From NCBI GenBank assembly GCA_964406135.1, contig CAYOQO010000001.1, positions 34,439 through 98,438 on the forward strand: a stretch of DNA of 64,000 bases, read 5' to 3'. Every line of letters begins with the position of its first letter. The stretch's first letter is position 1. The notes below the pieces were generated by a model. It made no database searches and had not been told where the DNA came from. It saw nothing but the letters and a program-made list of their open reading frames with translations. The translations under genes were made by a program, and so were the position numbers. This document shows, one piece after another, positions 1-64,000 of the stretch. The stretch is from an uncultured Pseudomonadota bacterium. GTDB lineage: Bacteria > Babelota > Babeliae > Babelales > Chromulinivoraceae.

Positions 1-7862: not shown

Positions 7863-9056
7863 ATGAAAAAAATCATTGTGATTGGCGCATCTGCTGCCTC
7901 TGTTGCATTCATTTCAAAGTTGCGATCTTTTGATCAAGAGTCGCAGATAATCTGTTTTTCTGGTGAGCCCAGTTTGCCGTATAATCGATGTTTTTTAGCA
8001 GATTTTTTAACTGGGGAGCAAACTCAAGAACAGTTGCAACTGAAACCGCAAGATTTTTTTGAAAAAAATAATGTTGATTTGAGGCTGAACTCGTGGGTTT
8101 GTAAAATTGATCCAGAAAATAAAAAGGTAACAGTTGCGGATGATTTTTTTGATTTTGATTATCTTTTTTTAGGGATGGGCTGTCGACCATTTGTGCCAAA
8201 TTTTTTACAAGGCGATCAACCATTGGGTGTTTTTACCTTTCACACCCTGTCTGATATGCAAAAAATTAAAAATTTTATTGATCAAGAGCAACCACAATTT
8301 GCAGTGGTTATTGGTGCAGGTTTGAATGGGATTGAAGCGGTTAGTTCTTTAATTGATTTAAAAATGAACGTGACGGTAGTTGAAGCTGCATCAGCAATTT
8401 TGCCTGGTCAGGTTGATCTTGAGCTTGCTGCATGGCTTACTGGTCGTATCAACCAGGCTGGTGTTCAGGTAATTACCGGACATAAAGTTGTAGCTGTTGA
8501 TCAAAAAAATAATAGAATCTGTTCAGCTACTTTGGATGATGGCACGATAGTTTCAACACAGATGATTATTATTGCTGCAGGATCAGTGGTAAATTCAGAT
8601 TTGGTTCAAGATGTTGATGTCGTGACGATGAACGGGTCCATTGTGGTTGATGATCGCTTAAAAACGAATTTTGATTATGTTTTTGCTGCCGGTGATGTAT
8701 GCGCAGTTTCAGATATGGTATCTAAAAAATTAACACGTAGCGCAACTTGGTCTGATGCAATGCTTCAAGGGTTATGTGCAGCAACCAATTTAAGTGCAAC
8801 TGCGCGAACATACCCTGGAATTGTTGGTTTGCGTGATTCCTATTTTTTTGGGCTTGATTTTTATGCTTGTGGACAAACCGTGGGACATGATGATTCTGTG
8901 CAGGTGATTGATCAAAGTGATGGGTTAACCATAAAAAAATTTTATCTTAAAAATGATCGATTGGTTGGTTTTGTATTCATGGGTGATATTTCAAAATTAG
9001 CTGAATACAAAATGTGGTACATGACTCAAAAAGCAGTAAATTCTTTAATTTTTTGA
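7863..9056 (+). CDS. FAD-dependent pyridine nucleotide-disulfide oxidoreductase (Nox/Npx/CoADR-like)
   Basis: Two Rossmann motifs (IVIGASAASVA, VVIGAGLNGIEA), a single Cys in LPYNRCFLADF at the position of the redox Cys of this family, and FAAGDV. Confidence 0.75.
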   Translation: MKKIIVIGASAASVAFISKLRSFDQESQIICFSGEPSLPYNRCFLADFLTGEQTQEQLQLKPQDFFEKNNVDLRLNSWVCKIDPENKKVTVADDFFDFDYLFLGMGCRPFVPNFLQGDQPLGVFTFHTLSDMQKIKNFIDQEQPQFAVVIGAGLNGIEAVSSLIDLKMNVTVVEAASAILPGQVDLELAAWLTGRINQAGVQVITGHKVVAVDQKNNRICSATLDDGTIVSTQMIIIAAGSVVNSDLVQDVDVVTMNGSIVVDDRLKTNFDYVFAAGDVCAVSDMVSKKLTRSATWSDAMLQGLCAATNLSATARTYPGIVGLRDSYFFGLDFYACGQTVGHDDSVQVIDQSDGLTIKKFYLKNDRLVGFVFMGDISKLAEYKMWYMTQKAVNSLIF

Positions 9057-9128
9057 CTAAATTAGCCATTTTTATTCTTTTTGTTAAACTGTTTTATATT
9101 GTTTTTGCTATTAAACAAGGTGTTTTGT

Positions 9129-9407
9129 ATGAAAAAATTGATTATGCTTTTAGCTATATTTGGAAGTTTTAATTTAAATTTTGGCTCATCAAATCGAGGT
9201 GATGGATTTACAACACCACCGCCAAGTGGTATTCGGCAAACAGTAGATGATTTGAGCGAACTGTTGGAAAGAAAACGAGCTTTGGAAAAGAGACCTAGAG
9301 GAGTAGCAGTACCGGTAGCGTTTAGATTGAGATTATTTCTATTTGACGATACTGAGTCTATGAAATCTATGATTTTACGACAAGGTACATGCAACGCAGC
9401 TGATTAA
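9129..9407 (+). CDS. Small secreted hypothetical protein
   Basis: AAGGTG SD, signal peptide MKKLIMLLAIFGSFNLNFG, and a strong terminator directly downstream. Preferred over the mirror ORF on the minus strand. Confidence 0.55.
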   Translation: MKKLIMLLAIFGSFNLNFGSSNRGDGFTTPPPSGIRQTVDDLSELLERKRALEKRPRGVAVPVAFRLRLFLFDDTESMKSMILRQGTCNAAD

Positions 9408-9432
9408 TAAATTTGTAGAATAATAATTAAAG

Positions 9433-9465
9433 AGCCTTTGGTGTAAAAATCAAAGGCTTTTTTTA
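9433..9465 (+). terminator. Rho-independent terminator
   Basis: AGCCTTTG...CAAAGGCT stem followed by TTTTTTT. Confidence 0.75.
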
Positions 9466-9557
9466 TATTTAAAATAAGCGTTTTTTTAAAAACCTTGTTA
9501 TTTTTGTTCCATTTTGAGTAGATTGTAAACTGAAAATAGGGTTTAAAGGGGGTATTT

Positions 9558-10040
9558 GTGAAGCAAATCCTAACAATTTTTTTTATGTTTTATGCAATGG
9601 TAAATCAAGCAAGTTTTTTACCCAGTATTTTTGCAGATCCCAAGATTGCAGAGCGAGTAGATCGGCAATTGCATTTTAAGCAGCAGGTATATCTTTGCAA
9701 AAAGACTGAACCATTAATTTTCGCATACTGTTATCAAACTTTGCGTCAACAAGATCCGCAGGTATGGCATAAACTTATAGACCATTTTGCTCAAACCAAT
9801 ACAAAATTAGATCGAAATCAAGTTTTACAAACGATGGCCAAATGGATGTTACAAAACATGGAGCATGTACGACTTAAAAAAAAATTAGATAATTTTATGC
9901 TGAAGCAAGAAAAAAAAATAGTATGGATTATGCAGTATGGCATTCATGTTCCTGAGTATCAACAAAAAGTTGCTTTGCAAATTGAAAAATTCAGAAAATT
10001 TCGAGTAATAAATTTTGATCCATTTTTAATTTCAAGATAA
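9558..10040 (+). CDS. Hypothetical secreted protein
   Basis: GTG start behind an AAAGGGGG SD. N-terminal signal-like segment ILTIFFMFYAMVNQASF. Confidence 0.55.
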   Translation: MKQILTIFFMFYAMVNQASFLPSIFADPKIAERVDRQLHFKQQVYLCKKTEPLIFAYCYQTLRQQDPQVWHKLIDHFAQTNTKLDRNQVLQTMAKWMLQNMEHVRLKKKLDNFMLKQEKKIVWIMQYGIHVPEYQQKVALQIEKFRKFRVINFDPFLISR

Positions 10041-10063
10041 AAAAATTTTAAAGGGGGGTTGTT

Positions 10064-10441
10064 ATGAAATTTTTTAAATATTGCATGGTAATGTATTTTG
10101 GAGCAATGACTTGTGCTCATGCAGAATCATTGCCTATGAAAAAATATGAAAATGAAATTATCAAGGTTGATGAAATAGCAGGAGTTGCGAGTTATACTTT
10201 GGTGCTTTCTTGCACACAATTACACCCAATCGTGGTGTATGCGCCAAATAATTTTTCAGAAAGTCAGCAAGATCAAGTACATCGTTATGTGTTACCAAAC
10301 ACAACATTGTCTGAAAACGTAGATAATCAGCATGCTTTGGTACAGCAAGATGGTCATCATGTAGAAGTTTTATTGTTTGGTTCATTGTTATTGCAGACTA
10401 CAGGAAATCATAAAGCAAATTTTATGGTGAGTTTAAAATAA
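10064..10441 (+). CDS. Hypothetical secreted protein
   Basis: AAAGGGGGG SD and signal peptide MKFFKYCMVMYFGAMTCAHA. Confidence 0.55.
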   Translation: MKFFKYCMVMYFGAMTCAHAESLPMKKYENEIIKVDEIAGVASYTLVLSCTQLHPIVVYAPNNFSESQQDQVHRYVLPNTTLSENVDNQHALVQQDGHHVEVLLFGSLLLQTTGNHKANFMVSLK

Positions 10442-10471
10442 AATATGTTTATTTTTTATAGGGGAGTAGGT

Positions 10472-11881
10472 ATGAAGCAGTGTAAATTTTTCTATGTTGC
10501 AACAATATTATTTTTGCAGGCGGTATATTTATCAGGATCTTTTACGGTAACTGGATTTTCAGAAGCTGAAGTACGAGAAAGAAAACTAGAAGATCTAGCG
10601 CAAATGTTAAAAGAAAGCTTGTCAACTTTTTTAAATAAGCCTGAATTTACCAATGAAATTGTAATTTTGCAGCAAATTCAGGAGTTGAAAAAAGAAAAAT
10701 TATTTGAAGATGCTTTACTAAAAAATTTCAATGGAACAGGTTCATTACTTGAAATATTCATGAATGAACCATCTGTTTTAATGATGTTGCTTTCAAATTT
10801 AGATGGGGATTCAAAAATTTTTGAAATTAAAGATCGAGATAGAAATAATATTTTACATAAACTTGCTTACAAAGCTTTAGAACATCAAGGCTCTTTGGAT
10901 GGAAAGAAAGAGAAATATCTTGAATTGATTGGGATGTTGCAAAGCAATTATGGTTCAAAATATAATAAATTATTAAGTGAAAAAAATTTAGAAGCTATTG
11001 ATCCTTTTTCAATAATGAGTAACAACAAAGAAGCTATTGCATTGACATTGTTCGATAAAATACAGAATGCGTGGAACCTTGATAATAATGTTCATTTGAA
11101 GGCAATAAATGAACTTAAAGCATATTGCGAGTTGCTGGCAAAGAGAAAAATTTTGCAAGATGTTGTTTGGACAAATCTTTCAGGAATTTTATTGTTTGAA
11201 TATTTTAAGCAAGATTCTGAATTGTTGAATATTTTATTTTTTTATATGACAAATTTTAATGCAGTTTTTGAATCTAAAACTGCAAAAAATTGGAATATTT
11301 TGCATGATCTTGTTCATAGGATGCGAATGAGCAATGATCTGATCAAAAAACAAGAATATTTTAATTGTATGAAATTTTTACAAAACGAAAATCCTGTAAA
11401 ATTTGAACAGTTAATGCTTACAGACAATCAAGAAGATATTACGCCTTTGGAAATGATGAGAAAAGAGGAACCATTTTTGGATATGGTTATGGTTAAGAAT
11501 TTCAATCTATCAAAAGCTTCAACGAATCTTTTAAAAGCCATTTTTATGGCAGCATTCAATCGATATTTTAATGGAATTATTAATAATGAGCAGCTTTCTG
11601 CAATTGTACAAAAAATTAAAGATCAATGTTCTTTTGATTTTATTCAAAATGCTTTGAGTGCTCGTATTAATGGAAATATTATTTTTGATCATGCAAATGA
11701 TTCTTTGATATTTAAAGATCTTCTTTTTACGTATTTCCCATCAAATGAAGCACTTGAAAAATTAGGAGGGGTTAATCGTGTAAAAGTTTTATTACAAAAT
11801 AAAATAAATAATAATAGAGTAACAAAGTCTGCATGGATTGCACTAAAGAATGATTTTGATAAAAAATATCTTTCAAGATAA
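10472..11881 (+). CDS. Hypothetical secreted protein with an internal duplication of about 110 aa (degenerate ankyrin-like helical repeats?)
   Basis: GGGGAGTAGG SD before ATG 10472, and a signal peptide. The two halves share ...LL.E.F......L..L........F....R/K..NILH.L..... ..TP/DP. Confidence 0.6.
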   Translation: MKQCKFFYVATILFLQAVYLSGSFTVTGFSEAEVRERKLEDLAQMLKESLSTFLNKPEFTNEIVILQQIQELKKEKLFEDALLKNFNGTGSLLEIFMNEPSVLMMLLSNLDGDSKIFEIKDRDRNNILHKLAYKALEHQGSLDGKKEKYLELIGMLQSNYGSKYNKLLSEKNLEAIDPFSIMSNNKEAIALTLFDKIQNAWNLDNNVHLKAINELKAYCELLAKRKILQDVVWTNLSGILLFEYFKQDSELLNILFFYMTNFNAVFESKTAKNWNILHDLVHRMRMSNDLIKKQEYFNCMKFLQNENPVKFEQLMLTDNQEDITPLEMMRKEEPFLDMVMVKNFNLSKASTNLLKAIFMAAFNRYFNGIINNEQLSAIVQKIKDQCSFDFIQNALSARINGNIIFDHANDSLIFKDLLFTYFPSNEALEKLGGVNRVKVLLQNKINNNRVTKSAWIALKNDFDKKYLSR

Positions 11882-11896
11882 AAATAGTTAATTGGT

Positions 11897-11936
11897 AAAA
11901 AAGATCTTTGTCTAGTCTGGGCAAAGATCTTTTTTC
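11897..11936 (+). terminator. Rho-independent terminator
   Basis: AAAAAAGATCTTTG...CAAAGATCTTTTTT. Confidence 0.75.
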
Positions 11937-12027
11937 TGTTAAACTGTCTGCACGTTTACACAATCTTTTTTTTGTAGCATAGATAGTGGTACCTGTCGTA
12001 CCAATGTAACCATGAAAATTAAATACT

Positions 12028-13431
12028 ATGAATGTTGTTCACGAACAGATTTGGCAAGATTTTTTAAAAATTATTCGCGAAGAGGTTGGGTCTCGCGTTG
12101 TTGAAACGTGGATTAAAGCCGTAACTTTTTCGCGTTACGATGTTGTGAGCCGCGATTTGTATGTTTGCGTTCCTAATTTGTTTGTAAAAAATTGGGTTGA
12201 AATTCATTATAAAGAACTTTTTTGCAGGCATTTGAAACGGTTATTGGGTGTTGAGCAATTAACTATTCATTTTATGATTCAAAATGGTGTTGTTCAATCG
12301 ATGGTGCAGCATGTTGAATCTTCAAAAATTTTGCCCGCCATTCAAGAGCCTGTTCGTAAAAAAAAGAATGAACTTGTAAAAAAAATCGTTCACAGCTCGC
12401 AATTTGCAACTACAAAATTAAATTCAATGTACACCTTTGAAACTTTTGTGGTTGGTGATAATAATCAGTTTGCCTATGCTTCTGCACAAGCTGTTGCTGG
12501 GAAAGTTGGTCGTTTGTACAATCCATTGTTGTTGTATGGTGGCTCGGGACTTGGAAAAACTCATTTATTGCATGCGATTGGCAATCAGATTCTTCAAACA
12601 TATCCTGGAATCAATGTTTTGTATCAAACTGCTGATCGTTTTATTTCTGAATTTATTCATGCTATTCGTTTTGATACGGTAGCAAAATTTCAAGCAACGT
12701 ATAAAGAAGTTGATGTGCTTTTAGTTGATGATATTCAGTTCATGGTTAACAAAGAACAAACGCAAGAAATTTTTTTTCATATTTTTAATAATTTATATGA
12801 ATCAAATAAACAGATTGTTCTTTCATGTGATACATTGCCTCGTTATTTGGGAGGTCTTGCTGATCGATTAAAATCAAGGCTTGAGTGGGGACTGATTGCA
12901 GATGTTCAAATTCCACAACTTGAAACAAAAATTGCAATTTTAAAACGGAAAGCATTTTTACAAGGTGAATCTTTAGAAGAATCAGTAGCTCAATTTATTG
13001 CACAGCAAAATATTTACAGTGTTCGAGAGCTTGAGGGAGCATTAATTCGTGTGCTTGCCTATGCGTCACTGACAGCACAACCAGTAACCATTGATTTAGT
13101 TCGTAAAGTTTTAGGAACTTCATATGAACAAAAATCTGTGGTAAGTCAGGTAGATTTTATAACTATTGTAAATTTAATTAAAAAACATTTGTCCTACGAT
13201 TTGACCATGCTTCGTTCAAAAGATCGTAGTAAAGGTGTCAATCATGCACGGCAGTTGGCAATGTATTTGATGAAGCAATATACGAATAAATCATTGCGAG
13301 AAATTGGAGAGTTTTTAGATCGAAAAGACCATACAACCATCACGCATGCAGTTCAAAAAATTACATCATTGAAAGCATCGGATGAAAAATTAGCATTCTT
13401 TTTAAGAACCTTAGAAGAAGAACTTGATTAA
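12028..13431 (+). CDS. dnaA: Chromosomal replication initiator protein DnaA
   Basis: Walker A GGSGLGKTHLLHAIGN, Walker B LLVDDIQF, sensor/box VII region, and C-terminal DNA-binding helix-turn-helix ...DHTTITHAVQKI. Confidence 0.95.
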   Translation: MNVVHEQIWQDFLKIIREEVGSRVVETWIKAVTFSRYDVVSRDLYVCVPNLFVKNWVEIHYKELFCRHLKRLLGVEQLTIHFMIQNGVVQSMVQHVESSKILPAIQEPVRKKKNELVKKIVHSSQFATTKLNSMYTFETFVVGDNNQFAYASAQAVAGKVGRLYNPLLLYGGSGLGKTHLLHAIGNQILQTYPGINVLYQTADRFISEFIHAIRFDTVAKFQATYKEVDVLLVDDIQFMVNKEQTQEIFFHIFNNLYESNKQIVLSCDTLPRYLGGLADRLKSRLEWGLIADVQIPQLETKIAILKRKAFLQGESLEESVAQFIAQQNIYSVRELEGALIRVLAYASLTAQPVTIDLVRKVLGTSYEQKSVVSQVDFITIVNLIKKHLSYDLTMLRSKDRSKGVNHARQLAMYLMKQYTNKSLREIGEFLDRKDHTTITHAVQKITSLKASDEKLAFFLRTLEEELD

Positions 13432-13434
13432 AAA

Positions 13435-14541
13435 TTAAAATGATGTTGCATGTTCAAGGCGTTCTTTTTTGCTTCGGTAGACAATATTGCAAAAACCTTT
13501 ACCTGCAAGTTCTAAGACCCACCCGCTGTATTTTTTAGCTTTCATGCTACGATTTAAACCAACCATTAATCGAAAATCTTCAGTATCCAAAAGCACGTAA
13601 TTGTGTGTCCCTTTTTCAATAACAATGTTTCCAGAATGAGGATCGATTAAAAATCCAGTATCTGTGGCAATTTTCATTGATAATCGATTTAAATCAGATT
13701 GTGGTTGTTTTGCTTCAGTTTCAATAAAATCTGAAATAGTTGCGTAAATACTTGGCAATAACATAGTTTCACGAAAGCCATTACAGCTCCATTCAATTTT
13801 TAAATCATAATTTTTGTTTGGTTTCCAATACCATTTGCGTGGAAATTGCAGTGATTTTAAATAAAAAGGATTGAAACTGAGCATATGCTGAATACGTTCT
13901 AAATTTGGAATGCGAGTAAAGTTTGATAAATGGCGTAAATTTCCACCAACAACAAATCTGCCCATAGCTTCAATACTTTTTGAAGCAAATGGTTGAACAA
14001 TGGTATGTGGATGTTCAATGGATAGTTTTAAAACAAAAGGGTAATCTTTGAATTTTACAATGATAAGTCCTGAAAGATTTTTGTAACTAAAATCACTATC
14101 TTTCAAAACTTTTACATGCGTAAACTTTTTTTGACCAACTTTGATCTCTTCTAAAAAATCTTGTGTTAATTTTGAAAGTGTTGTTCCTGAGACACTGCCA
14201 TTTCCATTGCGGAACTGGATGACTTCCTGAGGAAGTAAGTGATTATTGAAATATTGTTCATCAAAACCATTTTTGATTGGTTTTATTCTAAAAAAAGTTC
14301 GGCCTTCAAAAAGTTTGTAACATTTTTTATGTTCTGTTTTTTTCTTAAAGTTCTTTTTTGATTGTTTATAGTTTTTTACGGATATCCATGTTTGGGCATA
14401 TTCAGGATCTGTTGAAGAAACTGTGATATCAGGAATAGTTATATCTTCTGGTCTTCGTGGGTTACGACTTAAGTTGAAGTTTGAAGTGAGCAGAAATAAG
14501 AAAAAAAATAAGCAAGTCCTTTGAGCCTGAGCTTTATTCAT
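13435..14541 (-). CDS. Hypothetical secreted protein, possible atypical protein-kinase-like fold
   Basis: Signal peptide (CLFFFLFLLTS). C-terminal half has FVLKLS (beta3-Lys-like), IDPHSGNIVI (D-x-H-x-x-N catalytic-loop-like) and VLLDTEDF (metal-binding Asp-like). Confidence 0.55.
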   Translation of the reverse strand: MNKAQAQRTCLFFFLFLLTSNFNLSRNPRRPEDITIPDITVSSTDPEYAQTWISVKNYKQSKKNFKKKTEHKKCYKLFEGRTFFRIKPIKNGFDEQYFNNHLLPQEVIQFRNGNGSVSGTTLSKLTQDFLEEIKVGQKKFTHVKVLKDSDFSYKNLSGLIIVKFKDYPFVLKLSIEHPHTIVQPFASKSIEAMGRFVVGGNLRHLSNFTRIPNLERIQHMLSFNPFYLKSLQFPRKWYWKPNKNYDLKIEWSCNGFRETMLLPSIYATISDFIETEAKQPQSDLNRLSMKIATDTGFLIDPHSGNIVIEKGTHNYVLLDTEDFRLMVGLNRSMKAKKYSGWVLELAGKGFCNIVYRSKKERLEHATSF

Positions 14542-14755
14542 ACCAATTTTGTCTTTCGTAAAGATGCTTACAGTATACCATTTTTACGTTTTTTCTGCAA
14601 ATTAAGGCAATTTGTAAGCTTGGTGATTGTTAAGGTGATTGAAGAGCATTTTTTGGTCATTTTTGACAAGAACCATTTGCTGTGGTTGTCTTGGTGTGCT
14701 AGAAAATCAATAGCAATGAGTAGTAACTTAATAATTGTACGTAAGGATGGGGAAA

Positions 14756-15286
14756 ATGGTTCATAATAGTAATGATCAAAATCATAAAAAATTGTTGACA
14801 AAATTGAGTGATTTTTCCAAAAATATGACTCAAAACCATCATCTTGAAAATTTGTCAGAATTCGTTTTGCACGATATGTGTGCAATCGATCAATTTCAAG
14901 TGCCAAAAGCTGCATATTTGGTTAATAACCCTGATTTTACTTGCTTAAAGGGTGTTGCAGGGTACCATATTCCAGAATCGTTTCAAAAGGGTGATGTTTG
15001 GGCACATCAAAAAGCCTTTACCTCACATATGAAAAATTCCAATTTTAATCAAAAGGTTCGATTGGTTCAGGATAAATCTTTGATTTTGAGTGATTCGGAT
15101 CGTACAAATTCAAAAGTTTTTGAATTTGCAGACCGCCTTGGAATTGATAATCCAACCTATCATGCCTGGAATTTGAAGCATGATAATCAAGGAATCTTGA
15201 TTTTTGAAAAGCCGCAAGATTTTGATCTAGGCGAAGAGCATTTTTTACAATTTTTGTATATGCTTTCATTTTGCCCAGTTTTTTAA
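14756..15286 (+). CDS. Hypothetical protein
   Basis: AAGGATGGGG SD before ATG 14756. ORF of 176 aa, no family recognised. Confidence 0.5.
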   Translation: MVHNSNDQNHKKLLTKLSDFSKNMTQNHHLENLSEFVLHDMCAIDQFQVPKAAYLVNNPDFTCLKGVAGYHIPESFQKGDVWAHQKAFTSHMKNSNFNQKVRLVQDKSLILSDSDRTNSKVFEFADRLGIDNPTYHAWNLKHDNQGILIFEKPQDFDLGEEHFLQFLYMLSFCPVF

Positions 15287-15365
15287 TCAAAATCTTGAAT
15301 TAGCTCTCTGATCTGATGTATCCTATTTATAGAAGAATATTTTATAAAAGGGGAGAAATGGGACC

Positions 15366-15506
15366 ATGGGGAGAAAGAACGCTTCAGCTCGTATTAAAAA
15401 TAAAGTCAAAAAAATGATCGCTCGATCAATTGCTCAAATGGAAAAGACTGTAGGCAAAGAACGTTATTCATTTAAAGCACGACATCATCAAAACAAGAGC
15501 AAATAA
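15366..15506 (+). CDS. Candidate small highly basic protein (46 aa), absent from the ORF track
   Basis: AAAGGGGAG SD lies about 10 nt upstream. Product is MGRKNASARIKNKVKKMIARSIAQMEKTVGKERYSFKARHHQNKSK*. Confidence 0.35.
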   Translation: MGRKNASARIKNKVKKMIARSIAQMEKTVGKERYSFKARHHQNKSK

Positions 15507-15524
15507 TTTTAAAGTAACTGCTTT

Positions 15525-15800
15525 TTAAGCAGCTTTTGGTGCCGGAGCTTCAGGCATAGGAGCTATTTTTGGTTCAATTGGATGTGCTGGCATTTCTAAA
15601 GGATGTATCGGCATTGGTGCTGCATGAGGTTGCATTGCATCTGTTTTTTTAGGATGCTCAACCATCGTTTTTGGTTCTTGCATGTGGGTTGGTGCAACAT
15701 TGACTGTTTTCTTGCAACATCCACACCAATCACATCCTGAAAAAGTTAGTATGAAAAATTCTGTAAAAACTATAGAAATGATTGCTTGTTTTTTATTCAT
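15525..15800 (-). CDS. Small Cys- and Pro-rich lipoprotein candidate
   Basis: Lipobox-like LTFSGC, then a CDWCGCCKK cluster and a PxxP-rich tail (PMPIHPLEMPAHPIEPKIAPMPEAPAPKAA). Confidence 0.6.
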   Translation of the reverse strand: MNKKQAIISIVFTEFFILTFSGCDWCGCCKKTVNVAPTHMQEPKTMVEHPKKTDAMQPHAAPMPIHPLEMPAHPIEPKIAPMPEAPAPKAA

Positions 15801-15813
15801 ATTGATCCTTTTT

Positions 15814-17046
15814 TTATGAACTTTTTAAAGTTTCGACAATTTTAATTTTTGATATGTACTTTGTTGCAAACCAAGCAGCAATGATGCTGATCAAAATTGT
15901 TAGGATAAAAATAACAGAAAAAACAAACAGTTCAAGTTGAATTGGTAAGTAATCTGAATCGTAAATATTGTCAGGAAGTTTTATGAATGGATATTTTTGA
16001 AACAAGATTCCAATAATCCATGCAATGCTTAGTCCTAAAGAGCTTGCAATCGTTGCAATGATACTGCTCATGCTCAGAAAAATTTTTTTAATATCATGCT
16101 CAGACATTCCAAAACAAAGCAAAATGGCAATGTCGCGTTTTTTTTGTGTGATATACATGCTGATCAGTGACATGATGTTCATGCTTGCTACAAAAATAAT
16201 GAGCATTAAAATAAAAATCATAGCATATTTTTCTAATTTTAAAGCAGCAAGTAATGTTGGATACAGATCTTTCCAGGAATAAATATCATCTTTTAAAATA
16301 GGCTTTAATTCTTGCAATGTTTGTTGTTCGTATTTCAAATTTGTTAATTTGATATGAATTTGATCAACCGGATGATTTAAAAATAGTTGATCAAAAAAAG
16401 TTTGATGACAAAAAATCATTGAACTATCAAGCTCTTCAATTCCGGTTTTAAAAATTCCTGCCACAATTGCAGCATGATGATCAAATTTCATGCATAAACC
16501 GAATGTTGATTGTTCTGATGAGCATAAAATAAAAATATCATCATCGATGCAAAGATCTAAATTTTCTGCGAGATTTGCTCCAATCAAAATTTGATTATCA
16601 TGAACTAAGTTGGGGAGTGTTTGATCTTTTGGGCTCATAATTTTGGTTGCAATGTTGCTGACTTGAATTTCATCTGATGGAATAATTGCTCGAATCATGA
16701 TCATGCTTGGTGTTTGATCAATTTCAGGATTGCACAGTAATGCTTGATGATATTTTTGATAAGCAGTATGAGCAACATGCAATTTTGGATCTGAAAGTTT
16801 TTGTTCAATTTCATGTTGTTGATGCATTTGATCTTGCATGTTAATAATTAAATCAGGATAAATTGATTGCATTTTTTTGTAAGTTGCTTGTTCAAAACCG
16901 TTCATGATTGAAACAACAAGAGCCAAGCAACTGGTTGCTACTAAAATTCCGATAAAGCATATTTTAATCATCAGTTTTATGGTTGCTTGTTGATGTTTGG
17001 TAAGCAGATAACGAATAGCTAAATGTAAAAAATTTTTACGCATCAA
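15814..17046 (-). CDS. LolC/LolE-family lipoprotein-release ABC transporter permease (FtsX-like)
   Basis: N-terminus RKNFLHLAIRYLLTKHQQATIKL.. plus TM, a large periplasmic loop, and three C-terminal TMs typical of MacB/LolCE permeases. Confidence 0.85.
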   Translation of the reverse strand: MMRKNFLHLAIRYLLTKHQQATIKLMIKICFIGILVATSCLALVVSIMNGFEQATYKKMQSIYPDLIINMQDQMHQQHEIEQKLSDPKLHVAHTAYQKYHQALLCNPEIDQTPSMIMIRAIIPSDEIQVSNIATKIMSPKDQTLPNLVHDNQILIGANLAENLDLCIDDDIFILCSSEQSTFGLCMKFDHHAAIVAGIFKTGIEELDSSMIFCHQTFFDQLFLNHPVDQIHIKLTNLKYEQQTLQELKPILKDDIYSWKDLYPTLLAALKLEKYAMIFILMLIIFVASMNIMSLISMYITQKKRDIAILLCFGMSEHDIKKIFLSMSSIIATIASSLGLSIAWIIGILFQKYPFIKLPDNIYDSDYLPIQLELFVFSVIFILTILISIIAAWFATKYISKIKIVETLKSS

Positions 17047-17133
17047 ATTCTCTTGTCAATTATTTTTCTTTCATATACGTTGATGCATGTATTTTATCAC
17101 AATGAAAAAGTTAAAAACAGGATGGAGTTTCAT

Positions 17134-17850
17134 ATGAAGATTCGATCTGTGCACCAATGCTTAAAAATGATAATTTTGATTCAAGCAATATTTTTTCTGA
17201 CTGGCTGTAATAAATTAATTGAATGGGGCGAGAAAAATTTTGCACAGACGAAACGATATTCACAAGAATTTGAAAAAGCTGCACAATCTTTTTTACGATC
17301 AACATTTGTATACACAGAATTTACCACGGCTGCAACATTTGATGCGATTTTTTTAACTGACCAAATGCGTATGCTGTATGCCGATTACCATAAGCAATTT
17401 CATGATTTAAATGCAGAGCAAACATCGCTTTTAAAACAACGACTTATCAATGAAAATAAATATTTTGTTTCATTTTATTTGATTGGTAACCAAAAAGAGC
17501 ATTTGTATGATTCAGGGAAAGCATTATTTACGGGAGTTTATAAAAAATTCCCAGATTTCTTAGGCTCAAAAGATGCTGCATGGAGTATCTCAATGATGGT
17601 TGGCAATAAAACGTATATTCCGGAATCAGTTCGAATTGTTGATTTGCCAATGGAATATAGAAACTGTTTTGGAATCCGTTTAAATCAATTTAATTCAACA
17701 TACCTTGTTCGTTTTGCAGCTCAAGATGCACATGGTAAACCGATTTTTGATCCATTTAAAAAATATACGGTGACATTGCGTCTGAAATCATCCATTTTTG
17801 ACTCTGATGCTTTAGTTTGGAAAAATATCGTGTACTCAAAACAGGCATAA
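17134..17850 (+). CDS. Hypothetical lipoprotein
   Basis: AGGATGGAG SD. Signal peptide with lipobox FFLTGC. Confidence 0.6.
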   Translation: MKIRSVHQCLKMIILIQAIFFLTGCNKLIEWGEKNFAQTKRYSQEFEKAAQSFLRSTFVYTEFTTAATFDAIFLTDQMRMLYADYHKQFHDLNAEQTSLLKQRLINENKYFVSFYLIGNQKEHLYDSGKALFTGVYKKFPDFLGSKDAAWSISMMVGNKTYIPESVRIVDLPMEYRNCFGIRLNQFNSTYLVRFAAQDAHGKPIFDPFKKYTVTLRLKSSIFDSDALVWKNIVYSKQA

Positions 17851-17851
17851 A

Positions 17852-17884
17852 AAAGGCTCGCAATGTTGCGAGCCTTTTTTTATT
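17852..17884 (+). terminator. Rho-independent terminator
   Basis: AAAAGGCTCGCA-ATGT-TGCGAGCCTTTTTTT. Confidence 0.8.
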
Positions 17885-17963
17885 TTGGCAATGCTTTGCC
17901 AAAATTTGTTATTGCTGTAAGTAATAATAATTTTTTCATAATAATCTTTTTTTAAAACTTTTT

Positions 17964-18311
17964 TTAATTTCGAATTTGTGGGTTGTGTCCGGGTTCGAAT
18001 TCTGGTTGTATATCATCTGGAAAAGAATAACGAGCTTTAGCTTGATCAATTTCTTTTTCATAATGTGTTATTTCTTGTGTCGTTATTCGAAACATGCATT
18101 TCTTTAATTTGTCAGCATTATCATCTTCTATACGAAATGTTACACGGGGACCTGTTCCTGTATGGGTTGGTTGTAGAGCCATTATCAGTAATACACCAAA
18201 AACTTCAGATGTACGAGGATTTTTAAGCCAAATAGGTGCCATAGATTCAATAGATGAAGCTTGAATCACATAGGAGCTGAGAATTGCGGTCAAAAATAAT
18301 AATTTTTTCAT
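17964..18311 (-). CDS. Hypothetical secreted protein
   Basis: Signal peptide MKKLLFLTAILSSYVIQA. Lies 30 nt downstream of the FtsH-like gene on the same strand. Confidence 0.55.
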   Translation of the reverse strand: MKKLLFLTAILSSYVIQASSIESMAPIWLKNPRTSEVFGVLLIMALQPTHTGTGPRVTFRIEDDNADKLKKCMFRITTQEITHYEKEIDQAKARYSFPDDIQPEFEPGHNPQIRN

Positions 18312-18341
18312 AAAGATTATGCTTTCTTTTTTACAAATGTT

Positions 18342-20699
18342 TTAATTAATTAAATTTTTCCAAGTATAACGATCAATTGTTGTGTTGGTAATCAATTCAG
18401 CCACAATTTTTTCAAGCAATGGTTGATGCTTTTTAAGCAACTCAAAGATTTGTTGTTCATACTGATCTTTGATAGCAAGCGCTTGATTCTTCAATTTATC
18501 ATCAATTTTTTCACCTTGGCTGATCATTTCGTAAATGATGTGCATTACTTCAGCACGATCTTGCTTGTTGCATTGCGAGAATGCATCATTCATTAAAAGC
18601 TTGAGCGCAGCGTTTCCAGCAAGAAGTGCCAAGCATTCTTTTTCTTGTTCTTGATTGCTTAACAGTTCATTATGGTTGGTGCTGCATTTGGTAAATACTT
18701 CACCAAGTTTCAGGCGTTGTTCTTTTTTGCTATCAATAAGTTTGTCATTTTCAGAAGTTTTTTCAGCTTTTGAATCGATAACCAATCCAACATTAGTTGT
18801 TTTGATTTCTTTAATCACTGGATTGATGGTAATTTTGACCACTTCTTGGGTTGTTTTTAAAATATGACGAGCAACAGCTTTACCTGCTTGATAAATTGAC
18901 ACAATTTTGCGTTCTGTTTCTGACATATTTTGTGCAGGTTGAATTTTTCGAACTTCAACATCCAATGTTTTTTCAAAATCAGCTTGGGTAACTTGACGAG
19001 TTTCAATTGAAGATAAAATGTATGCTTCAGTGATGATTCGTTTTAAGTTGTTATATGAACAACCTTCAGTTTCTTGTGCCATGTAATCAATAAATTCAGC
19101 ATCCAAATTGATGCAACGTTTTGCCAACTGCTGTTCAAGATATTTTTTACGATCTTGATATTTTGGATATTCAATGTGAATAATTTTTCCAAATCGTCCA
19201 TCAACAAGTAATGCTTTATCAAGTTGCTCAGGGCGATTGGTTGCTCCGATGACAATCATCTGTTTGGTGGTCATATCAACACCTTGCATACAGGTTAACA
19301 GTTGTGCTGTTTGCTCAGGTGATTTATCACGGTTTGTACCAATCAAATCAATTTCGTCAAAGAAAATAATGCATGGAGCATAAAATGATGCATACCAGAA
19401 AATATATTCGATAGTCCATCCATTGATATCTCGAAGTGCTTTTGCATCAATAAAGTGAAGATCTTTATCATCACCAAATTCTTCTTCAATCAAAGTTCGC
19501 AGTGCTTTTGCAAATAAAGTTTTTCCAGTTTGTGGAGGTCCAAACAACAAAATTCCACGATGTTCTTCAATTTGAGCTCGTTCGTAGCGGTCAGGATGTT
19601 TCATGAAATTTGCAATTTTTTTAGCTAATAATTCAAGCTCTTCACAGCCAACCATGTCTTTGAAGTACACTTTTTCATAGCCATTTTTGCTGAGGTTTTG
19701 TTTTGCAGTACCTTGCAATTTTTGGTCATAATCTTTTAAAGCTTTACCACTTTTTTCTTTCATCCATGCATAGGAGTCACTATACATCCATGAAAATAGA
19801 TCTTTAAGATTTACAGCAAGTAATGGGCCAACCGCGATAATCGCTGCTTTTTGCAAATTGTCTGAAAGGGTTGTTAATTTTTGAAAAGGAGTGAATGTAT
19901 TAATATTGTCAGTAGATTTTACAGGAATTCCATTTGCGTTTGGCTTTGTTTTGTAAACATAATAACCACCTTCACGCCATTCGTGCGGTCGTTGTCCAAT
20001 CCAATTGTTGTACCATGTATTGTTTGTTTCTATTTCGCATTGGCATAAAATATATCCTGCAGCAATCGTTGTTAAAGCTGCAATTCCTACACCTTTTGCA
20101 ATTGAGTAAGCATGATATTTTTTCAGGCCGCGGTAAAAATGGTTATACCAGTTTAAACCAACATGCTCAGTTAGTGAAACGAGTTCATCTATTTTTTTTT
20201 GGTTGTTTTGTGCCAGCTGGATAAAAGAATCTTGGCCAACTGGTAATCCATTACGTTTGGTTAATTGTGCATGAAATGTTGCAAATTGAACTTTGGTTAA
20301 ATCAGTAGTTAATGTGTGAATTAAATAGTTGATAAGAACGTTATTGATCAAAATTCCTTGGCAAAGTGCCTCGTGAGTTGTTTGAACAAAAAGTTGATCA
20401 ACCATCATGTTGGTAAACTCTTGAATGCTGTTTAATTCTTGGTTTATTTGCTTTTTTTGCTCAGCTGTTAGTTTTAATTTTCCTGTATTGATCGTTTGAA
20501 AAAGTTGCTGAATGCTCCAACCAATTGTTTGAGTTTGATTGCGTGCTTCAGACATAAAGTGTTGAAAAATTTCATGTTCTTCTTGGAGTTGCTGAGTAGA
20601 GATTGCTTCTTGAGAAGCGTTTGAAGATTTTGTAAAAATTGATGGACAGGATAGCAATAAAAGTGTTATAGAACAAAAGCATCGAAGAGTTTTTAACAT
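18342..20699 (-). CDS. FtsH-like membrane AAA+ ATPase with an enlarged N-terminal region and a degenerate (non-catalytic) M41 protease domain
   Basis: Walker A GPPQTGKT, Walker B CIIFFDEID, SRH GATNRPEQLDKALLVDGRFG. The FtsH motif AYHEAGHA is replaced by SIYQAGKA. Confidence 0.8.
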   Translation of the reverse strand: MLKTLRCFCSITLLLLSCPSIFTKSSNASQEAISTQQLQEEHEIFQHFMSEARNQTQTIGWSIQQLFQTINTGKLKLTAEQKKQINQELNSIQEFTNMMVDQLFVQTTHEALCQGILINNVLINYLIHTLTTDLTKVQFATFHAQLTKRNGLPVGQDSFIQLAQNNQKKIDELVSLTEHVGLNWYNHFYRGLKKYHAYSIAKGVGIAALTTIAAGYILCQCEIETNNTWYNNWIGQRPHEWREGGYYVYKTKPNANGIPVKSTDNINTFTPFQKLTTLSDNLQKAAIIAVGPLLAVNLKDLFSWMYSDSYAWMKEKSGKALKDYDQKLQGTAKQNLSKNGYEKVYFKDMVGCEELELLAKKIANFMKHPDRYERAQIEEHRGILLFGPPQTGKTLFAKALRTLIEEEFGDDKDLHFIDAKALRDINGWTIEYIFWYASFYAPCIIFFDEIDLIGTNRDKSPEQTAQLLTCMQGVDMTTKQMIVIGATNRPEQLDKALLVDGRFGKIIHIEYPKYQDRKKYLEQQLAKRCINLDAEFIDYMAQETEGCSYNNLKRIITEAYILSSIETRQVTQADFEKTLDVEVRKIQPAQNMSETERKIVSIYQAGKAVARHILKTTQEVVKITINPVIKEIKTTNVGLVIDSKAEKTSENDKLIDSKKEQRLKLGEVFTKCSTNHNELLSNQEQEKECLALLAGNAALKLLMNDAFSQCNKQDRAEVMHIIYEMISQGEKIDDKLKNQALAIKDQYEQQIFELLKKHQPLLEKIVAELITNTTIDRYTWKNLIN

Positions 20700-20951
20700 T
20701 TGGGATATTCCTTTTGATGTTAAAACTGAGCAATAATGTGATTTGTTCAGTTTGGCGTTTTTGAATTTTTTATTTGTCAGGGGAGGGCGAGTTTTGGCTG
20801 TCTAGACTATATAAATATATTAAACAATGCTTGCATAGTTGTCAAATTTAAGCTATTTCTAACATAATTATTGAGTTTTTAATTATTGAATTTTTAAATT
20901 CTTAAGTATAAAAGTAAATACAAACATAAATTGAATTCGAGGAGTTTTATA

Positions 20952-22412
20952 ATGCGTCAAACAGTAAAATTCTTTTTATTAATGCTACCAGTAGTCTGTC
21001 TTGTTGCATGCTTAAAACGATCAAATCATGATAAAAAAGTTGATGTGCACTATCACATAGAAGATGCCCTGAAGCAAGAAAATGTTGTTCCTGTTGCAAT
21101 TATTGGTTCTGGCCCTGCAGGACTGAGTGCTTCGTTGTATGTTGCTCGAGCTGGAATGAAAGCATTTGTGTTTACAGGTCCTATTCCTTGTGGCCAATTA
21201 ACGCAAACAACCTTTATTGAAAATTGGCCTGGTCGTGAACGAATTTTGGGTATTGATTTAATGTATGACATCAAAAAACAGGCTGAAAGTTTTGGTGCCG
21301 TCATTATTCATGATACGGTGATCAACGTTGATTTTTCTTCTTGGCCGTTTGCTATAAAAACTGAAGATGGTAAAAAATTTAAGGCGATGGCTGTTGTTTT
21401 GGCAACTGGTGCTAAGCCAAAAACCTTAAATGTTGCAGGAGAATCGGAATATTGGGGTAAGGGCGTGACAACATGTGCTGTGTGCGATGCTCCATTCTTT
21501 AAAAATAAAGAAGTTGTAATTTCTGGAGGTGGCGACAGTGCTGCAGAGATGATTTTTGAGCTTGCGCCGTATGTTAAAAAAGTGACTATGTTGGTACGTA
21601 AAGGGTCAATGCGTGCAGCAGTTGCTATGCAAAAAAAGGTTTTTGATCATCCAAATGCGGTTGTTGAATATCATAAAGAGATTACAGGGATTTATGGAGA
21701 TGGTCAGAATGTAACCTCCATTGATGTGTATGATAATGAAACTAAGACTACAGAACGCCGTGCTATTGATGGCGTTTTTTTAGCAATTGGTCATGATCCA
21801 AATAATCAAATGCTGCAAGGTGGTGTCAAGTTGGATGAACATGGTTATGTGCTCATGGATGGACGTAGTCAGGAAACTTTAACTCCGGGAATTTTTGCAG
21901 CTGGTGAAATTCAAGATCCTGTGTATCGTCAAGCTATTGTAGCAGCAGGTGAAGGTGTAAAAGCAGCATTAGATGCAACTAGTTTTTTGTATGAAATCGG
22001 TTTTAATGCTGAAATTGGTAAGAAATTGGATCAAAACTTTTTTGAGCATTTTACAGACATAAAGCTTGAACTTCGGGAAATTACTGAAAATCAGGAACTT
22101 TATGACTTAGTTTTAAACGAATCATCGGGCCTAGTTCTTCTTGATTTCTTTTCAACCGATTGTCCTGGATGTATGCAAATGTTGCCGGTTTTGGAAGCTA
22201 TAGCGTCAAAATTAGCGGGTAAAATAACGATTCTCAAGACCAATTATCGCAAAGTTAAGCCGACTATTTTTAAAGAACTTTGGCTTAAGCATGATATTCA
22301 AGTGAAAAAAATTCCTGCAATGCTGTTATTTAAAGATGGGAAATTGCTTGATTTGAATACTAAAATCATGTCGAAGCCGCAGCTAATGGAATATTTACAA
22401 AAATTTTTATAA
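20952..22412 (+). CDS. trxB: Thioredoxin reductase fused to a C-terminal thioredoxin domain (NTRC-like), with an N-terminal lipoprotein-type signal
   Basis: VAIIGSGPAGLSA, redox CAVC, GGGDSAAE, FAAGEIQD..YRQAIVAAGEG, then a Trx domain with DCPGC. The N-terminus FFLLMLPVVCLVAC resembles a lipobox. GAGGAG SD before ATG 20952. Confidence 0.85.
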   Translation: MRQTVKFFLLMLPVVCLVACLKRSNHDKKVDVHYHIEDALKQENVVPVAIIGSGPAGLSASLYVARAGMKAFVFTGPIPCGQLTQTTFIENWPGRERILGIDLMYDIKKQAESFGAVIIHDTVINVDFSSWPFAIKTEDGKKFKAMAVVLATGAKPKTLNVAGESEYWGKGVTTCAVCDAPFFKNKEVVISGGGDSAAEMIFELAPYVKKVTMLVRKGSMRAAVAMQKKVFDHPNAVVEYHKEITGIYGDGQNVTSIDVYDNETKTTERRAIDGVFLAIGHDPNNQMLQGGVKLDEHGYVLMDGRSQETLTPGIFAAGEIQDPVYRQAIVAAGEGVKAALDATSFLYEIGFNAEIGKKLDQNFFEHFTDIKLELREITENQELYDLVLNESSGLVLLDFFSTDCPGCMQMLPVLEAIASKLAGKITILKTNYRKVKPTIFKELWLKHDIQVKKIPAMLLFKDGKLLDLNTKIMSKPQLMEYLQKFL

Positions 22413-22436
22413 ATAATTTATAAAAAAGTTGCAAAT

Positions 22437-22485
22437 AAAAACCTTTGTTTGTTACACTAAAAGTGTTATAAGCAAAGGTTTTTAA
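22437..22485 (+). terminator. Rho-independent terminator
   Basis: AAAAACCTTTG...CAAAGGTTTTT with an inner TGTTACACT/AGTGTTATA extension. Confidence 0.7.
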
Positions 22486-22514
22486 GCGTTTTTAGGTATT
22501 TTGGAGGTTGCAAC

Positions 22515-23576
22515 ATGCGTTCTAAATTCACAGCGTATGTTTTTTTAGGATTATGGGCTATTTTTGGCTCTCTTTTTTCTCAAAATTCAGAGATTTCTGG
22601 CTCTGTTCAGGCTTCAATTGACGCTTATCAAGAGTATCTTGTAGCAAGCAAACAGGCACTTGTTGGACTTGAAATTCAATCAGTATCTTTTTCGGTACAA
22701 AAAAATGGTAATTCTTTAGAGACTTTTGATCGTAAAGGTTTTTTGGCGATTCGGCCAGAAGCTTTAGGAACTGTTATTATTTGTCATGGTTATACTCAAT
22801 CAAAACATGAAGCGTTTTTTTTAAAAATTTTATTTTCACATTTTAATGTTTTGGCCTTTGATTTTCGAGCTCATGGAGAATTGATTGAAAAAGGTCAATT
22901 TTCAACTATTGGACGTGATGAAGTTTTTGATGTTGTTGGAGCTGTAAATTTTGTAAAATCATTACCTTGTTCTGTACATAAGCCAATTATTGGATTTGGT
23001 TTTTCTATGGGAGCAGTGTCGTTGCTTCAAGCTCAAGCAAAAGAGCAAAATCTGTTCGATCTTTTAATTTTGGATAGTCCTTTTGATTCAAGTAATGCTT
23101 GCATGGAACGAAATATTGATCGCATGCTGACTTTTAGCTTATTTGGTAAAGAGCGCAAATTTCCTGGTAGGGCAGTGATTATGAAAATGTTGTATAACGA
23201 AAAAATGAGTCCTATTGTTAAAAAATTTTTTCGATGGGCATCGGGCATGAATCCGTATCAAGTCCCAACAAAATTTGTTCCAGTTATTCCAATTAACAAT
23301 GCTGCAAAAATTACCATTCCATGTTTTTTTATTTCTTGCGAACAAGATCGTAGTGTACAGGTTGATTCAGTCATGCGCTTATATGAAACAGTGCAATCAC
23401 CGTTTAAACGATTGTGGATTACGCATGGTCTAAAACATTGTGGATCTTGCTTGGCGCAACCGGAATTGTATGCCTATAAAGTAAATAAATTTATTAACGC
23501 AGTACTTAAAAAAGATTTTAGGGTGTCTGAAAAAATTCGAGATGATCGAGTGGAGATTCAAAACGTTTTAGGGTAA
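22515..23576 (+). CDS. Secreted alpha/beta-fold hydrolase
   Basis: Signal peptide, nucleophile elbow GFGFSMGAVS, later DSPFDS and HGLKHC (Ser-Asp-His order). GGAGG SD. Confidence 0.75.
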   Translation: MRSKFTAYVFLGLWAIFGSLFSQNSEISGSVQASIDAYQEYLVASKQALVGLEIQSVSFSVQKNGNSLETFDRKGFLAIRPEALGTVIICHGYTQSKHEAFFLKILFSHFNVLAFDFRAHGELIEKGQFSTIGRDEVFDVVGAVNFVKSLPCSVHKPIIGFGFSMGAVSLLQAQAKEQNLFDLLILDSPFDSSNACMERNIDRMLTFSLFGKERKFPGRAVIMKMLYNEKMSPIVKKFFRWASGMNPYQVPTKFVPVIPINNAAKITIPCFFISCEQDRSVQVDSVMRLYETVQSPFKRLWITHGLKHCGSCLAQPELYAYKVNKFINAVLKKDFRVSEKIRDDRVEIQNVLG

Positions 23577-23596
23577 GCAAAAGGGTAGGGGGAATT

Positions 23597-24208
23597 ATGA
23601 AGCAATTTTTAAAAATATTTATGGTAACAGTTTTATTTCCAATCGTAGTAGTTGCAAAATATCAAGCTGTTCATAATGATGCTGAATTTGATCGATTATT
23701 AAATCAATACCAATTTTCTATTGTTTGTTTTGCGCCTTCAAATGGCTCAGATGATCAAATGCAAGATTTTAAAAATTTAAAAAATCGTATGATGGTTGCA
23801 GCAAAGCGTGATGATTTTAATTTACTTCGAAAAGATATTGGATTTTTGATGGTTGATAGCGGATCTAAAAAATTACAAGATTTGCCGCATGATTATAAAA
23901 TTTCAAAATTTCCAACGTGCATTATTTTTCAAGATGGAAAAATTATTGGATCATCAATTTTTAATCCACAATCAACATCAGATATTATTAAATTTTTAGA
24001 CAAAAATATTGGCAATCAACTGGATGATTTGATTGCAGATCGTAAGGAAGATGAACGTTTAAATCGTGAAGAACGTATTGCAAGTTATTATCAATATGCA
24101 AGTTCTCCATGGATTAATCCGCCATATCCTTGGATTCCGTATGGAACATATCCTTATTCTCGTTGGGGTGTATATCCGTATGGTCTTGGATGGAATTACG
24201 ATTGCTAA
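23597..24208 (+). CDS. Secreted thioredoxin-fold (PDI a-domain-like) protein lacking CxxC, with a Y/P/W/G-rich tail
   Basis: IVCFAPSNGSD sits where PDI/Trx has (Y)APWCGHC. cis-Pro region KFPTCIIFQDG. Tail is YYQYASSPWINPPYPWIPYGTYPYSRWGVYPYGLGWNYDC. Confidence 0.6.
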   Translation: MKQFLKIFMVTVLFPIVVVAKYQAVHNDAEFDRLLNQYQFSIVCFAPSNGSDDQMQDFKNLKNRMMVAAKRDDFNLLRKDIGFLMVDSGSKKLQDLPHDYKISKFPTCIIFQDGKIIGSSIFNPQSTSDIIKFLDKNIGNQLDDLIADRKEDERLNREERIASYYQYASSPWINPPYPWIPYGTYPYSRWGVYPYGLGWNYDC

Positions 24209-24281
24209 AATTTCGTTATCCTTGGCCTGATTTGAAAATTTCTTGTTTTTATTTGCATTGACAATCAAATCTAACTTTTTT

Positions 24282-24305
24282 AACTTTCAGCTATGAAAGT
24301 TTTTT
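24282..24305 (+). terminator. Weak AT-rich terminator hairpin, nested in a larger palindrome
   Basis: AACTTTCA-GCTA-TGAAAGTT then TTTTT, flanked by the 10-bp inverted repeat CAATCAAATC (24262-24271) / GATTTGATTG (24311-24320). Confidence 0.45.
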
Positions 24306-24334
24306 AAAATGATTTGATTGAAAGTTGTTAATTC

Positions 24335-25453
24335 ATGATTTTTAAACGTCTATCCTTTTTTGTAATTATATTTTTCACCAGTACGCATATTTTTGCGAAA
24401 AATCAGGTACTCAATCGCATAGTTGCAACAGTTGGTGTTGGTGATACGCCGTCAGATATTGCAATCACTCCTGATGGAAGATTTGGCTATGTTGCAAATA
24501 ACAATAATGATGGATTGGTAAATGGAGACTCTGTAAGTGTTTTAAATCTTGAAACGAATCAATTATTTACGACTATTCATGATGCAAGTTTTAATGAACC
24601 ATACACCGTAACCATTAACAGTTCAGGAACTGTAGCCTACATAACGAACAGTAACGGTGCAACTGTAACAGCAATTACAACACGAAGTAATACCGTATCC
24701 AATGTGATTACCGGTTTTGATGGTCCATCGGGCTTGGTTATTACACCGGATGAAAAATTTGCGTATGTAAATAATTATGGTGGTCCAATTTTGGGTAGTG
24801 GTAACGGTAGAACTGTTCGTGTGGTTGATTTAACTAGCAATGCAATTGTTGGTGCTGCAATTACGGTTGATCTTGCTCCTGCAGCTTTAGATATTACCCC
24901 TGATGGTGCGTATGTGTATGTGGCAAATTATGTTGATGGAAATCCTGGGACAGGAACGGTCAGTATAATTTCGACTGCAAGTAATTCAGTGATCAAAACT
25001 ATTCCAGGTTTTTCTGGGCCATTTTCAATCAAAATTTCATCAGATGGTTTGTTTGCCTATGTAACAAATTTTGGCAGCAATAATTTTTCACCTTATGGCA
25101 GAACGGTCAGTGTCATTAGTCTTGAAACTAACACGATTGTTGACACTATTGTAGTAGGTATTCAGCCATCAGGAATTGCTTTAAGTCCGAATGGTTTGTT
25201 TGCGTACGTTACAAATTATAATACGTTGTACCTTGGTGCAGGATTTACTGACTTAACTGCTGGGCAAGGAACGGTCAATGTGATTAATGTGTGTAATAAT
25301 CAAGTACTGTCTCAAGTGTTACTTACTGGTGCTTCGCCAGGATCTGTTGCCGTTTCTCCAGATGGTCGTTTTTTGTATGTAACTAATTATAGTTCAAATA
25401 ATGTCAGTGTCATCGATATTTATGATAAAATGTGGCTTAATATTTGTACGTAG
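24335..25453 (+). CDS. Secreted YVTN-type beta-propeller repeat protein
   Basis: Six or more repeats of the pattern (I/L)(T/S)PDG.(F/Y)(A/G)YV(A/T)N(Y/N), e.g. ITPDGRFGYVANNN, ITPDEKFAYVNNY, ITPDGAYVYVANY, SSDGLFAYVTNF, LSPNGLFAYVTNY, VSPDGRFLYVTNY. Confidence 0.8.
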   Translation: MIFKRLSFFVIIFFTSTHIFAKNQVLNRIVATVGVGDTPSDIAITPDGRFGYVANNNNDGLVNGDSVSVLNLETNQLFTTIHDASFNEPYTVTINSSGTVAYITNSNGATVTAITTRSNTVSNVITGFDGPSGLVITPDEKFAYVNNYGGPILGSGNGRTVRVVDLTSNAIVGAAITVDLAPAALDITPDGAYVYVANYVDGNPGTGTVSIISTASNSVIKTIPGFSGPFSIKISSDGLFAYVTNFGSNNFSPYGRTVSVISLETNTIVDTIVVGIQPSGIALSPNGLFAYVTNYNTLYLGAGFTDLTAGQGTVNVINVCNNQVLSQVLLTGASPGSVAVSPDGRFLYVTNYSSNNVSVIDIYDKMWLNICT

Positions 25454-25467
25454 TAAAGAGATAAAAC

Positions 25468-26052
25468 ATGATGAAAAAAATAATCTATTCTTTGGTGTGT
25501 GTCTCTTTAATAAATGCGCAGCTGCATGCTCGAAATTTTTTGTCTGATGAAGAAAGTCCAAAATTTAGTTCAGCTTTTTCTGCAGGATATGTGTTTAAAC
25601 ATGATGATCGATTTCAGGAAGTGTATGGTCATGGCATGATCGATGTGATCACAGGAGCATTTGTGTACTATCCATGGGATTTTTGGGGCTTTGGTGCCAA
25701 GGTTAGTTATTGGCAAGCAAAAGGAAAAACAACGCTGTTTAATTTTTGCACAAAACTTTATGAAGTACCATTAACATTTACGATTCAACGATTAATTTTG
25801 TTTAAGCATGGCATAGACCTTTATTTTTCTTTGGGTGGTGGAATTTCTTGGGTTAAAGAAAAAAGTTTTATTGATACCATAAAATTTCACAAAGGTATTG
25901 GCGAACTTGAAGTAGGGTTCAATTGGCCATTGTACAAAGCTTTAAAATTGACCACAGCTTTTCGATACCTTTTTCCACGACAGTTTCTGTGTGATGAAAA
26001 AATTGATGTTGGTGGATCTGATTTGCGCGCTGGTTTGGAATTTTCTTTTTAA
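25468..26052 (+). CDS. Small outer-membrane beta-barrel protein candidate
   Basis: Signal peptide, alternating hydrophobic beta-strand pattern, and C-terminal ...RAGLEFSF ending in Phe. Confidence 0.6.
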   Translation: MMKKIIYSLVCVSLINAQLHARNFLSDEESPKFSSAFSAGYVFKHDDRFQEVYGHGMIDVITGAFVYYPWDFWGFGAKVSYWQAKGKTTLFNFCTKLYEVPLTFTIQRLILFKHGIDLYFSLGGGISWVKEKSFIDTIKFHKGIGELEVGFNWPLYKALKLTTAFRYLFPRQFLCDEKIDVGGSDLRAGLEFSF

Positions 26053-26058
26053 AAGAAA

Positions 26059-26646
26059 TTATTTTTGCTCTTCTGAATCATCAGAGTCATCATTTTGTTT
26101 TGTTGCGTAATCTTTGAATTTTGAAAAATAACCTTTTTTGTATGCTAAGTATGCACCACCAATGATTGCTGCATAAAAGATGGTACTGCTTACGATATTG
26201 ATAGTTCCAAGATTTTTAGCTTCATTTAAAGATTGTTCTGGCAAATGATCACAATCAGCTCGACCAATAGGATCCAGCCAGTTGTAATATTTCATAAAAC
26301 AAGCATGAGAAATTCGCTCTAAATAACATGGAAAAGTTGTTGTTAAAATATTGCAAGCTTGAGAAAAATTATCAAACACATTTGAGCTTACTGTTGGTCC
26401 ATGTCCTACAATGCTTGATGTTGCATGGCACACTTTGTTGAGGAAAGGTTCATTCATTTTTGCTACAGTTTCAGCTAATTTTATCTTTTCTGATTCATGG
26501 TAAGAGTATGTGGCTATAGCTGTTTCCCCTGCAATAAATGCTGCACAAGTTCTAAAAACATGAGCTGCAGTTGCAGCAGGTGCATTGAAATTACAAGAAA
26601 GAATTAACATTGCGAAAAGAATTGATTTTTTATATGCCTGTTGCAT
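26059..26646 (-). CDS. Hypothetical protein with a signal peptide, a C-terminal TM segment and an acidic tail
   Basis: MQQAYKKSILFAMLILSCNFNAPA... and ...IFYAAIIGGAYLAY then KQNDDSDDSEEQK. Confidence 0.5.
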   Translation of the reverse strand: MQQAYKKSILFAMLILSCNFNAPAATAAHVFRTCAAFIAGETAIATYSYHESEKIKLAETVAKMNEPFLNKVCHATSSIVGHGPTVSSNVFDNFSQACNILTTTFPCYLERISHACFMKYYNWLDPIGRADCDHLPEQSLNEAKNLGTINIVSSTIFYAAIIGGAYLAYKKGYFSKFKDYATKQNDDSDDSEEQK

Positions 26647-26762
26647 GTAAGACCCCTAAAAAGAAAAAACATTTTGATTGATTAAAGCTTAACATGAATT
26701 GCGTAGAATGCAATTTTTTGTTCAAAACGTTGAGTAATGTTTTAAGTTTTTGTTTAATTCTA

Positions 26763-27305
26763 TTATCGTGCAACTTCTGGTGGATGAATACGTTTGATGG
26801 TGCCGTCAGGATTGAATAGATAGATGAGTAATTTATGATCCTGAGTTGATGTAACTCTTCCAGGTTGCATGCCATGCAAAATTTTAGAAATAATTGCAGC
26901 AAGAGAATACGGTAAAGAAGCATTTACGGCAACACCTGTTATGTCTCCAGGAAGTATCGGTTCATTATTAATGGTGAATAGCATTGGGCTTGGGCATGAA
27001 AATATAGATACTTCTGAAACTTTACCAGAAGGGTTATGCTTCAAGTCAACATCATTAAACTCTATAACACACGAGAGTGAAAAATTATGTGTTGTCGTTT
27101 TGATGCCCCAAAGATATATTCGTTGTAGAGATAGTAAAGGGGCTTTGTGCATCAAATTTACAGGAATGATTGTTGTTTCGATAACTCCAGTTGTTTGATT
27201 TTTCAAAACATTTGAAATTGCTTCTAAGAATTCAGCTTTGGTTTTAAAAGATCCTTGTGCTGTTGCAGAGAAGATAAGCATGAAGCAGATAAAAAATTTT
27301 TGCAT
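26763..27305 (-). CDS. Hypothetical secreted protein
   Basis: Start taken at MQKFFICFMLIFSATAQG (signal peptide). No family recognised. Confidence 0.5.
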   Translation of the reverse strand: MQKFFICFMLIFSATAQGSFKTKAEFLEAISNVLKNQTTGVIETTIIPVNLMHKAPLLSLQRIYLWGIKTTTHNFSLSCVIEFNDVDLKHNPSGKVSEVSIFSCPSPMLFTINNEPILPGDITGVAVNASLPYSLAAIISKILHGMQPGRVTSTQDHKLLIYLFNPDGTIKRIHPPEVAR

Positions 27306-27434
27306 GTGATGTTCCTTTCTATGTTTTGTTTGCAAAGATTGTATCTAAAATTTTGTCGACTTGCATCAAAATTTATTTTCTGTGTATGTTGGATGAAGAT
27401 GCAATAAAAAATAATTTTGGAAAAAAGGGAGCGC

Positions 27435-30400
27435 ATGAAGCAAAATCGATGTATCGGCATATTCTTTGTCGGATTTTTATTTTTAAGTTTATCGTGGTCG
27501 TATGATGCACAAGCAATGGAAGTTATTGAGGATGCGAGCGGAGATGCTTTTTCAGTAACAAAAAATATTGATGAAGAAACAGGTGAAATTACCTATAATG
27601 CTGTTGATGCTGAAGGTAATGTCATGGAAAAATTAACTGAAGATGAATTAGCTTCATTAAGATCGAGTGAAGTAGCAGACCTTAAAGAATTTGCAACAAA
27701 ATTTGGAAAAACTGACAAACTTTTATCAGAAGAAGATGCAAAAGCATTTTTAAATGAAAACAAAGAAATGAATCAGGCTATTACCAAATTAAAAAATGCA
27801 AAATTATCAGGATTAGCAGAATCTGATTTAGGGAAGAAAATTGCAGATAATAAAACTTTAGAGGAAGCATATCAGGCCAAAGGAGCTGCAAAAAGAACAG
27901 AAACTGCGATTAATAAAATGATTGATAAAGCTTCAAGCAATGCTGCTCAACTTTCCAGAGATTTTAAAGGTGATCCAAATTTAGAAAAATTGAGTAAAAA
28001 ATACTTACGAAAATTTAATGATATTTCTGCAAAATCTTTGAGCAAGATAAAAAATTTAGTGCCTGATGCGAGCCTTAATTTTAAATCTGAAATGGAAGCT
28101 GCTGTAAAGTCTGGGAATCGTAAAGCTGTTGAAACATTGTGTGTCAAAATTTCAAAGCTTGATGCGATGAGCGGCTTGGCTGATCAAGTAAGTAGTTTAG
28201 AAAAAGATGCTGCAAGTGGAATTGCAGGTTTTGAAGGAGGACTTAAAGATTCTTTGGATAGTTCTTTAACCAATTTGAATACAAGCTTTGAAAGTATTGA
28301 AAAAGATCCAGAAAGTTTATTAAAAGAAGTTGATTCTGGAATAAAAGATGCTCAAGGCAATATGCAAAAAGAATCAATGGTTCAAAAATTGAGCCAAGAT
28401 TTGAAAACATCGGTACGTGATGCTGCGCATGAAGATATTTTAAAAATTACTGATGAAATTGATGCAAAAACTGAAGCAGTGGGTGAAAAACTGGGAACAG
28501 CCAACAAAGCGCTTTCAAAAGTGAAAGGTGTTTTTAGTGGGCATGCTTTAAGTGATGCTTACGATAGTTTCAAAAGTACATCAATCACTCGTGATGATAT
28601 TACAGATGGTTTTTGTTCTGCTGGTAGAAAATTAAAATCGCTTGGAGGAAAAGCTGTTGACTTGTTAGAAGAGGGTGCAAAAATGCTGATATCTGGTGTC
28701 ATGTTTATGATACCAAATATTTTTCAATCAGCATTTTTAGCGCAAAAACAACGACAATCGGAACTTCAAACTTTAGCAAATCCAATTAAATTTGGTAATT
28801 GGGTGTTTCAAATTCCAGATTCTTGTTTTAATTTTTCAAATCCTTCAGCAACACTTCCTATTTATGTTCGTATTCCTGTAGCAAATGTTACTGACACGGT
28901 ATCATCACAAATGGCAGAATATTTTAATAATGATGTTTCTGGACCAACAACTGCAAATTCAATATCTGCAGCGATTCATTCAGTTGGTGCAACCATAGCA
29001 TCATTTGCTGGTAATATGACAGCTCGACCAGAACGATATATTATGAATGAATCTGGATATTTGGCTCAAAATCCAGGAATTGTGTTAGCTTATTTTGCCA
29101 ATAATTATCCTCAATGGGGCTCTGTACCTTTAACAAGTAGTCAATTTAGTTCAGGGCAAGTGATTGATTTAAGCGGTGTGATTATTGATGGATCAGGTAA
29201 TCAAATCAATGCAACAGGATTAAATGGTTACGCTGCATATCCATTGGTAACTCCATCTGATTGGCATGCTCAAAATGCTCCGCAATTGACACCTGATAAT
29301 ATGAAAGATTTTTGTGCAACTATGAATAGTCGTATGGCATTATCAGGTGATAATGTTAAATATATTGAATATTCAACTGTTGAATCTGGAGATGCAGGAG
29401 CAACAGGATCAAGCGGATTGCAAGCAGCATTTGATTGCTCATGTTTGAACCCTGGAAGTTCGCAAATCTGTGAAACTGGAAGTTGTGCAATCAACTCAAT
29501 GGTACAAGCTTATGCATCTGGTTGTTCATGTGAATCAAGTTTACTTGGATCAGTTATACCATTAAAAGGTTGGGGAACAACTCAAGGTTCAACTTTGATT
29601 AATCAAATTAAATTTCCTGGTTATTCTGCAGCTTCTCAAGCAACCTCTTTTAAGGTTGGAAAATCTGGAGTAGAGTCTGCAGAGTACGCAAATTCAAAAA
29701 CAAATCATGCATTGTTGGGTTGTTGGGTTTATTTATCAGCAAATACACCATTTGCCAAAGCTGTTGCGGGAAATAGCAAAGCTCAACTTTCTGTTTATGA
29801 TTCGTATGTTGATTATATTATTTTCTTAAATGAACAAAATGAACAAGTGCCACTCATGGTACCAGTACAAGTGAAATATGTTGTATCAGATGTTACAAAA
29901 GCATCATCAACATCAGTACCTGAAGGCTATGGAACTTATACAACATTAGCCCAAAATCCTGACATAAAATATTGGACAAGTCTTACATCATTTGATCAAA
30001 GCACGAATGAACCACTTGCAGGATTTGAAGATTCACAAACAGGGTATGCAAAAAAATATTCAATCGATGATATGGATGCATCAAAATATATTGCTGATCA
30101 AACTCTTGCAGGTCAAAAAGGTATTCTTGCAAGTGCAATTGCTGACTTACAACAATCATTTCCAAATTTGGCGGCACAATTTGCAACACATCAAGCAGCA
30201 ATGCAGTATAAACTTGAAAATGGACCATTTTCATTTGGTAATGTGGATTTGACATTAAGTGATTACAATATCACAGTTCCTGGATCTTCAGCAGGAGCTG
30301 CGCCACAAGCAATTGTACCATTGTATGAAGGATCAAGTTGCTTTGGTTCATTTGAAGATGATTTGTTGGTAGCGCTTGATGCGAATAATAATTATGTAAC

Positions 30401-33400
30401 ATTACCAGATTCATCAGTTGCAATGTTTTACAGTTTGATCACTGATGTTGGATATAAGGTTGTTGGTAACAGTTTAGTGCCTTTTGATTTTTCACAGGCA
30501 GTATTGTTGGAACAAATTCCGACAACTCCTGTAACATACAGTTTGCATAAAACTTTAAACACGATTGGTGTATATAATGTGTTAGATGATTTATTAGAAT
30601 CAAGCCTTGAAGGTACCTATCCGTTACCATCAGGAACAACATCGTATATTTCTCAGGCTTTAGATTCTTACGTGACTGCACAACGTAAAGCTTGGATTGC
30701 AAATTTTGATTCATCAGGACAAAAGCAAGGCATTAAGATTGCAACATTAACCTGTCGTTTCCCTACAGAATTTAAAACAAAAACTGCAATTTCTCAGGAT
30801 GCGTTTGTGTATGAAATTATGCCAAATATTTCTGAATCTTATTGTGATCATGATTTATTTGTTTTAACAACATCTGCGCATCCATCACTTCAAAATGTAA
30901 CATCGCCGATCAATGCAGAAAATGCAGAAATTGCATCAACGTATGCTATCAGTTTAATCACAGGATTTGTGTTTGATATGTATGGTAAGCAAGTGATGAT
31001 GAATAATGATACAATTCCTCTACGAGTGAGCGTCGCTGCTGGATCAGCAACAACAATGTCAGGTTCTATGAACAAGGTACAATCGATTACAGGTCAAATT
31101 TTTGCAGCAATCAATTCAAAATTTGATCTTGCAACGATTGCAAATCAGAATTTTGTAACAAAATATCATGATTGGGCACAAAATTATGAAGAACAAATGC
31201 ATCGACCAATGGGGCCGTATACCTTTGGATCGTTAAATATTGGTATTTATGCAGGTGATGATGCACAAGGAAATTATGTATATTTCCCTGCTCAAAATAT
31301 GCAAAATGAAGATTTTGCACCATCAGATGTGTTTGTTGCATGTACTGGAACATTTCCAAATTTAAAGATGCCAGTTCAATTTGATGATACAACAACATAT
31401 GTCTTAAGTTTAATTTCAGGAAATTTATATGATTCCAATAATAACATTGTTTCAAGGCTTCCTTCAGAAGCAGTACTTCAGCAAACTGAAACCTTAGTTG
31501 AAGGATGGAGTACTTGGTTGCAAAATACGGTGAATGATTTGCAAGAAGCAATGACACAACGATTAGCTTCAGAGCAAAGCGAGCAACAAGCATTAAATGC
31601 TATTCTTGATTCTATTAAGGCTCCGCAATATTTATTGCCATCGCAAGTTCAACAAATTATTAAAGAATTAACTCCGTCAGGAGTTCAAGGGTTACCTGCA
31701 CCGTATGGGCTTTTAAAATATAATTCAAATCCTATTCGTCAGATGTATGTACATGTTTCTCCATTGAGCGATCAAGAATCTAATGGGTTGTTGTATTTCT
31801 TTTTTGATATTGGTACTGATCAAGCAACAGGTAAGCGTGTTGGTGGAGTTTATACAAAAAGTGGCCAATTTGTTCGTTTGGTCAAAGGCATGGAACTTGA
31901 AGTGATGGAGAAACAGTTTGGTGTGGTGGTGCATGTTGATGGTTCACAAACATTAGGCATTCCTTTAACGCAACCGTTTTTTGCTATGAAAAATCCATCA
32001 GTATCATTAACCTTGGGTAAAAATAGTGCAGATGGTGATTTAATTTCAAGTTCTTCTGATCAGTTCCCAGGTGGTCCAATTTCGATGGCGCAAGGATTTT
32101 ATTTGTACTACAGCATGAGTATGAAAGCTTATTATATATATGATGTGGGACAATCACGTTGGATATCATCAATTGGTGGTCATCTGTACAACAAAAATGG
32201 GTCGTCAATTAAATTTGCGCAAAAAGTTGCAATGTTGCAATCAACAAAATCAAAACAAAAATCAAAATCGGTTGCTACAACAGATGATATGATATTGCTG
32301 TATCAAAATACTCATGATGCAGATCAAGGTTATATGAGTGATGGGCAGAATTATGTTAATTTAGATGCGTCAAGCGAATCTATGACTTGGACAAGTCTGA
32401 CATCTGGTAATGAATTGACGGTTGAGAAAAATTCAGCAGGCACGAGCTACACGGTGGTTGATGATAGTGGTTTATCAAAGGTATATAAAATTTCATCAGA
32501 TATGATATGGCATTCATTGTTTGCAGTACCAATTGATGAACAAGGGTCAATAGTAAGTTCAGGTATACCATCTTCATATCGTCATACACAATTAGTGATG
32601 TCTTCTGGTAAAATTTCACATTTACTATTCCATGAAGTGTTGTATAAAGTATCTTCGAAAAAATCGAATGAATATGCAATGATTCCGGTAAATTCAACCA
32701 TGAATAATCAAATTACTTTGAATGTACAGCAAGATGAAGGTACGAAAGCTGATTATGTTTCAATCTTTGATGGAGTTAATACGTATCAATACATGTATAT
32801 CATGGATAGTTTAGATGAAAGTGCTCAAGATTTTTATCGTGCAAAATTTGCAGGAACAACATCTGTTGCAACTGTTGGATTCCCTGTAGGTCCTGTAACG
32901 TCAAAAACAATTACGATTGGATCACAAAATGTAACAGTTTCTGCGCCAATAGAAAGCAGCCATGTTTTATTTGTTAAAGATATAGCAAATATTACATCGC
33001 TGACGACTGTGCCAATGTCTGCAATTCAAGAACTTCCAACAGGTTCAGAGCTTGAAATATTGACTGCAAAATTTACGGGCAATGTTGTAACATCAAAAGA
33101 TGGACGATTTTTTGTGGCAATTGCTGCGTATGATGCAAATAATTCTCAAACATTTTCATATGTTTCAGATGGTGCTTATGTTGATCTGTATACTGGCGTA
33201 TTATTTGATACAACGAATGGTATATCTCTTGGTTATTGTTTAAATCTAGATGATTGGTTGTCGGTACTCAACAATGTTGGTGTCAATGTCATTCAATCTT
33301 CAAATAATGTAGAAGCAAAATCAAAATCTGCAGTAAAAACATTGGCTTTACGTTATCGAAGTTCAAGTGCTGTCAATATTCAAATGGCAGAATTGGTAAC

Positions 33401-33461
33401 CGATGAGCAAGCTCAACAAAATTTGAAAGAATTTACAGCATCAGTGTCGTCATTGAAATGA
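27435..33461 (+). CDS. Giant orphan envelope/secreted protein (2008 aa)
   Basis: AAGGGAG SD, signal peptide CIGIFFVGFLFLSLSWSYDAQA, about 400 aa of K/E/S/A-rich helical region, one hydrophobic segment (MLISGVMFMIPNIFQSAFLA), then about 1550 aa of non-repetitive sequence including a Cys cluster (FDCSCLNPGSSQICETGSC...GCSCES). Confidence 0.8.
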   Translation: MKQNRCIGIFFVGFLFLSLSWSYDAQAMEVIEDASGDAFSVTKNIDEETGEITYNAVDAEGNVMEKLTEDELASLRSSEVADLKEFATKFGKTDKLLSEEDAKAFLNENKEMNQAITKLKNAKLSGLAESDLGKKIADNKTLEEAYQAKGAAKRTETAINKMIDKASSNAAQLSRDFKGDPNLEKLSKKYLRKFNDISAKSLSKIKNLVPDASLNFKSEMEAAVKSGNRKAVETLCVKISKLDAMSGLADQVSSLEKDAASGIAGFEGGLKDSLDSSLTNLNTSFESIEKDPESLLKEVDSGIKDAQGNMQKESMVQKLSQDLKTSVRDAAHEDILKITDEIDAKTEAVGEKLGTANKALSKVKGVFSGHALSDAYDSFKSTSITRDDITDGFCSAGRKLKSLGGKAVDLLEEGAKMLISGVMFMIPNIFQSAFLAQKQRQSELQTLANPIKFGNWVFQIPDSCFNFSNPSATLPIYVRIPVANVTDTVSSQMAEYFNNDVSGPTTANSISAAIHSVGATIASFAGNMTARPERYIMNESGYLAQNPGIVLAYFANNYPQWGSVPLTSSQFSSGQVIDLSGVIIDGSGNQINATGLNGYAAYPLVTPSDWHAQNAPQLTPDNMKDFCATMNSRMALSGDNVKYIEYSTVESGDAGATGSSGLQAAFDCSCLNPGSSQICETGSCAINSMVQAYASGCSCESSLLGSVIPLKGWGTTQGSTLINQIKFPGYSAASQATSFKVGKSGVESAEYANSKTNHALLGCWVYLSANTPFAKAVAGNSKAQLSVYDSYVDYIIFLNEQNEQVPLMVPVQVKYVVSDVTKASSTSVPEGYGTYTTLAQNPDIKYWTSLTSFDQSTNEPLAGFEDSQTGYAKKYSIDDMDASKYIADQTLAGQKGILASAIADLQQSFPNLAAQFATHQAAMQYKLENGPFSFGNVDLTLSDYNITVPGSSAGAAPQAIVPLYEGSSCFGSFEDDLLVALDANNNYVTLPDSSVAMFYSLITDVGYKVVGNSLVPFDFSQAVLLEQIPTTPVTYSLHKTLNTIGVYNVLDDLLESSLEGTYPLPSGTTSYISQALDSYVTAQRKAWIANFDSSGQKQGIKIATLTCRFPTEFKTKTAISQDAFVYEIMPNISESYCDHDLFVLTTSAHPSLQNVTSPINAENAEIASTYAISLITGFVFDMYGKQVMMNNDTIPLRVSVAAGSATTMSGSMNKVQSITGQIFAAINSKFDLATIANQNFVTKYHDWAQNYEEQMHRPMGPYTFGSLNIGIYAGDDAQGNYVYFPAQNMQNEDFAPSDVFVACTGTFPNLKMPVQFDDTTTYVLSLISGNLYDSNNNIVSRLPSEAVLQQTETLVEGWSTWLQNTVNDLQEAMTQRLASEQSEQQALNAILDSIKAPQYLLPSQVQQIIKELTPSGVQGLPAPYGLLKYNSNPIRQMYVHVSPLSDQESNGLLYFFFDIGTDQATGKRVGGVYTKSGQFVRLVKGMELEVMEKQFGVVVHVDGSQTLGIPLTQPFFAMKNPSVSLTLGKNSADGDLISSSSDQFPGGPISMAQGFYLYYSMSMKAYYIYDVGQSRWISSIGGHLYNKNGSSIKFAQKVAMLQSTKSKQKSKSVATTDDMILLYQNTHDADQGYMSDGQNYVNLDASSESMTWTSLTSGNELTVEKNSAGTSYTVVDDSGLSKVYKISSDMIWHSLFAVPIDEQGSIVSSGIPSSYRHTQLVMSSGKISHLLFHEVLYKVSSKKSNEYAMIPVNSTMNNQITLNVQQDEGTKADYVSIFDGVNTYQYMYIMDSLDESAQDFYRAKFAGTTSVATVGFPVGPVTSKTITIGSQNVTVSAPIESSHVLFVKDIANITSLTTVPMSAIQELPTGSELEILTAKFTGNVVTSKDGRFFVAIAAYDANNSQTFSYVSDGAYVDLYTGVLFDTTNGISLGYCLNLDDWLSVLNNVGVNVIQSSNNVEAKSKSAVKTLALRYRSSSAVNIQMAELVTDEQAQQNLKEFTASVSSLK

Positions 33462-33532
33462 TAAGGATAATTTGAATCTCTTGATCCTCAATTAAGTTTG
33501 GGATGACAAGAATATTTTTTATCGATATTTTT

Positions 33533-33577
33533 AAAAAAAGACTGCAGGAAGTTATGTGACTCCTGCAGTCTTTTTTG
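33533..33577 (+). terminator. Rho-independent terminator
   Basis: AAAAAAAGACTGCAGGA-N11-TCCTGCAGTCTTTTTT. Confidence 0.8.
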
Positions 33578-33620
33578 TTATGCTTGCAGACAAGTACGAA
33601 AGATTTTTTTAAGGAAAATT

Positions 33621-35147
33621 ATGAAATTACAAACTCAAATTACAACAAAATCAGCTTTTGCCGTTGACAGCAAAGCAGTTGCAATTTTGTTGCCAGAAAA
33701 ATTTAGTGCAAAAGATCTACCTGCGGATCTGCCATCATGCGGTATTGATATTGAACAGTTTTTGCAAGAATCAAAATTTACAGGGGCTCAAGGATCAATT
33801 GCTTATTTGACGGTACAAATTAAACCAAAAAAAATTATTCATTTGTTGTTTGCCGGTCTTGGATCGAAAGATGCAAATAAAAAATTTAATCTCGAGACAC
33901 TTCGTCGAGCTCTTGGCACGATAGTAAAATCAGTACAAGCAAAAGGATGTGATGAAGTTGCATTTGCATTACCAGACGGCAAAGATTATGGTGTTGAAGT
34001 TGATTATTTTATGCAACAAATTACCGTAATTTCATACATTGCATTTTATAAATATGACAAATTTATTACGACAATTGATAAAAAAGATCGTGAGAAAATT
34101 GTTCAATTATTTTTCTGTGTATCATCAGATGATAAAAAATTAGCAGAAGCAGGACTTGAAGCTGGAATTATGATTGGTGATTGTGTAAATCAAACTCGTG
34201 AATGGGTTGATACTCCACCAAGCAAGTTAACACCAAAAGTTTTGGCGGATTATGCACAAGCTGTTGCAAAAGAGCAAGGCTTAAAATGTACGGTATTTTC
34301 TGAACCTGAAATTATTAAAATGGGTATGGGTGGAATTGCAGGCGTTGCTGCAGGTTCAGAACAAGATGCTCAATTTGTAATTTTAGAATACAAGTCAAAA
34401 AAACCAAAAGCGCAAACAATTGCATTTGTGGGAAAAGGAATTACTTTTGATTCAGGTGGACTGAGTATTAAACCTGCAAATTCTATGGAAGAAATGAAAG
34501 AAGATATGGCAGGTGCAGCATCAGTGATTAATGCAATGGCAGCACTTGCAGAATTGAAACCTGATGTAAACGTGATTGGTTTTGCAGCAATTACTGAAAA
34601 TTTACTCGGTTGTGCTGCGCAAAAACCTGGTGATATTATTACCTTTTATAATGGAAAAACGGCAGAAGTGCGCAACACTGATGCTGAAGGGCGCTTGGTT
34701 TTGGCAGATGCGCTTTCGTATGCTGTAAAAAATTATAAACTTGATGCAATTATTGATGTGGCAACATTGACAGGTGCATGTATTTACGCTGTAGGGCCAT
34801 TTTTTTCAGCATTACTTTCTGATAATGATGAGTTAGCAGAAAAAGTGTATAAAGCTGGGGAACTTGCAGGTGATCGTGTTTGGCGTTTACCATTTACGCC
34901 AGATTTTAAAGAAGCGGTAAAATCACACATTGCCGATATTCAAAATGTTGGAAATCCTGCAATTGCTGCAGGTACCATTACAGCGGCATGGTTTTTGCGT
35001 CATTTTACTGATGATGTACCATGGGTGCATTTGGATATTGCAAGTTCAGCATACAATGTTCCGAATATTTCATATTTTGGAAAAGGTGCAACTGGATCTT
35101 CAGTGCGACTTTTAATTGAAGTTGCTATGCAGTGGAAAAATAAATAA
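33621..35147 (+). CDS. pepA: Leucyl aminopeptidase (M17)
   Basis: M17 signature NTDAEGRLVLADAL and metal-binding region VGKGITFDSGG... Confidence 0.92.
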   Translation: MKLQTQITTKSAFAVDSKAVAILLPEKFSAKDLPADLPSCGIDIEQFLQESKFTGAQGSIAYLTVQIKPKKIIHLLFAGLGSKDANKKFNLETLRRALGTIVKSVQAKGCDEVAFALPDGKDYGVEVDYFMQQITVISYIAFYKYDKFITTIDKKDREKIVQLFFCVSSDDKKLAEAGLEAGIMIGDCVNQTREWVDTPPSKLTPKVLADYAQAVAKEQGLKCTVFSEPEIIKMGMGGIAGVAAGSEQDAQFVILEYKSKKPKAQTIAFVGKGITFDSGGLSIKPANSMEEMKEDMAGAASVINAMAALAELKPDVNVIGFAAITENLLGCAAQKPGDIITFYNGKTAEVRNTDAEGRLVLADALSYAVKNYKLDAIIDVATLTGACIYAVGPFFSALLSDNDELAEKVYKAGELAGDRVWRLPFTPDFKEAVKSHIADIQNVGNPAIAAGTITAAWFLRHFTDDVPWVHLDIASSAYNVPNISYFGKGATGSSVRLLIEVAMQWKNK

Positions 35148-35165
35148 ATTTGATTTTTTTTGTAT

Positions 35166-35193
35166 AAGGAGCTTTAAGAAATTAAAGCTCCTT
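35166..35193. terminator. Bidirectional terminator hairpin between convergent pepA and ftsW
   Basis: AAGGAGCTTTAA-GAAA-TTAAAGCTCCTT. Confidence 0.6.
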
Positions 35194-35228
35194 AATTTGT
35201 GATCATGCACATACAATAATATGAGAAT

Positions 35229-36332
35229 TTAAATTTTTTCACGTACAGCGTTATCAATGAGCCCAATCATGAATAGATTGCAAACAAGAGCTGTGTTTCC
35301 ATAGCTGATAAAAGGAAGTCCAATACCTTTAGTTGGTGCAAGGCCAGTTGAGACAAAAAGATTGATTAAAAATTGCATAGAAATCAAAATTAAAATTCCT
35401 TGTACTAAATAAATTGCAAAAACATTATCGAGATTTTTTGTTAATTTTGTTCCAAAAATTAAAAATAAAATACAGAGTGTGATAAAAAATAATGATCCGA
35501 TAAATCCAATTTCTTCTGCCATAATTGCAAAAATAAAATCAGTATGTTGCATCGGAAGATAGAAAAATTTTTGTTGTGATTGTGCTATTCCAGTACCCCA
35601 GATGCCACCAGATCCAATTGCAATTAAAGATTGAATAATCTGAAATCCACTGCCTTGTGGATCTTGCCATGGATCAAGGTAAGTTAAAATTCTTTGCCAA
35701 CGATAGGGTTGTAAATAAATCATTAAAAATCCAACAGGTAATGCTGCACAAATGGTGCCCATAAAATATCGTAATGGCAAGTTTGCAACAAAAAGCATCA
35801 TGAGTGTTGTAGTAAATAAAGTGACAAGGCATCCAAAGTCTGGTTGTTTTAACAAAATAAAACCAATAATTGCTAAAATGATGATTAACGGCATTGCTGT
35901 TTTATGTGTTGTGTTATCAAGAATTTTTTTTCTTGATAGTAATGATGCAAGGTAAATGACTAATGCAACTTTTAAAAGTTCGCTTGGTTGAAAAATAAAT
36001 CCATGTAAATTGAGCCATCGATGCGATCCATGAACAGTTCTGCTCAAATTATTTATTAAAGGTAAAGTGGTTATTAAGGTAGCGCCAAGCAGTGTAAAAA
36101 AACTGATATTTTTGAAAAAATTTAAAGGAATGGTTCGTCCAAGTATGAATGCTATGATACCAAATAAAATTCCAACAAGTTGTTTTTTTACAAAATAAAG
36201 TGGTTGTCCTAAAGTTTCTAGGGCATAGTAGCTGCTTGAAGAATATACAAAAATGACCCCAAGAATAACAAATGTAAAATTGATAAGAAGAAAAATTGAA
36301 AGATTGTATTTTATTTTTTGCTCTAAAAACAT
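35229..36332 (-). CDS. ftsW: SEDS-family peptidoglycan polymerase (FtsW/RodA); FtsW by context
   Basis: About 10 TM segments; FQPSELLK and GLPFISYGNTAL motifs. Lies in the same transcription direction as murD. Confidence 0.85.
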   Translation of the reverse strand: MFLEQKIKYNLSIFLLINFTFVILGVIFVYSSSSYYALETLGQPLYFVKKQLVGILFGIIAFILGRTIPLNFFKNISFFTLLGATLITTLPLINNLSRTVHGSHRWLNLHGFIFQPSELLKVALVIYLASLLSRKKILDNTTHKTAMPLIIILAIIGFILLKQPDFGCLVTLFTTTLMMLFVANLPLRYFMGTICAALPVGFLMIYLQPYRWQRILTYLDPWQDPQGSGFQIIQSLIAIGSGGIWGTGIAQSQQKFFYLPMQHTDFIFAIMAEEIGFIGSLFFITLCILFLIFGTKLTKNLDNVFAIYLVQGILILISMQFLINLFVSTGLAPTKGIGLPFISYGNTALVCNLFMIGLIDNAVREKI

Positions 36333-36386
36333 TACACGGGTCCTAAATTTTAAAATTTATACACTGGTAACGTTATCATAGACTGA

Positions 36387-36959
36387 TCAATGTTGAAAGC
36401 ATAAATTAATAAATCTGATATCGTTTTTTGATCGAGCACTGTCTATGATATTTTCATTATTTGCATCTTTGATTGCAAGATTAATCAGAGGACTTTTTAG
36501 CAATTCTTCAAAAGCATTGAGCTGATTATTCATAATCGCTACATGTGCAGGAGTAAATCGCCACATGTTCATAGTATCTTGAATGTTTGGATTTGCGCCA
36601 AATTCAAGCAATAATTGAATGAGTTTAACATTGCCATGACGCGCAGCAATGTGTAGCGCTGTTTCTCCAATGCTATTTTGCTGATCAATATCACTATTTG
36701 AGTTTTCAAGTAATTTTTCAACTGCGAAATAATCATTTTTTGCTACAGCTAAATGCAATGCCGGTTCATTGCACTCAATAGATTTTTTCAAAAGAGGTTT
36801 TGCTGTTATTGGTGCATGGATTGTTGTTGATTGAGGGGTTGATTGCCAGTTTAATTTCATGAATTGTTTTTTTATATATTCAAATGCCGATGCTGAAAGA
36901 TTTGAATTAATGTTCAAGCAGATAAAAAAAGATAAAATATATAATTTTGTTTTTTGCAT
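36387..36959 (-). CDS. Secreted ankyrin-repeat protein
   Basis: Signal peptide, then canonical ANK repeats (EPALHLAVAKNDYFAVEKLL..., GETALHIAARHGNVKLIQLLLEFGANPNIQD, FTPAHVAIMNNQLNAFEELL). Confidence 0.85.
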   Translation of the reverse strand: MQKTKLYILSFFICLNINSNLSASAFEYIKKQFMKLNWQSTPQSTTIHAPITAKPLLKKSIECNEPALHLAVAKNDYFAVEKLLENSNSDIDQQNSIGETALHIAARHGNVKLIQLLLEFGANPNIQDTMNMWRFTPAHVAIMNNQLNAFEELLKSPLINLAIKDANNENIIDSARSKNDIRFINLCFQH

Positions 36960-37015
36960 AATTTCCCCTCATTAAATTTAAAGTATGACTATTGGGAAAA
37001 TATATAAAATTTATA

Positions 37016-38359
37016 TTACCAAGTGCAATCGTTGATCATTTTTTTGAACTGTGCACCGCGGTCTTCAAAATTTTTAAAAAGGTCAAAGCTTGCACCAGCA
37101 GGCGAAAATAATAAAATTTCGAAATTTTGCTGAAGCTTTAAATATTGTTGCAAAGATTCTTCTAAGGTTGATGCAGAAAAATGTGCAATATTAAATTTTT
37201 TACAAAGTGATGCAAGTAGTTCTGCTTCTTTACCAAATGCAAAAACCGTAATCGATTTATTTTCAAGATGCTTGAGCAGGGGAGTTCGATCGGTTCCTTT
37301 GCTGATACCACCTAAAAATAATGCAATTTTTTTGTCAAAAAATTTATCAATAGCATGCTTGGTTGCTTGCCAGACTGTTGATTTTGAATCATTGTACACC
37401 GCGACGTTGTTTAAAATTTTTACAAATTCACAGCGATGTTGTTCAGGTTTAAGCTTTTGGGTATATGTTGCAAAATTGTTAAGGTCAATATTTTGCAAAT
37501 AAAGTGCAGCAACAATGACCATCCAATTTTGGGCAAAGGTAATATCTGGCAATTGATCAAAATTATCAAAAATTAATTGTAGTTTTTTATTTTGGTGCAG
37601 CAAAATTTGATTATTTCTGACAAAAAAAGTTGGGTAAGAATTTTTTAAATGACTGAATTCTTGATCGACGCCGAGAATGACGGAGGCGCTGAACAAATAA
37701 ATTTGCGCTTGCAGTTGAACAGTTGCTTCTATTTTTTCAATTAAATCTGTAGGTAAGAGTGCGATTTGATTTTTAGTTTGATGGCGCAAAATGTTGCATT
37801 TTGCTTGAAAATATTCTTGTTCATCTTTGTGATGATCAAGATGATTTGGATAAAAATTGGTCCAAATTGCGAGATCAGGGGCAAAATTTGTTGCAAATTG
37901 CAATTGATAACTTGAAAGTTCCAAAATTACTTTTGTTGGTTGTGGTTGTAGATCTAAAACATTAAGCATGGCATGGCCAATATTTCCTGCAGCAATAGCG
38001 TCAGGTGTTGCTTGTGCAAGAAGACTGGTGACCGTTGTTTTTCCAACGGTGCCAGTAATTGCAATGGTGGTGCCATGAAATTCTTGGGCAAAAATATCAA
38101 GCTCTTGTACAAATTTATGAGCATAATTTTGGTAATTGTGAAGTACGATTCCAGGGCTTGGAATGATGATATCGTTATATTGTAAAAATTGATCAATGTT
38201 GTGAGGAGTTTCGAGAATAACCTGTAAACTTTGGTCTGTTTTTCGATCCATAATCTGGATTTGATTCGTAAATTTTTGAACGTATTTTAAAACAGATTGT
38301 CCAACAATTCCAAATCCCCAAATGCCAATTTTTTTGTTGCAAAAATTTATGTTTTTCAT
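37016..38359 (-). CDS. murD: UDP-N-acetylmuramoyl-L-alanine--D-glutamate ligase
   Basis: N-terminal Rossmann IGIWGFGIVGQS, Mur ligase P-loop ITGTVGKTTVTSLL, C-terminal LFSPAGASFDLFKNFEDRGAQF. Confidence 0.9.
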   Translation of the reverse strand: MKNINFCNKKIGIWGFGIVGQSVLKYVQKFTNQIQIMDRKTDQSLQVILETPHNIDQFLQYNDIIIPSPGIVLHNYQNYAHKFVQELDIFAQEFHGTTIAITGTVGKTTVTSLLAQATPDAIAAGNIGHAMLNVLDLQPQPTKVILELSSYQLQFATNFAPDLAIWTNFYPNHLDHHKDEQEYFQAKCNILRHQTKNQIALLPTDLIEKIEATVQLQAQIYLFSASVILGVDQEFSHLKNSYPTFFVRNNQILLHQNKKLQLIFDNFDQLPDITFAQNWMVIVAALYLQNIDLNNFATYTQKLKPEQHRCEFVKILNNVAVYNDSKSTVWQATKHAIDKFFDKKIALFLGGISKGTDRTPLLKHLENKSITVFAFGKEAELLASLCKKFNIAHFSASTLEESLQQYLKLQQNFEILLFSPAGASFDLFKNFEDRGAQFKKMINDCTW

Positions 38360-38472
38360 GATGAGTAGTTTAGCATCGATTCTTGATCAAATCAAAATAA
38401 ATTCGCTTTTGTATAGTAAAAAACAGACCTTTTGATATTCTGAAAATATGTACACAAATTATTCTTTTTGTT

Positions 38473-41289
38473 ATGAGGTATGCTTCTATGCATGACGATT
38501 CGAAAAAAAATGGATATTCAGAAACATTAAATTTGCCAAAAACAGATTTTTCGTTACGTGCTGAATTTTCTATTCAAGATCCTGCAATGCTCAAACGTTG
38601 GGATGAGCAAAAATTAAGTGAAAAAACTTTTGATGTGCACAAGGGCGCAGAAAAATTTATTCTGCATGATGGTCCGCCATATTCTAATGGTCATATTCAT
38701 TTGGGTCATGCTTATAACAAAATTTTAAAAGATATTGTATGCAAATCTGAACGCATGTCAGGCAAGCATGTGCCGGTAATTCCAGGTTGGGATTGCCATG
38801 GTCTTCCGATTGAATTAAAAGTTACGCAAGAACAAAAATTTGAATCACGTGAATCTTTGCAACAAGCGTGTCGTGCCTATGCTCAAAAATGGATTGAAGT
38901 TCAACGAGCAGAATTTAAAAAACTTGGTGTGATGATGCATTGGGATAAGCCGTATACTACTATGGATTTTTCATATGAAGCAAAAATTCTTCGTGGTTTT
39001 GGTGAGTTTGTTAAACAGGGTTTTATTCAAAAAAAATTAAAAACTGTGCCATGGTGTGCCTCATGTCAAACTGTTTTGGCAAATGCTGAAATTGAGTATG
39101 CAGAACGCAAAGATCCATCATTGTTTGTTCAGTTTCCGTTAGATAGTTCTATCATTGCTCAACTATTCCCAAAAATTGCTGGTAAAGATGTTAGTTTGCT
39201 CGTGTGGACAACCACTCCTTGGACATTGCCTTTAAATCGAGCGGTGGTGTTGCATCCAGGAGCAAAATATGCCTTGGTTGAAATGAATGGCAAGTTGGTA
39301 ATCATGGGCGAGGCCTTGGTTGCAAAAGTTGCAACTACTCTAGGCACTACAGCATCTGTGGTGCAAACATTTGTAGCAGAAGATTTGATTGGAAAAAAAG
39401 TTGACCATCCGTTTATTCAAGGATTGCAAGTGCCAATTATTGGTGATGGATTTGTGTCACTTGAAGATGGTACGGCATGTGTGCATAGCGCTCCTGGTTG
39501 TGGTCCTGAAGATTATGAAGTTGGTGTAAAAAACAAATTAGAAATTTATTCACCGCTATCAGCTGATGGAAAATATACGAGCGAGATTGATCCAAAAGAA
39601 CTTACGGGTATGTCGGTAGTTGATGGACAAATTTGGGTGATTAAAAAATTAGCAGAACTTGATCGCATTTTATTTAAACAATCGATTCGACACTCATATC
39701 CTCATTGTTGGCGTTGTCGAAATGGATTGATTTTTCGAGCAACGAGCCAATGGTTTTGTGATTTGTCACAGCATAGTTTAAAAGATCGTGCACTTGCAGC
39801 TATTGAAAAATTAACAATGTATCCAGAGACAGGGCGTAATCGTTTTTCTGCGACACTTCAAGGGCGACTTGAATGGTGCTTATCGCGTCAACGTACGTGG
39901 GGTGTTCCAATTCCAGCATTGAATTGTAAGCAGTGTGGTCATGTGTTTACATCGCCAGAGTTGATTGAAATTGCAGCGCAGGGTGTTGAAAAAGAAGGTA
40001 TTGAATTTTGGGATCGTGTTCAAGTTAAAGATCTTGGAAATTTTAAATGCAGTTCATGTTCTCATGATCAATTAGATAAAGAATTTGATATTTTGGATGT
40101 TTGGTTTGAATCTGGTGTGAGTCATTATGCCGTGCTTGATCAAAATTCATTACAAGCATTTCCTGCGAGTATGTACCTTGAGGGTAAAGACCAACATCGC
40201 GCCTGGTTTCAAAGTTCACTTTTGACAGCTTTGGTACTTGAAGGTGTAGCGCCGATGCATGAAATTTTGACGCACGGATTTACCGTTGATGCGCAGGGTA
40301 AAAAGATGTCAAAATCTTTGGGCAATGTGGTAACTCCTGACCAAATTATTGAAAAAATTGGTACCGATGGACTTCGCCTATGGGTTGCAAGCAATGATTA
40401 TGACAGTGATCCTGTGGTTTCAGAACTGTTGCTCAAGAATGTTTCTGAAGTTTATCGCAAAGTTCGTAATACTTGCCGATTTTTACTTTCCAATTTAAAT
40501 GATTTTGAAATTTCTCGTGATGGTGTTGCAATTGAAAAATTGCATGCGGTTGATCATCATGCGCTCGTGAAACTTCATGAATTTAACATGATGATGCAAA
40601 CTTCATATCGTGAGCGAAAAACTGTTGCGGCATTTGCTGCTTTGGCTGATTATTGCTCAAAAGATTTAAGCTCATTGTATTTGGATGTGATTAAAGATAG
40701 ATTGTATGTTGAAGAAGCAAATAGCTTAGCACGACGCAGTGCGCAGACGACGTGTTACCATATTTTGCATACGTTGACGACGGTGATGGCGCCGATTTTG
40801 TCATTGACTGCAGAGCAGGTGTTTGATCATTATAAATCAAAGAGTGATGACTCGATACATTTACAAATGTTTGCTGATACAAAAACTTTGTTTGACGGAG
40901 TAATGAAATTGGTCAAACCTGATGAATTTGTAGAAGTGTGGAAAACTTTTGAAAATATTCGTGAGCAAGTTTTGAAAGCTTTAGAAATTGTACGAACTCA
41001 AGGGCTGATTGGTCATTCGCTTGATGCGCGCGTACAGCTTGCTTTTGCGCAAGATTTAGCAAAATTTAAAAAATCTGATCAATTAGAAGAGTTTTTTAAA
41101 GAATATTTCATTGTTTCTCAGGTTGAAATTTTAGATCAACCAACATCATCGATGAGCTCATCGATATCAGGCTTGTTCATCTTTGTTGAAAAAGCACTGG
41201 GTGCAAAATGTCCGCGCTGTTGGCAATGGATGCCAGAGTGCAATGGTGATAATCTTTGTAATCGCTGTACAAGAGTTTTGAAAAAATAA
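38473..41289 (+). CDS. ileS: Isoleucyl-tRNA synthetase
   Basis: HIGH motif PYSNGHIHLGHA, KMSKS, editing domain, and C-terminal Zn fingers CPRCWQW...CNRC. The true start may be ATG 38491. Confidence 0.95.
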   Translation: MRYASMHDDSKKNGYSETLNLPKTDFSLRAEFSIQDPAMLKRWDEQKLSEKTFDVHKGAEKFILHDGPPYSNGHIHLGHAYNKILKDIVCKSERMSGKHVPVIPGWDCHGLPIELKVTQEQKFESRESLQQACRAYAQKWIEVQRAEFKKLGVMMHWDKPYTTMDFSYEAKILRGFGEFVKQGFIQKKLKTVPWCASCQTVLANAEIEYAERKDPSLFVQFPLDSSIIAQLFPKIAGKDVSLLVWTTTPWTLPLNRAVVLHPGAKYALVEMNGKLVIMGEALVAKVATTLGTTASVVQTFVAEDLIGKKVDHPFIQGLQVPIIGDGFVSLEDGTACVHSAPGCGPEDYEVGVKNKLEIYSPLSADGKYTSEIDPKELTGMSVVDGQIWVIKKLAELDRILFKQSIRHSYPHCWRCRNGLIFRATSQWFCDLSQHSLKDRALAAIEKLTMYPETGRNRFSATLQGRLEWCLSRQRTWGVPIPALNCKQCGHVFTSPELIEIAAQGVEKEGIEFWDRVQVKDLGNFKCSSCSHDQLDKEFDILDVWFESGVSHYAVLDQNSLQAFPASMYLEGKDQHRAWFQSSLLTALVLEGVAPMHEILTHGFTVDAQGKKMSKSLGNVVTPDQIIEKIGTDGLRLWVASNDYDSDPVVSELLLKNVSEVYRKVRNTCRFLLSNLNDFEISRDGVAIEKLHAVDHHALVKLHEFNMMMQTSYRERKTVAAFAALADYCSKDLSSLYLDVIKDRLYVEEANSLARRSAQTTCYHILHTLTTVMAPILSLTAEQVFDHYKSKSDDSIHLQMFADTKTLFDGVMKLVKPDEFVEVWKTFENIREQVLKALEIVRTQGLIGHSLDARVQLAFAQDLAKFKKSDQLEEFFKEYFIVSQVEILDQPTSSMSSSISGLFIFVEKALGAKCPRCWQWMPECNGDNLCNRCTRVLKK

Positions 41290-41301
41290 ATCATGTGATT
41301 T

Positions 41302-41367
41302 GAAGAAAAGATTTTTCCCGCCTGTGGCGAAAACAGGCTAAGCGGGAAAAATCTTTTCTTCTTTTTT
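41302..41367 (+). terminator. Strong rho-independent terminator (20-bp stem)
   Basis: GAAGAAAAGATTTTTCCCGC...GCGGGAAAAATCTTTTCTTC then TTTTTT. Confidence 0.85.
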
Positions 41368-41417
41368 GAGCTTTTTGTATTGTGAAAATAAAAAAAAATG
41401 AAAGGTTTATAAGGATT

Positions 41418-41993
41418 ATGATGATAAAAAAAATAATGATAATTTTTTTATTGAATTATAGTTTATTTTTATTGAGCTCTGATCAAGATCGTGATGATTA
41501 TGAGTATTTCTCTGAAAAATATAAGCAAGAAAATAAGAACATTTGTGACCAGGTTTATAAGTTTATAAAAGACGCTTACATTCGTAAATATAATGAAAAT
41601 TTAAACAAAATTTATCGTTCGCCGGATTTTGTAGACGGTCAAGGAATTGTTGTTAAATTTATTCAAAATTTTAGGGATGTTTTATGGGAGCTCAATAATT
41701 GTTCTGCTCAATCAGATCATGATCAAAATTTATATGAAAATTATACAAGTACTCATAAAAAAGAATTAGCTTGTTTGTTGTTTAAAGAGTCTTGCTTAGA
41801 ACAATATTTGCAAGTTCTTCATAAGTTCGAAAATATGAAAAATACCTTGTGCGATGAACAAATTGATAAGAAGCAGATTTCTCAGCAGATATATGAAATA
41901 CGCATAGATATTCAAAATATTAAAAATTCAATTGATGAGATTGCAAAAAATGAAAAAGAACGAGCAGAAAAAAAATCTTGTAGTATTGCATAA
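41418..41993 (+). CDS. Hypothetical secreted/membrane-anchored coiled-coil protein
   Basis: AAGGA SD before ATG 41418. N-terminal hydrophobic IMIIFLLNYSLFLLSS. Confidence 0.5.
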   Translation: MMIKKIMIIFLLNYSLFLLSSDQDRDDYEYFSEKYKQENKNICDQVYKFIKDAYIRKYNENLNKIYRSPDFVDGQGIVVKFIQNFRDVLWELNNCSAQSDHDQNLYENYTSTHKKELACLLFKESCLEQYLQVLHKFENMKNTLCDEQIDKKQISQQIYEIRIDIQNIKNSIDEIAKNEKERAEKKSCSIA

Positions 41994-42035
41994 ATAATTT
42001 TTTTAATGATTTTCTTTAACAAAAAAATGTATATA

Positions 42036-42064
42036 AAAATCCCGACTTTTACATCGGGATTTTT
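42036..42064. terminator. Bidirectional terminator hairpin
   Basis: AAAATCCCGA-CTTTTACA-TCGGGATTTT between convergent genes. Confidence 0.7.
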
Positions 42065-42087
42065 AATTATCAAAAATAATTTTAATG

Positions 42088-44040
42088 CTAGGCAGCTACT
42101 GTTGTAGTCTTTTGTGAAGCTTTTTTTGTTGCATTTCGTTTTGCACTACGCTTGATAGTGCCAATAGTGTTCAGCATTGCATCAATTTCTTTGCCAATAT
42201 TCGATTTTAATTCTTCTACGAAATTTTCGTGAGCATTTTGGTATCTTGGAACTGTGGTAACATCAAGAAGCCCAGGTTGTTGAGAAGGAGCATTCGCTGT
42301 TCCAGGAGCAGTGTTTTTCTTAAATGCCATTTCAAGATCTGGAAGAATATTTTCAAAAGTTTTTTGATAATTTTTTAAACGATCTTCAACAGCTTTGAGT
42401 TCTTTTGAATTTTGTATTTTTTTCAAATCATCAGATGTCATACTGACAATGTCGCTGCGTAAAGCATCAATATATGGGTGAAGTTGTCGAAATTCTGGAT
42501 AAAATTCATCTTCAAGTTTCTTTTTAATTTCAAGGGTGTAATTTTTGAATCCTTGAACAACCACACCATTGGTTAATTTTAATGGAAATGGAGTTGTGCC
42601 ATCAATCCAGCTGCTTTCTTGGGAAACACTCGTGTTGGTGGTATTGACGTTAACGCTTGCAGCTGTTGGATCTGCTGCAGGAAGTGTTGGCGTTAAAGCT
42701 CCATTTGCAACGACGAGTGTGTAATCAGGATAATTTTTTGCAATCTCATTTTGTATAAAATTAACAAATGTTGCTGCATGTTGAGCGTCAAAATCATCTT
42801 TGATATGACTTTCAAGATTGCTCATAGCATAGCTGTAAAGATCATTTTTATCTTTTGCGATTTCTTTTGGAGCTGCTGCATTAATTTCATTAGATTTTGG
42901 TTTTGAATTTGGCTCGCTTGAGCTATTTGTACCACTTCCAAATTCATTTTTGCTAGAACCAGATTGATCATATGGGCTATATCCTCCTCCATAGTTGTCA
43001 GAATAATTATCATAACCTGGATAATATTCACCATAATCTGATCCATATCCTGTAGGATTATAACCATAGCCTCCAGAAGAAGTTGATTTTGATTGTGCAG
43101 GTGATGATGCTTTGCGTGATATTGCCTCAGTTGCAGCTTGAGTTGCTTTTGCATCACGAAATTCTGCTTCTTTTGCAAGTTGTAAAGCTTCAGAATCCCA
43201 TTTTTGTAAAAAAGTTTCCAAGAGTGGCATTAAAGTATCAATGGTTTCATCACATGTTTCAAGGAAAGATTTTGTTTGCTTGAGATGTTTTTTCTCTTCA
43301 GCAAAACTTGCAGGAAGACCAAAATCATCTTCAATTACCAGTGCATCATTTTGAGCTGTTAAACTTTTCAGATACGCTTTAAGATGTTCAACTAATTTTT
43401 TGTCATTATCTTTAAGATCTTTTTTGCAAAGTTTTTGAGCTAAGCGATCATTTTTCAGTTGATAAATCTGACGTTTCATATTGGCAAATGTTGATTTATT
43501 TTTCCATTTTGCATCAATTTGTTCTGCACATTCTTTGGAGCTGTTAATTTTTTGGAAAATATCATCAATTCTTTGAATAATGGTGCTGATTAATTTTTTA
43601 AATTCTTCAAGATCAGACGATGGAGCTAAAGATGTCTCTGTTGATGATGAAGCAGCGGTTGCTGAAAGTTCTGGTTGTGCAGGGGGTGAAACGGTTAGAT
43701 GTGGTTCAACCATTTGAGCAATTGCTTGAATATCTTTAAAATCATCTTCTGACATTGAATTTAAAGTTTCTTCAAGTAACCGTTGGAATTCTGCAATTTC
43801 TTGAGGTGATCCATGAGTTTGTAAATCTTCTAAAAATTTTTGTCCCATTTGAACTTGCTCTGCAATTTCTTGTTCTGACATACCGCCAAAAACATCAGCA
43901 ACTGAAGGAAGTCCTGATTTAGCAACTCCTGGTGGAAGATTTGGTTTAAGGTTCATATCTTGTGCTGCAGTATCTGGTAGTATGAATCCATAAGAGAACA
44001 TGGCGCAGGTTAAAAAGCTTTTCTTTAAAAAAGTTTGCAT
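42088..44040 (-). CDS. Secreted hypothetical protein with coiled-coil regions and a central G/Y/S/N-rich low-complexity domain
   Basis: Signal-like N-terminus. LCD is SSGGYGYNPTGYGSDYGEYYPGYDNYSDNYGGGYSPYDQSGSSKNEFGSGTNSSSEPNSKPKSN. Confidence 0.65.
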   Translation of the reverse strand: MQTFLKKSFLTCAMFSYGFILPDTAAQDMNLKPNLPPGVAKSGLPSVADVFGGMSEQEIAEQVQMGQKFLEDLQTHGSPQEIAEFQRLLEETLNSMSEDDFKDIQAIAQMVEPHLTVSPPAQPELSATAASSSTETSLAPSSDLEEFKKLISTIIQRIDDIFQKINSSKECAEQIDAKWKNKSTFANMKRQIYQLKNDRLAQKLCKKDLKDNDKKLVEHLKAYLKSLTAQNDALVIEDDFGLPASFAEEKKHLKQTKSFLETCDETIDTLMPLLETFLQKWDSEALQLAKEAEFRDAKATQAATEAISRKASSPAQSKSTSSGGYGYNPTGYGSDYGEYYPGYDNYSDNYGGGYSPYDQSGSSKNEFGSGTNSSSEPNSKPKSNEINAAAPKEIAKDKNDLYSYAMSNLESHIKDDFDAQHAATFVNFIQNEIAKNYPDYTLVVANGALTPTLPAADPTAASVNVNTTNTSVSQESSWIDGTTPFPLKLTNGVVVQGFKNYTLEIKKKLEDEFYPEFRQLHPYIDALRSDIVSMTSDDLKKIQNSKELKAVEDRLKNYQKTFENILPDLEMAFKKNTAPGTANAPSQQPGLLDVTTVPRYQNAHENFVEELKSNIGKEIDAMLNTIGTIKRSAKRNATKKASQKTTTVAA

Positions 44041-44097
44041 GAGTAAAAAACTCCTGTGATTACAAATTAAGTTTTAATATCTTTAAATTTTAAATCT

Positions 44098-45207
44098 ATG
44101 TCTTACTATACCAGCAAATATTGGCAATCGCCAGAGGAGTACTCTGTGATCTATGTTTTATGCTCAGCATTTTTATTTATTTTAGGGCAAATTGGTTGGT
44201 CTTGTTCTGTGCTGTGTGCGGTATTGTGGATAGTTCCATTATTGTTACAGGCGCGAGTGAAACAATTAACTTTTTTTCAAGGTTTTTTTTGGGGACTTAT
44301 TGTTTTTTCATTTCATTTAAGCTGGATTTTGGTCACATTGTGGCATCATGGTGCAGGATGGATGTGTATTGTTTTGTGGATTTTGACGGTTCTGTGGTTT
44401 TCTGCAAGTTCAGGCATTTGGATGTATGCAACCAGATATTCTTGGATATTTTCAACAATTTTGTTTTTTTTATTTTTAATAAAACTAAGTTTACTTGTGT
44501 GGGGTCGATGTGAAGGATATCCTTTGCTTAATCCATTACTTCCATTCAGTGATTTTTTCAAACGAGACATAAGATTAGAAGATGAAAAAGTAATATTTAT
44601 TCAACCGTGGTGGTATGGCCATAAAAATCCTATGTTTGTTGGTTATAGAATTGCTGATAGCATTGGTGAATGCACAAAAAATAATTCATGTGTTCGAACA
44701 ATTATAATGCCAGAATCAACATTCTGTTTTGATTTACATGAATTTTTAGATTTTGTAAAAATTTGGTCTTATGATTATGAAAAAGTATTGATTTTATTAG
44801 GTACGCATCGAAAATTGAATGATGGATATTTAAATTCTATTGTTGTGATTTGTGATGGCAAAATAATTCAGATCTATGATAAAAATCATTTTATGCCTTT
44901 TGTTGAATCTGCACCTTGGGGTTTAAATTTATTTGGTCAAAAAAATTCAAAAGTTACTACAGAATTTAATGATATCGTTATGATTGGGGAAAAAAAATAT
45001 CAAATTTTTATTTGTTCAGAACTTTTTTTTGAATCAAAATCGGTCAAAGGATTGCCAATACTTATGCTTTGGAATGATACTTGGTTGAAATTTGGCTGGG
45101 TTAAAAAATTGGCTATACGGTATATTGATTATTTTGCATGCAAACATCAAGTTCCTATTTTTCATGCAAGTACATTGGGCATGACGAACATAAAAAATGA
45201 TCTATGA
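44098..45207 (+). CDS. lnt: Apolipoprotein N-acyltransferase (short form)
   Basis: N-terminal polytopic membrane region, then a CN-hydrolase triad context: IIMPES (Glu), YDKNHFMPFVE (Lys) and IFICSELFF (Cys). 369 aa, against my recollection of about 510 aa for the enterobacterial enzyme. Confidence 0.7.
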   Translation: MSYYTSKYWQSPEEYSVIYVLCSAFLFILGQIGWSCSVLCAVLWIVPLLLQARVKQLTFFQGFFWGLIVFSFHLSWILVTLWHHGAGWMCIVLWILTVLWFSASSGIWMYATRYSWIFSTILFFLFLIKLSLLVWGRCEGYPLLNPLLPFSDFFKRDIRLEDEKVIFIQPWWYGHKNPMFVGYRIADSIGECTKNNSCVRTIIMPESTFCFDLHEFLDFVKIWSYDYEKVLILLGTHRKLNDGYLNSIVVICDGKIIQIYDKNHFMPFVESAPWGLNLFGQKNSKVTTEFNDIVMIGEKKYQIFICSELFFESKSVKGLPILMLWNDTWLKFGWVKKLAIRYIDYFACKHQVPIFHASTLGMTNIKNDL

Positions 45208-45267
45208 GCATTCTAAATTGTTTGGTATACTCACAAGTGTTAACATTGCAAGCATGAAAGGTTTACT

Positions 45268-45720
45268 ATGAAAGTATATTTACTACAAAGTATTGAAAAA
45301 GTAGGTATCGCAGGCGAAATTTTAAACGTCAGCGAAGGTTATGCACAAAACTTTTTATTTCCACGAAAACTTGCCCTTAAAGTTACTCAAGGCAATCAAG
45401 AATTCTATGAAAAGCGTGCAAAGACTGTTGAACATCGCAAAGAAGTGATTGAAACTGAAACAAGCATGCTTTCAGAGCGTATTAAAGATTTAGTCATTAC
45501 ATTAAAGAAAAAAATTCATGATGATAATCGTTTGTATGCGTCAATTAATCCAACTGATATTGTAGAAGCATTAGCAGCTCAACAAATTAAAATTTCAAAA
45601 AGCCAAGTTATTTTTGATAAATCAATTAAAGCTGTAGGATCTCATCAAATCACCATCAAGCTTTCTTCGAAATTACAACCGCAAATGACGGTTAAAGTTG
45701 TTGGTCTGACCGAAAAATAA
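45268..45720 (+). CDS. rplI: 50S ribosomal protein L9
   Basis: MKVYLLQSIEKVGIAGEILNVSEGYAQNFLFPRKLA is the canonical L9 N-domain. Confidence 0.95.
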   Translation: MKVYLLQSIEKVGIAGEILNVSEGYAQNFLFPRKLALKVTQGNQEFYEKRAKTVEHRKEVIETETSMLSERIKDLVITLKKKIHDDNRLYASINPTDIVEALAAQQIKISKSQVIFDKSIKAVGSHQITIKLSSKLQPQMTVKVVGLTEK

Positions 45721-45743
45721 TGAATTAATAAAAATATATAAAA

Positions 45744-45776
45744 AACAAGAAGATGAAAAACTCTTCTTGTTTTTTA
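45744..45776 (+). terminator. Terminator or attenuator hairpin between rplI and dnaB
   Basis: ACAAGAAG-N10-CTTCTTGT then TTTTT. Confidence 0.55.
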
Positions 45777-45799
45777 TGCTGTATGAGAAGAAGTAGAGT

Positions 45800-47173
45800 A
45801 TGCAACAACCACAATCATTTTTTAAAAAGCCAGGCGTTTCTGATGGCCAACGTGAATCATTGCTTGGAAAAACATTACCTTGTAATTTAGAAGCTGAAAA
45901 GTCGGTGCTTGGAGCTATTTTGCTTAATGATACGTGCTTTAATATGGTTGAAGAGTCATTGCAGCCGCAAGATTTTTATGTTCCTGCGCATCAAATTATT
46001 TTTAAGCATATGTTAACACTTGCTCGAGCAAATAAACGTATTGATTTAATTACACTCCAGGATATTTTGCAAAAAGAAAATGAATTGGTTGCGATTGGTG
46101 ATGTTGCATATTTAATTGAGTTACAAGAAAATATTCCGGCACTTGGGATGCTTGAGCAGCATGCGCACATTATTCGTGCAAAAGCGGTACTTCGTAATTT
46201 AATTTCATCTTCCGTTGACATTATTACCAGTTGTTATGGTCAAAATGAAACAGAGCTGGATGCGGTTATTGATGAAGCTGAAAAAAAGATTTTTCAAATT
46301 ATTCATAATCGAACGAAACAAAATTTTGTTCAACTCAATATCTGGTTAAAACGAACATTTCAACATCTTTCATCGATTAAAAGTTCATCAAAAGGTGTTA
46401 CTGGAGTTGCAACACAATTTAAATATTTAGATCGGATGACATCTGGATTTCAACCTGGAGATTTAATCATTCTTGCTGCTCGTCCTTCAATGGGAAAAAC
46501 TTCATTTGCACTCAATGTTGCCATGAATGCTGCGCGTCAAGGGTATGGTGTTGGTGTGTTTTCTCTTGAGATGGCAGCAGAGCAGTTAACGCTTCGTTTG
46601 CTTTCTACTGAGTCTGGTATTGATCATCAAAAAATTCGAAATGCAACTATTTCAGGAGAAGAATGGATTGCGATTACGCACGTTGCTGCAGAACTTGGCG
46701 ATATGCAACTTTTTATTGATGATACTGCAGGTATTAATATCATGGAACTTCGTGCAAAAGCACGACAATTGAAATCAAAATATAATATCGGAATGCTTGT
46801 GGTTGATTATTTACAATTACTTCATGCAAGTCGTCGTCATGAAAATAGACATCAAGAAGTTTCTGAAATTTCTCGATTTTTAAAAGCATTAGCAAAAGAA
46901 TTAAATGTTCCGATTGTTGCGTTGTCACAATTGTCTCGTGCTGTTGATAGTCGTATTGATAAACGACCATTGCTTTCTGATCTTCGTGAATCTGGAGCGA
47001 TTGAGCAAGATGCTGACGTGATTATGTTTTTATATCGTGATGTGGTGTACAACAATGAAACAGAACATCCTGACATGGCAGAATTGATCATTGGAAAACA
47101 ACGTAACGGTCCTACTGGTATGGTGCCACTTCGATTTGTGCGAGAGTTGACCAAGTTTGAGGATAGTGAGTAA
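45800..47173 (+). CDS. dnaB: Replicative DNA helicase DnaB
   Basis: N-terminus LPCNLEAEKSVLGAILL, Walker A AARPSMGKTSFALN, Walker B LVVDYLQL. Typical rplI-dnaB synteny. Confidence 0.95.
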   Translation: MQQPQSFFKKPGVSDGQRESLLGKTLPCNLEAEKSVLGAILLNDTCFNMVEESLQPQDFYVPAHQIIFKHMLTLARANKRIDLITLQDILQKENELVAIGDVAYLIELQENIPALGMLEQHAHIIRAKAVLRNLISSSVDIITSCYGQNETELDAVIDEAEKKIFQIIHNRTKQNFVQLNIWLKRTFQHLSSIKSSSKGVTGVATQFKYLDRMTSGFQPGDLIILAARPSMGKTSFALNVAMNAARQGYGVGVFSLEMAAEQLTLRLLSTESGIDHQKIRNATISGEEWIAITHVAAELGDMQLFIDDTAGINIMELRAKARQLKSKYNIGMLVVDYLQLLHASRRHENRHQEVSEISRFLKALAKELNVPIVALSQLSRAVDSRIDKRPLLSDLRESGAIEQDADVIMFLYRDVVYNNETEHPDMAELIIGKQRNGPTGMVPLRFVRELTKFEDSE

Positions 47174-47652
47174 TGATAGTTTTAGGCATTGATCCAAGTT
47201 TTACTGCAACGGGTTATGCCATCATGATACAACAAGGCAACAAACAACAACTGTTACATTTTGGTACTATTGCTTTACCTGCAAATCAAGAATTATCTGC
47301 GCGAATTGGTTTATTTCATGATTTTTTTCAAACTATTATTTTAAAATATCAGGTTACTCGAATTTCTTTAGAAACTCCTTTTTTAGGCAAAAATACACAA
47401 ACTTTTTTAAAACTTGGTTATCTGCGTGGTGTTGTTCATTTGCTTGTGCATCAACATAAACTTGAAATTGTTGAATTTTCGCCACGAGAAGTAAAATTGG
47501 CAGTTACGGGATTTGGTGGAGCAGACAAAGAACAAATTGCGCGCATGATTCAAATGCTTTTTCCTGGACTGGTGCAACAAAAATCGCATGATGTGACTGA
47601 TGCTATTGCAATTTCATTATGTGGATTGTGGCAAAAAAAATTAAAAACTTAA
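47173..47652 (+). CDS. ruvC: Holliday junction resolvase RuvC
   Basis: IVLGIDPSFTATGYAI (catalytic Asp), ...LETPF..., ...HDVTDAIAI. Its ATG overlaps the dnaB TAA. Confidence 0.9.
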   Translation: MIVLGIDPSFTATGYAIMIQQGNKQQLLHFGTIALPANQELSARIGLFHDFFQTIILKYQVTRISLETPFLGKNTQTFLKLGYLRGVVHLLVHQHKLEIVEFSPREVKLAVTGFGGADKEQIARMIQMLFPGLVQQKSHDVTDAIAISLCGLWQKKLKT

Positions 47653-49431
47653 TGATCCTGTTGCACCAACAGAATAAGTATTAATCGTTGCATTACCACC
47701 ACCAAGTGCAAATTCACCAGTTGCAATCAGTGAAAGATTTGGTGTAAATCGATATTCTTTCCAAGTGTATCCAAATTGGCTTGAAAGTTTTGCAGTCATC
47801 GCGCGTTGCGTTGCAGCACCTTGAACGTCAAGTGCTTGATTTAAATCTTGAGGGATACGATTTGAAGCATAGCGAGCGTCTTCAATTCCTGCAGGATATG
47901 GAGGAGTTGGAGCAATGTATGGTGGATTTGGTGGTGAAGGTAAAGGGTTTGTACCTCCAATAACACGAGGTAAAGATTTATTAATTGTTGCAAGTGGTTC
48001 ACAAAGATGAACGCTAATGACTGGATATACGGTAGGATCGCTTAAATAACCTCGTGAATCATCACTGACCTGACGACCTAAAACTGCATATTCATTTAAA
48101 ATTGCAGCATCAACGTGTAGTAAATGCACAGCATCAAGGTTTAAACTTTCACGACCACGGCACCAATATTCAGCGCCAACTGCAATATTCCAATTACGTT
48201 CATGAAAATCAAAAACGGCAGCGGCAGTTCCTTCAATATTAAATCGTGATATGACAGGAAGTGTGGTAATGTTTGCAGCTTGTGTGATGTAAGAAGGAAT
48301 TGCTCCAGTAGGATTGGTAGCTGTCGGCGTTGAAAGGAAATATTTTTGAATTAAAAGATATTTTGATCCTGGTCCGTTTTGTTTTAAATCAAAGGTACGA
48401 TAATTTGGTCGACGACCTGAACGAAGATGCATGACGTCACCTTTCAGCCAAAAATCAAGGCCACGATCTTTGCGAGCATCTTCCCAAATTTTATAATGTC
48501 CAGTAACTTCAGCTCCCACGCCCCAGTGTGCAGCATGACCAAAGACTGGTTCAAGAACGTGACGTCCTGTTGGCATATTGCCAGTCGGTGCTATAAATTT
48601 TGCTCCAAGGCTAAAAAAACCATTGTTGCTGTTATAAAAACTGTATCCAAAAGATGCACAAAGATCTGCAATACGAATTGCTACAAGACGATATGCAGAA
48701 AATCGAGCTTTATCAAGTGCGAATGGTTTATGAGTTCCTGATTGAATGATAATGTTGGTGCTGCTGGATAAAATTCCGGCTTGAAATGCTTCAGTAAGTG
48801 ATTTGTATTGATTTGCAATTGAAGGATATTGCAGCCAAATTTGTTCAGTTTCTAAATCGGCAGGAATATTAGCTGAGGCAACTTTTTCTGAAAGATTTGT
48901 TTGAATCGTCATAGCACCAATTGGAGCTCGGATGGTGCAATAAAATCCACGATTGTGATTATTGTGAGCAGCCTGAAATAATAAATCACAACCAACATGC
49001 ATGATATCAACATCCAAGGAGATGGTTCCTTGACTGCTCATTTCACCCATACCAAATTGGTAAGCATCAAGATCAGATTTTCCATTATTAGTTCCATAGG
49101 TCATCGTGTTAGTTCCAGACCAAAATGGCATTGATGCTATGTTTGCATTACACCCTTGACTGCATTGTCCACCAAAGTTGGTCATGTATTCTAAGGCAAA
49201 TGCAAATGTTTTTTTCCAGCCAAATTCATTGGGTTTATCTGCCATGTACATAGGTTTGATCATGTAAATTTCACGAATCGAAGAAGATGAAAATGCACGC
49301 ATATGAAAAAAGTTGCGGCTGTTTTTGCAATCAACAGGACATTCATTAACGACAGCTAAATCTTCACTAGCAAATAATGTAGTCGATGCTTGTAAGCTTA
49401 ATAATGAATATACAATTAACCATTTTTTCAT
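47641..49431 (-). CDS. Outer-membrane beta-barrel (porin/MOMP-like) protein, paralog A
   Basis: Signal peptide, Cys-containing N-terminus (NECPVDCKN), C-terminal ...GATGSLSF. Shares NRIPQDLN.ALD..GAA, FDLK.NG.GSKY.L.Q and ITTLPV with 56860-58737. Confidence 0.7.
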   Translation of the reverse strand: MKKWLIVYSLLSLQASTTLFASEDLAVVNECPVDCKNSRNFFHMRAFSSSSIREIYMIKPMYMADKPNEFGWKKTFAFALEYMTNFGGQCSQGCNANIASMPFWSGTNTMTYGTNNGKSDLDAYQFGMGEMSSQGTISLDVDIMHVGCDLLFQAAHNNHNRGFYCTIRAPIGAMTIQTNLSEKVASANIPADLETEQIWLQYPSIANQYKSLTEAFQAGILSSSTNIIIQSGTHKPFALDKARFSAYRLVAIRIADLCASFGYSFYNSNNGFFSLGAKFIAPTGNMPTGRHVLEPVFGHAAHWGVGAEVTGHYKIWEDARKDRGLDFWLKGDVMHLRSGRRPNYRTFDLKQNGPGSKYLLIQKYFLSTPTATNPTGAIPSYITQAANITTLPVISRFNIEGTAAAVFDFHERNWNIAVGAEYWCRGRESLNLDAVHLLHVDAAILNEYAVLGRQVSDDSRGYLSDPTVYPVISVHLCEPLATINKSLPRVIGGTNPLPSPPNPPYIAPTPPYPAGIEDARYASNRIPQDLNQALDVQGAATQRAMTAKLSSQFGYTWKEYRFTPNLSLIATGEFALGGGNATINTYSVGATGSLSF

Positions 49432-49654
49432 TTCAATTTCTCCTTCGTACTAAGGAAGATAAAATAAGAAAAAAAAATATGCAAACAAACAATTTTAAAC
49501 GGTTGAAAAGAATTATATATTTTATTATTTTTTTTGTGATGAAAAGCTTTAGGAGCAAAATTGAAAACATTTTCTTGACAACTTGGTCAAATATTTTTTA
49601 TTGTGCAATTGAAAGTGTCCTTATATATCCATCAAATAAAAATAGGAAGTATGT

Positions 49655-51412
49655 ATGACAAAAAATACAAATACTTATGCTTTACAAAAGTTGCTAAAAA
49701 ACAAAAAAAGTTTTTTAGCGCTTTGTTTCTTTGCAGCAACGAATTTAAGCATGAATCTGATAGCAGATGAAGAGTTGCACGAAGAAAAAATAGCAGAACA
49801 TAGAAAAGCAATGGGAGCAGCAACTCCAGGATCGAGTGCTGTAACTGGTGGATCAAATGTTTTGGCATCAAGTTCATCGCATGGTCATAGTTTATATTTT
49901 CCAGGGTACGTTGTGCCTGCAAATAATTTTGGATATGCAGGATCAACAGCAACTTTGGTAGTTCCTATCACAGATTCTCCAGCAAGAACAATTTTAGTAT
50001 CACCTGCAAGTTCTGCACCTGTAGCTGTAACATCTGCAGCTGTGGATAATGCTGGATTTGGTTATAATGTTTTTAATGCGTTAATTTCAGGCACGCAAAA
50101 CGTTGCGGTTGGTTCTACAGCATTGGATGCTGCAACAACTGGTTCAAATAACGTTGCTGCTGGTTATAGTGCTTTAGGTGCTGTCACAACTGGAGCGCAA
50201 AACGTTGCTGTTGGTACAAGTGCTGGTGGCGCAATTTTAACAACATCAGATTCAACAGCGGTTGGATATCAAGCGTTACTTTTAAACACTGGTGCGCAAA
50301 ACACTGCAGTTGGTTCTGGAGCACTTGATGCAAACGTTGCAGGAACTCCAAACGTTGCAGTTGGTTATAATGCACTTGGTGCAAACGTTTCGGGTAACAA
50401 TAACGTTGCCGTTGGTGCTAGTGCTGGTTTAACTTTGCTTACGAATCAAAATACTGTAGTTGGTGCTAGTGCTTTAGCTGCAGCAAGTGGTGCAAATAGT
50501 ACAGCAGTTGGTTATAATGCGTTAAATGCTAATACTGCTGCAAATATGACAGCAGTTGGTTCTGGTGCTTTAGCTGCAAATATTGGTGGAACTCCGAATA
50601 CAGCAGTTGGTTATAATGCTTTAACTACAAATACAACTGGTGCAAATAACGTTGCATTAGGCTCTACAGCTTTAACTTTAAATTTATCAGGTGCTCGTAA
50701 TGCTGCTGTTGGTACAGCTTCATTGGCAACTAACTCAACAGGTGTTGATAATACAGCTGTTGGTTATAATGCTTTGAATGCTTCAACAAGTGCAACAGGA
50801 AACAATTCTGGCTTTGGTAGTGGTGCTGGTGCATTAACTACAGGAGCAAATAATACGTATCTTGGTTTTAGCGCTGGATCTGCAATGACAACTGGTAATA
50901 ATAACATCATGATTGGTTCGGGAACAACATTCCAAGGTGCTGATTCTATTACAAGCTCAAACGTAATTGTTATTCGTGGTAGCACAGAGCAAACAAAAAC
51001 ATATATTGGTGGAATTCGTGGAAGAACAACAGATGCGGCAGATGCGATAGCTGTTTTAGTTTCATCAACAGGACAGTTAGGAACAGTGTCTTCATCAAAA
51101 AGATTTAAAGAAAACATTGTACCAGTTGATCAAGCAACTGCAGAAAAATTAGCAGATCTTAATATTGTTACTTTTACCTACATCAGTGATAAATCTGGTA
51201 GAGTTCAATACGGAGCAATTGCTGAAGAAGTATTTGAAATATTCCCAGAATTAATTGTATATAATAAAGATGGTGAAATTGAGACTATTCAATATCATCA
51301 CTTTGTTCCATTGTTAATTAAATATGCTCAAGTACAAAATGCTGAAATTAAATCACTTAAAGCTGTAGTTGCAGCTTTAATGAAACGAATTGAAGCTTTA
51401 GAAAATAAATAA
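49655..51412 (+). CDS. Secreted repeat fibre protein 1 with a C-terminal tail-fibre-type intramolecular chaperone (peptidase S74-like) module
   Basis: Signal peptide ending NLIA/DEE. Conserved N-module (EEKIAEHRKAMGAATPGSS...YFPGYVVPANNFGYAGSTATLVVPIT). About 20 repeats of N-(T/V)-A-V-G-x-x-A-L-x-x-N-x-x-G. C-terminus SSKRFKENIVP...YGAIAEEV...PELI...IQYHHFVPLLIKY plus a coiled coil. Confidence 0.8.
   Translation: MTKNTNTYALQKLLKNKKSFLALCFFAATNLSMNLIADEELHEEKIAEHRKAMGAATPGSSAVTGGSNVLASSSSHGHSLYFPGYVVPANNFGYAGSTATLVVPITDSPARTILVSPASSAPVAVTSAAVDNAGFGYNVFNALISGTQNVAVGSTALDAATTGSNNVAAGYSALGAVTTGAQNVAVGTSAGGAILTTSDSTAVGYQALLLNTGAQNTAVGSGALDANVAGTPNVAVGYNALGANVSGNNNVAVGASAGLTLLTNQNTVVGASALAAASGANSTAVGYNALNANTAANMTAVGSGALAANIGGTPNTAVGYNALTTNTTGANNVALGSTALTLNLSGARNAAVGTASLATNSTGVDNTAVGYNALNASTSATGNNSGFGSGAGALTTGANNTYLGFSAGSAMTTGNNNIMIGSGTTFQGADSITSSNVIVIRGSTEQTKTYIGGIRGRTTDAADAIAVLVSSTGQLGTVSSSKRFKENIVPVDQATAEKLADLNIVTFTYISDKSGRVQYGAIAEEVFEIFPELIVYNKDGEIETIQYHHFVPLLIKYAQVQNAEIKSLKAVVAALMKRIEALENK
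51092..51409 (+). other. S74-like intramolecular chaperone/autocleavage module of fibre 1
   Basis: S-S-K-R-F-K fits the S-x-x-R-x-K Ser/Lys dyad spacing of endosialidase and tail-fibre C-terminal chaperone domains. About 96% nt identity to 53314-53580. Confidence 0.65.
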
Positions 51413-51432
51413 AATTATTTAATGTAATTTTA

Positions 51433-51472
51433 AAAGAAATGATGTCACTATACGTGGCATCATTTCTTTTTT
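51433..51472 (+). terminator. Rho-independent terminator after fibre 1
   Basis: AAAGAAATGATGTCAC-TATAC-GTGGCATCATTTCTTT then TTT. The T-run overlaps a TTGACA hexamer. Confidence 0.75.
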
Positions 51473-51537
51473 GACAAAGTTATAGAAATAAAGAAATATG
51501 ATTCGTATATAATTTTATCCCAAAAAAAGGAGAATAA

Positions 51538-53655
51538 ATGGGAAAAACTTTACAGTTATTTATTTTTTTAAGCACAAGTTTATTTGTTTCAACAAATCTG
51601 GTAGCAGATGAAAATTTTGATGAAGAAAAAATAGCAGAACATAGAAAAGCGATGGGTGCAGCAACTCCAGGATCAAGTGCTGTAACAGGCGGATCAAATG
51701 TTTTGGCGTCAAGCTCATCTCATGGTCATAGTTTATATTTTCCAGGTTATGTAGTTCCTGCAAATAATTTTGGATATGCAGGATCAACAGCAACTTTAGT
51801 AGTTCCTATTACCAGCTCACCAGCAAGAACAATTTTAGTTTCGCCATCAGCTTCAGCGCCTGCAGCAGTAACATCATCTGCTGTTGACAATACTGGTTAT
51901 GGTTACAATGTTTTTAATGCTTTAACATCAGGAACTCAAAACGTTGCTGTTGGATCAACTTCTTTTGGCCTTGCAACAACTGCAATAGATTGTGTTGCTG
52001 TTGGATATGGTTCTTTGGGCTCAGTGACAACTGGCGGTAATAATACTGCAGTTGGTTCTGGCGCTGGAGGTGCAATTTCAACAACTGCAAATTCAACAGC
52101 TGTTGGATATCAAGCATTGCTTTTAAATACAGGTGCACAAAATACTGCAGTAGGCTCTGGTGCTCTTGATGCAAATACATCAGGAACTCCAAACGTTGCT
52201 GTTGGTTATAATGCGCTTGGTGCAAACGTGACAGGTGGTAATAACGTTGCTGTTGGTGCAAATGCTGCTGCTGCAACAACGACTGGTAATAATACTGCTG
52301 TTGGTTCAAGTGCAATGGTACTCAACACTTCAGGATTTCCAAACGTTGCAGTTGGTTATAATGCTTTAAGCTCAAACTTAACAGGTGGTAATAACGTTGC
52401 TGTTGGGCCAAGTGCTGCAGCTGCGGTATTGACAGGAAGTAACACTGCAGTTGGTTCATCAGCTTTAGCTGCAGCATCAGGTGCAAATGCTGTTGCGGTT
52501 GGTTATCAAGCTTTACTTGTTAATACAGGGGCACAGAATACAGCCGTTGGTTCAAATGCTTTGGATGCAAATACGTCAGGAACTCCAAACACTGCTGTAG
52601 GTTATAATGCTTTAGGAACTAATATTTCTGGAAATAATAACACAGCTGTTGGTGCAAGTGCTGGAGCTCTGTTGTTAACGAGTGGCAATACTGCAGTTGG
52701 AACAAATGCTTTGGCTGCTGTAAGCGGCGCAAACTGTACCGCGGTTGGTTATAATGCTTTGCAATCTAACACTGCCGTTCAAAATACTGCGGTAGGTACT
52801 GGAGCAATTGCAAACGGTGCAAGTGGTTCAGATACAACAGCTATTGGATATAATGCATTACTTGTTAATGCTGCAGCTTTTAATACTGCAATTGGTTCAG
52901 TATGTATGGATGCAAATACTTCAGGTAATCAAAATACATCAATTGGTTATAATTCAATGGGAACAAATATTTCAGGTAACGATTCTGTAGCTGTTGGTGC
53001 AAATTCACTTCGCGATTCAACCGCAAGTCAAAACGTTGCGGTTGGTTCTGGTGCAGGACTTATAACAACTGGTACTAATAATACCTATGTTGGGTATAGT
53101 GCTGGTTCTGCAATGAGTACAGGAAACAATAATGTTATGCTTGGAGCAAGTGCGACTTTCTTGGGTTCTGATTCTGCAACATCATCAAACTTGATTGTGA
53201 TTGGAAATACATCTTCAACAAAAGCCTATATTAGAGGTGTGAGTGGTGTTACAACAGATGCAGCAGCTGTAGCAGTTTTAGTTTCTTCAACAGGACAACT
53301 TGGTACAGTTTCATCATCAAAAAGATTTAAAGAAAATATTGTACCAGTTGATCAAGTAACTGCAGAAAAATTAGCAGATCTTAATATTGTTACTTTTACC
53401 TACATCAGTGATAAATCTGGTAGAGTTCAATACGGAGCAATTGCTGAAGAAGTATTTGAAATATTTCCAGAATTGATTGTGTATAATAAAGATGGTGAAA
53501 TTGAAACTATCCAATATCATCACTTTGTTCCACTTTTAATTAAATATGCTCAAGTTCAAAATGCTGAAATTAAATCACTTAAAGCTCAAGCGCAAACATT
53601 TCAATCAGTGGTTGCAGCTTTAATAAAACGAATTGAAGCTTTAGAAAATAAATAA
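51538..53655 (+). CDS. Secreted repeat fibre protein 2 with an S74-like C-terminal chaperone module
   Basis: Same N-module and C-module as fibre 1, with about 28 N-x-A-V-G repeats. AAAGGAG SD. Confidence 0.8.
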   Translation: MGKTLQLFIFLSTSLFVSTNLVADENFDEEKIAEHRKAMGAATPGSSAVTGGSNVLASSSSHGHSLYFPGYVVPANNFGYAGSTATLVVPITSSPARTILVSPSASAPAAVTSSAVDNTGYGYNVFNALTSGTQNVAVGSTSFGLATTAIDCVAVGYGSLGSVTTGGNNTAVGSGAGGAISTTANSTAVGYQALLLNTGAQNTAVGSGALDANTSGTPNVAVGYNALGANVTGGNNVAVGANAAAATTTGNNTAVGSSAMVLNTSGFPNVAVGYNALSSNLTGGNNVAVGPSAAAAVLTGSNTAVGSSALAAASGANAVAVGYQALLVNTGAQNTAVGSNALDANTSGTPNTAVGYNALGTNISGNNNTAVGASAGALLLTSGNTAVGTNALAAVSGANCTAVGYNALQSNTAVQNTAVGTGAIANGASGSDTTAIGYNALLVNAAAFNTAIGSVCMDANTSGNQNTSIGYNSMGTNISGNDSVAVGANSLRDSTASQNVAVGSGAGLITTGTNNTYVGYSAGSAMSTGNNNVMLGASATFLGSDSATSSNLIVIGNTSSTKAYIRGVSGVTTDAAAVAVLVSSTGQLGTVSSSKRFKENIVPVDQVTAEKLADLNIVTFTYISDKSGRVQYGAIAEEVFEIFPELIVYNKDGEIETIQYHHFVPLLIKYAQVQNAEIKSLKAQAQTFQSVVAALIKRIEALENK
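53314..53652 (+). other. S74-like intramolecular chaperone/autocleavage module of fibre 2
   Basis: SSKRFKENIVPVDQVTAEKLADLNIVTFTYISDKSGRVQYGAIAEEVFEIFPELIVYNKDGEIETIQYHHFVPLLIKY... with a 7-aa insertion (QAQTFQS) in the terminal coiled coil. Confidence 0.65.
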
Positions 53656-53676
53656 AATTATTTAATGTAATTTTAA

Positions 53677-53713
53677 AAAGAAAAGGTGTCAAAAAAGACA
53701 CCTTTTCTTTTTT
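53677..53713 (+). terminator. Rho-independent terminator after fibre 2
   Basis: AAAGAAAAGGTGTC-AAAAAA-GACACCTTTTCTTT then TTT, followed by TTGACA as after fibre 1. Confidence 0.75.
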
Positions 53714-53779
53714 GACAAAGTTTTAGAAATGAAGAAATATTGATTTATATTATTTTATAACCCTAAAAAAGGAGTTTTT

Positions 53780-56700
53780 ATGGGGCAAATCAAAAAAATT
53801 TTTATTATTGTTTTTCTTGCCGTAACAAATTTAGGATTTACGAATCTGAGAGCAGATCAAAATCTTGATGATGAAAAAATAGCAGAACATAGAAAAGCAA
53901 TGGGTACGGCAACTCCATTTTCAAGCTCTATGACCGGTGGATCAAATATTTTAGCGTCAAGCGCATCTAATGGTCATGGATTTATCTTACCAGGGTACGT
54001 TGTGCCTGCAAATAATTTTGGATATGCAGGATCAACAGCAACTTTGGTAGTTCCTATCACAGATTCTCCAGCAAGAACAATTTTAGTATCACCTGCAAGT
54101 TCTGCACCTGCAGCTGTAACATCATCAGCTGCGGATAATGCTGGATTTGGTTATAACGCATTTAATGCGTTAACTTCAGGTATTCAAAACGTTGCGGTTG
54201 GTTCAACAGCATTGGATGCTGCAACAACTGGATCAAATAACGTTGCTGTTGGTTACAGTGCTTTAGGTGCAGTAACTACTGGTGCTCAAAACGTTGGTGT
54301 TGGTACAAGTGCTGGTGGCGCAATTACGACAGCTTCAAATTCAACAGCAGTCGGATATAATGCATTGCTTGTCAATACTGGATCTCAAAACACAGCAGTT
54401 GGTTCAACAGCATTAGATGCAAACGTTGGAGGAATTCAAAATATTGCTGTTGGTTATAATTCTTTAGGTGCAAATATTTCTGGAAATCAAAATGTTGCAA
54501 TTGGTGTTGGTGCTGGATCTACAAGTACCACAGCTTCAAGTGTTACAGCAATTGGAGCATCAACCTTATCATTAAACACAAGTGGTCAAAATACTGCAGT
54601 TGGTGCAATTGCTTTAGCTTCAAACGCTGGAGGGACACCAAACACAGCTGTTGGGTATAATGCCTTAGGTAATAATTCCACAGGAAATCATAACACGGCA
54701 GTTGGTGCAAATGCTGGAAATTTAGTATTAACATCAAATAATACGGTTGTTGGTTCAAGTGCTTTAGCTGCAGCATCGGGTGCAGATTCTACAGCTGTTG
54801 GATATAGTGCATTATTGAATAACACTGCAGCTAATAATACAGCAGTTGGTTCTGGTGCTCTTGATGCAAACATTGGCTGAACTCCAAACACGGCGGTTGG
54901 TAAAGATGCACTTGGAGCAAATACAACAGGGAATCAACATACTGCTGTTGGATATCAATCTTTAGCAACCAATACTGGTGGAAATGATTGTACAGCTATT
55001 GGATTTCAAGCATTAAATTTAAGTACAGCATCAAATAATACTGCAGTTGGTTCAAGTGCATTGACCAATAATAGTTCAGGAACTCAAAATACTGCAGTGG
55101 GTAAAACAGCATTGGCTGCAGTGACAACAACCAATGATAGTACAGCTGTTGGATATAATGCTTTAGTGTTAAATACTGCTGCACAAAGTACTGCAGTTGG
55201 CTCACAAGCTTTAGCTGCAAATACGAGTGGTGCTGGAAATACAGCTGTTGGATTTCAAACATTAAATTTAAATCAAACTGGAGGTGCAAATACAGCTGTT
55301 GGTATTCAAGCTTTATTAAACAATACTGGCAATAATAACACAGCTTGTGGAGCTTCAGCGCTTCTTGGAAATACCTCTGCTGCAAATAATACCGCAGTTG
55401 GTAAAGCTGCAATGCAATCAAATTCAACAGGCGCTGATTGTACTGCAATTGGGTATAATGCTTTAAATGTAAGTACTGCATCTTTTAATACTGCAGTTGG
55501 ATCAATTGCATTAGATGCAAATACAACAGGAAATCAGAATGTATCTGTTGGATATAATTCAATGGGAACAAATATTTCTGGTAATGATTGTGTTGCGGTT
55601 GGTGCAAACTCACTTCGTGATTCAACAGCGAGCCAAAACGTAGCAATTGGTTCTGGTGCAGGACTTGTTACAACAGGTACAAATAATACATATCTTGGAT
55701 ATGCTGCTGGTACTGGCGCAACGACAGGTTCAAATAATGTAATTATTGGTGCTTCATCTGTACCATCTTCGACTACAATTTCTAATCAAACGGTTCTTGG
55801 AAATTCATCAACAACGACAGCCTATTTATTTGGTATTCCTGGTGCAATTGCATCATCAAATTTAGTTACGACGACTGGTACTTCAACAGGACAGTTAGGA
55901 ACTATTCCTTCAACAGCAAACAGTGGTATTCCATTAATTGCACAAGGAAATGGAGTAAGTCCTGTTTATGGAACAGCGCTGGTTGCTGGTGGTGGAACAG
56001 GAGTGACATCATTTGGACAAAACAATTCATTAATCTTGAGTGGTACATCAGGTACTGGAGCATTGCAACAAGTGACAGGTGGAACATCAAATACTGTTTT
56101 AGCTGCTGCAGGTGCTGCAACAGTTCCAACATTTAAAACACTTTCTGCTAACATGCAAATATTTACGGCAAATGGAACATACACACCAACAGCAGGGATG
56201 GTTTATTGCGATGTTGAATGTTTGGGTGCTGGTGGTGGTGCAGGTGGTTGCAGTGCTGTAAACTTTTCTGTCTCAGGAGGTGCTGGATCTGGTGCTTACA
56301 GCAGAAAATGTTTCTCTGCTGCAACGATAGGTGCATCACAAACTATTGTGATTGGTACTGGAGGATCAGGTGGTATTGGTGCTGCTGATGGTACTGATGG
56401 CGGAGCTACAACCTTTGGTGGAACATTATTGACTGCTGCTGGTGGTGGTCGTTCGTTAGCAAATTCATCAATTGGAGGAGCTATTGCTGCAGCTGCAGTT
56501 ATTGCAAATGCTATTTGTATTCCTGGAAGACATGGTGGTCCATCATTAACTCCTACAATTGCTGCAATTGGAACATCGGGAGCAGGTGCTGATAGTCCTT
56601 ATGGTACTGGTGGTTATGCACAATTATTTTTCATTGCAACGCCAACATCGGCCTTTGATGGAGTTGCAGCTTCAGGATATGGAGCTGGTGGTGGTGGAGC

Positions 56701-56785
56701 TTCAGTAGGAACTGGTGGTCTTGTGAAAAATGGCGGTTCAGGAACTTCAGGACTTGTCATTATTACAGAATACATTCTTTCGTAA
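53780..56785 (+). pseudogene. Fibre gene 3: a single 1002-codon frame interrupted by one in-frame TGA (54878-54880). The distal domain differs (Gly-rich, no S74 module)
   Basis: ORF-track pieces 53780-54880 and 55061-56785 are in the same frame, and no other stop lies between 54881 and 55060. The downstream piece has no SD or ATG (TTG only). The TGA sits where the paralog has GGA (ANIG-G-TPNTAVG). Confidence 0.75.
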
Positions 56786-56802
56786 AAAGTTTTTATTACG
56801 TA

Positions 56803-56840
56803 AAAAGAGAGCTGCAGAATTTCTGCAGCTCTCTTTTTTT
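56803..56840. terminator. Strong bidirectional terminator between fibre 3 and OMP paralog B
   Basis: AAAAGAGAGCTGCAG-AATTT-CTGCAGCTCTCTTTT then TTT. Confidence 0.85.
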
Positions 56841-56859
56841 ATAGATATCAAATCTAAAA

Positions 56860-58737
56860 TTAAAAGTTGAGTGATCCTTGAAGACCAGCGCTCCACATTT
56901 GAACAGCATTGTTTGTATTGTTTGTAAACTCTGCACTGCCAATGAATGATAAGTTTGGAGTGTAGCGGCAATCATTCCATGTGTAACCAAACTGTGCAAA
57001 TACTTTACCAGTGAAAGCTTTTGCAGCAGCAGCACCACAGATATCCAATGCTTCATTTAAATCTTGCGGGATACGATTTGTTGAAACACGACCGTCAACA
57101 ACTCCTGTTGGCCATGCGCCTGACGCTGGGAAACCAAATGGAGCTGTAGTGCCTGTCAATTGAACTGCATTTTGTGATTTATTGATTTTTGCTGCAGGTT
57201 CACATAAAGGAATTACAGAAGGAACTGCTGTATAAGTTGAGCTTGCAAATGTAGATATTGTTGCGTCTGGGTTAGAGCCACCAGCTTGACGACCAACAAC
57301 TGCAAAATTATTTAAATTTTCTTTGTGTTGATCAACACATGAACACATGTCGATGCTTACAGTTTCTTTTGTTCTACCCCAGAATTCACCAGCAACTGCC
57401 AAATTCCAGTTATTGTGATGATAATCAAACATTAATGATGCTGAACCTTCAGCTGCAAATTTTGAAAATACTGGAAGTGTTGTAATATTAATTGCTTGAG
57501 TTAAAGATCCTGCAACAAAACCTGTTGTATTCGCAGTAGTTGCGACTGAAGCAGCTTCTTGATGATAGTGCTGTAAAAGAATATATTTTGAACCAAGACC
57601 GTTTGCTTTTAAGTCAAATGAACGCATGCTTGGAGTTCTGCCTGGAAGAAGGTGTAAAACTTCACCTTGGAACCAAACATCTAAATATTTAGATTTAGCG
57701 TCATTTTCCCAAGCTTTGTAATGACCAACAACGTCAGCACCAACGCCCCAAGCGCCGCCACGACCAAATATTGGCTCAAGAGCATAACGTGCTGTTGGAA
57801 CGTTGCCTGTTGGGCATGTTGTTTTAAAACCAAGACCAAAGAAACCTTTTTCATTTGCAAATACGTTATAACCAAGAACAAATGAAAGATCTGCTAAACG
57901 AATTTCAGTTTGTTTGCATGTTGAAATTCTACCATAGTGAAGTTCTGTTTGGTATGGTTGACGCATAGTATCAAGTGTACCATTGCTTCCAACGCCACCA
58001 GCAATTGAAGCGCCAACGTTTTCTGCGCGATTTGCTAAGCTTGGATAGTTTGTGACATAATTAATATTTGCAGGTCCAGTTGTGACTTGTGAAAAATAAT
58101 TTACATCTCTTCTTTCAGAAGTATCTGTCATTTGAGGATCGATACTGATTGCGCCAATTGGAGCATGAACTTTAAAATACATTCCGTGTTCATCTTTTTT
58201 ATGAACAAAATACAGCATAAAATCTGTACCAACTTGAGTAATTTTTGGATTGATAGTTAATGTTCCACTAATTACATTTGGATCATAATTTAAACCTGTA
58301 GGTGTACCTGTTGTTGTTGGAATAGTTCCGCCAGCAGCATTACCACATCCAAAGTTCCACATATCGATATCTGCAGTACCACCGTTGTTACCAACAGTCA
58401 TTGCATTTGTTCCTGCAGCACCCCAAGAGAACATTGAACCTAGATTTTTGCAGCTGTTACACTTTGCACCAAAATTTTGCATATATTGAGTTGCAAATGA
58501 AAAAGTTCCATTCCATTCATCGCGATGACTTTCAGTTTGGAATAAGTTTTTTTCTAGAGTGATTTCACGAGAAGCATCCGATGAGAAGGCGCGAGGGAAC
58601 CAAGTATTTTTACTTTGAGAACACGGTTGATTTGAACAAACTGCTGAGCAGTCAATACCTGAAACAGAACAGGCATTAACAATTTGACCTATCGTTAAGA
58701 TTGCGGCTACTTTGAGCCATAAAGTATTTTTTTTCAC
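56860..58737 (-). CDS. Outer-membrane beta-barrel (porin/MOMP-like) protein, paralog B
   Basis: GTG start behind an AAAGGAG SD (VKKNTLWLKVAAILTIGQIVNA signal peptide). Cys-rich N-terminus CSVSGIDCSAVCSNQPCSQ. C-terminal ...LQGSLNF. The ORF-track start at 58899 lacks an SD. Confidence 0.7.
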   Translation of the reverse strand: MKKNTLWLKVAAILTIGQIVNACSVSGIDCSAVCSNQPCSQSKNTWFPRAFSSDASREITLEKNLFQTESHRDEWNGTFSFATQYMQNFGAKCNSCKNLGSMFSWGAAGTNAMTVGNNGGTADIDMWNFGCGNAAGGTIPTTTGTPTGLNYDPNVISGTLTINPKITQVGTDFMLYFVHKKDEHGMYFKVHAPIGAISIDPQMTDTSERRDVNYFSQVTTGPANINYVTNYPSLANRAENVGASIAGGVGSNGTLDTMRQPYQTELHYGRISTCKQTEIRLADLSFVLGYNVFANEKGFFGLGFKTTCPTGNVPTARYALEPIFGRGGAWGVGADVVGHYKAWENDAKSKYLDVWFQGEVLHLLPGRTPSMRSFDLKANGLGSKYILLQHYHQEAASVATTANTTGFVAGSLTQAINITTLPVFSKFAAEGSASLMFDYHHNNWNLAVAGEFWGRTKETVSIDMCSCVDQHKENLNNFAVVGRQAGGSNPDATISTFASSTYTAVPSVIPLCEPAAKINKSQNAVQLTGTTAPFGFPASGAWPTGVVDGRVSTNRIPQDLNEALDICGAAAAKAFTGKVFAQFGYTWNDCRYTPNLSFIGSAEFTNNTNNAVQMWSAGLQGSLNF

Positions 58738-59035
58738 AAGGACTCCTTTTTTTAAAATACCAACATAACAGAATGACACAGCAAATCTAAAATAATAAAA
58801 AAAATAAAGCAATGGTTTCAAATCCTTCAGCCCGATTTTGGCTTCAAAAAGATAATTTTGCTTGTTGACGAAAAACTGTACTTTCCAAGAAATTATCAAT
58901 TTTTGGGGCTGATTTTTTTACCCGCCCTGAATCATCGTAACTCGCATAAGCCCTATTATGTATCCGTAACCAATAATTTTTCAAAAAACCTTAAAGGCTG
59001 CTACAGATCTTGATTTTCAAGATTTTTGAAACTTT

Positions 59036-60205
59036 TTAAAACAATTTTGGAAGTTGGCAATGAAAAGTCCCTAAAGCGTCGTCGGTTAAAATCAATGAAC
59101 GTTTTTGTAAAATGCTTAAGCTTGAGGATATTCCACAATAAATTGCGTTATTAATAATGCGCGGAGCAAATAAATGCGAATTTCTACTTATTGGTTGAAG
59201 TCCGTAGGGATCCGTTTGCTCAATGCTTTTTGAAGCATGATTATAACGAGCAATCTGGCATGTTTGAGATAAATGATTAAAGCTTACAAAGTAAATTGAT
59301 TCTGCGGTATAAATTGGCAAAAGTGGATAAATTGATTCGTAAAGACGCTCTGGATTTATACCAATAAGCAATATTTTTGGCAGCTGAAAAACAAATAAAT
59401 TTCTTATATCCCATGAGCCATCAATGCTTTTGTTTAACTCATTGCACGTAAATTCAAAAAAATCAGACTCTTCACTTTCTTTTTGTGTAAAATTTAAAAA
59501 GAATCCATGCTCTTCGCTTTGCATAGAAAGAAAGCATGGCCGCTGCTCACTATTCGAAAAAGTAAAAATCTTTTCACTGCTTGCAAAATTTGATGACTCT
59601 TTTTTTTCTTGCTTTTGATTAATTTGAAAAAAAACAGATAAAAATTTTTCTGTCCATGGCGTTTTGCAAATTGCATATTCATTATGTTGATTTTTATTTA
59701 TATAAAAAAGAGTGCCATTTATTTTTTGAGGATATAAATCATCGCAAGAATCTTGCATATTTGATAATGAATAAATAGTGCTGCTCCGATTTGAAATATC
59801 ACATAAAAAAATTTTAAAATTATTTTCGTATTTTCCCATAAAATAAAATTGTTCATCACTGATCCAAGTAATGCAAGATATTGCAGAAATCGGTTCGTAC
59901 AATGGAATAACTCGAGGAGTTCGTTTATTAAAATATTTAATTTTTATTCTGCCGCGATCTATAAAACTGCATGCATTTTTACTTGGCAATATTTGTACCG
60001 ACGAAGGTAAAAAAAGAGAACTTAATTCTTTAAAAGCTACCAATTCTTTGGTATTCCACATCCATAACTCAAGATCATCAGGAGTTGTTTGATGAATCAG
60101 AAGCAGGTTTTCATCATCAATCGCTCCAACAGGATAAAGATATTCCGTACAATCAATCGTCATTGAAAACAAAATTAAAAACGTAAAAAAAATAAATTTA
60201 TTCAA
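59036..60205 (-). CDS. Hypothetical secreted protein
   Basis: Signal peptide MNKFIFFTFLILFSMT. No family recognised. Confidence 0.5.
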   Translation of the reverse strand: MNKFIFFTFLILFSMTIDCTEYLYPVGAIDDENLLLIHQTTPDDLELWMWNTKELVAFKELSSLFLPSSVQILPSKNACSFIDRGRIKIKYFNKRTPRVIPLYEPISAISCITWISDEQFYFMGKYENNFKIFLCDISNRSSTIYSLSNMQDSCDDLYPQKINGTLFYINKNQHNEYAICKTPWTEKFLSVFFQINQKQEKKESSNFASSEKIFTFSNSEQRPCFLSMQSEEHGFFLNFTQKESEESDFFEFTCNELNKSIDGSWDIRNLFVFQLPKILLIGINPERLYESIYPLLPIYTAESIYFVSFNHLSQTCQIARYNHASKSIEQTDPYGLQPISRNSHLFAPRIINNAIYCGISSSLSILQKRSLILTDDALGTFHCQLPKLF

Positions 60206-60327
60206 GCAAGCTCCTTTAATTTTTTACACGACTGACTTAAGTTCTACCAGTAGAGCATTCGATCGTCAATTTTTTAAAAAGTGCAACAATCCGCATAATT
60301 GGTTTTTGTTTTGACAAAAAAATTATT

Positions 60328-61338
60328 TCATGCCGTTTTTTTAACTAATTTTTTAAATTTTTTAATGAATTTTTTTTTATTCATTTTACTTTGAAATATT
60401 TTAAGTTCATGTATCTGTAATATGCACTCTGCTAAATTAATTGACCCTAAAATAGTATGTTTTTGGAGCAAGTGTTCAACCTGTGATGGTAAAAAACTTT
60501 TGTTACAGCTTGATAAAATTATTGCCAAGCACCCAGCCATGCATGCTGTTGCCATCGAACTACCAGATACTTTTGTTATTACAAAATTCTGTGTTAATTT
60601 TAGCCACATAAAAACTGCAAGATCTTTTCCCGGCATCATAAATTTTAAAAAGTTCACTGAACAAATTTGGTACGTATTTTTTTGTATAAATTCAGAATTT
60701 TTTTCTGCCATAACAACATACGTAAACGTTTTTAAAAGATTTTTGATCTGTTGATTTTGCAAGTCATTGGTATTATCAAAATCATCAATATGTAAACTTA
60801 AACAAACAATATCAACTAATTCCTGCTGCAATTTTTGCAAAGCTTGAATTAAAGTTTGTTTACTACACAATCCATCATCATTAAAAATTGGTACTGATAT
60901 AATTTCAACATACGGAGCAATTTGACGAATTAAACTTGCAACCGATGCCCCATGATTTTTTTTTAACTGTTTTTCAGAAAAATCACTTAATTTTTTCAAA
61001 TTTGGTGAAAAATTTTTAACCCCGCCTTGTGTTTGATCGCAAATGCAAAATCTTTCAAAATTTTGCATTTTTGCCACACCTTTTAAAAAATATTCAGAAT
61101 TGAATTTTTTTTGTTGATAAAAATCTATCATTTCTGAAGTTTCATGAAAATGAGTATCCAAAATTGCAACCTTAACCCCTTTTCCGGGATTTTGAATATG
61201 ATCAGATAATTTTTCTAAATTTAAAATTTTTAAATGCCAAAATAGGTCAAAATTTTTTTGAACAGGAAAAAAAACAAAAGAGCTTAATTTTGAAAAAAAT
61301 AAAAACAAAATAAAAAAGAGCAACTTTTGAACTTCCAT
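60328..61338 (-). CDS. Small secreted subtilisin-like (S8) serine peptidase candidate with a Lys-rich tail
   Basis: Asp-His-Ser order motifs GVKVAILDTHF, NHGASVASLI and VSGSSMATACMAG. Signal peptide. C-terminus KMNKKKFIKKFKKLVKK. Confidence 0.55.
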   Translation of the reverse strand: MEVQKLLFFILFLFFSKLSSFVFFPVQKNFDLFWHLKILNLEKLSDHIQNPGKGVKVAILDTHFHETSEMIDFYQQKKFNSEYFLKGVAKMQNFERFCICDQTQGGVKNFSPNLKKLSDFSEKQLKKNHGASVASLIRQIAPYVEIISVPIFNDDGLCSKQTLIQALQKLQQELVDIVCLSLHIDDFDNTNDLQNQQIKNLLKTFTYVVMAEKNSEFIQKNTYQICSVNFLKFMMPGKDLAVFMWLKLTQNFVITKVSGSSMATACMAGCLAIILSSCNKSFLPSQVEHLLQKHTILGSINLAECILQIHELKIFQSKMNKKKFIKKFKKLVKKTA

Positions 61339-61400
61339 ACATACTCCTCACTTAACCTTACTCTGATTATTCATGAAGAGTCAAAATTTAAAAAATGATC

Positions 61401-61445
61401 AAAAAAAATTTCCATCGCATTAGTACGAATACCAATGCGATGGAA
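61401..61445 (-). terminator. Rho-independent terminator downstream of recF
   Basis: 12-bp stem TTCCATCGCATT/AATGCGATGGAA. The A8 run on the plus-strand 5' side is a T-run on the minus strand. Confidence 0.7.
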
Positions 61446-61611
61446 AAAAGGAGAGTAGTAATGAAGCCTAAGTTAAAATTTGACAAGAATGTTTACAGTT
61501 GTAATTTTTTTGAAATTTTCTATAAACATTTATATCATTAATAATTTTAACACTTCTGGCTTTTCTGTCAACAGGTTTAGGGCTAAAAACGCAGACTCTA
61601 AAGGCATTATT

Positions 61612-62679
61612 TCAGGATTTTAGTGATACCACGTCTGGATCGGCCTTGCCAAGCAAATCTTGAAGACTAGAATCAAAAAAAGGCGCTGTAATAATAATTT
61701 GATTTTGACATGAAATTAAAAAATTTATTAAATTTTGTAGTCTTGTTTTGTCAAAATCTGAGATAAAATCATCAATTAAAAGGAGCGGTTTTTCTTGACC
61801 TTTCGGCTGAATCAGGACTAAAGACAGTTTGCACAGCAGCGAAATCAACTTTTGTTGTCCTCGAGATGCAAAAATTTGAGCTTTTTGGCCTCTAATTTGA
61901 ATGATTAAATCATCTAAATGGGCACCAAAAAGCGACCTTTTGAGCATTCGTTCCTGCCCTATCAAGCTTTCAACAAATCCTGTTACAAGAGTCGCTTTAG
62001 GCTCATACAAAAGAGAAATTTCATAAATATCATCAAAAAACTGATGAATCAATGAATTCACCATATTTTCTATCTGAATCATTATATTTTGACGAAAAGA
62101 TTGAATTTTTGAAGTGACTTCAATTAATTTTTGAGTCCAAATATCAAATTCCGAAAAATCAAACGAATGATAATTTCGCTCTAAAAAAGCATTGCGTTGT
62201 TGCAAAATTTGCTTAAATTCACGATACAACGATAGAGCTTCGGGATGAGCCAGCAGAACTGCTTGGTCAATAAAAGCTCGCCTACCAGCAGGATACCCCT
62301 TAACAAGATCAATATCATCTTCTGTAAGTGTCACAACTTGAAATATTGAAAGTATTTCTTTGTACGATGTTACTGGTTTTTGATTAAATTTTATCGATTT
62401 TCGTTTTCCCGCATAGCCAACTTGAATGGCATGTTGTTCAGTCAATTGCTCTGTTCTAAAAACCCCTTTTAAAAAAAATGCATCGGTTCCTGCATGCATT
62501 AAATCAGATACCACATGAGAACGAAACGACTTAAAATAAGAAAGATAATAAATAGCTTCAATGATTGAAGTTTTCCCTACTCCATTATCTCCCGTAATTA
62601 AAGTTACCGGCGCAGAAAATTGTAATTTTTTATCGGCAAAACAACGAAACTGTTGTAGTTGCAATTCTTCTAAAAACAA
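61612..62679 (-). CDS. recF: DNA replication and repair protein RecF
   Basis: FRCF......F...VTLITGDNGVGKTSIIEAIYYLS Walker A; C-terminal LLLIDDFISDFD Walker B/signature. dnaN-recF synteny. Confidence 0.9.
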   Translation of the reverse strand: MFLEELQLQQFRCFADKKLQFSAPVTLITGDNGVGKTSIIEAIYYLSYFKSFRSHVVSDLMHAGTDAFFLKGVFRTEQLTEQHAIQVGYAGKRKSIKFNQKPVTSYKEILSIFQVVTLTEDDIDLVKGYPAGRRAFIDQAVLLAHPEALSLYREFKQILQQRNAFLERNYHSFDFSEFDIWTQKLIEVTSKIQSFRQNIMIQIENMVNSLIHQFFDDIYEISLLYEPKATLVTGFVESLIGQERMLKRSLFGAHLDDLIIQIRGQKAQIFASRGQQKLISLLCKLSLVLIQPKGQEKPLLLIDDFISDFDKTRLQNLINFLISCQNQIIITAPFFDSSLQDLLGKADPDVVSLKS

Positions 62680-62691
62680 TTGATTCTCATG

Positions 62692-63813
62692 TTACATATT
62701 GTTCGCAGAAACTGGCATCACCAAATACATTAAATGATACATATCACCTTCTGCTTTAAAAATAATTGGACGAGCATTGTTTTTTAAAAAAAAGGTTAAT
62801 TGATCACTATCAAATGATTGAAGACCTTGCAAAAGATACGGTGAATAAAATCTCATTTCTAATTTTTCAGCATCAAAATTACCAATTGATAATGTTTCTT
62901 CCAAATTTCCAATATCATTGTTTTTCATAAAAACTTTTAATTGGTTTTTATTAAACGTAAAATTAGTTGCCAAAAACTGTCCTGAAAGCAAGCATGATGA
63001 TCTTCGTAAAGTTTTGACAAAATCAGATTTGCTCAAAGTTGCAGGAATAAAAGAATCATGCTGTAAAATTGATTCATATTTTGGAAATTCATCTGCTAAA
63101 AGCCGTGTAAAAAAATTAAAATGATCACCGGAAAATACCAATTGTTGCTCGCAAGTTCCTAAAAAAATCATTGTTGCTGCAGAATTTTCAAGTATTTTTT
63201 TTAATTCAAAAATTGCACGGCGTGGAAGCAACCATTTTTTTTCTTTTTCAAGTACATAGCGATCAGATGTTACTTGAGCTAAGCAATGACCATCAGTTGA
63301 TGTTAATTTAAATTCTTTAGCCGAAATTTCTAAAAATAAGCCATTAAGCGATGGTGTTGCATTGTTTTGAGGAATTAAAAAGGAAACTTTACCAAGCATG
63401 TTAGATAAAAATTGAGCATCTATTTGCATTAAATTTTCAATGCGTTCAGGCAGTGGTGGAAATTCTTCAGCACTTTTAATATTGAATGAAACATTAATAT
63501 GTTGTTGTGATTTTAAAGTAATTTGACTGTCATCAACGATACATTCAATATCACCATCCATTTCTTTGACAATATCAAAAATCTTTTTTCCAGGAACTAA
63601 AAATTGTGCAAACTCTGTAGAACTTGTTGTGAGCAAGCAACTATACTGCAAACTAATTTCCAAGTCTGTTGCTTTCAAGATTAATTCTTTGTTTGAAATT
63701 TGAAACAAAATGCATGACGTTGAAGGCATTGTTGTTTTTTTTGTACAAATTGGTTGCATGAAAAATAATGTTGTCAATAAATCTTTTTGACTCACCACAA
63801 ATGAATAACTCAT
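62692..63813 (-). CDS. dnaN: DNA polymerase III beta sliding clamp
   Basis: 373 aa with a three-domain clamp pattern (..LLTTL..........P.....ILF......L.L.ATDLEIS..., ...LPRRAI.EL.K.L..., C-terminal ...YLVMPV). Lies immediately upstream of recF. Confidence 0.85.
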   Translation of the reverse strand: MSYSFVVSQKDLLTTLFFMQPICTKKTTMPSTSCILFQISNKELILKATDLEISLQYSCLLTTSSTEFAQFLVPGKKIFDIVKEMDGDIECIVDDSQITLKSQQHINVSFNIKSAEEFPPLPERIENLMQIDAQFLSNMLGKVSFLIPQNNATPSLNGLFLEISAKEFKLTSTDGHCLAQVTSDRYVLEKEKKWLLPRRAIFELKKILENSAATMIFLGTCEQQLVFSGDHFNFFTRLLADEFPKYESILQHDSFIPATLSKSDFVKTLRRSSCLLSGQFLATNFTFNKNQLKVFMKNNDIGNLEETLSIGNFDAEKLEMRFYSPYLLQGLQSFDSDQLTFFLKNNARPIIFKAEGDMYHLMYLVMPVSANNM

Positions 63814-63895
63814 GAAAACCTTTCTGTATTGTCATAAAAAATGAAACTGGACTTAGTATACAAAAAGGAAACTATTTTCTCAATCCATCTTGTTT

Positions 63896-64000
63896 TTATG
63901 CAGGCACAAAATCTAAATCTTTTGGGGAATTTGTAACTTCTTTTTGATGCTCCTGTTCAAGATTTAAAGCTTCGCCTTTTTTTACTTCTTCCTCTAAAAA
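63896..64000 (-). CDS. 3' end of an unidentified gene (partial, enters from window edge)
   Basis: The minus-strand frame is open from the window edge to TAA (complement of 63896-63898): ...EEEVKKGEALNLEQEHQKEVTNSPKDLDFVPA*. Confidence 0.3.
   Translation of the reverse strand, partial: FLEEEVKKGEALNLEQEHQKEVTNSPKDLDFVPA

Follow-up and report, generated by a model that had tools for sequence, protein, structure and literature searches.

The closest described counterparts of the fibres reported here are the mosaic adhesive trimer (MAT) fibres of Bdellovibrio bacteriovorus, which carry a signal peptide and an N-domain ahead of a trimeric fibre with an S74 tip or one of another type, fall into S74 and non-S74 subgroups, and have been shown experimentally to be surface-located and to cleave themselves (Caulton et al. 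2024, PMC10769870). For comparison we also considered phage systems (K1F endosialidase, T5 pb1, the Pelagibacter phages HTVC111P/112P and the Roseobacter phage CRP-1), together with the 'Tail fiber domain-containing' or 'Peptidase S74 domain-containing' proteins of bacteria and giant viruses, which share the same layout under automated names and whose function is unstudied. Since a surface fibre of this sort is already known from the predator Bdellovibrio, the locus described below is probably a new example rather than a new kind.

The genes lie in the window, a stretch of 64,000 nucleotides, and are chromosomal in a small parasitic bacterium of the Dependentiae/Babeliales. The open reading frames bore out the earlier note's claim of three co-oriented paralogs at 49655-51412 (fibre 1, 585 aa), 51538-53655 (fibre 2, 705 aa) and 53780-56785 (fibre 3, 1001 codons), all on the plus strand. 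They are bracketed, again as claimed, by two paralogous outer membrane protein (OMP) genes on the minus strand, OMP-A (47641-49431, 596 aa) and OMP-B (56860-58737, 625 aa, with a GTG start at 58737), whose products are 37% identical to each other. The dnaB/ruvC and housekeeping neighbourhood described earlier was found as well: one flank holds rplI, dnaB and ruvC, the other genes for a 389-aa hypothetical protein and an S8 peptidase, recF, dnaN and a xerD-like gene. Synteny extends to four related Chromulinivoraceae assemblies (L001, L017, L019 and L020), in which the gene order is kept and the fibre content varies. The site between the OMP genes is a variable slot, holding one fibre or two in these relatives, with either type of tip.

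The sequence shows each fibre gene to be a separate transcription unit: a TTGACA-type box and a GGAG ribosome-binding site stand before it, and a terminator made of a hairpin and a T-run closes it. Fibre 1 is followed on the plus strand by a hairpin with a 13-bp stem (51436-51466, -17 kcal/mol) and a T-run, and then by TTGACA at 51471 and the GGAG site ahead of fibre 2. The same arrangement recurs after fibre 2, where a hairpin with its T-run (53680-53707, plus strand, -15.5 kcal/mol) precedes TTGACA at 53712 and the GGAG site of fibre 3; the two stems differ in sequence while their pairing is kept. The genes of fibre 3 and OMP-B converge on a 17-bp hairpin (56802-56838, -28.4 kcal/mol) that is probably a bidirectional terminator.

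Judged by sequence, the C-terminal domain of fibres 1 and 2 is a genuine Peptidase_S74 intramolecular chaperone. This assignment, proposed earlier for the first two C-termini, was upheld by a profile search in which both exceeded the Pfam cut-off of 22 bits (E 3.3e-13 and 50.2 bits for fibre 1, E 1.3e-12 and 48.3 bits for fibre 2). The domain covers aa 480-585 of fibre 1 (51092-51409, plus strand) and aa 593-705 of fibre 2 (53314-53652, plus strand), which makes the C-terminal modules 106 and 113 aa long, with predicted cleavage between S479 and S480 and between S592 and S593, respectively. S480 and K485, in the SSKRFK motif (Ser-x4-Lys), are invariant in a 50-sequence alignment, and this Ser/Lys dyad aligns with the S74 region of a T5-like tail fibre. 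The AF2 monomer model of fibre 1 is moderate (pLDDT 68), and its C-terminus matches the solved ICA domains 7dc3, 3gud and 3gw6.

In fibre 3, Pfam detected no S74 domain. Its signal peptide (aa 1-25), N-module and repeats are followed by a GGTG-motif linker and a Gly_rich_2 tip (56171-56767, plus strand; 31.3 bits against a Pfam cut-off of 24.3 bits), and the protein matches the tail-fibre C-termini phrog_6202, 454, 12796 and 863. The earlier reading of this gene as one uninterrupted frame did not hold: an in-frame TGA at 54878-54880 (plus strand) forms a premature stop in the context ANIG-stop-TPNTAVG. The position is Gly in the paralogs and in the L017 ortholog, which reads ANIGGSPNTAVG, and TGA is an ordinary stop in this genome, where it terminates six other ORFs. 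The same TGA is present in a second (Logan) assembly, L027, which is 99.99% identical and probably goes back to the same reads or to a related set. Fibre 3 has probably become a pseudogene recently, and its stop codon means that at least one member of the fibre family is dispensable in this strain.

The fibre proteins look like Sec substrates. By eye, all three N-termini show the features of the cleavable signal peptide claimed before, with a basic n-region and a hydrophobic core leading to NL(I/V/R)A and a cut before D, and the orthologs share these features. The signal peptide (aa 1-37 in fibre 1, aa 1-23 in fibre 2) is followed by an N-module (aa 38-131 and aa 24-117, respectively), whose proposed conservation is confirmed by 72-90% protein identity among the three fibres and 82-87% identity over 300 nt. 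Directly behind the predicted cleavage site stands a (D/E)EKIAEHR motif, then an FPGY...NFxYxG junction. Motifs of the EKIAEHR type are confined to fibres at this inter-OMP site, the L017 version being DDQIALHR, and a search of 1.84 billion representatives returned just eight N-module matches, all of them similar fibres. The stalk is built of 16-17-aa repeats of the N-T-A-V-G type with a super-period of 50 aa (three units); in fibre 1 it runs from aa 132 to about 450 and is followed by a neck. Our recount of about 18-19, 26-27 and 34 units in fibres 1, 2 and 3 is close to the 20, 28 and more than 35 given earlier. Fibre 2 is a mosaic, resembling fibre 1 at its ends and fibre 3 in its distal stalk (repeat families D5-D10).

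The stalk and both tips are, on the evidence of sequence similarity, homologous to fibres of phages and giant viruses, although the direction of transfer between phage and cell is not readable. Tail fibres of Roseobacter, Pelagibacter and Methylophilales phages match fibre 2 over aa 117-704 at about 35% identity (E 4e-36 to 2e-42), and PHROG tail-spike, tail-fibre and virion-structural families match the fibres with E down to 3e-51. At least 124 IMG/VR contigs also match, mostly starting near aa 90-118, and a Foldseek search of BFVD returned S74 proteins of phages and giant viruses, with a Tupanvirus S74 protein (34% identity) as the top structural match. The viral matches are confined to the stalk and tips and break at the N-module boundary. 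The same layout of repeats and S74 was found in more than 7,400 homologues across bacterial phyla, about half of the best 120 of which have signal-peptide-like N-termini, and other phyla, too, have tandem arrays of fibres that carry signal peptides and sit among cellular genes (e.g., L002).

Because the S74 domains, the phage homology, the lack of phage context, the conserved position and the Sec features come together, cellular use of a phage-type fibre is the best reading of the locus. We consider it reasonably probable that the fibres are exported, trimeric and used by the bacterium itself rather than as part of a virion. Most likely they would be adhesins at the cell surface that make contact with the protist host, a role proposed on the basis of the lifestyle of the Dependentiae. 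The proposal that a phage-type fibre had been domesticated as an adhesin is supported as regards cellular use; the OMP partnership is weakly supported, and the idea itself is not new. The products would cross the inner membrane via Sec and be cut after NL(I/V/R)A. As regards the outer membrane, a PulD-like secretin is present in the cultured relative C. destructans (PMC6561590). By analogy with K1F endosialidase, T5 pb1, MyRF and Bd3182, the S74 domain of fibres 1 and 2 would trimerise and template folding of the N-T-A-V-G stalk, after which Ser480/Lys485 (Ser593/Lys598 in fibre 2) would cut between S479 and S480 (S592 and S593), freeing the 106- or 113-aa chaperone and leaving a mature fibre that ends in GQLGTVS. 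Fibre 3 would retain its Gly_rich_2 tip, of the type that ends phage tail fibres, and is shortened by its nonsense codon in this strain. The N-terminal segment, made of the (D/E)EKIAEHR motif and the FPGY...NFxYxG junction, may stand in for the virion-attachment domain and is expected to tether the fibre to the cell envelope.

The proposed Dependentiae fibres resemble MAT fibres in several respects. Both are chromosomal, multi-copy and outside prophages; both combine a signal peptide, a family-conserved N-terminal segment and a long fibre that ends in a self-cleaving S74 chaperone (cleavage being predicted in Dependentiae) or an alternative adhesive tip; both exchange modules between paralogs in mosaic fashion; and both belong to a parasite or predator that needs to recognise a target cell. 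In contrast to the beta-rich MAT domain of about 130 aa, the Dependentiae N-module is predicted to be disordered and has no detectable sequence relation to other families. The stalk of 16-17-aa repeats is a further difference, the MAT capping-loop motif V-G-G/N-x-x-x-P-x-x-x-L is absent from the Dependentiae fibres, our S74 profile reached no Bdellovibrio MAT (Bd) entry in the PDB, and the cell to be recognised would be a protist instead of a bacterium. The repeat stalk and the S74 domain with its Ser-x4-Lys dyad are shared with the phage fibres, and the Gly_rich_2 tip with phage tail-fibre C-termini; unlike in phage fibres, the place of the virion-attachment N-terminus is taken by a Sec signal peptide with an N-module specific to the lineage, and the genes lie outside any phage genome. 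From the automatically named class the Dependentiae copies differ by their own N-terminal class and their fixed site between OMP genes.

Alternatively, the fibres could be released into the medium, outer-membrane vesicles or the host vacuole, acting there as a loose coat, or in soluble form as lectin-like proteins or effectors, rather than as cell-bound adhesins. The N-module, with an AF2 score below 50 and no fold assigned to the putative anchor, contains no recognisable anchor, lipobox or barrel; C. destructans has signal peptides on 44% of its CDS and releases vesicles early in infection (PMC6561590), and Bdellovibrio deposits MATs in a vesicle within its prey. However, the mature N-terminus carries a strictly conserved motif, which points to a role in binding, and phage and MAT fibres act while attached by their N-terminal end. 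We regard release as unlikely.

For cell-bound fibres, the flanking OMPs had been suggested as anchors or partners. Both are true beta-barrel paralogs from a multi-copy, Dependentiae-restricted family: OMP-A carries a signal peptide (MKKWLIVYSLLSLQASTTLFA, cut before S) and OMP-B another ((M)KKNTLWLKVAAILTIGQIVNA, cut before C), and each has a C-terminal Phe. No Pfam domain was found in OMP-A; its AF2 model (pLDDT 89.8, pTM 0.87) matches the outer membrane barrels 4rl8, FapF, FadL, OmpG and CymA in Foldseek (prob 1.0), and its 225 homologues are Dependentiae/Babeliales wherever reliably named. A dedicated module, in which the barrels anchor or translocate the fibres, perhaps via the EKIAEHR segment, and the whole block works as one unit, would be consistent with the order of OMP-B, fibre(s) and OMP-A in the four syntenic assemblies, with the restriction of that N-terminus to this site, and with a fold that resembles, among many others, polypeptide-conducting or plugged 12-14-strand barrels (FapF, autotransporter beta-domains); MAT fibres, too, leave room for a surface partner of their N-domain. 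However, these genomes are all close relatives, so the synteny may be mere inheritance, the Foldseek matches are generic barrels, and the 83-91% conservation of OMP-A is not matched by the fibre N-modules, which diverge or change to another type. Elsewhere the co-occurrence fails, with tandem arrays of three to four OMP genes in other Dependentiae and no fibre within 10 kb (L022, L023), and S74 fibre triplets among housekeeping genes with no adjoining OMP (L024, L030). A dedicated system beyond local synteny is not indicated, and we consider it rather improbable.

Very little speaks for tail-fibre genes left behind by a degraded phage or tailocin (a phage-tail-like particle) and without a role in the cell today. 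All three fibres match phage tail-fibre families, fibre 3 has its nonsense codon, and the fibre GC of 0.37-0.41 is slightly above that of the flanks, which is explained by the Gly/Ala/Thr-rich composition. Against this, and in keeping with the lack of phage structural context noted earlier, no other phage gene was found between about 37 kb and the end of the window, or in the next 3.4 kb, which another assembly supplied; the only recombinase, a tyrosine recombinase about 7-8 kb past OMP-B and outside the window, scores as XerD/XerC. The locus, conserved in position among relatives, is not a prophage. Signal peptides, which are missing from virion fibres, are present in all copies, the phage matches stop at the N-module, and the ORFs of fibres 1 and 2 are intact, each with a terminator and a ribosome-binding site of its own.

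Membership of the trimeric autotransporter adhesins (type Vc), a label that JGI gives to several homologues and that the YadA-head/Hep_Hag-like N-T-A-V-G-x-x-A-L repeat might recall, is refuted by the absence of the defining C-terminal anchor (no YadA_anchor, and no Hep_Hag or HIM Pfam match at E <= 0.1), which leaves this explanation hardly credible. The fibres do share with YadA, Hia and BadA the N-x-A-(V/I)-G head-like repeats and a presumed trimeric surface fibre. Those adhesins end in an anchor barrel, the present fibres in an S74 chaperone or a Gly-rich tip, and the polarity is reversed, with the tip C-terminal and the putative attachment N-terminal.

Three co-oriented paralogous fibre genes lie on the plus strand, fibre 1 at 49655-51412 (585 aa), fibre 2 at 51538-53655 (705 aa), and fibre 3 at 53780-56785 (1001 codons), and they are flanked by two minus-strand genes, OMP-A at 47641-49431 (596 aa) and OMP-B at 56860-58737 (625 aa, with a GTG start). 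By inspection, the N-termini of the fibre proteins are signal-peptide-like, ending in NLIA, NLVA, and NLRA, respectively, with Asp as the next residue in each. The following segment, the N-module, is 72-90% identical among the three proteins (82-87% over 300 nt) and leads into a repeat stalk built of 16-17-aa units with the consensus N-T/V-A-V-G-x-x-A-L-x-x-N-x-x-G. A stepwise count gave approximately 18-19 units in fibre 1, 26-27 in fibre 2, and 34 in fibre 3, and the autocorrelation of the stalk peaks at 17, 33, 50, 67, 83, and 100 residues, indicating a three-unit super-repeat of 50 aa. All three genes have a strong hairpin with a T-run at the 3' end (51436-51466, 53680-53707, and 56802-56838 for fibres 1, 2, and 3, respectively), and TTGACA and GGAG are present upstream of fibres 2 and 3. 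The terminators were located by aligning the intergenic regions, in which the two hairpins keep their pairing with unlike stem sequences; a scan with promoter and terminator consensus sequences gave counts no higher than the shuffled expectation.

The C-termini of fibres 1 and 2 had been attributed to the peptidase S74 domain in the earlier note, and the Pfam profile bears this out. Peptidase_S74 (PF13884) scored 50.2 bits on fibre 1 and 48.3 bits on fibre 2 with a cut-off of 22, and it also matched the orthologs in three related Chromulinivoraceae assemblies (L001, L019, and L020). Ser480 and Lys485 of fibre 1, which form the Ser-x4-Lys dyad in the motif SSKRFK, do not vary across an alignment of 50 homologues and line up with SGIEYK of the T5-like L-shaped tail fibre 8hqz. 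The best PDB matches of the monomer AF2 fibre model were intramolecular chaperone domain (ICA) structures, namely the MyRF ICA (7dc3), GA-1 (3gud), and the K1F endosialidase (3gw6), with match probabilities of 0.8-1.0, a TMt of approximately 0.55, and E-values that were weak (≥0.03), a consequence of searching with the entire fibre. The model also contains a long C-terminal helix at residues 547-584, as in the ICA fold. Given the profile match, the invariant dyad, and the ICA fold, cleavage is predicted between Ser479 and Ser480 in fibre 1 and between Ser592 and Ser593 in fibre 2. The sizes proposed earlier for the C-terminal modules, 106 and 113 aa, stand as those of the S74 fragments that would be released, the cleavage itself being predicted from sequence. 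A different tip is found on fibre 3, where no S74 domain was detected with Pfam: it matched Gly_rich_2 (PF21722) at 31.3 bits (cut-off of 24.3) over profile positions 3-224 of 226. The L001 ortholog matched the same profile at 36.2 bits, and the C-termini of phage tail-fibre PHROG families match the Gly_rich_2 stretch of fibre 3. Sequence searches of the PDB gave zero matches for the whole fibre and for the Gly-rich tip, and the S74 profile reached only 6f45 and MyRF in the PDB, with no entry of the Bdellovibrio mosaic adhesive trimer (MAT) fibres (Bd).

The reading frame of fibre 3 is interrupted by a TGA at 54878-54880, between ANIG and TPNTAVG, where the paralogs and one ortholog have Gly; beyond this codon it stays open for 634 further codons. 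All three fibre genes described in the earlier note are present, but this stop had been overlooked and the ORF of fibre 3 is not intact. The TGA looks like a recent nonsense mutation. An assembly error is unlikely, as the same base occurs in a separately assembled contig of 99.99% identity, which was probably built from identical or related reads. Decoding of UGA as Gly (table 25) was rejected because TGA terminates six other ORFs in the window, including recF, indicating the standard genetic code, and the housekeeping genes are intact under table 11.

A tblastn search of phage genomes matched aa 117-704 to the tail fibres of Roseobacter phage CRP-1, Pelagibacter phages HTVC111P and HTVC112P, and Methylophilales phage Venkman at approximately 35% identity (E-values of 4e-36 to 2e-42). 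Tail spike, tail fibre, and virion structural families of PHROG were matched with E-values down to 3e-51, and at least 124 IMG/VR contigs encode fibre relatives at 32-47% identity. When the fibre 1 model was compared with predicted viral structures using Foldseek, an S74 protein of Tupanvirus was on top (34% identity), and the matches included proteins of Klosneuvirus, Bodo saltans virus, and a virophage. Judged by these alignments, the stalk and the tips are homologous to virion fibres. The matches start at residue 117 or later in the phage genomes and mostly at residues ~90-118 in IMG/VR, past the signal peptide and the N-module, indicating that the N-terminus is the cell-specific part. The same layout of repeats and S74 was also seen in giant viruses of protists (Tupanvirus, Gaeavirus, Edafosvirus, Bodo saltans virus, and a Marseillevirus) and in a virophage; Dependentiae and these giant viruses have protist hosts in common.

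The genome belongs to a member of Dependentiae/Babeliales whose closest genomic relative is a Candidatus Chromulinivoraceae MAG. Upstream of the locus are murD, an ileS-like gene, rplI, dnaB, and ruvC, and downstream are the genes for a 389-aa protein and an S8 peptidase, recF, and dnaN, followed past the window end by those for a 686-aa protein, a recombinase scoring as XerD/XerC (E-value of 7e-85), and a GIY-YIG protein. Apart from a generic protease match, no phage family was found among the neighbours with PHROG. The order dnaN, recF, S8, hypothetical gene, OMP-B, fibre(s), OMP-A, ruvC, and dnaB is kept in four related assemblies that differ in fibre content: L001 has one S74 fibre and one Gly_rich_2 fibre, L017 has a single intact Gly_rich_2 fibre of 964 aa, and L019 and L020 each have one S74 fibre of 547 aa. 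With its gene order conserved and its fibre content differing, the locus is a fixed chromosomal site whose cargo varies and not a prophage. A tail fibre of a prophage-borne virion was rejected on the housekeeping neighbours, the conserved synteny, and the signal peptide on all copies. Variation by a shufflon or an invertase was also rejected, as inverted repeats of 60 nt or longer are absent from the locus and the nearby recombinase scores as XerD/XerC. Gene calling easily falls short on repeat-rich fibre genes: at L019:8139-9800, the source gene caller recorded only a 258-aa S74 fragment where the frame is open for the 547-aa fibre with its signal peptide. The second fibre gene of L001 is broken by an N run (an assembly gap at ~11800-12078) just past the signal peptide and the motif EKIAEHR, and its apparent N-terminal truncation is an artefact of this run.

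The architecture is widespread. With fibre 2 as query, the number of significant homologues exceeded 7,400. Most of them carry PF13884, under source names including 'tail fiber domain-containing protein', 'Chaperone of endosialidase', and 'trimeric autotransporter adhesin'. By a crude criterion, about half of the 120 best matches begin with a signal-peptide-like segment. Relatives occur in genomes of Bacteroidota, Acidobacteriota, a betaproteobacterium, and Akkermansia, and one 1.48-Mb MAG has four tandem genes with a signal peptide, repeats, and S74, adjoining ftsY and prmC. A profile of the N-module found only eight matches among 1.84 billion representatives, all of them similar low-GC (Dependentiae-like) fibres, in one of which the conserved FPGY...NFxYxG core is internal. 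A trimeric autotransporter adhesin (type Vc) was rejected, with no YadA_anchor match at E ≤ 0.1 and no Hep_Hag match.

The closest described system is the MAT family of Bdellovibrio bacteriovorus, which comprises 21 chromosomal paralogs with a signal peptide, a conserved N-domain, and a trimeric fibre, followed by an S74 chaperone/protease or another tip (PMC10769870). MATs were shown on the surface of the predator and self-cleavage was shown for Bd3182, and the surface element bound by the N-domain was called unknown in that work (PMC10769870). As in MATs, one N-module and stalk type of the fibres described here carries both S74 (two fibres) and an alternative tip, Gly_rich_2 (one fibre). The fibres start with a signal peptide (by inspection), followed by the N-module. 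Unlike MATs, all three lack the capping-loop motif V-G-G/N-x-x-x-P-x-x-x-L and have a stalk of N-T-A-V-G repeats. The N-module, with an AF2 pLDDT below 50, has no detectable relatives beyond its own group among the 1.84 billion representatives. On paper, the fibres would work like MATs, whereas strict membership in the MAT family fails or is unproven, given the absent capping loop and the lack of outside relatives of the N-module. The earlier note had read the locus as a domesticated phage fibre system. The homology of stalk and tips to viral fibres together with the cellular context supports that reading; its novelty is taken away by the MAT precedent and the thousands of homologues. Since the architecture is widespread and its logic already published, the conceptual gain is modest: this is a new example of a kind already known, from a phylum in which it had gone unremarked. 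No mention of such fibres in Dependentiae was found in the literature searched, and the locus extends S74-terminated fibres to a fourth setting, the other three being phages, Bdellovibrio, and animal MyRF.

Beyond the domain identities, homology boundaries, genomic context, and synteny observed here, we infer a course of export, trimer formation, cleavage, location, and target that we moderately favour. The fibres would be exported via Sec; trimerisation of fibres 1 and 2 would be templated by S74 and followed by self-cleavage; fibre 3, whose product is currently truncated, would retain its Gly-rich tip; and the N-terminal segment would attach each fibre to an envelope element. The fibres might then serve in adhesion to the protist host or to the host vacuole membrane, Dependentiae being obligate parasites of protists. 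Release of the fibres, instead of the anchoring by the N-terminal segment proposed here, seems unlikely. The fibre genes are concrete candidates for host recognition in Dependentiae, and the differences in fibre content at an unchanged position suggest that host range evolves through the swapping of modules, as in phages and Bdellovibrio.

We then considered the flanking genes, which the earlier note had proposed as anchors or partners of the fibres. OMP-A and OMP-B are 37% identical, and both have a signal peptide and a C-terminus ending in Phe (...SLSF and ...SLNF). The AF2 model of OMP-A, based on 99 homologues, has a pLDDT of 89.8 and a pTM of 0.87, and Foldseek matched it at a probability of 1.0 to 12-14-strand outer-membrane barrels, including the COG4313 channel, FapF, FadL, OmpG, CymA, and autotransporter beta-domains. 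OMP-A and OMP-B are real outer-membrane beta-barrel proteins. Their family, for which there is no Pfam or NCBIfam model, has approximately 225 detectable members, from Dependentiae or Babeliales wherever reliably named, and may be the principal family of outer-membrane proteins in Dependentiae. Its members have a Cys-rich segment past the signal peptide (consensus CxxxxCxxxC) and occur in tandem arrays, also in the Dependentiae contigs L022 and L023. Dependentiae have been reported to be without LPS genes.

A dedicated partnership between these barrels and the fibres is nonetheless very doubtful. In more distant Dependentiae, the OMP genes are arrayed in sets of three or four, and S74 genes are absent from the 10 kb around them, and in the Dependentiae-like contigs L024 and L030, S74 fibre triplets lie among housekeeping genes with no adjacent OMP of this family, so that the link is seen in one clade of close relatives only. 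What keeps the idea alive is the motif (D/E)EKIAEHR directly past the predicted signal-peptide cut (DDQIALHR in L017), which is confined to fibres at this site, between the OMPs, and persists where the remaining N-module switches type. It is a long shot that the slot is a dedicated display device, in which the EKIAEHR-type N-terminus docks into or passes through a flanking Dependentiae-specific barrel. If true, an envelope partner would have been identified for the first time for secreted S74 (MAT-like) fibres, and a fibre type common to giant viruses and virophages of protists would be a shared tool for binding protist surfaces. The flanking barrels are a small, testable candidate for what such fibres bind at the surface. 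The triplets (L024:8401-13245 and L030:5123-12968) consist of collinear paralogs of near-equal length (536/540/538 aa and 878/869/867 aa, 44-61% identity) in abutting or overlapping genes. Such an arrangement would fit a 1:1:1 heterotrimer, a type of assembly not known among S74 fibres; this is only an idea.

Several other features of the region were recorded. ORFs of 2014 aa and 1063 aa (window 27417-33461 and 2026-5217) gave no Pfam match at E ≤ 0.001. At 42088-44040 on the minus strand, a 650-aa protein has a signal peptide and a Gly/Tyr/Ser-rich low-complexity stretch (GGYGYNPTGYGSDYGEYYPGYDNYSDNYGGGYSPYDQSG); it has no family match and is found at the same position in relatives at 61-75% identity. 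The 389-aa protein, also with no family match, and the S8 subtilase (59036-60205 and 60328-61338, minus strand) always lie between OMP-B and recF, and the subtilase is divergent, with 38% identity between relatives. In more distant Dependentiae, a TPR protein of approximately 400 aa adjoins the OMP arrays. dnaA is not adjacent to dnaN-recF and lies approximately 50 kb away (window 12028-13431 and 62692-63813). Near 58 kb, the GC skew changes sign just where gene orientation switches, between fibre 3 and OMP-B, so that the change may reflect coding-strand bias rather than replication.

Follow-up and report, generated by a model that had tools for sequence, protein, structure and literature searches.

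Mosaic similarity among three tandem fibre genes of a Chromulinivoraceae bacterium

Three adjacent fibre genes (F1, F2 and F3) have nearly identical ends around unlike centers, which raises the question of whether the copies are products of a simple duplication, exchange sequence with one another, or belong to a dedicated system of surface variation. The window, which is the whole 64-kb stretch of DNA that was analyzed, is chromosomal DNA of a Chromulinivoraceae (Dependentiae/TM6) bacterium, an uncultured obligate intracellular parasite of protists. The locus probably encodes a tandem family of phage-like trimeric surface fibres in which F2 arose by unequal crossing-over and patches were then overwritten by gene conversion.

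Genes, proteins and chromosomal setting

Two outer-membrane-protein-like genes flank the fibre array, and the neighbours are housekeeping genes (L9, DnaB, RuvC, RecF, DnaN and IleRS). Synteny of the locus extends to L001, a Candidatus Chromulinivoraceae MAG whose DnaB has 95% amino acid identity to that of the window and whose array holds two genes only, A (S74) and B (glycine-rich). Species-level dS between the window and this sister species is 0.65-0.78. The left and right flanking genes are 37% identical to each other (E = 8e-140). The left one occupies the same place in L001, with 89% amino acid identity to its orthologue, and has no matches in Pfam, NCBIfam or PHROG.

47641-49431, minus strand: left flanking outer-membrane-protein-like gene (596 aa), a paralogue of 56860-58899
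49655-51412, plus strand: F1 open reading frame (585 aa), positional orthologue of L001 gene A
51538-53655, plus strand: F2 (705 aa), with a B-type start and shaft, a divergent tip and an A-type S74 module
53780-56785, plus strand: F3 (1001 codons), positional orthologue of L001 gene B
56802-56838, plus strand: hairpin terminator between F3 and the convergent outer-membrane-protein-like gene (-28.4 kcal/mol, z = -7.8)
56860-58899, minus strand: right flanking outer-membrane-protein-like gene (679 aa), syntenic in L001

F1, F2 and F3 are tandem paralogues of one three-gene family. Each protein has an N-terminal Sec-type signal peptide, a lineage-specific N-terminal module of ~108 aa, a shaft of 16-17-aa "N-x-AVG" repeats and a tip. 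The layout of F1 is a signal peptide (about residues 1-37), the N-terminal module (residues 38-145), the repeat shaft, a tip and an S74 chaperone. As the earlier note stated, the central repeats differ in number and sequence, with N.x[AVI]G motif counts of 10 in F1, 17 in F2 and 21 in F3. The C-terminus is an S74 intramolecular chaperone in F1 and F2 (Pfam PF13884; E = 3.3e-13 and 50.2 bits versus a cut-off of 22 for F1, E = 1.3e-12 for F2) and a glycine-rich domain, without S74, in F3 (about 56171-56767). F3 matches PF21722 (31.3 bits versus a cut-off of 24.3) and PHROG tail-fibre families. It contains one in-frame TGA (54878-54880), a single G-to-T change from GGA, and the ORFs 53780-54880 and 55061-56785 share a frame. 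From 55456 on, F3 has 76-81% nucleotide identity to L001 gene B. The intergenic region upstream of F1 is 80-83% identical to L001, and a promoter-like TTGACA/TATTGT site lies 5' of F1 at 49575-49604. Only one weak relative of the N-terminal module was found among 1.84 billion cluster representatives and none in viral contigs, and its AlphaFold model, at a pLDDT of 33, is uninformative. By analogy with related fibres, these proteins may be located at the cell surface, form trimers and function in host attachment.

The C-terminal domain of F1 and F2 has the S74 fold with its Ser/Lys dyad. The AlphaFold model of the F1 S74 part has a pLDDT of 80-96, and a fold search with it finds the ICA domain of MyRF (7DC3, E = 1.7e-4), the K1F chaperone (3GW6) and also 3GUD. 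The serine and lysine are invariant in 18 homologues, and the aligned catalytic residue of F1, Ser480, is encoded at 51092-51094. If the domain behaves like its homologues, it would drive trimer folding and then self-cleave at Ser480. In characterized S74 relatives, the chaperone is cleaved off once folding is done. The constant 3' end is consequently a folding module and not a flank for surface variation, so this part of the architecture proposed earlier does not stand.

Conflicting similarity along the genes

From about 49770, the 5' modules align in an ungapped register in which adding 1841 to an F1 position gives the F2 position and adding 4089 gives the F3 position. The segments shared between copies, and the regulatory elements that lie between the genes, are as follows.

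49783-49905 (= 51624-51746), plus strand: 5' patch where F1 groups with F2 (windowed identity, dS, informative sites)
49901-50230 (= 53990-54319), plus strand: probable F1/F3 gene-conversion tract (exact core 49901-50021, dS, max-chi2)
51053-51435, plus strand: F1 3' module (S74 chaperone, stop codon and first 23 intergenic nt), near-identical to F2 53275-53678
51432-51470, plus strand: F1 intrinsic terminator (-21.8 kcal/mol, z = -9.2), then T6
51471-51537, plus strand: TTGACA box and AAGGAG ribosome-binding site (51527-51532) 5' of F2, homologous to 53712-53779 and to the L001 A-B intergenic region
53675-53712, plus strand: F2 intrinsic terminator (-21.2 kcal/mol, z = -6.1), with a T-run after the hairpin

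The 5' modules are near-identical in patches, as had been noticed by eye. Over 49783-49911, F1 is 92.2% identical to F2 versus 79.1% to F3, and the peptide AMGAATPGSSAVTGGSNVLASSSSHGHSLYFPGYVV is common to F1 and F2. In the 5' patch, dS is 0.375 for F1-F2 versus 0.70 for F1-F3, and informative sites are mostly of the F1=F2 type. Directly downstream, F1 (49912-50041) and F3 (54001-54130) are 97.7% identical with 3 mismatches, and F2 is 83.1% identical in the same columns; this similarity over about 130 nt had been recognized with F1 coordinates about 8 nt off register. F1 and F3 agree without a mismatch over up to 121 nt (49901-50021 = 53990-54110). Two-way informative sites group F1 with F3 in 89% of cases within 49906-50230 versus 28% outside. 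A two-breakpoint max-chi2 of 57 places the breakpoints at 49906 and 50230 (permutation p = 0.003), and 19 consecutive F1=F3 sites occur in one run (p < 5e-5). Along the head, F1-F3 dS is 0.70, 0.15 and 0.66, the low value being that of the tract at 49901-50230, and F1-F2 dS is 0.375, 0.84 and 0.54, with 0.84 in this same tract. For the whole head module, dS is 0.24 between F1 and F3 versus 0.95 between F1 and the sister-species gene A head (P0002). Paralogous heads are thus closer than orthologous ones although A and B are older than the species split, which indicates concerted evolution.

The 3' modules of F1 and F2 had been estimated to be about 96% identical and measure 96.3% over 51092-51360 versus 53314-53582; across 51053-51435 versus 53275-53678 the value is 94-96%. 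They contain an exact match of 108 nt (51136-51243 = 53358-53465), and F2 carries a 21-nt insertion relative to F1 (53587-53607). F1/F2 identity jumps at about 51050 from 57-77% to 83-100%, and their dS is 0.22 in S74 versus 1.28 in the adjacent tip. The dS of F1 S74 to L001 is 0.62. Conservation extends into the downstream non-coding blocks, again as described, with motifs that occur exactly twice in 64 kb (51412/53655 and 51471/53712). Both terminators are strong hairpins whose stems differ yet keep pairing: each differs from the L001 terminator by compensated changes, as does that of F2 from that of F1. The promoter scan called a promoter-like site in the F2-F3 copy (53712-53741) and none in 51471-51537, where the TTGACA box is conserved and the -10 is weak.

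Exchange among the copies occurred several times, since similarity is non-uniform, segment groupings conflict, and dS changes five- to eight-fold from one segment to the next within a gene pair. The latest events left the 121-nt and 108-nt exact tracts. It is very unlikely that the genes go back to a recent tandem duplication alone, without subsequent exchange, and that their conserved ends merely result from purifying selection being stronger on the N-terminal module and chaperone than on the shaft. Identity is not uniform along the genes, as the earlier note had anticipated, and dS ranges from 0.15 to 1.3, with 0.15 and 0.22 beside 0.66-1.28 in adjacent segments of the same pair. Protein conservation is indeed highest in the N-terminal module and S74 (dN 0.013-0.06), but protein-level selection cannot make synonymous sites identical over such exact runs, and it does not account for neighbouring segments that group in conflict. 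F2 encodes nearly the same peptide across the F1/F3 tract, yet has 22 nucleotide differences in 130 nt.

Origin of F2 and exchange between strains

F2 is, by its sliding-window best matches, a B-5'/A-3' chimera. The shaft (52223-53078) runs colinear with gene B of L001 and the 3' end matches F1 at 94-99% identity, with a divergent tip at 53079-53266 and the A-type S74 module at 53267-53655. The single L001 A-B intergenic region aligns with both window intergenic regions, terminator included. An origin of F2 by unequal crossing-over would account for both the duplicated 3' module and the duplicated intergenic block. In the neck, dS between F2 (52852-53076) and F3 (55457-55681) is 0.62, which is below F2 (1.11) and F3 (0.94) to L001 gene B and places the duplication after the species split. 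The F2 tip is old relative to F1 (dS 1.28) and also to F3, so the crossover junction is not precisely placeable and a single unequal crossover misses some segment ages.

The ancestor probably carried just A (S74) and B (glycine-rich), a state retained in L001. An unequal crossover between the misaligned shafts of A and B then probably yielded A, the chimera F2 and B, duplicating the A-B intergenic region (terminator, TTGACA box and ribosome-binding site) and the S74 module. Later short-tract gene conversion probably overwrote patches at different times, namely the 5' patch and S74 module of F1/F2 and, as the youngest, the tract of about 330 nt that F1 shares with F3. As a result, the N-terminal modules of one genome's copies would have become closer to each other than to their orthologues. 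The mechanism is presumably ordinary RecA-type homologous recombination between tandem copies. Repeated exchange between copies thus survives from the earlier proposal of recombination-driven variation, whereas the origin of F2 is the primary explanation for the shared 3' module and intergenic block, with conversion on top. In L001, a 100-N gap falls exactly on the gene B head, so that A/B head homogenization in that genome is something that we infer rather than see.

Allelic replacement has occurred in gene A of the sister species. Its two assemblies, L001 and L017, match at 100% in both flanks (650 nt upstream, 700 nt downstream), and their differences are confined to an ~800-nt stretch of gene A (32-70% identity at 10166-10560 in this comparison, then 84-94% to about 10900). 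The variant in L017 was not copied from gene B of L001. Between strains, homologous recombination probably also swaps the gene A N-terminal region for a divergent allele, and this is heterogeneity at the population level of the sort that the earlier note had wanted to look for. The sample comprises one window genome and these two related assemblies, and "ongoing" exchange is read from the exact tracts and the L001/L017 contrast.

Alternative explanations and known systems

Conserved flanks around a variable interior resemble programmed variation with donor cassettes or site-specific recombination (pilE/pilS, vls, msp2, shufflons), strain-level head replacement is observed, and F3 with its premature stop could be a partly silent donor. 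Such a system is nevertheless highly improbable here. All three copies possess a ribosome-binding site and signal peptide of their own and are followed by a terminator hairpin, promoter-like sites are called 5' of F1 and F3 only (F2 has just the TTGACA box), and tract ages differ, unlike those expected from one active donor-acceptor pair. No further head or S74 module copies exist across the 64 kb, a Pfam scan of the neighbours found no recombinase or reverse transcriptase, and the best inverted repeats (72-95% over 19-37 nt, in AT-rich sequence) are not significant and define no invertible element. Cassette exchange, taken as a programmed system, is thus not supported; the locus reflects recombination of the usual kind among tandem gene copies rather than a dedicated variation machine.

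All of the sequences may stem from short-read metagenome assemblies, where paralogues or strain variants can be mis-threaded, and an assembler that threaded such reads through shared k-mers might create the middle gene or the patches. The 55-nt right edge of the L001 gene B head gap equals gene A, a typical k-mer overlap, and L017 coverage is about 2.8x. This artefact is still quite unlikely, since F2 differs from F1 and F3 over its full length (dS 0.2-1.3, far above strain variation), the domains of F1 and F3 are in the same order as in their L001 orthologues, the two intergenic regions are distinct and both needed, and a mis-join swaps downstream sequence and would not leave an identical patch enclosed by divergent sequence. 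A prophage or phage-remnant tail-fibre module made mosaic by phage-phage recombination is extremely unlikely. The repeats, S74 and glycine-rich domains do match PHROG tail-fibre, tail-spike and virion-structural families, with weak PDB matches to T5-like and S16 fibres, but all three proteins have Sec-type signal peptides, the neighbours include DnaB, RuvC, L9, RecF, DnaN and the two outer-membrane-protein-like genes and no phage genes, synteny holds in a species at a dS of about 0.7, and the N-terminal module lacks viral relatives. The identification as phage fibre genes was rejected: the genes are chromosomal, belong to a Dependentiae bacterium and encode secreted proteins.

Among known systems, the MAT (mosaic adhesive trimer) fibres of Bdellovibrio bacteriovorus, of the S74/NS74 subfamilies, come closest to the proteins described here. 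They have the same part order, namely a signal peptide, N-terminal domain, long repetitive shaft and then an S74 chaperone or other tip (PMC10769870), and "tip swapping" has been proposed for them (Caulton et al. 2024, PMC10769870). Both families are sets of several paralogues in a bacterium that needs to recognize and enter another cell, a protist here versus a bacterium for Bdellovibrio. The conserved N-terminal domain is about 130 aa long in MAT versus about 108 aa here, and since the latter has no detectable sequence relationship outside its own lineage, homology between the two is unproven. The systems also differ in gene number (three in one tandem array versus 21 MAT genes in B. bacteriovorus HD100), in S74 motif (SSKRFK versus SDxxxK), and in that the N-terminal module varies between strains here whereas the MAT N-domain is described as structurally invariable.

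Phage fibres and tailspikes (K1F endosialidase 3GW6, GA-1 neck appendage 3GUD, T5 L-shaped fibre) and the eukaryotic MyRF ICA domain (7DC3) are alike in S74 domain, by Pfam and fold, and in Ser/Lys dyad. The phage proteins also have a similar mosaic module layout, with recombination boundaries at domain junctions, but the genes here are chromosomal and their products are Sec-exported, without a virion context. RecA-dependent gene conversion leads to concerted evolution of bacterial paralogues, for example tufA/tufB and surface-protein families. Its short exact tracts, conflicting segment trees and paralogues closer than orthologues are as observed here, with no difference in principle, and this is the mechanism put forward for the fibre family. 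Compared with trimeric autotransporter adhesins of the YadA/Hia type, the fibre proteins have no C-terminal beta-barrel anchor domain by Pfam, their C-termini being S74 or glycine-rich; YadA-like head repeats resemble the repeats here, and many homologues carry the JGI name "trimeric autotransporter adhesin".

The fibre array and its genomic neighbourhood

The ORF listing places three putative surface-fibre paralogues (F1, F2 and F3) in tandem and in the same orientation between 49.4 and 57 kb. Each gene comes with a ribosome-binding site and a signal peptide of its own, and a hairpin terminator lies 3' of it. Two outer-membrane-protein-like genes on the opposite strand bracket the array.

47641-49431, minus strand: outer-membrane-protein-like gene
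49655-51412, plus strand: F1, ORF of 585 aa
51538-53655, plus strand: F2, ORF of 705 aa
53780-54880 and 55061-56785, plus strand: F3, two ORFs of a single frame broken by one TGA (54878-54880)
56860-58899, minus strand: outer-membrane-protein-like gene

Promoter-like sites are called ahead of F1 and F3 only; ahead of F2 the TTGACA box is conserved and the -10 element is weak. The terminator hairpins of F1 and F2 fold with approximately -21 kcal/mol (z = -6 to -9). The stop within F3 has the context GGC TGA ACT CCA AAC, and the equivalent codon is GGA in all paralogous repeats (GGA ACT CCA AAC), so a single G-to-T change is the origin of this TGA. The reading frame stays open over the 634 codons downstream of it. 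The TGA may be a nonsense mutation of very recent date, a polymorphism among strains or an error in sequencing, and it could be repaired by conversion from F1 or F2. Recoding is ruled out, since TGA terminates 5 of 30 long ORFs and table 11 leaves the long ORFs uninterrupted.

Framing these genes as phage fibres is not right. Their repeat shaft and both C-terminal domains do match PHROG tail-fibre, tail-spike and virion-structural families. The setting does not bear out a prophage tail-fibre module. Genes for ribosomal protein L9, DnaB, RuvC, RecF, DnaN and IleRS are found nearby, and there are no phage genes among the neighbours, which are housekeeping or outer-membrane-protein-like and syntenic with L001, the corresponding locus of a sister species. 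The bracketing pair are paralogues with 37% identity that encode proteins of 600-680 aa, each with a signal-like N-terminus and the C-terminal Phe typical of outer-membrane beta-barrels. Neither has a match in Pfam, NCBIfam or PHROG. The bracketing arrangement is also kept in L001, and these proteins could be the lineage's major outer-membrane proteins or partners of the fibres.

GC skew switches sign at approximately 58-60 kb (window 58000-64000), and recF (61612-62679) and dnaN (62692-63813) lie on the minus strand here. The fibre locus may therefore be near the replication origin region. The genes also change direction at this point, so the skew change may reflect only the direction of transcription.

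Mosaic similarity and gene conversion

Comparison of the window with itself aligns the 5' regions of the three genes without gaps (F1+1841=F2 and F1+4089=F3). It also reveals a 1.2-kb block that spans the F1 3' end, the intergenic region and part of F2, and that recurs one gene later. The earlier note had described near-identity in patches at the gene ends, and base-level alignments and identities along the window reproduce every statement it made on this point. In the patch at 49783-49911, F1 is 92% identical to F2 and 79% identical to F3. The preference is reversed at 49912-50041, where F1 and F3 share 97.7% identity, compared with 83% for F1 and F2. An exact match of 121 nt links F1 and F3 at 49901-50021 = 53990-54110. 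Over 51092-51360, F1 and F2 share 96.3% identity in their 3' modules, which include an exact run of 108 nt and, in F2, an insertion of 21 nt. Each of the intergenic motifs quoted in that note occurs exactly twice in the window.

This mosaic pattern is real and significant, beyond what chance would produce. In a site-pattern test on 189 variable sites (49770-50430), 89% of the two-way informative sites within 49906-50230 pair F1 with F3, and 72% of those outside pair F1 with F2. A two-breakpoint chi-square gives a permutation p = 0.003, and 19 sites with F1 = F3 form an unbroken run (p < 5e-5). Synonymous divergence is equally heterogeneous.

dS between fibre paralogues, by segment
49772-49903: F1-F3 0.70; F1-F2 0.375
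49904-50230: F1-F3 0.15; F1-F2 0.84
50231-50428: F1-F3 0.66; F1-F2 0.54
Tip (just before S74): F1-F3 no entry; F1-F2 1.28
S74: F1-F3 no entry; F1-F2 0.22

Purifying selection on the protein is incapable of producing such differences between segments. Within the F1/F3 tract the F2 peptide is almost identical, yet its gene has 22 nt differences in 130 nt. The most diverged alignable part of the genes is a stretch of approximately 80 codons just before the predicted S74 cleavage site (50813-51052 / 53041-53274), the presumed distal tip. Here F1 and F2 have a dS of 1.28 and a dN of 0.25, and F1 has 55% amino acid identity to gene A of L001. This stretch directly adjoins the most conserved module, which gives a sharp recombination boundary near 51050. 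Segments conflict phylogenetically, dS is heterogeneous and paralogues are nearer to each other than to orthologues, all of which marks gene conversion between paralogues. The earlier reading of gene conversion was right, and recombination of this kind is ordinary, textbook biology for tandem paralogues.

The alternative proposed alongside it, cassette exchange, finds no counterpart in the window. There are no extra copies of the head (the N-terminal module) or S74 module within the 64 kb, no convincing inverted repeats in the window, and no Pfam match to a recombinase or reverse transcriptase among the neighbours scanned. Because each copy also carries its own ribosome-binding site, signal peptide and terminator, a programmed cassette system is unsupported by this 64-kb stretch. 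An invertible promoter would need inverted repeats that are not seen, and the only homopolymer runs on which slipped-strand phase variation could act are A7-A9 and T6-T8 tracts in AT-rich spacers. The constant 3' end of F1 and F2 may, by analogy with known S74 proteins, serve in folding and be shed once it has been cleaved off, so its constancy would be no part of a design for surface variation. General homologous recombination, both between tandem paralogues and between strains, fits the observations.

Origin of F2 and exchange between strains

L001, the nearest genome locus, belongs to a MAG of Candidatus Chromulinivoraceae (Babeliales, Dependentiae/TM6) and has gene-for-gene synteny with the window. 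The two DnaB proteins share 95% identity, and the flanking genes have a dS of 0.65-0.78. The slot occupied by F1-F3 holds only two fibre genes in L001: A (549 aa, ending in S74) and B (with a glycine-rich end). A common upstream spacer (80-83%), a long signal peptide and S74 identify F1 as the orthologue of A. Gene B has its orthologue in the 3' part of F3, with 76-81% identity from 55456 onward. F2 is chimeric. It has a B-type start and a shaft that is colinear with gene B (52223-53078), whereas over the final 400 nt it matches F1 at 94-99% identity. The single intergenic region between A and B aligns with both intergenic regions of the window, including the terminator, the TTGACA box directly after the T-run and AAGGAG, and each window terminator stem is one compensated pair of changes away from the L001 stem.

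This arrangement is what unequal crossing-over with B misaligned to A should yield: the order A, B5'-A3' (F2), B. In the neck, the dS between F2 and F3 (0.62) is below that between F3 and gene B (0.94) or F2 and gene B (1.11), so the event that formed F2 followed the species split. The crossover junction lies between approximately 53078 and 53258. The divergence of the tip, higher than that of any other part in each comparison, prevents a finer placement.

One event cannot yield dS values from 0.15 to 1.28 inside one gene pair; several conversions took place after F2 formed. Over the whole N-terminal module, F1 and F3 differ by a dS of 0.24, compared with 0.95 for F1 against the head of the sister-species A gene. 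Since A and B are both older than the split, the low value between F1 and F3 indicates that heads have been homogenised within the genome. With a dS of 0.22, the F1 and F2 S74 modules postdate the F2 duplication, and the exact cores of 121 nt and 108 nt are more recent again.

Exchange between strains is seen in L017, a contig from a second assembly of the L001 species that carries gene A (P0002). The two assemblies have identical DNA (100%) for approximately 650 nt upstream and 700 nt downstream of a differing stretch in gene A (L001 10116-10900; L017 650-1440). Identity falls to 32-70% over 10166-10560 and is 84-94% from there to approximately 10900. L017 has a head of the type found in the window (71-85% nucleotide identity; dS 0.76-0.95, roughly the species distance). 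The gene A head of L001 is a very different allele, with 37-45% amino acid identity between the head types and a dN of 0.6-0.77. An assembly chimera in which L017 carries the hidden head of L001 gene B is rejected. Beyond its gap, L001 gene B is only 70-83% identical to L017, and there are an additional 400 nt over which L017 differs from gene A (87-95%). Mis-threading of L001 gene B therefore does not explain L017, so homologous recombination has replaced the 5' third of gene A in nature. The gap itself (100 N, L001 11926-12024) falls exactly over the N-terminal module of gene B. Both of its edges are identical to gene A, and the right edge of 55 nt is a typical k-mer overlap. This suggests that the A and B heads of L001 are near-identical and were left unresolved by the assembler, a reading that fits the gap and is not proof.

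Protein architecture and possible function

F1 and F2 end in a Peptidase_S74 domain (PF13884, endosialidase intramolecular chaperone; 50.2 and 48.3 bits, gathering cut-off 22). F3 has no match to PF13884, and its C-terminus is Gly_rich_2 (PF21722). The S74 dyad of Ser and Lys (S480 and K485 in F1) is invariant across 18 aligned homologues and aligns with the SD..K motif of PDB 6F45. The fibres have SSKRFK in place of SDxxxK, and with Asp replaced by Ser the dyad is kept and the literal motif is not. An AlphaFold monomer model of F1 residues 370-585 has a pLDDT of 80-96 across S74 and 46-79 across the shaft. Foldseek matches this model to the MyRF ICA domain (7DC3, E = 1.7e-4), the K1F endosialidase chaperone (3GW6, E = 6e-3) and the GA-1 chaperone (3GUD, E = 5.5e-2), with probabilities of 0.92-1.0. 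The S74 part of F1, as modelled, thus shares the fold of solved intramolecular chaperones. A sequence search of the PDB gives weak S74 matches only, together with one spurious antibody match, and NCBIfam has nothing for the fibres.

By inspection, all three proteins have a Sec-type signal peptide at the N-terminus, with an n-region rich in K, a core of hydrophobic residues and an NL.A|D site. The signal peptide is followed by a module of approximately 108 aa with 80-89% amino acid identity among the copies. An exhaustive comparison of its profile with 1.84 billion cluster representatives gives a single weak match (P0121, E = 9.6e-5). P0121 is a 447-aa S74 fibre with no obvious signal peptide, encoded at 171-1514 of L098, a 1.9-kb Logan contig (SRR27639468) with no gene context. 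A scan of viral contigs matches the repeat region alone and finds no relative of the N-terminal module. In JGI metagenomes, the N-terminal patterns find no relatives, and the S74 patterns find distant relatives only (<=49% identity) and no further Chromulinivoraceae loci. An AlphaFold model of the module, from an alignment of four sequences, has a pLDDT of 33 and is unusable.

The MAT fibres of Bdellovibrio bacteriovorus are the best functional analogue. They have a signal peptide, a conserved N-terminal domain of approximately 130 aa that is thought to be at the cell surface, and a trimeric beta-helical shaft; 13 members end in an autoproteolytic S74 domain and 8 in a different tip. MAT fibres serve prey recognition, and 'tip swapping' was suggested as a route to diversity (PMC10769870). 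F1-F3 have the same order of parts and both types of end, S74 in F1 and F2 and an alternative NS74-like tip in F3. Their N-terminal module has the position of the MAT N-domain after the signal peptide and is likewise conserved among paralogues. The likeness is one of layout, with homology unproven, and we classify F1-F3 as MAT-like rather than as proven members. Trimeric autotransporter adhesins differ in that their C-terminal YadA-type beta-barrel anchor is absent from F1, F2 and F3 (Pfam, E <= 0.01).

Dependentiae (TM6) are widespread and live as obligate intracellular bacteria inside protists. The literature searched contains no description of how they recognize or attach to hosts, and the fibres are candidate host-recognition proteins, of which none was found described for this phylum. 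As conserved, syntenic, secreted phage-like fibres with the overall layout of Bdellovibrio prey-recognition fibres, they are concrete candidates. Duplication, conversion between paralogues and allele replacement are together the usual signature of host-interface genes. The locus thus points to genes that deserve study, and it offers a clean example of unequal crossover followed by conversion in which the segments can be dated.

A bolder and rather improbable reading is that the fibres are the host-attachment organelles of Chromulinivoraceae, with the N-terminal module as a specificity or matching determinant, more than a passive anchor, that is swapped as a unit between strains and spread by conversion to all fibre genes. 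If so, all fibres of one cell would share one 'head type', perhaps because they have to match a partner that evolves along with them, for instance a host receptor or the outer-membrane-protein-like proteins on either side. The F3 nonsense codon would then be a reversible state.

The family defined by the repeats and S74 has more than 6,800 matches, many of them labelled 'tail fiber domain-containing protein' or 'trimeric autotransporter adhesin'. Tandem arrays of S74-ended fibres also occur in other uncultured bacteria, with five genes in L002 (OY969616.1, a 1.48-Mb chromosome, 1-12310) and three in L003 (9241-12559). Arrays of this kind are thus common in the family, which is a large one.
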